A DNA stretch of 29,271 nt from positions 1 through 29,271 of the forward strand of contig DYIH01000001.1 in NCBI GenBank assembly GCA_020723785.1. The letters run 5' to 3'. How positions within the stretch are numbered: position 1 is the first letter of the stretch; each line of letters opens with the position of its first letter. The notes below the pieces were generated by a model. The model had not been told where the DNA came from and made no database searches. It saw only the letters and a program-made list of their open reading frames with translations. This document shows positions 1 through 29,271 of the stretch, one piece after another. The position numbers and the translations under genes are program-made. Source of the DNA: Thermaerobacter marianensis. Lineage in GTDB: Bacteria; Bacillota; Sulfobacillia; DYIH01.

Positions 1-292
1 GTGGTTAATGAGCCTATCGCGCCAAGGTGGGGCCAGCAAGTCCCGTCCCTCCACCATGACGTCCTCGGGGATGATCCGCCGGAGATCTTCCGGTACGGCC
101 AGGCGTGGAGCCGCTGGTTCAGCCGCGCTCCATGGTCGATCCCACCACCAGACGGGCTTCCAGACGCCCGGCCAGCTTACAGTTGTTCGCTGCTACAGAG
201 GAGTTTCCTGCCAGGAACCAAGCGCGAGCGGGTCCGTGTATCCCCTCAATGAATCGAGGGGGATTACAGCCCCCTCGCGCTCTCCCGGTTTT

Positions 293-321
293 CTAAATGA
301 GGCTGGGCGTTCCAACGATAT
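293..321 (+). promoter_or_regulatory. Possible sigma-28/SigD-type promoter for the HD-GYP gene
   Basis: CTAAA (293-297) and ACGATAT (315-321) resemble the SigD consensus CTAAA-N16-CCGATAT with one mismatch and a 17-nt spacer, about 65 nt upstream of the proposed start. Confidence 0.3.
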
Positions 322-385
322 TGTGAGAAAAACAGTAACCGCACCTTTCACCGCCCAGCACTGTAGCTGCAAAGGGGGAACCTCG

Positions 386-1498
386 TTGCGCCCGGCCCCG
401 CTCTCACCCGCCCTCACCGGCCATACACTGGGAAAGACCGTCTACGCCGCCGATGGGAACCCCTTGCTGACAGCCGGAACCCGTCTCACCGCGCAGATGA
501 TCCAGACGCTCAGGAACCGTGGCTACGCCAGCGTGATCATCCGGAACGAGTTTTTCCCGGACCTGGAGACCGACGAAGCTGTCGGCGAAGAAACCAGGGT
601 GCGCACCGTCGCCCTCGCGAAGAAGGCCATGGAGGCCCTCACGGATGGCCGGCAGGTCAGCCTGACCCCGGTCAACCGGGCGGTCGACGAGCTGATCAAC
701 GCCCTGGAATGCCGCCCGCCGGGCCACGTGCACACCCTGTACTGGCAGCGGAGCATTGCGGAGGAGATCTATGCACACAGTGTAAACGTCTGTATCCTGT
801 CGCTGATCGTCGGCATCGGGCTCGGCTATTCCCGCTCGGACCTGCACAAGCTGGGGGTCGGCGCCCTGTTTCATGACGTGGGCAAACTTGGCTGCGGCGA
901 ACTGCATCGCAAGGCGACCCCCCTGACCCCCGAGGAGTGGGAACTCGCCAAGACCCACAGCCGCGCCGGCTATGACCTCCTGCACGACCGTGCCGAAATC
1001 AGCCTGCTCTCGGCCCACGTGGCCTGGCAACACCATGAACGGCTTGACGGCTCCGGTTACCCGCGGGGGCTGAAAGGGCCGGAGATCCACGAGTTCGCCC
1101 GCATCGCCGCCGTCGCCAACGCCTTCGACGCCCTGGTCGCCGACCGCCCGTACCGGAATGGCACGCCCCCGCACCTGGTGGTCGGACGACTCCAACCGCT
1201 GGCCGGCCGCCATCTGGATCCGAAGATGACGGGAATCCTCTTCAGCCGCCTCGAACGCTACCCCGTCGGCACCATCGTGACGCTGGTCACAGGGGAAGTC
1301 GCCGTCGTCACCGGGCAGAACGCCTGGCAACCAGAACGCCCGCGCGTCCGCGTCGTGGCCGATCGGGACCACCGGCTCATCTCGCCCTATGACCTGAACC
1401 TGGCGGAACACACTGCGGCGGCGGTCAGGGAGGTCCTCGGCGATTACCCGGCCCGCGTCAGGGAACACCTGGCCGACGGCTCCCGCGGCACCGTTTGA
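386..1498 (+). CDS. HD-GYP domain protein (putative cyclic dinucleotide phosphodiesterase)
   Basis: Motifs YAHSVNV, LFHDVGK, KTHSRAG, QHHERLDGSGYPRGL. Start set at TTG 386, in frame with ORF 8..1498, after the RBS-like AAAGGGGG. N-terminus LGKTVYAADGNPLLTAGTRLT is typical of Firmicute HD-GYP proteins. Confidence 0.88.
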   Translation: MRPAPLSPALTGHTLGKTVYAADGNPLLTAGTRLTAQMIQTLRNRGYASVIIRNEFFPDLETDEAVGEETRVRTVALAKKAMEALTDGRQVSLTPVNRAVDELINALECRPPGHVHTLYWQRSIAEEIYAHSVNVCILSLIVGIGLGYSRSDLHKLGVGALFHDVGKLGCGELHRKATPLTPEEWELAKTHSRAGYDLLHDRAEISLLSAHVAWQHHERLDGSGYPRGLKGPEIHEFARIAAVANAFDALVADRPYRNGTPPHLVVGRLQPLAGRHLDPKMTGILFSRLERYPVGTIVTLVTGEVAVVTGQNAWQPERPRVRVVADRDHRLISPYDLNLAEHTAAAVREVLGDYPARVREHLADGSRGTV

Positions 1499-1526
1499 GA
1501 CCGGCGCGTTCCTGCAGCGATCGATG

Positions 1527-3095
1527 TCAATGACGGAAGTGGCGGCGGCCGGTGAAGAGCATGATCAGGCCCCGCTCGTCCGCCACACGGATCGACTCCT
1601 CGTCGCGCACCGACCCGCCGGGTTGGACGACGGCCCGGATGCCGGCCTCGGCGGCCGCCTCCACCGTGTCGGCGAAGGGGAAGAAGGCGTCCGACGCCAG
1701 GTACGCGCCCCGCGCCCTCTCCCCCGCCTGGCGCAGGGCGATGCGGGCGGCGTCCACCCGGTTGGTCTGCCCCGCCCCGATGCCCAGGGTCTGCCTCCCT
1801 GCCGCCACCACGATGGCGTTGGACTTGACGTGCTTGACGACCTTCCAAGCAAAGAGCAGTTCGAGGAGGTCATCCTCGGTCGGCCGTGCTCTCGTCGCGC
1901 AGTGCCACTCGGCCGGCGACGCCCCCGGCGCATCGGACTCCTGCAGAAGGAGGCCGCCGTCGACGCGGCGCAATTCGAAGGGCCGCGGCGGGCACTCGTT
2001 CGGCACCCCGCCGGCGCCGCCCGGCAGCGGCACTCGCAGGAGCCGCAGGTTCTTCCTGGCCACCAGCATCTCCCGGGCCTCCGGGGTGAACTCCGGAGCG
2101 ATGATCACTTCCAGGAAGACGTCCGCCAGCGCGTGGGCCGTCTGGCCGTCAAGGGGCCGGTTGAAGGCCAGGATGCCGCCGAAGATGGACACCGGGTCGG
2201 CCGCGTAAGCCTTGCCGTAGGCCTTCACCAGTGTCTCGTCGAGACCGACGCCGCAGGGGTTGGCGTGCTTGACGGCGACGCAGGCCGGCTCGGCGAACTC
2301 CCGCACCAGCGCCCAGGCCGCCTGGGCGTCGTTTAGGTTGTTGTACGACAGCTCCTTGCCCTGCAGCTGCTCGGCCGACGCCAGGGTCGATCCCGCCGGC
2401 AAAGGGTCGCGGTAAAAGGCCGCCCGCTGGTGGGGGTTCTCCCCGTAGCGCAGCGGGGCCACCTTCTCGAAGGCCAGGGTCAGCTCTCGGGGGAAATCCA
2501 GCAGGCCGGCGCCGGCGCGGGCGCCCAGGTATTCGCCGATCAGGGCGTCGTAGAACGCGGTGTGCTGGAACGCCTCCACCGCCAGAGCCAGGCGCACCGC
2601 CTCGTCCAGGTCGCCGCCGGCCCGCAGGGCGCTGAGGACGAACGCGTACCGCTCCGGGTTGACGACGACGATCACGTCCCGGTGGTTCTTGGCCGCCGAA
2701 CGGATCATCGCCGGACCGCCGATGTCGATGTTTTCGATGGCCTCCTCCAGCCTCACGCCGGGCTTGCTCACGGTGGCACGGAAGGGATAGAGGTTGACGG
2801 CCACCAGGTCGATGGGCATGATGCCGTGTTCGGCCATCTGGCGCCGGTGCCGGGGCAGGTCCCGGCGGGCCAGGATGCCGCCGTGGACGAGCGGGTGCAG
2901 GGTCTTGACGCGCCCGTCCAGGATCTCCGGGAACCCGGTCACCTGGTCCACGGGCGTCACTACGACCCCCGCCTCCTGCAGGACGGCAGCCGTCCCCCCG
3001 GTGGAGACGATCTCCACACCCAGTTCCGCCAGGCCGCGGGCGAACTCGACGATGCCTTGCTTATCGGAAACGCTGAGGAGTGCCCGTTTGATCAT
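1527..3095 (-). CDS. purH: Bifunctional AICAR transformylase/IMP cyclohydrolase
   Basis: [46 protein letters not shown] and SDAFFPF motifs. Confidence 0.98.
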
Positions 3096-3110
3096 CCGAG
3101 CAACCGCCCT

Positions 3111-3779
3111 TCACTTGATGTAAACGCGCCGCCCCTGCACCTCGACCCGCCCCTCGGCTATGAGTCGGATGGCCTCCGGGTAGAGGCGGTGCTCCTGCTC
3201 CAGGATGCGCGCCGCCAGGCTGTCCTCGTCGTCGTCCTCCAGCACCGGCACCGCCGCCTGCAGGATGATCGGGCCGCTGTCCAGCCCCTCGTCCACGAAG
3301 TGGACGGTGCAGCCGGCCACCTTGACACCGTATTCCAGGGCCTGGCGCTGGGCGTGCAGCCCGGGGAAGGCGGGCAGCAGGGACGGGTGGATGTGGACGA
3401 TCCGGCCGGGGAAGGCGTCGAGGAAGGCCGGGCCGAGGATGCGCATGTACCCGGCCAGCACGACCAGTTGGACGGCATGGGCGTTGAGGCGCTCGGCCAG
3501 GGCGCGGTCGAAGGCCTCCCGGCCGGCGTGGGCCTGCGGGTCGACGAATTCCGCCGCGACCCCCGCCTGCCGCGCCCGCTCCAGGGCCTTGGCGTCCGCC
3601 TTGTCGCTGAGGACAGCGGCCACCTCGGCCGGCAGCCGGCCCGCGGCGATGGCCTCCAGGATGGCCTGCAGGTTGCTACCCCGGCCCGAGGCCAGGACGC
3701 CCAGGCGGAGTCGCCCGCCGCCGCCCGCCGCGGCCGCCGCGCGGGCGGTGGCGGCCGCGCCTTCAGTCCGAGTAGACAA
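3111..3779 (-). CDS. purN: Phosphoribosylglycinamide formyltransferase
   Basis: [50 protein letters not shown] start overlaps the purM 3' end. Ala/Gly-rich N-terminal extension; exact start uncertain. Confidence 0.95.
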
Positions 3780-4830
3780 CCTTGCGCTCGCCCCCCAGGA
3801 CCTCGCCGACGATCCAGGCCTCCTGCTCCATCTCCCGCAGGCGCCGGACGGCCCGGTCGGCGGCGTCGCCGGGCACGATCAACACCAGGCCCAGCCCCAT
3901 GTTGAAGGTCCGGCGCATCTCCGCCTCGTCGATCCCGCCCCCCAGGCGCCGCGCCGTATCGCGGATAAAGCCGAAAACGGGCGGCTCGCGCCAGGCGCCG
4001 GGCCGCAGAAGGGCGGCGGTCCCCTCCGGAAGCACGCGGGGGATGTTCCCCGTCAGCCCGCCGCCGGTGATGTGGGCCATGCCCCTGACGGGCAGTCCCT
4101 CCTCCAGCAGGGCGAGGACCGGTTTGACGTAGATCCGCGTCGGCTCCAGCAGTTCCTCGCCCAACACGCGGCCGAACTCCGGCACATGCTGGTCCAGGGG
4201 CAGCCGGGCCTCCTCCAGAAGCAGTCGGCGCACCAGGGAATAGCCGTTGGAGTGCAGCCCCGACGAGGCCAGGCCGACGATGGCGTCGCCCGGAACGATA
4301 TTCCTGCCGTCGATGACCCGCTCCCGGTCGACGGCGCCGACGGCGAAGCCCGCCAAGTCGTATTCGCCGGCCGGGTAGAATCCGGGCATCTCCGCCGTCT
4401 CGCCCCCCAGCAGGGCGCAACCGGCCCGGGCGCAGCCCTCGGCCACGCCCTTGACGATGTCGGCCACTTGGTAGGGCTCCAGCTTGCCGGCGGCCAGGTA
4501 GTCGAGGAAAAAGAGGGGCTCGGCCCCCTGGACGAGGACGTCGTTGACGCTCATCGCCACGCAGTCGATACCGACCGTGTCGTGGAGGTCCAGGGCGAAG
4601 GCGACCTTCAGCTTGGTCCCCACACCGTCGGCACCGGCCACCAGCACGGGCTGCCGGTACCTGTCGACCCGCAGGGCGAAGAGCCCCCCGAACCCGCCCA
4701 GGTCGGTCAGCACCTCGGGACGGAAGGTGCGGCGCACGTGCTGCTTCATCAGTTCCACGGCCTGCTCACCGGCGGCCACGTCCACTCCGGCGCCCCGGTA
4801 CGTCCACCGGGGCTCGTCTCCCCGTTCCAA
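3763..4830 (-). CDS. purM: Phosphoribosylformylglycinamidine cyclo-ligase (AIR synthetase)
   Basis: [55 protein letters not shown]. Start set at TTG 4830 with GGGGTGA 7 nt upstream. Confidence 0.97.
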
Positions 4831-4866
4831 GCCGTAATCACCCCGCAGGGAAGGTCCACAAGGGCT

Positions 4867-4872
4867 ATTGTA
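4867..4872 (-). promoter_or_regulatory. Candidate -10 element (TACAAT) upstream of purM
   Basis: TACAAT lies in the 67-nt nosY-purM gap; no recognisable -35 at 17 nt. Confidence 0.3.
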
Positions 4873-4897
4873 CAAGAAACGGGGGCGGGGGTGTAGG

Positions 4898-5710
4898 CTA
4901 TTCAGGCCGCCGCCAGAGCCGGAGGGCCGCGGCGTAAAACACCGCGCCCCACCCGGCCAGGGCGGGCAGAAGCGCGGCCCAGACCGGGGAGGAGCGTTCC
5001 AGGGCGGCGCCGGCGAAAGGGTTCGGGTCCACGGCTGCCAGGGCTCCTGTGGCCACGAGGGCCACGGCCCGTCCCGCCTCGACGGGGTTGGCGGCCAGCA
5101 GCACCAGCACCGCCCCCGAAGCCGCCCGCGGCGGCAGGGCCAGCCCCAGCCCGACGGCCATCAGGTCGTAGATCAGGGAGGCGAAGACCCAGACGGCCAG
5201 GCCGGCCAGCAACGCCGCCGGCCGCCGGCGCAACCACGCCGCGCACAGGGCGCCGAGCGCCGCGGCGTCGGCGCCGACGATCGTTCCGACGGCCCATAGG
5301 GCCGGAAGCGCCCGCCACGCCTCCTGGAAGGACAACAGTAAACCGGCGCCCGCCAGCCCCAGAGCGAGGCCGCCGGAGACGACGAGCCCTGCCGCGGTTA
5401 CCTTGGCACACAGGACGGCCCCGTGCCGGAAGGCAGGGGCCATCAGGTACCAGCCTGCACCCTCCGCGGTCAGCGACGAGACGCCCTGGACCACGCCCGT
5501 GAGCGCCGCCAGGTACACGACGGCGAGGCTGAGGCCAAGCAGCACCCTGGCCCCGCCGGCGGGGGTGGGGCCGGCCACCCCGTTCTCCAGGAAGGCCAGC
5601 CCGGCGGCGCAGAGGAAAAGCGTCGACGCCAGCGCCGGCAGGGCCGGCGACCTGCGGAGCTGGAGCAATTCGAGTGTGAGTGCGGAACGGAAGGCCGCCG
5701 CGAAAAACAT
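4898..5710 (-). CDS. nosY: ABC-2 type permease of the N2O reductase maturation system
   Basis: Multi-TM hydrophobic protein, strong RBS (GGAGGAGG), directly after the nosF-like ATPase in the nos cluster. Confidence 0.8.
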
Positions 5711-5725
5711 GGCCTCCTCCCCCTT

Positions 5726-6382
5726 TCATTGCGCTATGACGCCATCACGCAGCGACAACAGGCGGTCGGCCACGTCCCTGAACATGCCCGGCTGGTGGGT
5801 GGCCACCAGCACCACCTTCCCTCGGGCCCTCCATTCACGGATGAGCCCCACCGCCCCCCGGAGCGCCCCCGCGTCGAGGCTGTCCAGCGGTTCGTCCAAG
5901 AGGAGCACGTCCGGATCGGCGAGGTGGAGCAGGGCCAGGCCCAGCCGGCGGACCATGCCCCCCGACCACCCCCCTACCGGAAACGGGAGGTGTTCCTCCA
6001 GCCCCAGCAGGCCGGCCGCCGCCCTGACGCGCTCCGGGCCGTCTCCTGTCAGGCGGGACGAGGCGGTGGGGGATGAGGCGACCGCCACCGCGGCGAGCAA
6101 TTCCCCGCCCCGCAGGGCCGGCGGAAAGGCAGGCTGCTGGCTGAGATAACCGACCGCCCCGGGGATCGACACCTCCCCCGCGTGGGGGCGCAACCGGCCG
6201 GCGATCAGACGCAGGAGGGTGGTTTTCCCCGCTCCGTTCGGCCCGCAGACCAGGACGACCTCCCCCGGCGCCACGTCGAGGGAGATGTCCCGCAGCACGC
6301 TCCTCCCGTCGAAACCGCGGCGGACGCCACGCAAACGGACGGCGCCCGCCGGCGGATCAAACGGATCAACGAGGGTGGACAT
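5726..6382 (-). CDS. nosF: ABC ATP-binding protein
   Basis: Walker A GPNGAGKTT, signature WSGGMVRR, Walker B LLLDEP, H-loop VATH; located between nosD and the permease. Confidence 0.85.
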   Translation of the reverse strand: MSTLVDPFDPPAGAVRLRGVRRGFDGRSVLRDISLDVAPGEVVLVCGPNGAGKTTLLRLIAGRLRPHAGEVSIPGAVGYLSQQPAFPPALRGGELLAAVAVASSPTASSRLTGDGPERVRAAAGLLGLEEHLPFPVGGWSGGMVRRLGLALLHLADPDVLLLDEPLDSLDAGALRGAVGLIREWRARGKVVLVATHQPGMFRDVADRLLSLRDGVIAQ

Positions 6383-7769
6383 GGCCGAGCCCCCCTCCCA
6401 CGCCGCCCTTGGACCAGCCGGGATCGGCCCCGCAGCGGCCGGCCTGGGCCGCTTCCGCGCGCTCCAGGACCAGGGCGCGCCCGAGCCAATCGGGCGGGCC
6501 GGCTGCGGGAGCCGGGTCCACCGCCGCCGGGAGCCGGAGCACGCGCTCCAGCCGCTCGAGGAGCCACACGGCCGGGCTCACGGCCAGGAGCGCCCCGGCG
6601 GGGTACGATCCCGCGATGTAGGCCGTCACGCTGAGGGCGCGATGCGGCGGCGCCCCGCCCTGCCCCCACCGCGGACCGCGAGCGGCGGCCCGGTCCCAGT
6701 AGTTGCCGGGCATTACCACGTCGGGGCCGCCCCGTTCCAGCCAGACGTCCTGCGTGTTCCCCACGAAGGCGTTGCCGGCGATGCGGCTGTCGCCGGAGTT
6801 GCCCGCCAGGTAGAGCCCCACCCTGTTCCGGGTGAGGAGGTTGCCCGTGATCCCGGAGCGGTTGGCCCCGTCCAGGCCGAAACCGCGCTGCCACCCGGCC
6901 AGGATATTGTCCCGGACGGTGGAGTCGTCGGCGTCCTTGAGCAGCAGCCCGTAACCGCGCGGGTCCCCGTCGCCCACGAACACGTTGTCCCGCACCGCAA
7001 TGCCGTGGGAGAGCATCACGCCCGCACCCACGAGGCCCGGCCCGGCGCGGTTGCCGGCGATGGTATTGGCGCCGGAATTCATGACGTGCAGGGCGATGCG
7101 GTGCTCGCGGATAACGTTGCCGCGCACCACGTTCCCCGTCGCGTAGTCGAGGTATATCCCGTCGCGCGCCCGCCGGACGGCGTTGCCCTCGACGATCCCC
7201 CGGTGGGCGTCGAAGATGTGGATGCCGTCCCCCCTGTCCTCCATCCCGGCGGCTGCCAGGCCGGTGATGGAATTGCCTCGGATGACGAAGTACCGTGCCT
7301 GCTCCACATAGATGCCGTGGAGATTTTCCCTCAGGACGTTGGCTTCCACCCTCACCCCGTCGGCCCTGACCCGGATGCCGGCGGCGTCGGTCTCCAGGCG
7401 CCTCCCGCTCCCCTCCACCGTCAGCCCTTCTACGGACGCTCCGGCGGCGGTGACGACGATGACGTCGCCCTTGCCGTCGCCGCGGATGACGGCGCCGGGC
7501 TCGCCGACCAGCCGCACGCGGCGGACCAGGACCAGCGGCCCGTGGTACACGCCGCGACCCAACCGCACCACGTCGCCGGGCGCGGCCTCGCGCAGCGCCC
7601 GCTCCAGCAGGCGCCCACCGCCCCCGTCCGGCCGCACCTCCAGCACCCTCGCCGCCGCCGGGGTCACCGGCCCAAGCAACAGGGGAAACGCGCATAGAGC
7701 AGCCGCGAAGAAAACCGCGGCGCGGCCCCCGCCGGTCAGCCGCGGCACGACCAGCACCGCACGAATCAT
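6366..7769 (-). CDS. nosD: NosD-type periplasmic beta-helix (CASH repeat) maturation protein
   Basis: N-terminal signal, GVYHGPLVL, IRGDGKGDVI, NLHGIY, DRGDGIHI, RDGIY, GNYWD. The ATG at 7769 overlaps the nosB stop (ATGA). Confidence 0.88.
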   Translation of the reverse strand: MIRAVLVVPRLTGGGRAAVFFAAALCAFPLLLGPVTPAAARVLEVRPDGGGGRLLERALREAAPGDVVRLGRGVYHGPLVLVRRVRLVGEPGAVIRGDGKGDVIVVTAAGASVEGLTVEGSGRRLETDAAGIRVRADGVRVEANVLRENLHGIYVEQARYFVIRGNSITGLAAAGMEDRGDGIHIFDAHRGIVEGNAVRRARDGIYLDYATGNVVRGNVIREHRIALHVMNSGANTIAGNRAGPGLVGAGVMLSHGIAVRDNVFVGDGDPRGYGLLLKDADDSTVRDNILAGWQRGFGLDGANRSGITGNLLTRNRVGLYLAGNSGDSRIAGNAFVGNTQDVWLERGGPDVVMPGNYWDRAAARGPRWGQGGAPPHRALSVTAYIAGSYPAGALLAVSPAVWLLERLERVLRLPAAVDPAPAAGPPDWLGRALVLERAEAAQAGRCGADPGWSKGGVGGGLGHVHPR

Positions 7770-8353
7770 TCGTACCGCGGCCATCGCCACACCACCCATG
7801 CCATCGCCGCCAGGGCGAGCAGCGCCAGCCAGCCCCCCGGTTCCAGAACGGAGGTGGTGACGAAGTTGTAGAGCCGGTTCGATCCCAGGAGGGGCGGCGT
7901 GAAGGGCTTCACCCGGAGCGGCGCCTGCGGATCCAGGTCATGCCCGTAAACATAGAGCCAGCGGTAGAGGTCGACGGCGCCGGCCGCCAGGGCCAGACCC
8001 GTGACACCGGCCGCCAGCGCCCCCAGCCGGCGCCGGCCGGCCAGCCCCGCCGCCAGGGCCAGGGCGGCCAGGGCGACGAAGGCGGGGCGCAGCCACCGGA
8101 ACTCCGGCACCTCCGCGGTTTCCAACGGTAACGGCTTCATCCCGATGTAGTGGTTCAGCGTGTTTATGATCGGGATATCGCCCGAAAGGCCCCCGGCCGA
8201 CACCGTCACCCGCAGCCCCTCCGGGTATTGGGGCGCCACGATCCGCATGCTCCACAGCGGCAGGTGGCCGGCCGCCAACAGCGCCGCCGCGGCCAGGAAG
8301 AAGGCGGCGCGGCGGCCGGCGCCCTTCCGGACCTGCTGCGCCACCGAACTCAT
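7766..8353 (-). CDS. nosB: NosB-type membrane protein of clade II nos clusters
   Basis: PLWSMRIVAPQYPEGL, INTLNHYIGMK, WLYVYGHDLDPQAP and PPLLGSNRLYNF motifs with about four hydrophobic segments. ATG overlaps the cytochrome c stop. Confidence 0.85.
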   Translation of the reverse strand: MSSVAQQVRKGAGRRAAFFLAAAALLAAGHLPLWSMRIVAPQYPEGLRVTVSAGGLSGDIPIINTLNHYIGMKPLPLETAEVPEFRWLRPAFVALAALALAAGLAGRRRLGALAAGVTGLALAAGAVDLYRWLYVYGHDLDPQAPLRVKPFTPPLLGSNRLYNFVTTSVLEPGGWLALLALAAMAWVVWRWPRYE

Positions 8354-8745
8354 TTCAGCGTCTTCAGGTAGGCCACCAGGTCGGCCAGATCGCGGTCCGT
8401 CAGACCGGGGTTAGAAGGCATGGTCCCCCCCGTGCGTCCCACGCCGCCGGAGCGGATCCACGCCTTGACGTTGTCGTCCGTGCGCGGTTTGCCGTTGGGC
8501 AGGGTGGTATCCCAGGCCATCACGCCCTTAAGCCCCGGGCAGACCAGCGTGTCGGAGCCGGTGCTGTGACAGCTCGAACACCCCGCCCGTTGAAAGACGT
8601 TGCTGCCCCGGGCGATATCGCCCGCAGCCTTGACGCCCGGCGGCCTGGCGGCCGGAGCCTTGCCCACCTTGGCGCAACCGGCCACCAGCAAGGCGGCCAG
8701 TGAGAGGCCCGCGAGCAACGTGCCCCACCTCGATGCCGACCTCAC
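8350..8745 (-). CDS. Lipoprotein monoheme cytochrome c (NosC-like)
   Basis: Lipobox LVAGC, heme motif CSSCH, distal Met in GTMP. GTG start overlaps the nosZ stop (GTGA). Confidence 0.88.
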   Translation of the reverse strand: MRSASRWGTLLAGLSLAALLVAGCAKVGKAPAARPPGVKAAGDIARGSNVFQRAGCSSCHSTGSDTLVCPGLKGVMAWDTTLPNGKPRTDDNVKAWIRSGGVGRTGGTMPSNPGLTDRDLADLVAYLKTLK

Positions 8746-10787
8746 CGGCCCTCACCCTCCGATCCCGGCATGCCGCCAGCCGGCCCCGGCGTGCCGCCAC
8801 CGGGCTGCGTACCGCCACCCGGCCCCGGCGTGCCGCCGCCGGGCAGCCCGCTCGAGCCGCCCCCGGGCGCGGCGCTTGAGCCAGCGCCGGCCGCCGCGCT
8901 TGAGCCGCCCGCTGTTCCCTTGGGCCGCACGAGCAGCCAGCCCTGCATCTCCTGGTGCAACGCGGAGCAGAAGTTCGTGCAATAGAAGGGGTAGACGCCC
9001 GGTTTGTCGGCCGTGAACTCCATGGTCTTCGTCTCGCCCGGCTGGATCTCCATGTTCAGGTCGTAGTTCAGGATGCCGAAGCCGTGGGTGATGTCCTGGT
9101 CGCGGTCGATGTTCGTCAGGTGGACGAAGACGCGGTCCCCCTGGTTGACCTCGATGCGATCGGGCACGAAGCGGGAGCGCACGGCGACACCGTAGACGTG
9201 CACCTCGTCGCCCCGCCGTTCCACACGGGCGTCGGCGGGCCGCCACACGGAGTTCTGGCGCTTCTCGTCCTTGTCGAAGACCACCGTGGTCTTGATCCTG
9301 TCCGCCCGGATGATCTGGCCGTAGTGGGGTTCGGGGTCGACCGGCGCGTCGTAGAGCAGGCGCATCCGCTGCCCGGAGATGTCGACGAGTTGCAGGCTCT
9401 CCGGATGGGAGGGTCCCACGGATAGGTACCTGTCCTTGGCCATCTTGTTCAGCGAGACGAGGTAGCGGCCCACCGGCGCGGCGGTGTCGCCCTCAGCCAC
9501 GGCGATGTGGCCCACGTTGTACTGCACGGGAATGCGGTCCACCACCTCCCAGGTTCCCAGCCGCCACTTGGCCACGGCGCTGTCCAGGAAGAGGGAGGTG
9601 TAGGCGAAACCCTTCCCGTCGAACTGGGTGTGCAGCGGCCCCAGCCCAACCGGCACCTCGGCGGCGCGGACGGCCTCGTACCGCACCACCGGCATACCCC
9701 TGGCCTCGCCGGTAAAGTCCTTTTTGGCGATCGCGCCGCGCAGCTTCTCGAAGTCGAATACGGTCACATGCGGGGCGAGCTTGCCGCTGGCCACGATGTA
9801 GCGGCCGTCCGGGGAAACGTCCACCCCGTGAGGGCTCTTGGCCACCGGTAACAGGTAGGCGATGCCCGGCACCTTCGACGGGTCGATGACTTTCGCCCCG
9901 TCGATGACCGTGTACCGGCCCTCGCGCGCCGCGCGTTCCGCGGCCCTCCAGTCGACGGCCACGATGTAGTCGCGGTCGCGCTTGGAGGCGTTGGCCTCCA
10001 GGTTGGAGGTGGCCTCCTCGGTGTTGTAGGTGGTCAGGAACAGCCAGCCGTCGCTCGGTCCCTTGCCGGCGTCCGACAGGTCATAGGACCACGGCGGGAG
10101 GAGGAGTTCCCAGGCCAGGCTCATCTCGCCCCGATCCTTGTCCACCTTGAGGGCCGCCATCACCCCGTAATAGCGCGAACCGAACTCCTCCAGCGGGGCA
10201 TAGGTGCCGCGCGGGATGGGCATGGCCAGGCGGGAGGGCGCGAAGACGTATTCCGTGTTGGGCGTGACGAAGACGGAACAGTGGGCCCCGGCGATGTTCG
10301 GCAGCGGGCCGACCATCTGGTGCACCCGGAAGGTGTGCAGGTCGATGGAGGCCAGCCGGCCGTTGGCCATGTCGCTCACGAACAGCCAGCGCCCGTCGTA
10401 CTTGCCGCCGGTCTCGCTCAGCGCCACGTGGTGCAGGTCGCCCCAGTGGAAGCCTCCGAGCATCTCGCGGCTCTCCTTCTCGAACCCCCATCCCGTGGCC
10501 GACTCCGGCGTGAAGACGGGGATGGTGCGGATGCGGCGCATGGAGGGGAGGCCGTAGACGAAGACGTTCCCGGAGTGGCCGCCGGAGGCGAACAGGTAGA
10601 ACTCGTCCAGCTTGCCCGAGGGGACGTAGGTCTGCAGCGCCGCCGCGCGCGTATCCGCCGGCCCCTGCGGCGGCAGGTCCGGCCTGGCCCGCGGCAGCCT
10701 GCCCCCCCTGATCACGAAGGCCACCAGCCCTATGAGCGCGACGGCGGCCACCGCCGCCAACAGGCGCGTCCTGCTGTCCCTGATCAA
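8742..10787 (-). CDS. nosZ: Sec-dependent (clade II) nitrous-oxide reductase
   Basis: Seven CuZ histidines (DLHH, GAH, PHG, GPLH, GHI, EPH), CuA ligands THGF and CTNFCSALHQEM, SGGHSG motif. No twin-arginine motif; hydrophobic N-terminal signal/anchor. TTG start with GAGAGG upstream. Confidence 0.96.
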   Translation of the reverse strand: MIRDSRTRLLAAVAAVALIGLVAFVIRGGRLPRARPDLPPQGPADTRAAALQTYVPSGKLDEFYLFASGGHSGNVFVYGLPSMRRIRTIPVFTPESATGWGFEKESREMLGGFHWGDLHHVALSETGGKYDGRWLFVSDMANGRLASIDLHTFRVHQMVGPLPNIAGAHCSVFVTPNTEYVFAPSRLAMPIPRGTYAPLEEFGSRYYGVMAALKVDKDRGEMSLAWELLLPPWSYDLSDAGKGPSDGWLFLTTYNTEEATSNLEANASKRDRDYIVAVDWRAAERAAREGRYTVIDGAKVIDPSKVPGIAYLLPVAKSPHGVDVSPDGRYIVASGKLAPHVTVFDFEKLRGAIAKKDFTGEARGMPVVRYEAVRAAEVPVGLGPLHTQFDGKGFAYTSLFLDSAVAKWRLGTWEVVDRIPVQYNVGHIAVAEGDTAAPVGRYLVSLNKMAKDRYLSVGPSHPESLQLVDISGQRMRLLYDAPVDPEPHYGQIIRADRIKTTVVFDKDEKRQNSVWRPADARVERRGDEVHVYGVAVRSRFVPDRIEVNQGDRVFVHLTNIDRDQDITHGFGILNYDLNMEIQPGETKTMEFTADKPGVYPFYCTNFCSALHQEMQGWLLVRPKGTAGGSSAAAGAGSSAAPGGGSSGLPGGGTPGPGGGTQPGGGTPGPAGGMPGSEGEGR
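8770..8910 (-). repeat. Imperfect tandem repeats encoding the Gly/Pro/Ser/Ala tail of NosZ
   Basis: ccggccccggcgtgccgcc at 8780 and 8819 (39-nt period); gcgcttgagcc at 8872 and 8896 (24-nt period). Confidence 0.8.
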
Positions 10788-11146
10788 GCTCTTTCATCCT
10801 CTCGCGTTGTTCTGACAACCGATAGCATTCCCCTCCCTTCGACCAACCTTGCGCCTGCCGCCGCTTCTCCGCGGGCCGTATGGCACCCGTGGTGCCGGGA
10901 ATCAATGGAATAAACAGCGCGGTGAGGGCCGGGGAGAAGACCGCCAGGACGGCCGCCCGGCAGTGGGGCGTCCGGGCAAGAAAGGCCCGCAGGTCGGAAA
11001 GCTTCCGCTCGCGGCCACCTGGAATAGCGTGTAGGATAGGACGGTGGAATCGGGCCAACTTTATATGATATAGGGGATTATTCTTCATGCTGATCGGTTT
11101 TCGTGGCATGCAATGAAAGCCGTTACTGCAGGAGGAAAAGGACGGC

Positions 11147-12400
11147 ATGAGTCGAATAGACCAACCGGATGCCACCGATGGCTCGAAACAGGTGAGGGCC
11201 ATTTCGACCGAGCGCAAAGGCAGGAGTCCCTTCTATCCAGGACAACCGGTGCCGGTTGAACTGTTCGTGGGACGGCAGGAGCAGGTCGACCGGATCATGA
11301 CCCGCGGCGTTGCCCAGGTCGCCGCCGGTAAGCCGGTGGCCGTCTTCGTCCAGGGCGAGTACGGTATCGGAAAAAGCTCGCTGGCTGGGTTCGTGCAATT
11401 CCTGGCGGAAAAAAAGTATAACCTTCATCCTCTCTACGTTCCACTGGGTACGGCGGAAAACCCGGACGACCTGGGGAAAGAGGTCCTCGAAACCACCCTC
11501 AAATCGGGTGCCTTCAACCCGACCAGGGCCGACAGGATTCGCACCTGGCTGAACAAGTATATCGAGAACGTGACCTTTTTCGGCGTCAGCATTCGCCTGG
11601 ACGCCATCAAACGGGACGCACCCCATATCGCCTCGGGCATGTTGCCCTTTCTCGCGGAGGTGTTCAACCGTCTCAACGATACCGGCGTAAAGGGGCTGTT
11701 CCTCGTCTTAGACGAAATCAACGGCATCGCCGCCGATCGTCGTTTCGCCTACCTGCTCAAATCCATCGTCGACGGCAACGCCATGTCCCCCAAGCCCATA
11801 CCGCTGCTCCTGATGCTCTGCGGCGTGGAGGAACGACGCCGCCAGATGATCCAACATCATCCCCCCCTGGACCGGATCTTCGACGTCATTGAGATCAGCG
11901 CCCTGTCCGCGGAGGAAATGAAAACGTTTTTCGAAAACGCTTTTCGGAGCGTGGACATCGAGGTCGAATCGGAGGCGATAGAGCTTTTAATAGAATGGTC
12001 AGCGGGATTGCCCAAGATCATGCACCTGGTGGGGGATGCCGCCTTCTGGCTGGATCGTGACGGCGTCATCTCCAAAGGGGACGCGCTCGCAGCCGTCATG
12101 GTGGCTGCCGAAGAGGTCGGCACCAAGTTCGTCGACCAACAGGTCTACAGGGCGTTGAAGAGTCGGGACTACCATGCCATCCTGCGGAAGCTGGGCAAGA
12201 TCAGCTTGAAGAGCAACTCATTCATGAAGTCCGAATTGGAAAAGGATCTCACGGATTCAGAGCGCAAAAAGCTCAACAACTTCCTCCAGCGAATGAAAAA
12301 GCTCAACGTGCTACGGTCCGGAGACAGCATGGGGGAGTATGAGTTCAACCTGCCGATGGTCCGGGCCTACATCTGGCTGCAGAGCCGGCGGGACGGGTAG
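11147..12400 (+). CDS. Stand-alone P-loop NTPase, STAND/AAA_16-like, with probable C-terminal winged helix
   Basis: SPFYPGQPV...FVGRQEQ N-terminal motif, Walker A GEYGIGKSS, Walker B LFLVLDE, GxP motif SAGLP, and a helical/basic C-terminus ending in a GEYEF hairpin. Confidence 0.8.
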   Translation: MSRIDQPDATDGSKQVRAISTERKGRSPFYPGQPVPVELFVGRQEQVDRIMTRGVAQVAAGKPVAVFVQGEYGIGKSSLAGFVQFLAEKKYNLHPLYVPLGTAENPDDLGKEVLETTLKSGAFNPTRADRIRTWLNKYIENVTFFGVSIRLDAIKRDAPHIASGMLPFLAEVFNRLNDTGVKGLFLVLDEINGIAADRRFAYLLKSIVDGNAMSPKPIPLLLMLCGVEERRRQMIQHHPPLDRIFDVIEISALSAEEMKTFFENAFRSVDIEVESEAIELLIEWSAGLPKIMHLVGDAAFWLDRDGVISKGDALAAVMVAAEEVGTKFVDQQVYRALKSRDYHAILRKLGKISLKSNSFMKSELEKDLTDSERKKLNNFLQRMKKLNVLRSGDSMGEYEFNLPMVRAYIWLQSRRDG

Positions 12401-12489
12401 GAAAACCCCGACGCCTGCGCCTTGGAGACTCAAGCGGTTGCGACATTGGGAAAGAGATCCTCGAAGCCACCCGCAAATCGGGATATGGG

Positions 12490-13101
12490 TTACGGCGCTA
12501 CCCCGACGAGAATCAGGGGCACGGCAGGGACGCCGCGCCCTTCGCGGATGAGGTTGTAAAGCTCGGCCTCGTAATAGCCTACTCCGGACGACATCTCCTG
12601 TTGAAGTTCCTTCATTGGTAGTATCTCCACGCCGACGTCGATCACGTCGCCCACGTAAAACGCCATGTGCTTCACAAAAAGATCATAGGCAACAAAGGGA
12701 TATTTCCCGAATTGGACCTCGACCGCCACACGTTCCTTTACGAAATCCGTCTGATTATAGGAGTATATGGGTGTCATCCCCGCGTTCTCTATTTCGGCTT
12801 TCTGCTGTGCGGCAGGTAGATGCATGGTCTTACGAATCAGCTGGACATCGGATGTTACCCAATAAGAGGTTCGCCGCTCCCCCCAACCGCGAGCAGCAAA
12901 CGCCTGTCGCAGTGCCCGATTCATTGCCACAGGAGAAAAGAAAACGCTGCCCTCGGTCCGTTTCTCCTTGGATACTTTCGTCTTGCAGGCGCTGGCATCA
13001 ACCGACGCTATACACGCTTCGATCTCGGTCCACAGATGTTTCTTGTGTACCAAAAGGAACTCAACACCGTTGAGGTGCGAATAGCATTCCACGATCTCCA
13101 T
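12490..13101 (-). CDS. Type II restriction endonuclease, BglII/BstYI family (BstYI-like; predicted RGATCY)
   Basis: 203 aa. YSHLNG, TKVSKEK, SYNQTDFVKERVAVEVQFGKY, DLFVKHMAFY and GRGVPAVPL match BstYI as I recall it, with D119/E128/Q130 at the BstYI catalytic positions. Specificity is inferred. Confidence 0.9.
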   Translation of the reverse strand: MEIVECYSHLNGVEFLLVHKKHLWTEIEACIASVDASACKTKVSKEKRTEGSVFFSPVAMNRALRQAFAARGWGERRTSYWVTSDVQLIRKTMHLPAAQQKAEIENAGMTPIYSYNQTDFVKERVAVEVQFGKYPFVAYDLFVKHMAFYVGDVIDVGVEILPMKELQQEMSSGVGYYEAELYNLIREGRGVPAVPLILVGVAP

Positions 13102-13144
13102 GATAAGCCCTCCCCGGCAGCAAAAAACAGCAATCGGGGCAACG

Positions 13145-14104
13145 TCACGGAATCATCTCCAACGATGGCCGGGAGATGGCGCGCCCGGCCGGTGGTTCAT
13201 AGATGGGTCGATCCATGGGGCGGGTCCGCAGGAGACCTGCGGCAGCCAGCCGCACCCGCTCCCCCGCAATTCTCACGTACTCCTCAACGATATCCGCCCC
13301 TGCCGCCTGGCGGCCGTGTTTCACCGCCGCCACCAACGTCGACCCCACACCCATGTAGGGATCCACCACCAGCTGGCCCCTCTCGGTCATGGAGAGCACC
13401 AACCGCTCCACCAGTTCAACGGGAAACTGACAGGGGTGAATGGTCTTCTCCACATGGTTATGCTTAACGTTTGGGATCATCCAGACGTCGCCCGGGTTCT
13501 TCCCCAGGGGGTTGCAGGAGAATTGCCCGGCCTTAGGCCCCTTGAAATACTTCTTGCCCGGATACTTCTGAGGTACTCTGACAGGGTCGAGGTCAAAAAC
13601 ATAATCATCGGACTTGGTGAACCACAGGATCGTTTCATAGCGTCCCGAAAAACGCTTGGAACAATGCAGACCGTGTTCGAAATGCCAGACGATGCGATTA
13701 CGCAGTTTCAAGCCGTGTTCCTTAAAAACAGGGTATAGAACCACGTCAAGAGGGACGATCTCGCCATCGGGAGCGACGTAGTTCCCCACCTGCCAGCAGA
13801 GACTCCCCCGCCGGTGCAGGATGCGTACACATTCGACAATGACAGAGGCCTGTTCCTCGACATAAATTTCGAGGGCCTTCCTTTTCTCATACTTCTTCCC
13901 AATGTTGTAAGGGGGTGAGGTCACGATGAGATGGGCAGCCTCGTCCGGAATCGTTTTCAACAGACCCTTGCAATCGCCATGAAACAAGGTCACGTCGTCC
14001 CGAAGTTCCCGCGCGACGGCCAAGTCATCGAGTTTCCCCTGATGCAACCGCCGACCCTCCCAAGGTTCCATCGAAGTCGGTTTGATCAGTTCGCCATCGC
14101 ACAC
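13145..14104 (-). CDS. DNA methyltransferase, beta class, N4-cytosine type (cognate of the endonuclease)
   Basis: Catalytic motif IV TSPPY precedes HPCQFP and motif I VVDPYMGVGST (beta order). GTG start with AGGAG 5 nt upstream; alternative ATG at 14071. Confidence 0.92.
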   Translation of the reverse strand: MCDGELIKPTSMEPWEGRRLHQGKLDDLAVARELRDDVTLFHGDCKGLLKTIPDEAAHLIVTSPPYNIGKKYEKRKALEIYVEEQASVIVECVRILHRRGSLCWQVGNYVAPDGEIVPLDVVLYPVFKEHGLKLRNRIVWHFEHGLHCSKRFSGRYETILWFTKSDDYVFDLDPVRVPQKYPGKKYFKGPKAGQFSCNPLGKNPGDVWMIPNVKHNHVEKTIHPCQFPVELVERLVLSMTERGQLVVDPYMGVGSTLVAAVKHGRQAAGADIVEEYVRIAGERVRLAAAGLLRTRPMDRPIYEPPAGRAISRPSLEMIP

Positions 14105-14115
14105 GTGTTCTCCTG

Positions 14116-15687
14116 CTACTCGCCCACATTTTTCCTCCCAGGCGCCGCCCCCTCCAGGGCGAACTTGCCCGCCCCCTCCTCCGGCGGCACCGCGTAGCGG
14201 CCGGTGAAGCAGGCGGCGCAGAAGTCGTCCACCCGGCAGCCGATGGCCTGGGCCAGGGCGTCCAAGGATAGGTAGGCGAGGCTGTCGGCGCCGATATGCT
14301 CCCGGACCTGTTCCACGTCGCGGGTGGCGGCCACCAGTTCGCCCTTCGAGGAGGTGTCGATGCCGTAGTAGCAGGGGTTCCTGTAGGGCGGGGAACTGAT
14401 CCGCACGTGCACCTCCCTGGCGCCCGCGTCGCGCAGCAGTTGGACCAGGTAGCGCAGGGTGGTGCCGCGGACGATGGAGTCGTCGACAAGGACGACGCGC
14501 TTGCCCGCGACGACGCGCTTGACCGGGTTGTACTTCAGGCGCACCCCGGCGGCGCGGCTCTGCTGGGTGGGCTGGATGAAGGTGCGGCCGACGTAGCGGT
14601 TCTTGATCAGGCCCATCTCGTAGGGGATGCCCGTCTCCTCGGCAAAGCCGGATGCCGCCGAGATGCTGGAGTCCGGCACGCCGATGACCACGTCGCCCGG
14701 CGCCCGGTGTTCGCGGGCCAGGAGGCGGCCCAGTTCTTTGCGCACCAGGTGGACGTTGGCACCCATCAGGTCGCTGTCGGGGCGGGCCAGGTAGATGAAC
14801 TCGAAGACACAGAGGGCCGTCCGCTCCTCCGAGGCGAAACGCAGGCTGCGCAGCCCCTTCTCGTCGATGAGGACGATCTCCCCCGGCGCCACGTCGCGGA
14901 CGTATTCGGCACCCACCGCGTCCAGGGCGCATGTCTCCGAGGCCGTCACCCAGGCGTCGCCCAGGCGGCCCAGGGAGAGGGGACGGATGCCGAGAGGATC
15001 GCGGGCGGCGGCCAGCGTCTCCGGGGTCAGGAAAACCAGGGCATAGGCACCCTTGATCGTCTGGAGCGCCGCCACCAGCGAGGATTCCAGGTCGCGGAAC
15101 CCGGAGCGGGCCATCAGGTGGGGGATGACCTCGGTATCCGTGGTGGTCTGGAAGATGGAGCCCTCCTCCTCGAAGTCCTCCCGCAGGCTGGCGGCATTGG
15201 TCAGGTTGCCGTTGTGGACCAGGGCCAGTTCACCCTGGCGGAAGGCGACGACCAGGGGCTGGGCGTTGGTGACCGAACTCGATCCGGTGGTGGAGTAGCG
15301 CACGTGGCCGACGGCCCGGTCGCCGGGCAGGTCCTTCGCGGCGCGGCCGTTGAAGACCTCCGACACCAGGCCCATGCCCTTGTGCACGTAAATCCTCCCC
15401 TTGTTGGCCGTCGCGATGCCGGCGCTCTCCTGGCCGCGGTGCTGCAGGGCGTAGAGGCCGTAGTAGGTCAGGGCCGCCGCGTCGGGGTGGCCGAAGATGC
15501 CGAAGACGCCGCACTGCTCCCGCGCCTCCGGGCCGCCCACGTCGGTCGGCGCCGGCTGGCCGCCGGCGGCGCCGACCGACCACTGCACAGCAGACATCGC
15601 CCGCGCGTCCGTCCCGCCGCTCCCCTGCAGCGGTGCGGCGCCGGCGGCAGCCGCCGGACGATTCACGGGCGCGCTCCCATCAGACAC
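14116..15687 (-). CDS. purF: Amidophosphoribosyltransferase (Fe-S type, with propeptide)
   Basis: EQ|CGVFG nucleophile site, [34 protein letters not shown], and four Fe-S cysteines (CVFE, CYYG, CAAC). GTG at 15687 has GGAGG 7 nt upstream; a later ATG is possible. Confidence 0.97.
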
Positions 15688-18092
15688 GGCAGGGCCTCCC
15701 TCCAAACGCTTTCCAAGTCGGCGGTGGACTCGTCCACCAAAGCGCGGCCGTTGACAGTGACGACCAGGCGATCGCCGCCCACCCGGCCCACACGTTCAAT
15801 GGGAACACCGTGTCCCCTGGCCAGATCGGCCAGGGCCGGCAGCTTTTCCTCGGGTAGGGAGACGACGACCCGCGACGGCGCCTCGCCGAAGAGCAGGGCG
15901 TCACACCGCCAGTCGGAGCCGCCACCGGCGGCCCCGAAGCCGCCGGAGCCGCCCGCGCCCGGCGGTCCCGCCGGGGCCGGCAGGTCGAGGACCGCACCCC
16001 GCGCCCCGTCCGCGGCGGCAAAGCAGCATTCGGCCAGGGTCACGGCCAGGCCGCCCTCGCTGCAGTCGTGGGCGGAGGCCAGCAGGCCCGCCTCGATGGC
16101 CGCCAGGAGCACCCGCTGCAGCCGCGCCTCCAGCTCCAGGTCGATGGCCGGCCGCCCGGCCACATGCCCGTGAACGACCCTGAGATATTCGGAGCCGGCC
16201 AGGGTCGCCGGGTCGGCGGTGAGGGGCCCGAGCACCGCCACCGCGTCGCCGGCGCGCTTGAACCCCGGTGTCATGCGCTTCTCCAGGTCCTCCAGCAGCC
16301 CGACCATGCCGATCACCGGCGTCGGATAAACGCCGCGCCCCATGGTTTCGTTGTAGAAGCTGACGTTGCCGCCGGTGACCGGGATGTCCAGGGCCAGGCA
16401 GGCCGCCCGCATCCCCTCGATGACCTGGCGGAACTGCCACATCACCTCGGGCCGTTCGGGGCTGGCGAAGTTGAGGCAGTTGGTCAGGCCGATGGGCCGG
16501 GCGCCGGCGCAGGCCACGTTGCGGGCCGCCTCGGCCACGGCCATGGCCGCCCCCGCGAACGGGTCCAGCCGGCAGAAGCGTCCGTTGCCGTCGGTGGCGA
16601 GGGCCACGCCCTTTCGCGTGCCCCGCACCCGCAGCACGGACGCGTCGCCCGCGCCGGGCACCAGAACCGTCGAGGTGCGCACCATGTGGTCGTACTGGCG
16701 GTAGGCCCAGGCCCTGCTGGCCACGTTGGGCGAGGCCAGGACGCGCCGGAGCGCCGCGCCGCAGTCCACGGCCGCCCCCGGCGCGACGCAGTCCATCATC
16801 GCCCCCGCCGCGCCGACGTCCGGCACCGTCGCGAAGTCGAAGGCCCACAGCTCGTCCAGGTCGGCGGGCCGGCGCTGGGGCCGGTCGTAGGCCGGCGCCG
16901 CATCGGCCAGCGTGCGGGCCGGCACGTCGGCCACCACGCGGTCGTTCTCCAGGACGCGCAGGCGGCCGTCGCCGGTGACGCGCCCGATGCGGGCCGCCTC
17001 CAGGCCCCACTTCTCGAAGACGGCCTCCACCTCGGCCTCCCGGCCCTGCCTGGCGATGACCAGCATCCGCTCCTGGGACTCGGAGAGCATGACCTCGTAC
17101 GGGGTCATCCCCTCCTCCCGGCGCGGCACCAGGGCCACGTCGATCTCGATGCCGTTCCCCGCCCGGCTGGCCGTCTCCGAACAGGACGAGGTCAGCCCGG
17201 CGGCACCCAGGTCGTTGACCCCCGCCACCGCGTCGCCCTGCATGAGCTCCAGGCAGGCCTCGATGAGCAGCTTCTCCATGAACGGATCGCCCACCTGGAC
17301 CGCGGGGCGCATCTCCTCGGCCGCCGCGGTGAACTCCTGGGAGGCCAGCAGGCTGGCCCCGTGGATGCCGTCCCGCCCCGTCTTGGCGCCGACCAGGAAC
17401 ACCGGGTTGCCCACCCCCTCGGCCCGTCCCCGCACGATCTTGTCCTTCGGGATCAGGCCGACGCACATCACGTTCACGAGGGGGTTCTCATTGTAACATT
17501 CCTCGAAATAGATCTCGCCGCCGACGGTGGGGACGCCGACGCAGTTACCATAATCGGAGATCCCCTTGACGACGCCGCCCACCAGGTAACGGTTGCGCGC
17601 CGCCCTGGCCTCGTCGGTGCCGGGGCTGTCGAGGCCGTCGGCCGCCACGGGGCTGAGGGTCCCCCGAGGGGCCGGCCCCGGCTCCAGCGGACCGAAGCGC
17701 AGCGAATCGAGCAGGGCAATGGGCCGGGCGCCCATGGTGAAGATGTCGCGCAGGATGCCGCCCACCCCGGTGGCCGCGCCCTGGTAGGGCTCGATGGCGC
17801 TGGGGTGGTTGTGGCTCTCCTCCCGCACCGCGATGGCCAGGCCGTCGCCGATGTCCAGGACGCCCGCGTTCTCCCCCGGCCCCACCAGCACCCGCGCCCC
17901 CTCGGTCGGCAGGCGCTTGAGGTGAACGCGGGAGCTCTTATAGCTGCAATGCTCCGACCACATCACGCCGTACAGGCCCAACTCCAGGTCGTTGGGCTCC
18001 CGGCCCAGGAGTTCGACGATGCGGCGGTATTCGTCCTCCGTGAGGCCCACCTGCTCCCAGCGGGGGGCGGTGGCGATTTGCGCCGTGCTCAC
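15663..18092 (-). CDS. purL: FGAM synthase subunit PurL (small type)
   Basis: [63 protein letters not shown]. Start uncertain (GTG 18092 chosen; ATG 18140 possible). Confidence 0.96.
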
Positions 18093-18223
18093 GCTGCTCG
18101 TTCCCCTTCCGTGCGCGCCGGCCCTGTCCTGGTCGCGCATGGGTGGTGAAGTGCTCCACCACACATGAGCCAGCCACCCTGGACCGACCCCCGACGCTGA
18201 TCGAGAGGCCACAGTCCAATGTA

Positions 18224-18925
18224 TTATGTCAACGCTCCGGCCCCGGCGGCCAGCAGCGAATGGAACAGGCACAGTCCGTCGGCGCTGCCCAGCAATGCCT
18301 CCACCGCCCGCTCCGGGTGGGGCATCATGCCCAGCACGTTGCCCCGCTCGTTGCAGACGCCGGCGACGTTGCCCACCGAACCGTTCGGGTTGGCCTCCGG
18401 CTCCACCCGCCCGTCGGGGGTGCAGTAGCGGAAGACGATCTGGCCGCGGGCCTCCATCCGCGCCAGGGTGTCGGGGTCCACGTAGTAATTGCCGTCGCCG
18501 TGGGCGATGGGGATGGCCAGCACCCGGCCGGCGCCGCACTCGCGAGTGAAGGGGGTGCGATCGTTCTCCACGCGCAGGTGGACCATCTCGCAGTGGAACG
18601 TCAGGTCGTCGTTGCGGCGCAGGGCGCCGGGCAAGAGCCCGGCCTCGCAGAGGATCTGGAAGCCGTTGCAGATGCCCAGCACCAGCCCGCCGGCGGCGGC
18701 GAACTCGCCCACCGCCCGCATCACCGGCGAAAAGCGGGCGATGGCCCCCGGCCGCAGGTAATCGCCGTAGGAGAAGCCGCCGGGCAGGATGACGCAGTCG
18801 AACCTGCCGAGGTCCGCCGCACGGTGCCAGACGTACTCCGCGTCATGCCCAAGAACGTCCCGCACGGCGTGGTACGCGTCGACGTCGCAGTTGGAACCGG
18901 GGAAGACGAGGACCCCGAACCTCAT
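18224..18925 (-). CDS. purQ: FGAM synthase glutaminase subunit
   Basis: [36 protein letters not shown] overlaps the purS stop. Confidence 0.98.
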
Positions 18926-19176
18926 GAGGCCGCCTCTTTCAGGTCGAACCGGTATTCCTCGATGACCGGGTTGGCCAGGAGGCGCCGGCACATCTCGTCC
19001 ACCTGCCGGGCCGCAGCGTCGCGGTCGGGGGCGTCCACCCGCACCTGCAGGTACTTGCCCACCCGCACGCCGGCCACGCCCTCGTACCCGAGGGCGGCCA
19101 GGGACCGCTGCACCGCCCCGCCCTGGGGATCCAGCACGCCCTTCTTCAGCGTCACGTGGATGTCAGCCTGCCACAT
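18922..19176 (-). CDS. purS: FGAM synthase subunit PurS
   Basis: [28 protein letters not shown]; 84 aa between purC and purQ. Confidence 0.97.
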
Positions 19177-19891
19177 CGTGCAACACCTCGCGCAGTCTGC
19201 GCAGAACCTCCTGGTAGGCCTCCTCCACGCCGCCCAGGTCTCGCCGGAAGCGGTCCTTGTCCAGCTTCTCGCCGGTCCGGGCGTCCCAGAAGCGGCAGGT
19301 GTCCGGCGAGATCTCGTCGCCCAGGACGACGCGGCCGGCCTCGTCCAAGCCGAACTCCAGCTTGAAGTCGATCAGTCGCAGGCCGGCCTTCTCCAGCAGG
19401 GCGGAAAGTTCCTCGTTGACCCGCCAGGCCAGGTCGGCCATCTCCCGCACCTGTTCCAGCGTGGCCAGTTCCAGGGCCTGGATGTGGTATTCGTTGATCA
19501 TCGGGTCGCCGAGGTCGTCGTCCTTGTAGTAGAACTCCAGGACGGGCCGCCGTAAGACGGTTCCCTCCTCCAGGCCGAGGCGCTTGGCCAGGCTGCCGGC
19601 GGCCACGTTGCGGACCACCACCTCGACGGGGATCATGCGCAGGCGGCGCACCACCATCTCCCGCTCGCCCACCGACTCCACATAATGGGTCGGTATGCCC
19701 CGCTCCTCAAGGTAGCGGAACAGCATTGCCGACACGTCGCGGTTGACCGGCCCCTTGTCGCCGATGGTGCCGCGCTTCTGGGCGTTGAAGGCCGTGGCAT
19801 CGTCTTTATATTCGACGAGATAGGCATCGGACCGGCCCGTGTCGAAAATGATCTTGGCCTTTCCCTCGTAGAGCTTCTCCTTCACCGGCAT
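19163..19891 (-). CDS. purC: SAICAR synthetase
   Basis: [52 protein letters not shown] 19891 is 8 nt after GGAGG. Confidence 0.98.
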
Positions 19892-19932
19892 CGGCATTCC
19901 CTCCCCGGGTGTCCCGTCCGGGCGACCCAAAC

Positions 19933-21297
19933 CTAAATGCCCAGGCGGTCGAAGATGGTATCCACGTATTTCAGGTGGCGGCTGATGTCGAAGCAGCCGG
20001 CCAGCTCCTCGGGCGTCAGCAGCCGCCGCACCTCCGGGTCGGCGGCGATCAGCTCGCGAAAGGTCTTCGTCCGCCCGTGGCCGGCCGGCCCGGCCGCGCC
20101 GCCTGCCGCGCCCGTGGTCGCCCGCACCGCCCCGGGCCCGGCGGCGCCCCAGGCCTCCATGGCCGCCGTCTGCACGACGCGATAGGCATCCTCCCGGCTC
20201 ATGCCTTTTGCCACCAGGGCCAGCAGCACCCGCTGGGAGAAGATCAGGCCGCCCGTCAGCTCCAGGTTGGCCCGCATGTTCTCGGGATAGACGTGCAGGT
20301 CCTCGATGATGCCGGCCATCATCGCCAGCATGTAGTCCAGGACGATCGTGGCGTCGGGCAGGATGACCCGCTCCACCGACGAGTGGGAGATGTCCCGCTC
20401 GTGCCACAGGGCCTGGTTCTCGAAAGCGGACAGGGCGTAGCCGCGGATCAGGCGGGCCAGGCCACAGACGCGCTCGCACTTCTCCGGGTTGCGCTTGTGG
20501 GGCATCGACGACGAGCCCTTCTGTCTGGCGCGGAAGGGCTCCTCGACCTCGCGGGCCTCGGTCTTCTGCAGACCGCGGATCTCGGTGGCGAACTTCTCCA
20601 GCGAGCCGGCGACGACGGCCAGGTGGGCCATGAACTCGGCATGCCGGTCGCGTTGCAGCACTTGGTTGGAAACCGGCGCCGGGCTCAACCCCATTCTGCG
20701 GCAGACGTACTCCTCAACGAAGGGCTCCACGTTGGCGTACGTGCCGACGGAACCAGACAGCTTGCCGACGGCGATCACGTCGCGGGCACGACGCAACCGG
20801 TCGATGTTCCGCTGCATCTCGGCGTACCAGAGCGCCATCTTCAACCCGAACGTGATCGGCTCGGCGTGGACACCGTGAGTGCGGCCCATCTGGACGGTGT
20901 CCTTGTGGCGGCGGGCCTGTTCCTTCAACGCGGCGGCCAGCCGCCCCGCGCCGGCGATGAGCAGTTCGGCGGCCTCCTTGAGCAGGGCCGACTGGGCCGT
21001 GTCGACGACGTCGTTGGAGGTCAGGCCGTAGTGGACATAGCGGGCGGCCTCCCCCACCTGTTCCGAGACCGAGGTGGTGAAAGCCACCACGTCGTGGTGG
21101 ATCTCCGCCTCGATCTCCAGGATGCGCCGGACGTCGACCCGGGCCTTGGCGCGTATCTCCTCGACCGCCTCGCGGGGGACCACCCCCAGCTCGGCCCATG
21201 CCTCGCAGGCGTAGACCTCCACGTCCAGCCACTTGCGGTACTTGTTCTCCGGGCTCCAGACGCGGCCCATCTCCGGGCGGGTGTAGCGTTCGATCAC
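19933..21297 (-). CDS. purB: Adenylosuccinate lyase
   Basis: [21 protein letters not shown], signature [23 protein letters not shown] overlaps the purE stop. Confidence 0.98.
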
Positions 21298-21902
21298 CGC
21301 GGCCCCACCTTTGTCCCGCCGGGCTTGTCGAGCATGGCGTTCGCCATGGCTCCACCCGCTCTATCCGGTGTGGCGCCCAGGTACCGATGGGCGCCCAGCT
21401 CCCGCAGGCGCGCATCCTTCTCGGCCACGGCCCGGGCCTGTTCGGCCTTGAACTCGGCGAACCGCCGCCGCAGCTCGGGGTCGGCCGCAGCCAGGACCTG
21501 GACCGCCAGCAGGGCGGCGTTGCGGGCGCCGTCGATGGCCACCGCGGCCACCGGCACGCCGGGCGGCATCTGGACGATGGCCAGCAGGGCGTCCATCCCG
21601 TCCAGGGTACGGCCCTTGATGGGCACGCCGATGACCGGGAGGGCCGTATGGGCGGCCACCAAGCCGGGCAAGTGGGCCGCCCCGCCGGCGGCGGCGATGA
21701 TCACCCGCAGTCCGCGCGCCTCCGCACCGCGCGCCCACTCGGCCAGCACGTCGGGGATGCGGTGAGCCGAGAGGATGCGCGCCTCGTAGGACACGCCGAA
21801 CTCGTCGAGGACGTCCAGGGCCAGCTTGACCACCGGCAGGTCGGAGTCGCTGCCCATGACGACACCCACGAGGGGCTGACCATTATTCTGCTTCACGGAC
21901 AT
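21294..21902 (-). CDS. purE: N5-CAIR mutase (class I-type PurE)
   Basis: [34 protein letters not shown]; low-complexity C-terminal extension. Confidence 0.97.
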
Positions 21903-21926
21903 GGAACGTCACCCTTCACGGTTCCC

Positions 21927-21935
21927 ATGATAGCA
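21927..21935 (-). promoter_or_regulatory. Extended -10 element (TGCTATCAT) upstream of purE
   Basis: TGn plus TATCAT 25 nt upstream of the ATG. Context CGTGCTATCATGG mirrors CGTGCTACAATGG upstream of uppP. Confidence 0.5.
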
Positions 21936-21960
21936 CGAAACGGTTACCATGGCGCATCCC

Positions 21961-22986
21961 TCACGATTCTTCCGTGAGATGCGCATCATCGATCAACGCC
22001 AGGCTCACCGACCAGATCAGGGGTCCCAGGAAGACCCCAAGAAAGCCGGCTGCCTCCAACCCCACGAGCATGGAGACGATGATCGCCAGGGGCGAGATTT
22101 CCGCGTGGTGGCCCCAGATCTCGGGCTCGATGTACCGCCGGAGGAGGCCGACGACGGTGAATATCGCCAGGACCGCGTAGCCCAGCGTCGCTTCGCCGCT
22201 GAGGAACAGGTAAGCAATCCAGGGGACGAAAAATACGGTCGCCCCGATCTTCGGGATCATCTCGCTGACGGCCGCCAGGCCGCTCAGGGTCAGGGCGTAG
22301 GGCGCGCCGAACCAGGCCAGCACCGCCACGGTGATTACGAAGGTGATCACCCCCAGGGCTCCCTGGGCCAGGAGGTAGCCGACGAAGGACCGGCGCGCCC
22401 GCACCACCGCCGCCTTTAGCCGCATCTGCCAGACCGGGGTGAACCCGCGGAGGAAACCCTCCCAGTAGTCGGGTAGGTTCTTGGCGAAGTAGTAGGCGAC
22501 GAGCAGAGCGACGAAGGCGCTGATGGCTGTCTCGGGCAAATGGGCAAGGAACTCCAACAATTTGTGGGCGGAGCCGGAGATGACGTTGACCGTTTCCTCC
22601 GCCACCCTGGTCCTTATCTCGCCGGCCCAGGGGGCCAGTTGCGGGGGGATCAGGTCCTGGATCAGGCGGGCAAAGGCCGGCCCGTCGAAGTTCCGGGCCA
22701 GGGCGGTGACCTCGGCCAGGAGCCGGTGACCCAGGTAGGCGACACCGCCGAGGAGGACGAGGAAGGCCAACCCCACGGACACCACCGCCGCAAGCCCGCG
22801 CGGCATGACCCGTTCCAGCCGGGCCGTCAGCGGCGTCACGGCCAGGGCTACCAGGAAGCCGAGGACGATCGGCGTCAGGGGAGCCAGGAGCACGCGAAAA
22901 AAAACCCACCAGACTAGGAGGATGGCCGCCAACAGGAAGGCCTTTTCCACAACATCCTTGCGCAATAACAACCCACCTCTAGCCAC
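21961..22986 (-). CDS. AI-2E family transporter (YtvI-like)
   Basis: Multi-TM protein with family-typical LTPIVLGFLVALAVTP, EMIPKIG, YIEPEIWG...ISPL and GFLGVFLGP. True start may be a TTG a few codons downstream. Confidence 0.85.
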   Translation of the reverse strand: MARGGLLLRKDVVEKAFLLAAILLVWWVFFRVLLAPLTPIVLGFLVALAVTPLTARLERVMPRGLAAVVSVGLAFLVLLGGVAYLGHRLLAEVTALARNFDGPAFARLIQDLIPPQLAPWAGEIRTRVAEETVNVISGSAHKLLEFLAHLPETAISAFVALLVAYYFAKNLPDYWEGFLRGFTPVWQMRLKAAVVRARRSFVGYLLAQGALGVITFVITVAVLAWFGAPYALTLSGLAAVSEMIPKIGATVFFVPWIAYLFLSGEATLGYAVLAIFTVVGLLRRYIEPEIWGHHAEISPLAIIVSMLVGLEAAGFLGVFLGPLIWSVSLALIDDAHLTEES

Positions 22987-23779
22987 GTGAGATGGCCAAC
23001 AGGATCACCAGGACCCCCAGGGCGAATCGGTACCAGGCAAAGACCCGGAAGCTGCCGTTCCGGAGGTAGCGCAACAGGAAGCCGATGCTCAGTATGCCCG
23101 ACACGGCCGCCGCCAGCACCCCGGCCCAGAACGACGCCGACGCCAGGTCGGCCGCGCTCAGGTTGCGGACCTGCAGGACGCCGGCGCCCAGAATGATCGG
23201 CATGGACATCAGGAACGAGAAGCGGGCCGCCGCCTCCCGCGCAAGCCCCCGCAGGAGGCCCGCCGTCATCGTGGCGCCGGAGCGGGACACGCCGGGCACG
23301 ATGGCCACGGCCTGGGAGAGGCCGATGACAAGGGCGGCCCCAATATCGATACCGTTGATGCCCAGCCCGCCACGGCCGCGCCTGGCATCCGCCCAGTAGA
23401 GCATCCAGCCCATCGCAATCAGGGCCAGGGCGATCAGCAGCGGCGAACGGAACACGGTGGCCGCCGCGTCCTCCAAGAGCAAGCCTGCCAGCGCCCCGGG
23501 CAGCGATGCCGCGACCAGATACCAGAAGAGGCGCCGCTGGTCCGGCCGTCCCCTCAGGAGGCCGTCGACCACCAGCGAGAGCCATTCTCGCCAGAAAAAA
23601 GCGAGCACAGCCATGAGCGTGCCCATGTGCAGGGCCACATTGAAGGTCAACCCTGGATCGGGCCATCCGAAGAACCAGGGCGTCAGGACCAGGTGGGCCG
23701 TGCTCGAGATGGGCAGGAACTCGCCCACCCCCTGCACGATGCCCAGCACCAGCGCCTGCCCCACCGTAAGCGTTGCCAT
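22979..23779 (-). CDS. uppP: Undecaprenyl-diphosphatase (BacA family)
   Basis: LGIVQGVGEFLPISSTAH, LHMGT, PGVSRSGAT, AARFSFL, FAWYR. Confidence 0.96.
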   Translation of the reverse strand: MATLTVGQALVLGIVQGVGEFLPISSTAHLVLTPWFFGWPDPGLTFNVALHMGTLMAVLAFFWREWLSLVVDGLLRGRPDQRRLFWYLVAASLPGALAGLLLEDAAATVFRSPLLIALALIAMGWMLYWADARRGRGGLGINGIDIGAALVIGLSQAVAIVPGVSRSGATMTAGLLRGLAREAAARFSFLMSMPIILGAGVLQVRNLSAADLASASFWAGVLAAAVSGILSIGFLLRYLRNGSFRVFAWYRFALGVLVILLAISRG

Positions 23780-23834
23780 GCGCCCCCCACCCCTCGTCCG
23801 TCCCGGTGTAACGTCCCACCGAGCAGGCACCCCG

Positions 23835-23864
23835 GCCATTGTAGCACGGGCCATTGTAGCACGG
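23835..23864 (-). repeat. Perfect 15-bp tandem duplication containing an extended -10 element (TGCTACAAT)
   Basis: gccattgtagcacgg occurs twice (23835-23849, 23850-23864); the reverse complement reads CCGTGCTACAATGGC, upstream of uppP. Confidence 0.85.
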
Positions 23865-23897
23865 CTACCGATTCCGCGCCAACCGGGTGAGTATGCC

Positions 23898-23926
23898 TTG
23901 ACTCCGACAGGTCGGCTGGTTATAAT
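23898..23926 (+). promoter_or_regulatory. Sigma-A promoter
   Basis: TTGACT-17 nt-TATAAT immediately upstream of the riboswitch. Confidence 0.9.
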
Positions 23927-23934
23927 AGCCCCAG

Positions 23935-24037
23935 TTCAAAGGGGAGTAGCTACCCGGCAGCCTCCGCCGGGGGACGGTTCCGTCAATACGGATTTTCCCG
24001 GACCGTCCGCTCTATCGAGAGTCAGCGAGACCTTTGC
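23935..24037 (+). ncRNA. yybP-ykoY (Mn2+-sensing) riboswitch aptamer
   Basis: CAAAGGGGAGTAGC ... CGTCAATAC ... GCGAGACCTTTG consensus blocks; P1 is CAAAGG/CCTTTG; lies upstream of a TerC gene. Confidence 0.92.
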
Positions 24038-24073
24038 GCCTACCAAGCAAATCATGGGGCGTAAAGGTTTTTT
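24030..24073 (+). terminator. Intrinsic terminator of the riboswitch expression platform
   Basis: ACCTTTGCGCC ... GGCGTAAAGGT stem followed by a T-run. The left arm includes the 3' strand of P1, giving an ON-switch arrangement. Confidence 0.85.
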
Positions 24074-24112
24074 GTTGCGCAAAACACGCCAACGTCAGGG
24101 GGGTAAAAGCTG

Positions 24113-24421
24113 ATGAAGTGTCCGATGTGCGACGCGGTGATGCGAGAGATCAACCGGCGTGGGGTCCACATCGACGTGTGCCCCGAATGCAAGGGGGTCT
24201 GGTTGGACCGGGGCGAGCTGGAAAAGATCATCGCGGCTTCCCGGGAGGACTTCGACGACTACGCGCCCCGGCAGCGTGACTATCCTTCTCCCGCCAGGGG
24301 CGGCGACCACCCGCAGCGCGAACCGTCCCACGACCACCATAAATACGACCACCATAAATACGGATATCACAAGCCCAAGAAAAAGCGCTTTTTTGAAGAG
24401 ATCTTCGAAATTTTCGATTAG
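24113..24421 (+). CDS. Small zinc-ribbon (zf-TFIIB-like) protein with His-rich tail
   Basis: MKCPMC ... IDVCPECKGVWLDRGELEKI; tail HDHHKYDHHKYGYHKPKKK includes a 15-bp duplication (24330-24359); purine-rich RBS. Confidence 0.88.
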   Translation: MKCPMCDAVMREINRRGVHIDVCPECKGVWLDRGELEKIIAASREDFDDYAPRQRDYPSPARGGDHPQREPSHDHHKYDHHKYGYHKPKKKRFFEEIFEIFD

Positions 24422-24444
24422 CCTACTGGAGGGACAAGTTCCCG

Positions 24445-25395
24445 TTGGAAACCGTGGGTTCCCCCTTTCTGTGGGTGGGGTTTACGCTTCTCGTACTCGT
24501 TCTTCTCGCCCTGGACCTGGGCGTGCTCAACCGCCAGAACGACATGGGACCCCGCCAGGCGTTACGGATGACCCTGTTTTGGATCAGCCTGGCGGTTCTA
24601 TTCAATGTCGTGATCTACTTCCTGTTCGGCACGGAAAAGGCTTTGGAATTCACCGCCGGCTACCTGGTCGAATACTCCCTCAGCGTCGACAACATCTTCG
24701 TCTTCCTGGTGGTCTTCTCTTACTTTGCCGTGCCCCATGCCCACCGGCGCCGCGTCCTCTTCTGGGGGATACTGGGCGCCATCACCATGCGCGCCGCCTT
24801 CATCCTGGCCGGCGCCACGCTGCTGAAGCAATTCCACTGGATGATCTTCGTCTTCGGCGGCTTCCTCATCCTGACCGGGGTCAAGTTGTTCCTCCAACGG
24901 GACGAGGAACCACATCCGGAACGCAACATCCTCTTCCGCCTCTTCCAGCGGTTCGTCCCGTCCGTTTCCGAGTATCACGGCGGCCATTTCCTCGTCCGAA
25001 TCGACGGCCGACGCTTCGCGACGCCGCTGCTGCTGGTCCTGGTGTGCATCGAGGCGACGGACGTCGTCTTCGCCATCGATTCCGTCCCGGCGATCTTTGC
25101 CATCACCAGGGATCCGTTCATCGTCTATACGTCCAACATCTTCGCCATCCTGGGCTTGCGGGCCCTCTACTTCCTCCTGGCCGACCTCATGGAACGGCTC
25201 CATTATCTGAAGGTCGGACTTAGCGCGGTGCTGGTCTTCGTCGGCGTCAAAATGGTTCTCGCCGACTGGTACAAGGTGCCCGTGGGGGCATCCCTGGCCA
25301 TAATCGCCGGCATCCTGGCGGTCACCGTCATCGCCTCGCTTCGGTGCTCGCCCGGAACGACCATGACCAAGCGTAGCAACAGGCCGCCCACGTAA
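24445..25395 (+). CDS. TerC/Alx family membrane protein (putative Mn2+ exporter)
   Basis: AGYLVEYSLSVDNIFVF, RVLFWGILGA, TDVVFAIDSVPAIFAIT, SNIFAILGLRALYF; downstream of the yybP-ykoY riboswitch. Confidence 0.95.
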   Translation: METVGSPFLWVGFTLLVLVLLALDLGVLNRQNDMGPRQALRMTLFWISLAVLFNVVIYFLFGTEKALEFTAGYLVEYSLSVDNIFVFLVVFSYFAVPHAHRRRVLFWGILGAITMRAAFILAGATLLKQFHWMIFVFGGFLILTGVKLFLQRDEEPHPERNILFRLFQRFVPSVSEYHGGHFLVRIDGRRFATPLLLVLVCIEATDVVFAIDSVPAIFAITRDPFIVYTSNIFAILGLRALYFLLADLMERLHYLKVGLSAVLVFVGVKMVLADWYKVPVGASLAIIAGILAVTVIASLRCSPGTTMTKRSNRPPT

Positions 25396-25512
25396 CAACA
25401 CCGCATTTACCAAGTTCAGCGTCCGTGGCGACAGCTGGCGGTGGGAAGGCCGGTGCCACGGTCGGTGCGGTGGCCGGGATGGCGGCGGTGCCGGCGGTTG
25501 TCGCCGGAGTGC

Positions 25513-26037
25513 TCAATGGCCCCGGAAGCAGTCAGGATCCATGTGCCGCGGCCCCTGGCAATTCAGCTCGGCCGGCCCCCATAGGCTTTTGATGTATTCC
25601 ACCACGTCCCGAATCTGCTCCCGCGTCAGATCCGTCTTCCAGGCCTTCATCCTTGGGTTCCGCGGGGAACCGTCGGCGATGAAGTTGGCGAGGTCCTCGT
25701 CCGTGTGGTGCCAGGCGTGCGCCGAACCATCCAGGGGCGGCGCCGGGAATCGCCCCTGTTCATCCGGGGCAACGGGGTTGGCCGGGTTTTCGCCGACGCC
25801 GTCCCGACCGTGGCAGCCGGCGCACCTGGCCTCGTAGATCACCTTGCCCCTGGCGACCCGGGCGTCGTCCAGCCTGATCGGCGGCTGCTCCGCCGCCGGG
25901 GGCGTCCCGCGCTCCGAGGCAGCGGGCGCAGCTTTTCCGCAACCGGTGACCAGCATCAGGACGGCGCCGAGCACAACCACGACACCCAAGGCTAAAGGGA
26001 TCATACCCGCTTTGCCATGCCGGCCTTTTCCCGACAC
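25513..26037 (-). CDS. Lipoprotein monoheme cytochrome c
   Basis: Lipobox LVTGC, CAGCH, PPLDGSAHAWHH, RMKAW. Start set at GTG 26037 after GGAGG (ATG 26004 alternative). Confidence 0.85.
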   Translation of the reverse strand: MSGKGRHGKAGMIPLALGVVVVLGAVLMLVTGCGKAAPAASERGTPPAAEQPPIRLDDARVARGKVIYEARCAGCHGRDGVGENPANPVAPDEQGRFPAPPLDGSAHAWHHTDEDLANFIADGSPRNPRMKAWKTDLTREQIRDVVEYIKSLWGPAELNCQGPRHMDPDCFRGH

Positions 26038-26065
26038 CTGTCCCCCGCCTCCCGACTTGGCCAAC

Positions 26066-26101
26066 CTGTTCATGAACAGCCGAAACAAATGCATTATACC
26101 A
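26066..26101 (-). promoter_or_regulatory. Extended -10 promoter with a downstream 14-bp perfect palindrome (candidate operator)
   Basis: TGGTATAAT at 26101-26093; CTGTTCATGAACAG at 26066-26079, between the promoter and the RBS. Confidence 0.6.
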
Positions 26102-26178
26102 TGGAGCCCATACGCTAACTTCTTCCTCCTATTGATCGCGTTTTGGAAAGAACCCATTTTCTCCTGCAGGCCGGAAGG

Positions 26179-27858
26179 TCAATCCTCCACCCCGCCGGCC
26201 GCCGCCTCCCGCTCCCGGATGACCCGGCGCAGGGGCTTGCCGACCAGCGTCTTGGGGATGGCGTCGACGAACTCGATCTTGCGCGGCACCTTATAGGCCG
26301 GCAGGCGCTCGCGGCAGTAGCCCATGATCTCCGCCCGGTCGGCGGTCTCGCCGTCCTTCAGCACGATGTACGCGGCCAGCACCTCGCCGCGCACGCGGTG
26401 GGGCACGCCGACGACGGCCGCCTCCTTCACCTTGGGGTGCTCATAGAGGAAATCCTCGATCTCGCGGGGGTAGACGTTGTAGCCGCCGACGATGACCAGG
26501 TCCTTCTTGCGGTCGACGACGTAGAAGTAGCCCTCCTCGTCGGCGCGGGCCATGTCGCCGGTGTGCAGCCAGCCGTCGCGCAGGACGGCGGCCGTCTCGT
26601 CGGGGTGGTTCCAGTACCCGGCCATCACCTGGGGACCGCGGACGCACAGCTCACCCACCTCCCCCGGCGCCGCCTCCCGTGACGGGTCGTCCAGGTCGAC
26701 GATCCTGGACTCGGTGCCCGGGAAGGGCAGGCCGATGCTGCCCGTCTTCTGGCGGCCCCAGAGGGGGTTGGCGTGGGTGATGGGCGAGGCCTCCGAGAGC
26801 CCGTAGCCCTCGACGATGCGCCCGCCGGCCAGCCCCTCGAAGCGCGCCTTGACCTCGGGCGGCAGGGGCGCCGCCCCGGAGAAGTAGAGGCGGATCGACG
26901 ACAGGTCGTATTCGTCGAAGCCGCGCGTGTGGCTCATGGCCACGTACATGGCCGGCACGGCGGGAAAGAAGGTCACCCGGTGGCGGGCCAGGCCCTCCAG
27001 CACCTCGCGGGGGTTGAACTGCGGGAAGAGCAGCATCGTGGCGCCGATGCGGACGGGGATGTTGAGGGCCACCGTCAGGCCGTAGACGTGGAAGAACGGG
27101 AGGGCGCAGCCGAAGACCTCGCCCCCCGGTTGCAGGCTGGTCAGCCAAGCCTCCCCCTGGACCACGTTGGCCACCAGGTTGCGGTGGGTGAGCATGGCCC
27201 CCTTGGGAGCGCCGGTGGTGCCGCCGGTGTACTGCAGGAGAGCCAGGTCTCCGGGTTGCCGCGCCACCCCCGGCGGCCCGGCCCCCTCGCGTCCCAGCAG
27301 CGCCCGGTAGTCCAGCACCGACGCGCCCCGCGGGAAGGCGTGGCCCTCCTTCTTCTCCTTGAACAGGGTGAAAAGGAGGCGCAATTTCCACGGAAAGTAG
27401 TCGTGGATGCGGGTGACGATGACGTGTTCCAGATCCGGGGTTTCGTTCCGCACGGCGGCCAGGTTGGGATGGAGCTTGGACAGGGTCAGCGCCGCCCGCG
27501 CGCCGGCGTCGCGAAGGATGAAGGCCAGATCCTCACCGTGGTACAGCGGGTTGACCGCCACGGCCACGGCGCCGGCCCGCAGGGCGCCGTAGAGCCCGAT
27601 GACGAATTGCGGGCAGTTGGGAAGGTGGAGGGCCACCCGGTCACCGGGCCGGATGCCGAGGCGGACCAAGGCGTTGGCAAAGCGGTTGGCATCCCGATCC
27701 AGGGCGGCGTAGCTCAGACGGCCCCCGTAGAAGAGGATGGCCGTGCGGTCCGGGTGGCGGCGGGCCGTTTGGGCCAGGATCTCGGGAAGGATAAGAGGCG
27801 GGACTTCGACCTCCCGCGGCACCCCTTCTTCATAGTGGTCAAACCAGACCGGCTCCAC
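26179..27858 (-). CDS. Long-chain-fatty-acid--CoA ligase (FadD/LcfA-like)
   Basis: LQYTGGTTGAPKG, EGYGLSEASP, GWLHTGD, DRKKDL, GYNVYPREIE, PKTLVGK. Confidence 0.93.
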   Translation of the reverse strand: MEPVWFDHYEEGVPREVEVPPLILPEILAQTARRHPDRTAILFYGGRLSYAALDRDANRFANALVRLGIRPGDRVALHLPNCPQFVIGLYGALRAGAVAVAVNPLYHGEDLAFILRDAGARAALTLSKLHPNLAAVRNETPDLEHVIVTRIHDYFPWKLRLLFTLFKEKKEGHAFPRGASVLDYRALLGREGAGPPGVARQPGDLALLQYTGGTTGAPKGAMLTHRNLVANVVQGEAWLTSLQPGGEVFGCALPFFHVYGLTVALNIPVRIGATMLLFPQFNPREVLEGLARHRVTFFPAVPAMYVAMSHTRGFDEYDLSSIRLYFSGAAPLPPEVKARFEGLAGGRIVEGYGLSEASPITHANPLWGRQKTGSIGLPFPGTESRIVDLDDPSREAAPGEVGELCVRGPQVMAGYWNHPDETAAVLRDGWLHTGDMARADEEGYFYVVDRKKDLVIVGGYNVYPREIEDFLYEHPKVKEAAVVGVPHRVRGEVLAAYIVLKDGETADRAEIMGYCRERLPAYKVPRKIEFVDAIPKTLVGKPLRRVIREREAAAGGVED

Positions 27859-27886
27859 CGCGTCAATGGCTCCCTCCGGCGGATTC

Positions 27887-29271
27887 CTATTCCCATTCGA
27901 TGGTGGCCGGGGGCTTGGAAGTGATGTCGTAGACCACCCGGTTCACCTGGGGCACCTCGTTGACGATGCGGCTGGAGATCCGCTCCAGCACCTCGTAGGG
28001 GACGCGCGCCCAGTCGGCGGTCATCCCGTCGTGGCTGACGACGGCCCGCACGGCCACGGTGTAACCATACGTGCGCTCGTCGCCCATCACGCCCACGCTG
28101 CGCAGGCCGGTCAGGACGGCGAAGCTCTGCCAGATGTCGCGGTACAGGCCGGCGGCCTTGATCTCCTCCAGGACCACCGCATCGGCCCGCTGCAGTACGG
28201 CCACCCGCTCCGGCGTGACCTCGCCGATGATGCGCACCGCCAGGCCCGGCCCGGGGAACGGCTGGCGCCAGAGCACCTCGTCCGGGAGGCCCAGTTCCTT
28301 GCCCACCCGGCGCACCTCGTCCTTGAAGAGTTCCCGCAGGGGCTCGATCAGCTTGAACCGCATGTCCTCGGGCAGCCCGCCCACGTTGTGATGGCTCTTG
28401 ATGTTGGCCGAAACGCCGCCTCCGGCGGCACCGGTGAGGGAAACGCCGCTCTCGATGACGTCCGGGTAGAGGGTGCCCTGGATCAGGAACTCCACCTCGC
28501 CCAGCCGCCGCGCCTCCTCCTCGAAGACACGGATGAACTCCGCCCCTATGATCTTCCGCTTCTGCTCCGGGTCGGCGACGCCCGCCAGGCGTTCGAGGAA
28601 CCGTGCCCCGGCGTCGACGGCGATCAAGTTCAGGCCGATCCCGTCGCGGAAGGTGCGCTCCACCTTCTCCGCCTCGCCCAGCCGCAGCAGGCCGTGGTCC
28701 ACGAAGATGCAGGTGAGCCGGTCGCCGATAGCCCGGTGGACCAGGGCGGCCGCCACCGCCGAATCGACGCCGCCGGAGAGGGCGCAGACGGCGCGGCCCT
28801 CCCCCACCCGCTCGCGGATGCGGGCCACCGCCTCCTCGACGAATGAGGCCATCGTCCACGTACCGTGGCAACCGCACACACGGTACAGGAAGTTGTGCAA
28901 AATCTCCCTCCCCAGCGGCGTGTGCACCACCTCGGGGTGGAATTGGACGCCGTAGATGCGGCGTTCCGGGTCGCCCATGGCCGCCACCGGCGTGTTGGCC
29001 GTGCGGGCCAGCACCACGAAACCCGGGGGCGGTTCCTCGACGTGGTCCCCGTGGCTCATCCAGACGTCCATCCGGGACGGCAGGCCGTTGAAGATCCCGT
29101 CCGCGCTCGCGGCCGGCAACACATCCAGGCCGGTCTTGCCATACTCCCGGCGGTCGGCCGGACGCACGCGCCCGCCCAGGACGTGGGCGGTCAGTTGCAT
29201 CCCGTAGCAGATGCCCAGGACGGGCACACCCAGGCCGAAGACCCCCGGGTCGACGCGGGGCGCGTCGGGGG
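27887..29271 (-). CDS. guaA: GMP synthase (5' end outside the window)
   Basis: [57 protein letters not shown]; frame open to the window edge. Confidence 0.98.

Follow-up and report, generated by a model that had tools for sequence, protein, structure and literature searches.

The Bacillus subtilis-type pur operon has the gene order purEKBCSQLFMNHD. The restriction endonuclease BstYI recognises RGATCY. In clade II nos clusters of Acidobacteriota (Vicinamibacterales), Gemmatimonadota and Ignavibacteriota, the genes follow the order nosZ-nosB-nosD-nosF-nosY. The gene nosB is a marker of clade II nos clusters (PMC11409646). Hotspots of horizontal gene transfer that are free of mobile elements have been described from many genomes of one species, with recombination in the flanks (Oliveira, Touchon, Cury and Rocha 2017; PMC5635113).

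The locus presented here belongs to an uncultured, high-GC subsurface bacterium of a Bacillota-like lineage, the source being a metagenome-assembled genome (MAG) of 348 contigs and 1.93 Mb, 85% complete with 3.6% contamination. In the window, i.e., the whole 29,271-nt stretch of DNA that was analysed, the order purE-B-C-S-Q-L-F followed by M-N-H resembles that of B. subtilis, but it is split after purF, purMNH has a -10-like box of its own, and no purK is seen. Nine genes spanning 9.3 kb separate purF from purM, and positions 4831-14115 run exactly from the purM start to the purF stop (Table 1). The ATPase gene is the only one of the locus on the plus strand. Genes were called with Pfam, NCBIfam and PADLOC. 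The purM start was moved to the TTG at 4830 by alignment of the N-terminus with that of G001. The true start of purF is probably near 15540; the gene is 72-78% identical to same-order purF over residues ~56-527. Our preferred reading, to which we give a probability of roughly 0.7, is that at least two independently acquired modules occupy a lineage-specific spacer between two units, purE...purF and purMNH.

Table 1. Coordinates of the features in and around the purF-purM interval.
Feature	Position	Strand	Evidence or remark
purH	1527-3095	-	part of purMNH unit
purN	3111-3779	-	part of purMNH unit
purM, right core flank	3763..4830	-	AIRS and AIRS_C domains
Extended -10 promoter-like box TGTACAAT	4867..4874	-	36 nt before purM start, 23 nt after nosY stop
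nosY-like polytopic membrane protein	4898..5710	-	no family hit; hydrophobic segments throughout
nosF, ABC ATPase of NosDFY	5726..6382	-	PF00005 (generic ABC ATPase); syntenic after nosD in >30 loci
nosD, periplasmic beta-helix maturation protein	6366..7799	-	TIGR04247, 301.1 bits (cut-off 300); PF05048; syntenic in >30 loci
nosB, membrane protein typical of clade II nos clusters	7766..8353	-	synteny; no Pfam hit
Small c-type cytochrome, lipoprotein-like signal, one CxxCH	8350..8745	-	PF00034, 52.8 bits
nosZ, clade II (Sec-type) nitrous-oxide reductase, Gly/Pro-rich C-terminal tail	8742..10787	-	TIGR04246
Two 39-nt tandem copies within nosZ 3' tail	8768..8845	.	repeat search; length differs between samples
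Divergent intergenic region nosZ/ATPase	10788..11146	.	sequence
Deletion 1 in second population	10940..12122	.	ATPase promoter region and codons 1-325 gone; 10788-10939 kept
Stand-alone STAND/ORC-like P-loop ATPase, 417 aa, convergent on endonuclease gene	11147..12400	+	AAA_16, 35 bits
42-nt remnant of second ATPase-like gene, between ATPase stop and endonuclease stop	12441..12482	+	88% identical to 11467-11508
BstYI-type (BglII/BstYI family) endonuclease, 203 aa	12490..13101	-	PF09195, 118 bits; PADLOC REase_II, 309.8 bits
Deletion 2 in second population	12558..13047	.	490 nt, out of frame; endonuclease codons 19-181 gone
Type II DNA methyltransferase	13145..14104	-	PF01555, 169.7 bits; PADLOC MTase_II, 286.5 bits
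purF (amidophosphoribosyltransferase), left core flank	14116..15705	-	GATase_6/7 and Pribosyltran domains

Signs of mobility are lacking. The non-coding gaps of the interval measure only 67, 359, 89 and 43 nt, so that an integrase or transposase gene cannot fit. A tRNA search of the window returned none, and the repeat search found no repeat flanking the insert. Direct repeats at the flanks, a tRNA target and an integrase or transposase, by which an integrative island, ICE or prophage would be known, are thus absent, with no coding space left unassigned. The initial annotation had listed nine genes free of such signs between purF and purM, and this gene content is confirmed. Its further statement that there is no direct repeat is right for the flanks and wrong for the interior, where one 42-nt repeat is present (11467-11508 and 12441-12482). 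The translation of the second copy, DIGKEILEATRKSG, aligns with DLGKEVLETTLKSG in the ATPase, and by its sequence the repeat is a piece of an ATPase paralogue rather than the scar of an insertion. As the 42-nt repeat is internal and no repeat was found at the flanks, the idea that repeats mark the ends of an insertion was rejected.

The region upstream of purM carries a conserved promoter-like box. TGTA[C/A/G]AAT is kept at this position in G000, G001, GCA_964517935, L188, L189, L191 and G004, and in G002 the variant GGTAGAAT lacks the TG. The tight purF-purM locus L193 has no such box, and TGTAnAAT is found at no more than 21 places in the 1.93-Mb genome. A generic promoter scan missed the host box for want of a -35 element, and in the promoter and terminator scans neither purF nor nosY was followed by a convincing terminator. 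Rfam searches at gathering scores gave no match in the window, and the purM leader stayed blank even at E up to 1, which gives no support to a riboswitch or leader RNA in front of purM. Since the box is conserved in every opened lineage, purMNH has a predicted promoter of its own and would be a transcription unit separate from purE...purF. The site would then be a spacer between operons and not the interior of one. It had been described at first as lying inside a pur operon, a description that does not fit with a TGTAnAAT box (in one case the TG-less variant) before purM in every opened lineage.

Outside the host's order, purF and purM are close neighbours. They are collinear, with aligned ends no more than 251 nt apart, in 32 of 36 class-level genomes, and in L193 (PurM 68% identical) they overlap. 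Within the order (PurM 65-81% identical), seven different contents are found between or beside them. These comprise an 80-aa ORF in G001 and GCA_964517935, a LysM gene in L188, azlC and azlD in G004, a divergent opp-like ABC transporter in L189/L190 and two Fic genes in L191. The two genes are unlinked in G002, and purF is at the contig end in G003, the fourth same-order genome. In G002, L189 and L191, purF is off the contig, and cargo and rearrangement are indistinguishable there. As an internal control, the purQ-L-F and purM-N-H junctions are tight in the same loci, the exception being G002, in which purN is missing between purM and purH. Extraction of purF-purM intervals from relatives had been proposed as a check on the idea of a variable cargo site. 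The contents differ by lineage, and nos or R-M genes are present at this site in no relative searched. The comparison runs across genera and families, not strains, with species-level turnover outside its reach, and it supports the hotspot idea at genus and family depth. A PurM scan of metagenomes for closer relatives gave nothing above 67% identity.

The distance from the end of the cargo to the conserved box ranges from 23 to ~330 nt, depending on the lineage, and a site-specific capture mechanism was rejected on this ground. Together with the lack of mobility genes, tRNA and flanking repeats, the varying boundaries point to illegitimate or homology-assisted recombination rather than to a site-specific element.

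Like the hotspots of Oliveira et al. 2017, the site has the same two core flanks and varied accessory genes, including defence and niche metabolism, with no integrase, tRNA or repeats. The likeness rests on the varying content, here seen across genera of an uncultured order and in two conspecific populations. The purF-purM site also differs in that it lies within what is elsewhere one biosynthetic operon. With a junction that is tight class-wide and seven cargos in one order, it illustrates the way in which foreign DNA can gain entry to an operon. As an example of foreign genes that gather at a single permissive point flanked by conserved genes, it is clear-cut but rather ordinary; as no current view is overturned, its value is illustrative, not fundamental.

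The inserted DNA is heterogeneous in composition. The part from ~11010 to 14139, with the R-M and ATPase genes, has a GC content of 0.57 (0.568), which is less than the 1st percentile of the genome (0.618; the genome as a whole has 0.68), and is therefore compositionally foreign. Its tetranucleotide distance, 0.399, is above the 99th percentile of the genome (0.327). The composition of the nos module is host-like (GC 0.717; tetranucleotide distance 0.177, against a mean of 0.149 and an sd of 0.036 for random 6-kb pieces). The nearest relatives of the nos genes have a similar GC content (0.65-0.70), so this host-like composition gives no date, and the nos module need not be older than the R-M genes. 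Judged from composition, the low-GC module would be the younger one. The DNA that separates nosZ from the ATPase gene is GC-rich on the nos side, up to ~11010, and AT-rich on the ATPase side, a shift that probably places the boundary of the two modules near 11010. At the other end, the last ~7 codons of purF (14116-14139) are AT-rich; low-GC DNA seems to reach ~20 nt into them, and the purF tail may come from the inserted DNA.

The initial annotation saw here nine unrelated genes forming one composite island. The genes fall instead into two or three modules, and of the nos and R-M/ATPase parts only the latter varies between the two populations. A single island of nos, R-M and ATPase genes, exchanged as a block among related strains by homologous recombination through purF and purM, is the most plausible of the alternatives, and still unlikely. 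It would agree with the lack of mobility genes, with boundaries flush with core genes and with the presence of both modules in both sampled populations, and there are published hotspots without mobile elements whose flanking core genes show recombination (PMC5635113). It is opposed by the sharp difference in composition, by the different phyletic affinities of the parts and by the lack of a functional link between N2O respiration and restriction. Furthermore, the genomes searched include none that has the same block elsewhere, and no conspecific one in which the site is empty or differs. Separate acquisition of at least two modules is thus preferred.

The R-M pair adjoins purF. The endonuclease aligns over residues 1-203 with BstYI (PDB 1SDO; E 3.4e-89) and retains D119, E128 and Q130; like the BstYI system it is a 203-aa protein with an adjacent methylase (43 nt between the genes), and RGATCY is its putative recognition sequence. 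Unlike in the BstYI system, the start of the methylase gene lies so close to the end of a housekeeping gene that no space is left for a promoter of its own, and the endonuclease is lost in one host population. The methylase gene begins with a GTG 11 nt past the purF stop, preceded by GGAG, and this short distance makes its transcription together with the pur genes probable. Endonuclease homologues that are 75-80% identical occur in many phyla and one phage. Among the RGATCY sites of the genome, AGATCT has an observed/expected ratio of 0.64 and GGATCC of 0.70, the palindrome median being 0.90; long-term R-M selection on genome sites was rejected, the avoidance being no greater than usual for palindromes.

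A bolder version of the two-unit reading would give transcription a central role. The birth of an internal purM promoter would have turned an invariant junction into a lineage-wide gene-capture site, and the captured genes, above all the BstYI-type R-M at the 3' end of a lengthened purE-purF transcript, would ride on pur transcription. If this were true, R-M levels would be tied to purine demand. We consider this version doubtful, with the odds well against it.

The ATPase may have a role in defence and is a candidate only. Its match to the BrxD model is 26.6 bits for a cut-off of 350, with only the P-loop matched, and neither a score at this cut-off nor the partner genes of BREX or known STAND defence systems were found. 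Homologues with 60-67% identity occur across many phyla. Of four of them (in six loci), one is inside a type III R-M system and three are among housekeeping genes. A fixed partnership of the ATPase with BstYI-type R-M was rejected, as the nearest endonuclease homologue examined has no ATPase neighbour and three of the four ATPase homologues are solitary.

The nos module (4898-10787) consists of six genes, nosZ-cytc-nosB-nosD-nosF-nosY, with nosDFY as the putative maturation genes, and is assigned by sequence to the clade II N2O reductases. NosZ scores 893.7 bits with the Sec-dependent model TIGR04246 (cut-off 625) and 476.4 bits with the Tat-type model TIGR04244, under its cut-off of 625. Its N-terminus, IRDSRTRLLAAVAAVALIGLVAFV, is hydrophobic and has no RR pair or twin-arginine leader. 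The CuA motif C-x3-C-x3-H-x2-M is present as CTNFCSALHQEM, with matches to Cupredoxin_1 and COX2. The gene order agrees with that of the clade II clusters mentioned above, but the host has a cytochrome c gene between nosZ and nosB, and it has no nosL, nosG/H or nosC1/C2; NosL (PF05573) is absent from the whole 85%-complete genome. This cytochrome is presumed to be the electron donor. In more than 30 nos loci, the gene that immediately follows nosZ is a homologue of nosB (31-50% identical), and weak matches to nosY (E 4e-6 to 0.5) directly follow nosF in 23. Of the 34 further nos loci retrieved for comparison, none lies between purine genes. The nos module has an upstream region of its own. Two further nosZ-like genes are present on lower-GC contigs of the same bin.

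In the NosZ tree, seven NosZ sequences of the same class form a 100/100 clade that excludes the host NosZ, which joins L052, a distant Bacillota MAG, and Acidobacteriota with a support of 83/91. NosZ of the host and L052 are 70% identical, PurM just 51%. The tree shows that the module was acquired from outside the class. N2O-reduction genes can thus spread without mobile-element genes. An old vertical arrangement, with nos at this site in the ancestor of the order and later loss in the relatives, is very improbable: it would suit the host-like composition and a junction that is disturbed in every same-order genome examinable (purF is at the contig end in G003), but the host NosZ falls outside the same-class clade, and the relatives hold unrelated genes with no nos remnants. 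In addition, nosZ is found in 9 of 210 class genomes, none of them of the same order, and no full nosZ was detected in the four same-order genomes or on contigs of other near relatives.

Taken as separate acquisitions, the modules suggest the following course. In the ancestor of the order, purMNH would have gained its own promoter, TGTAnAAT, 36-100 nt upstream of purM. Insertions between purF and purM would then no longer cut off purMNH transcription, and the tight junction would have become a spacer that tolerates them. The lineages filled it differently, as is seen from their contents, which in the host are the nos, R-M and ATPase genes. The nos module arrived from outside the class, and the low-GC module, flush with the purF end, would be more recent in view of its composition. 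The latter has begun to decay in one population.

This second population is represented by contig L196, from an independent metagenome, in which the same purM-nosY joint is found at 98.5% identity and the six nos ORFs are intact (L196 964-7828 equals window 10939-4051, and L196 529-963 equals window 12557-12123). Two deletions have removed most of the ATPase and endonuclease genes, the second with a 4-nt microhomology at the joint, and the methylase is kept. The low-GC module is thus decaying already, and a restriction system is caught in the process, with the endonuclease gone and the methylase retained. A chimera of the MAG's pur genes with foreign nos and R-M DNA, by misassembly or misbinning, is hardly credible despite the 348 contigs, the 3.6% contamination, the additional nosZ-like genes of the bin and a purF/methylase joint that is spanned by the MAG contig but by none of the run contigs listed (one ends at 14110), since the purM/nosY joint is bridged in two public metagenomes from independent samples and studies (X1 3747-6544; L196) and the nosZ/ATPase joint in one contig (X1 9545-11252), L196 is unbroken from purM to the methylase gene, and the flanking pur genes are 72-81% identical to those of the bin's relatives. 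The junctions bridged in run contigs are not obvious assembly artefacts.

The retention of an intact clade II nos module in two populations from different studies bears on underground N2O consumers. In the second population, 38 nt of the nosZ tail repeat are swapped for 5 nt, in frame. Between the two populations, dN/dS is 0.11 for nosZ, 0.12 for the cytochrome c gene and 0.15 for nosB, which indicates purifying selection on these genes. The values for nosD (1.55) and nosF (0.8), based on 6-10 changes, would, if real, hint at a relaxed constraint on the maturation genes.

Nine genes lie between purF and purM in a minus-strand pur cluster of the Bacillus type, ordered purE, purB, purC/S, purQ, purL, purF, the nine other genes, purM, purN and purH. 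The window makes up positions 1-29,271 of a contig 32.7 kb long. This contig belongs to a metagenome-assembled genome (348 contigs totalling 1.93 Mb; completeness 85%, contamination 3.6%, GC 68%), whose PurM is similar to that of Bacillota including Desulfofundulus and Moorella (about 63-65% identity). The purM start was revised to a TTG at 4830 by alignment with relatives and the purF stop is at 14116. The interval and the gene content described in the initial annotation are exactly those found, from purM start to purF stop. Its statement that no integrase, transposase, tRNA or direct repeat marks the borders is borne out as well: no tRNA was found in the window, the gaps between genes (only 67, 359, 89 and 43 nt) cannot hold an integrase or transposase, and the repeat search of the window gave no repeats bordering the insert.

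Features between purF and purM, in order from purF
Feature	Coordinates	Remarks
Type II DNA methyltransferase	13145-14104	First gene after purF toward purM
BstYI-type endonuclease	12490-13101	203 aa; aligned with BstYI end to end (E 3.4e-89); D119/E128/Q130 retained
P-loop ATPase	11147-12400	Plus strand
nosZ	8742-10787	TIGR04246, 894 bits (cut-off 625)
Small c-type cytochrome		Between nosZ and nosB
nosB		Between the cytochrome c gene and nosD
nosD		301 bits (cut-off 300)
nosF		ABC ATPase
Polytopic membrane protein		Occupies the nosY position
Predicted extended -10 box	4867-4874	TGTACAAT

The stretch is present in two public subsurface metagenomes from separate studies. Run contigs of the probable source sample span purM/nosY (3747-6544) and nosZ/ATPase (9545-11252). 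The second sample has a single 7,828-nt contig (L196), 98.5-99.3% identical, that extends from purM across all six nos genes to within the methylase gene. All joints have read-level support except purF/methylase, which is carried by the MAG contig only. A 968-nt run contig of the first sample, with a depth of about 6, spans little more than the methylase gene (13143-14110) and ends 6 nt before the purF stop. This end may be due to chance at such a depth, or it could mark a branch of the assembly graph, which would mean that a second variant of the purF joint is present alongside.

The purF-purM junction is conserved outside the order, where the two genes are collinear with aligned ends at most 251 nt apart in 32 of 36 class-level genomes. 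In a metagenomic relative with a 68% identical PurM (L193), they even overlap. Among the near relatives compared (PurM 65-81% identical), the junction holds an 80-aa two-helix ORF (the same-order genome G001 and GCA_964517935), a LysM protein gene (L188) or azlC and azlD with a contig break within (G004); two Fic-domain genes (L191) or a divergent opp-like ABC transporter (L189/L190) precede purM elsewhere. In G002, purF and purM are located on separate contigs amid unrelated genes, and the window's genome carries nos, restriction-modification (R-M) and ATPase genes. The neighbouring purQ-L-F and purM-N-H junctions are tight at the same loci, with G002 as the sole exception: there, purH follows purM directly and purN is absent between them (L042, G002:C18). 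The cargo differs by lineage. A hotspot had been expected to show empty or nearly empty intervals in some relatives and different cargo in others; this is the pattern observed, across genera rather than strains. Two further irregularities were seen in pur genes: the 1,265-aa purL of L188 (1417-5214; PurM 79% identical) contains an intein (Intein_splicing, with a faint LAGLIDADG match), and purM-purN is inverted relative to purF and purH in a genome of the class (L047, G007:C25:8000-18000).

Among these near relatives and the window's genome, every lineage with an opened purF-purM junction has a predicted extended -10 box upstream of purM, reading TGTACAAT, TGTAAAAT or TGTAGAAT, and GGTAGAAT in G002. 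It is positioned 36-100 nt from the start codon, irrespective of the upstream gene, and is absent from the tight locus L193. The motif occurs 21 times on both strands of the 1.93-Mb, 68%-GC genome. The predicted box suggests that a separate promoter for purMNH arose in the opened group's ancestor and that purMNH would be transcribed from it. The purF-purM spacer would then be the boundary of two transcription units, where insertions leave purMNH transcription intact. Site-specific capture at this spacer is disfavoured: the nosY stop is 23 nt ahead of the box in the window's genome and the distance from cargo to box is 29 to about 330 nt in other lineages, so there is no fixed attachment point. 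Entry by illegitimate or homology-assisted recombination at the permissive spacer appears more plausible. The exchange by homologous recombination through pur genes put forward in the initial annotation would be compatible with the hotspots lacking mobile elements described in PMC5635113. The purF-purM site adds to the known transfer hotspots that lie between core genes and are free of mobile elements.

The inserted genes form two modules, distinct in composition and phylogeny, between core genes and without mobility genes. The view of a composite respiration-plus-defence island holds for the cargo between pur genes but not for a single island, as the two parts differ in composition and history. 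The nos segment (GC 0.717) has a tetranucleotide distance of 0.177, which is not unusual for 6-kb pieces drawn at random from the genome (mean 0.149, sd 0.036). In the R-M/ATPase segment, GC is 0.568, below the 1st percentile of the genome (0.618), and the distance is 0.399, above its 99th percentile (0.327). Composition probably switches near 11010, in the nosZ-ATPase intergenic region, and apparently again within the final few AT-rich codons of purF. The proximity of N2O respiration and restriction looks like a coincidence of place and not a functional package.

Within the class, nosZ was found in nine of 210 genomes, none of them among the four others of the order. Seven same-class NosZ proteins form a clade (100/100) that excludes the window's NosZ, which groups (83/91) with a distant Bacillota MAG (70% identity) and Vicinamibacterales-type Acidobacteriota (56-59%). 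The PurM of that MAG is only 51% identical; a NosZ more alike than this housekeeping protein fits the expectation for lateral transfer. The location is unusual: in the other 34 nos loci retrieved, no pur genes adjoin the cluster.

Of the two modules, the respiration genes are being kept, whereas the restriction genes are decaying to an orphan methylase. In L196, the reading frames of the six nos genes are all unbroken; nosD is 9 nt longer and the repetitive nosZ tail 33 nt shorter, both changes being in frame and the only ones in length. This Gly/Pro-rich C-terminal tail is encoded by two 39-nt tandem units at 8768-8845 in the window. Between the populations, dN/dS is 0.11 (nosZ), 0.12 (cytochrome) and 0.15 (nosB); the values for nosY, nosF and nosD (0.43-1.55) are based on 6-10 changes per gene. 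Transcription of nos would start from its own upstream region (10788-10939), retained in both populations. Two segments are absent from L196. Loss of 10940-12122 takes away the promoter region of the ATPase gene and its codons 1-325; loss of 12558-13047, 490 nt and out of frame, removes endonuclease codons 19-181 and shows 4 nt of microhomology where the ends meet. Over the missing parts, run depth is near zero (0.7 over 11428-12011). The methylase gene is retained, at least up to the contig end. The R-M/ATPase module is thus decaying at the population level; R-M systems usually end up as orphan methylases. The genome shows no special avoidance of RGATCY sites, in keeping with a short residence. 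Since the methylase GTG lies 11 nt past the purF stop, following a GGAG, methylase and endonuclease would be expressed on the pur transcript.

Endonuclease homologues (75-80% identical) occur in many phyla and one Burkholderia phage, and the ATPase family (60-67%) is likewise scattered. A fixed partnership of ATPase and R-M pair is ruled out: of four ATPase homologues examined (six loci), one lies within a type III R-M system and three stand alone among housekeeping genes, and the nearest examined endonuclease homologue has no ATPase neighbour. The match to BrxD is 26.6 bits (cut-off 350), and a "defence" label for the ATPase is unproven. Between the ATPase and endonuclease stops, a 42-nt piece (12441-12482), 88% identical to 11467-11508 within the ATPase gene and encoding a matching peptide, looks like what is left of another ATPase copy or of a past recombination.

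Both cargo types are already well known, a clade II nos cluster (here without nosL, searched across the 85%-complete genome) and a BstYI-type R-M system. What is new is that an operon junction conserved elsewhere has opened across a whole lineage, together with a conserved, predicted internal promoter box, and that R-M decay can be observed directly.

Two more NosZ-like sequences belong to the bin. One is a strongly divergent gene on the minus strand of contig C104 (L179:1450-3405), which shares 38% identity with the window's NosZ, scores 505 bits with TIGR04246 (under the 625 cut-off), and has a cupredoxin-domain gene before and a nosB-like gene after it; the other is a fragment on contig C348 (L040). 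These contigs may be contamination or carry extra paralogues, because their GC is lower (0.66 and 0.64). A nirS-like cytochrome cd1 match is present on contig C180 (33-1061; PF02239 297 bits, one TAA inside it) and no nirK scores above its cut-off; the organism may reduce nitrite besides N2O. The yybP-ykoY (Mn2+) riboswitch model gave no hit in the window at gathering level. A local search gave a full-length, sub-threshold match at 23929-24062 on the plus strand (21.1 bits, gathering score 45, E 0.0012), upstream of a zinc-ribbon gene (24113-24421, PF13453) and a TerC gene (24445-25395, PF03741).

Follow-up and report, generated by a model that had tools for sequence, protein, structure and literature searches.

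A probable horizontally acquired clade II nitrous-oxide reductase operon of the Gram-positive type within a purine operon

Organisms with clade II nitrous-oxide reductase (NosZ) are the main candidates for biological sinks of N2O, a greenhouse gas, and it therefore matters which of the accessory genes are truly needed. A 29,271-nt window (the whole stretch of DNA analysed) from the genome of an uncultured, high-GC bacterium raises this question in compact form: do six adjoining nos genes make up a working N2O reductase operon and, if so, does the host merely consume N2O, as the initial annotation had suggested? Judged from the sequence and its comparisons, the locus probably is a functional, horizontally acquired clade II operon of the Gram-positive type, in a host more likely to be a denitrifier than a pure N2O consumer; this combined reading is given a rough probability of 0.72.

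Gene content and layout

The features of the locus are as follows.

4898-10787, minus strand: nos cluster, six co-oriented genes in the order nosZ, cytochrome c gene, nosB, nosD, nosF, nosY
10788..10939, minus strand: upstream region of nosZ, common to a 98.5%-identical strain
8742..10787, minus strand: nosZ, clade II (Sec-type) nitrous-oxide reductase, 681 aa (TIGR04246, PDB NosZ match, ligands)
8350..8745, minus strand: NosC-like monoheme class I cytochrome c lipoprotein, 131 aa (PF00034, CSSCH, lipobox LVAGC)
7766..8353, minus strand: nosB, clade II-specific membrane protein, 195 aa (about four transmembrane helices by hydropathy)
6366..7799 (start 7799 or 7769), minus strand: nosD, periplasmic beta-helix maturation protein (TIGR04247, PF05048, 7O0Y_A)
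5726..6382, minus strand: nosF, short-form ABC ATPase, 218 aa (PF00005)
4898..5710, minus strand: nosY, divergent ABC permease, 270 aa (alignment and predicted fold)

The six-gene cluster with mostly overlapping stop and start codons that the initial annotation had described is confirmed, four of its five junctions being overlapping and translationally coupled: in gene order these are GTGA, ATGA, ATGA (with the nosD start taken at 7769), a 17-nt overlap and one 15-nt gap, which contains a strong Shine-Dalgarno sequence. Equally, none of the open reading frames of the window encodes nosL, nosR, nosG/H, nir or nor, as had been claimed; the others comprise pur genes, guaA, a restriction-modification pair, an ATPase, TerC, BacA, a transporter, an acyl-CoA ligase, an HD-GYP protein and a second cytochrome c. 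The frame 4902-5729 in the ORF finder list is a spurious Arg/Gly-rich overlap of nosY and not a gene.

NosZ matches the Sec-dependent model TIGR04246 at 893.7 bits (cut-off 625), compared with 476.4 bits for the TAT-type model TIGR04244 (under its cut-off of 625) and 209 bits for the clade III model (cut-off 700), so that its original assignment to clade II is upheld. In a tree, the protein lies inside a clade of Bacillota clade II NosZ that has a support of 98; because this tree holds no clade I sequence, it is the HMM scores that separate clade II from clade I. NosZ of the PDB is matched at E 1e-115, and alignment to 1QNI and to relatives agrees with the annotated ligands: all seven CuZ histidines (H119, H120, H169, H320, H386, H427 and H488) and the CuA ligands (H568, C603, C607, H611 and M614) are present, with N605 occupying the position whose backbone carbonyl ligates CuA. 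The reported lack of a Tat motif also holds, in that the N-terminus, MIRDSRTRLLAAV... (MIRDSRTRLL...), reads R-T-R rather than R-R and is preceded by just two open codons in frame. Residues 8-26 form a hydrophobic helix by hydropathy, with neither a Cys nor an A-x-A site, and NosZ looks membrane-anchored by this element. The catalytic core (approximately residues 50-622) is followed by a 58-residue Gly/Ser/Pro-rich tail with repeats, encoded at about 8745-8918, whose length differs between strains and which ends exactly at the start of the cytochrome gene. An exact-sequence look-up of NosZ returned no record.

The cytochrome gene, whose GTG start overlaps the nosZ stop codon, encodes a protein that scores 52.8 bits against PF00034, matches the class I cytochrome c structure 8GTH at E 2.6e-22 and carries the heme motif CSSCH, a probable axial Met within GGTMP and, as identified by eye, the lipobox L-V-A-G-C. 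A cytochrome c with 49% identity also follows nosZ in a sister NosZ lineage (L078), where the nosZ-cytochrome pair is thus kept; as originally proposed, the lipoprotein appears to be the most plausible immediate electron donor to NosZ. A complex prediction for NosZ (45-625) and cytochrome c (36-131) scored 0.00, which speaks neither for nor against binding. Elsewhere in the genome, one contig (C29) carries genes for a Rieske protein, cytochrome b6 and subunit IV; a ResB match is marginal (22 bits), and no cytochrome maturation system was assigned from it.

The products of the remaining four genes are assigned with different kinds of evidence. NosB, which is encoded one gene away from nosZ with the cytochrome gene between, matches no Pfam or NCBIfam model; its homologues (E 1e-24 to 1e-40) are the ORFs that come after nosZ in over 30 clade II loci. 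NosD likely starts at ATG 7769, in an ATGA overlap with nosB, which gives 467 aa; it passes TIGR04247 marginally (301.1 bits, cut-off 300), scores 124 bits against PF05048 and matches Pseudomonas stutzeri NosD (7O0Y_A) over residues 79-430 at E 5e-35. NosF matches residues 2-192 of the 308-aa P. stutzeri NosF (7O0Y_B), with the ABC ATPase core present, and ends at the equivalent of position ~200 of 308, without the C-terminal part of about 110 residues; it is 42% identical to the 222-aa NosF of one relative (L073), and a short NosF is found both there and in another (L079). NosY reaches no family at E <= 0.001, PF12679 included, and no PDB sequence; it nonetheless aligns end to end with the PF12679 NosY proteins of relatives at 21-26% identity, keeping the ANPV motif, and its AlphaFold2 model (pTM 0.80) retrieves P. 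stutzeri NosY chains as all of the best 11 Foldseek matches in the PDB (TM 0.70-0.78). The genome, a bin of 85% completeness, yielded no nosL; its copper chaperone genes include at least five for Sco and two for PCuAC.

Genomic setting and upstream region

Along with a restriction-modification/ATPase island of lower GC, the nos cluster occupies the interval from purF to purM, while relatives with a 76-78% identical PurH have purF, one small ORF and then purM. Named matches of PurH are just 60-65% identical and belong to Bacillota. None of 40 sampled genomes of the same order or class contains NosZ. Because the purF-purM interval of relatives lacks nos genes, none of these 40 genomes has NosZ and the protein is nested in a Bacillota-type clade, gain of the operon by horizontal transfer, in an uncultured high-GC Bacillota-like subsurface bacterium, seems the best explanation. 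The island is not flanked by direct or inverted repeats, and neither an integrase nor a transposase marks it; such repeats as occur are all GC-rich chance matches.

Upstream of nosZ, a perfect palindrome, GGCAC-N5-GTGCC, is found at 10882-10896. Its reading as a sigma-54 promoter was dropped because the genome yielded no sigma-54 gene and the motif is absent from sigma-54-regulated relatives. A scan of 4600-11300 contained no sigma-70 consensus promoter, and terminator matches there are at chance level. None of the RNA runs holds the nos stretch.

Denitrification genes, rival readings and a proposed mechanism

The initial annotation took the host for a possibly non-denitrifying organism, which would use the minimal cluster to respire exogenous N2O and produce none itself. 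The genome speaks largely against this, and 'non-denitrifier' should not be read from one window, since nar and cd1 genes lie elsewhere: narH, narJ and narI are found on contig C43, narG ends are present as well, and contig C180 carries a cytochrome c plus d1-domain gene of the cd1 family (PF02239, 297 bits). The genome-wide check thus left part of the original picture standing, in that nosL, nirK and NO reductase were not found in the 85%-complete bin, and did not support another, as nar genes, the cd1 gene and two further divergent nosZ homologues were. In favour of a pure N2O reducer, the sole nirK match (87 bits, on C171) is a CopA/laccase-like multicopper oxidase; the COX1 matches comprise an A-type oxidase and, on C143, a fragment that is B-type oxidase-like and not a recognised NO reductase; no canonical NO reductase was recognised, in a bin that is 85% complete and with models that do not cover B-family-related enzymes; the cd1 protein, which scores higher as NirN than as NirS, could be either; and the narHJI contig is a compositional outlier. 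Moreover, nos-only Bacillota genomes exist, 15 of them in one survey (PMC11388526). Set against these points, the cd1 gene adjoins the sole enolase gene of the genome, which is 68-75% identical to the enolases of same-order relatives and for this reason marks C180 as a native contig; one narG end is on a compositionally typical contig (C39); and 15% of the genome is missing. NirN, moreover, is not known to have a role besides serving NirS. A host restricted to exogenous N2O is accordingly considered unlikely; because genes for nitrate and nitrite respiration are also carried, denitrification by the host, whether partial or complete, is more likely.

Two further readings question the operon itself, and both are addressed by a second strain, assembled independently in another study, in which all six genes recur with their order unchanged and with 98.5% nucleotide identity. 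A misjoining of foreign nos genes to the pur operon could be suspected from a fragmented bin (348 contigs, 3.6% contamination) and from the 10 N in the nos-bearing contig, but is extremely improbable: the order methylase, endonuclease, nosZ to nosY, purM is found again in the second assembly, no other contig of this size class is more typical in its tetranucleotide composition, and the GC3 of the nos genes (0.86-0.93) agrees with that of the pur genes. Somewhat less remote, though still improbable, is a decaying or non-productive acquisition, in which an enzyme without NosL and with a truncated NosF would be poorly metallated and its genes would drift. Besides the missing nosL and the absence from NosF of the C-terminal third of its structurally studied counterpart, this reading can draw on deletions in the neighbouring endonuclease and ATPase genes of the second strain and on the pN/pS between the two strains, which is 1.55 for nosD, 0.8 for nosF and 0.43 for nosY, compared with 0.12-0.16 for nosZ, the cytochrome gene and nosB. 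With 17 non-synonymous versus 9 synonymous changes in nosDFY and 8 versus 22 in the other three genes (Fisher p ~0.01, on small counts), the excess could reflect relaxed constraint on maturation. On the other hand, neither strain has a disrupted frame among the six genes, whose start/stop coupling is kept, and nosZ, the cytochrome gene and nosB are, by these ratios, under purifying selection. A short NosF without nosL recurs, furthermore, in L073, L079 and Bacillus azotoformans, whose nosF3 measures 672 bp (PMC3475470), and thermophilic Bacillota that count as complete denitrifiers reportedly lack nosL (PMC11388526).

For the preferred reading, a functional operon in a probable denitrifier, the gene identities established above can be combined with what is known of their families into a possible mechanism. 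NosZ would be exported unfolded via Sec and held at the outer membrane face by its uncleaved N-terminal helix. Electrons would pass from menaquinol through a Rieske/cytochrome b6-type complex and the lipid-anchored monoheme cytochrome c to CuA and on to CuZ, where N2O would be reduced to N2. The CuZ copper-sulfide site would be assembled by NosD, the short NosF and NosY with NosB, its copper presumably coming from the general chaperones Sco and PCuAC instead of NosL.

A bolder version of this scheme, which is doubtful, sees in the locus a self-sufficient, transferable N2O-respiration cassette that would depend on neither NosL, a dedicated quinol dehydrogenase nor a regulator of its own, with the NosZ tail serving as a tether or docking arm for the cytochrome; having landed inside the purine operon, it might also cause purMNH to be read through from the nos promoter. 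If true, such a cassette would plug into any host with a bc-type complex and general copper chaperones.

Comparison with known nos systems

The stripped-down gene set, whose novelty had been implied, corresponds to a published Gram-positive layout: cytochrome c, nosZ, nosB and nosDYF without nosL (PMC3475470, PMC11388526), both sources also offering precedent for a lipoprotein NosC as donor. Heylen and Keltjens (2012; PMC3475470) described an 'atypical' nosC-nosZ-ORF(nosB)-nosD-nosY-nosF cluster in Geobacillus thermodenitrificans NG80-2 and as cluster 3 of B. azotoformans, with a lipoprotein monoheme cytochrome c, a Sec-type NosZ and a 4-TM protein, and with no nosL, nosR, nosX or nosGH. The same six gene families, including the short NosF, and the same lack of nosL are found here; the cytochrome gene, however, follows nosZ rather than preceding it, nosF comes before nosY, NosZ ends in a Gly/Ser/Pro tail and shows neither a cleavable nor a lipoprotein signal, and the host belongs to a deep high-GC lineage instead of Bacillales. 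MAGs of thermophilic endospore-forming Bacillota likewise contain cytochrome c, clade II nosZ, nosB and nosDYF, with nosL absent from most (PMC11388526); there, too, the cytochrome gene precedes nosZ, and the MAGs carry qNOR, bNOR or sNOR, none of which was recognised in this genome.

The nearest NosZ relatives are those of Carboxydochorda subterranea (68% identity) and of MAGs labelled 'Armatimonadota' or Clostridia (70%), which share the NosZ subclade and the core order nosZ-nosB-nosD-nosF ... nosY. Upstream, their loci encode a PAS/sigma-54 activator, a pair of cupredoxins and a Fer4_5 membrane protein, all absent from the present cluster. As a rule they also carry nosL, in one or two copies; their NosF is long, a cytochrome c gene is lacking, and no such locus is situated in a pur operon. 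'Minimal' is hence apt relative to these loci, but not relative to Gram-positive nos clusters, for which this gene content is the norm in the literature.

With the clade II nos system of Wolinella succinogenes (cNosZ, NosB, NosGH, NosC1/C2; Hein et al. 2017), common features are a Sec-type NosZ, a neighbouring nosB, cytochrome c genes downstream of nosZ and, in the mechanism proposed here, electron input dependent on a Rieske/cytochrome bc complex; unlike that system, the locus has no heme domain fused to NosZ, no NosGH quinol dehydrogenase module and a single, lipoprotein cytochrome. With P. stutzeri NosDFY(L) (7O0Y, 7ZNQ, 7QBA), it shares a NosD that aligns over the whole beta-helix, the nucleotide-binding core of NosF and, in the model, the NosY fold; it differs in lacking a NosL partner and the C-terminal extension of NosF, and in that its NosZ belongs to clade II rather than to the Tat-exported clade I.

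The layout being already published, the conceptual gain is small; in practical terms, the locus offers a compact cassette for testing by expression. It extends the known cases to a deep, Bacillota-like lineage of the subsurface with no other sampled nosZ-bearing member, and favours the view that a sufficient, mobile unit may consist of cytochrome c, NosZ, NosB and NosDFY. What is distinctive relative to the known systems is the cytochrome gene after nosZ, the tail and anchor of NosZ, the purF-purM site and the occurrence of nosZ in a group where 0 of 40 relatives have it.

Organization of the nos cluster and its products

The window, whose G+C content is ~68–70%, was mapped by GC3-guided ORF calling combined with family scans, and consists largely of one long array in which six nos genes are embedded.

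Genes of the window, in array order
guaA, acyl-CoA ligase, cytochrome c, BacA and AI-2E transporter genes: minus strand, first part of the array
TerC gene: plus strand, between the cytochrome c and BacA genes of the otherwise minus-strand array
purE, purB, purC, purQ, purL and purF: minus strand, after the AI-2E transporter gene
DNA methylase and BglII-like endonuclease genes: after purF in the array
AAA/STAND-like ATPase gene: plus strand, beside the methylase/endonuclease genes
4898–10787, nosZ, cytochrome c gene, nosB, nosD, nosF and nosY: minus strand, limits fitting the six genes exactly
purM, purN and purH: minus strand, after nosY

With the Sec-dependent NosZ model (cut-off 625), the 681-residue NosZ reaches 893.7 bits, against only 476.4 bits with the TAT-type model and 209 bits with the clade III model; together with the identities of the neighboring genes, this confirms the six-gene clade II cluster proposed by the initial annotation. 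Residues 48–621 align to solved NosZ structures (E 1e-115), and the claimed conservation of metal ligands is evident for both CuZ (H119, H120, H169, H320, H386, H427, H488) and CuA (H568, C603, C607, H611, M614). In agreement with the reported lack of a Tat motif, the N-terminus (MIRDSRTRLL, with a hydrophobic stretch at residues 8–26) contains no RR pair, as well as no Cys and no A-x-A site, so that NosZ appears to be membrane-anchored by a signal anchor rather than to carry a cleaved signal. At its other end, the protein has a Gly/Ser/Pro-rich tail of 58 residues, for which imperfect tandem repeats of 21 and 24 nt code at 8745–8918. The sister strain has 10 residues fewer in this tail, and it is missing from all relatives examined, which stop directly past CuA. 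In the NosZ tree, the protein groups with clade II enzymes of Bacillota type, within a supported clade (Carboxydochorda, Desulfitobacterium, Planifilum, Schinkia, Microaerobacter and MAGs); a neighboring clade is acidobacterial.

Next to nosZ comes the gene of a class I cytochrome c (131 aa) that has a CSSCH motif and a lipobox, LVAGC; another c-type cytochrome gene of the window (25513–26157; 214 aa, PF13442/PF00034) is unrelated, its product being only 25% identical. The 195-aa nosB product matches no library family and is, judging by sequence, clearly the NosB of clade II clusters; homologous genes directly follow nosZ in more than 30 loci (phmmer, E 1e-24 to 1e-40) from Acidobacteriota, Ignavibacteriota, Gemmatimonadota, Zixibacteria and Bacillota. 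NosD reaches 301.1 bits, narrowly over the NCBIfam cut-off of 300, and matches P. stutzeri NosD with an E of 5e-35. NosF is an ABC ATPase that corresponds to just residues 2–192 of the 308-aa P. stutzeri protein and is therefore a short form. NosY has no match by HMM or by PDB sequence search; it aligns end to end with the PF12679 NosY proteins of related clusters, and the 11 best PDB fold matches of its AlphaFold model (pTM 0.80) are all P. stutzeri NosY (TM 0.70–0.78). The junctions of the six genes (GTGA, ATGA, a second ATGA when nosD is started at 7769, an overlap of 17 nt and a 15-nt spacer holding a strong ribosome-binding site) amount to four overlaps and one spacer, as the description of mostly overlapping stop/start codons had it.

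No regulator gene adjoins the cluster; ~150 nt upstream of nosZ are common to both strains and include a perfect palindrome, GGCACCACGGGTGCC (GGCAC-N5-GTGCC; 10882–10896), ~95 nt from the nosZ start. This element, unique in the 29-kb window and kept in the sister strain, could be where a regulator binds; it looks like a -24/-12 element, but a search of the genome turned up no sigma-54 gene.

Insertion between purF and purM

The segment at 4831–14115, which comprises the methylase, the BglII-like endonuclease, the plus-strand ATPase and the nos cluster, parts purF from purM by 9.3 kb. Relatives with 76–78% identical PurH have the order purE-B-C-S-Q-L-F, one small ORF, then purM-N-H-D, the small ORF encoding 80 aa or a LysM protein (loci L074, L075 and L076). 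Because their purF–purM junction holds only this single ORF, the 9.3 kb is an insertion. In one of these loci (L076, 1417–5214), purL encodes a 1265-aa product that matches intein (PF14890) and LAGLIDADG models, so an intein interrupts this PurL. The G+C content drops to only 56% at 11000–14000, the methylase/endonuclease/ATPase stretch, and just 67 nt, with no terminator among them, lie between nosY and purM. Searches around the island detected no integrase, transposase or flanking repeats, and NosZ is absent from all 40 same-order or same-class genomes surveyed (≥90% complete in 35 cases).

Mis-assembly of the region is excluded by an independent strain of 98.5% identity that comes from a separate subsurface study (locus L068), in which the same six nos genes are flanked by purM at one end and by the methylase/endonuclease at the other. 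Two deletions distinguish this strain: 1183 bp equivalent to window 10940–12122, which take away the bulk of the ATPase gene together with its upstream region, and 485 bp equivalent to 12558–13042, inside the endonuclease gene. Its nos genes are intact. The island's defense part appears to be undergoing decay. Between the two strains, pN/pS is 0.12–0.16 for nosZ, the cytochrome gene and nosB, and 1.55, 0.8 and 0.43 for nosD, nosF and nosY, respectively. The corresponding non-synonymous versus synonymous counts are 8 versus 22 and 17 versus 9, a nominally significant difference (Fisher p ~0.01) that comes from 56 substitutions in one strain pair. Constraint on the maturation genes may be relaxed, although the counts are small. 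The nos operon is newly placed, by horizontal acquisition, in a deep subsurface Bacillota-like lineage.

Denitrification, electron transfer and copper genes in the genome

The contig of the window, C202, belongs to a metagenome-assembled genome of 1.93 Mb in 348 contigs (85% complete, 3.6% contaminated). Within this 85%-complete bin, there is no PF05573 match for nosL, no nirK and no recognized NO reductase; nosL absence holds only as far as such a bin shows. The sole nirK candidate was rejected as a multicopper oxidase, and the heme-copper oxidases matched comprise one oxidase of A type and a fragment of B type.

The genome-wide search also revealed genes at odds with the suggestion that the organism is possibly non-denitrifying. 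Contig C180 (36–1676) encodes a cd1-family protein with cytochrome c and heme d1 domains (297 bits), which is additionally predicted to be a lipoprotein (LALAGC) and has a linker rich in Lys, Glu, Ala and Pro ahead of the heme c domain. NirN is a d1-maturation paralogue that serves NirS. As NirN (6RTD) is the best match among solved relatives (293 bits, versus 236 bits for NirS), the gene encodes either NirS or this paralogue. Beside it lies the only enolase gene of the genome, whose product shares 75, 72, 71 and 68% identity with the enolases of the four same-order relatives and less with more distant ones, which marks C180 as native. Contig C43 carries narH (643 bits, above cut-off), narJ, narI and a narG end, and C39 another narG end; by tetranucleotide composition, C43 is an outlier (98th percentile) and C39 is typical. 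The two narG 3′ ends, each at a contig end (C39 9198–9614; C43 8531–8947), are ~90% identical, suggesting that nar is present twice or that the bin merges two strains; a run of N lies just downstream of the one on C39. Given the cd1-family and nar genes, the non-denitrifying reading is unsupported.

Two short contigs of the bin, either native or mis-binned, carry further nosZ homologues. A second nos-like cluster on C104 (243–5454) starts with a 367-aa cupredoxin-domain protein, followed by a complete, divergent NosZ that scores 505 bits, short of either curated cut-off, and shares 40% identity with the NosZ of the window, then by a nosB-like gene and a 549-aa ORF that is cut by the contig end, has no family match and is possibly nosD-like by position only. 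In this NosZ, Leu stands at one CuZ His column, perhaps through misalignment. A nosZ fragment on C348 is 75% identical to the C104 copy, and both belong to a divergent family, annotated as hypothetical, found mainly in Chloroflexota.

Rieske, cytochrome b6 and subunit IV genes are present, as are at least five Sco/SenC and two PCuAC copper chaperone genes. For the clade II operon, which is probably functional, the analysis establishes the identities of the genes, their intact ligands and coupling, and their conservation in two strains; for the genome, it establishes a bc-type complex and copper chaperones. From what is known of these families, NosZ would be exported by Sec and receive electrons from menaquinol through the Rieske/cytochrome b complex and the lipoprotein cytochrome c to CuA and then CuZ; the latter would be assembled by NosDFY and NosB, with copper delivered by Sco/PCuAC-type chaperones instead of NosL.

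Comparison with other nos clusters

Architectures of the nos loci compared
Nearest relatives (NosZ 65–70%; Carboxydochorda 68%): upstream, PAS/sigma-54 activator, cupredoxin, Fer4_5 membrane protein, cupredoxin; core, nosZ, nosB, nosD, nosF, then nosL and nosY in either order
L073: upstream module as in the nearest relatives; short 222-aa NosF, without nosL
L079: nosZ-nosB-nosD-short nosF-nosY, then cupredoxin; without nosL
L078 (sister NosZ at 68%; sampled together with the second strain): nosZ, whose stop overlaps the start of a cytochrome c gene (product 49% identical); maturation genes absent near nosZ
Desulfitobacterium: Rieske/cytochrome b genes upstream of nosZ; nosL present

From these architectures we infer that the nosZ–cytochrome pair marks a small subclade, that a short NosF without nosL recurs among the compared loci and that the interchangeable part is the redox partner module (cytochrome c, cupredoxin or bc complex).

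An "atypical" Gram-positive cluster, nosCZ-ORF-nosDYF-ORF, was described by Heylen and Keltjens 2012 (PMC3475470) in Geobacillus thermodenitrificans, Desulfitobacterium, Desulfotomaculum and Bacillus azotoformans. Its NosC is a predicted outward-facing lipoprotein cytochrome c proposed as electron carrier, its ORF after nosZ is the 4-TM protein now called NosB, and in one of the B. azotoformans clusters nosF is 672 bp long and nosL is absent (PMC3475470). The same gene content was found in 2024 in thermophilic Bacillota MAGs, most of them missing nosL (PMC11388526), and Sec export and an adjacent nosB are hallmarks of clade II (PMC11096178). Hence, the stripped-down set with a membrane-tethered cytochrome noted in the initial annotation is present, but since published clusters have the same content it is a known Gram-positive solution rather than a new one.

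In summary, the cluster is a real and intact nos operon of clade II that belongs to the published Gram-positive type, from which it differs in that the cytochrome gene comes after nosZ and nosF precedes nosY; together with this gene order, its particular features are the NosZ tail, the apparent anchoring of NosZ, the pur-operon site and the lack of an adjacent regulator.
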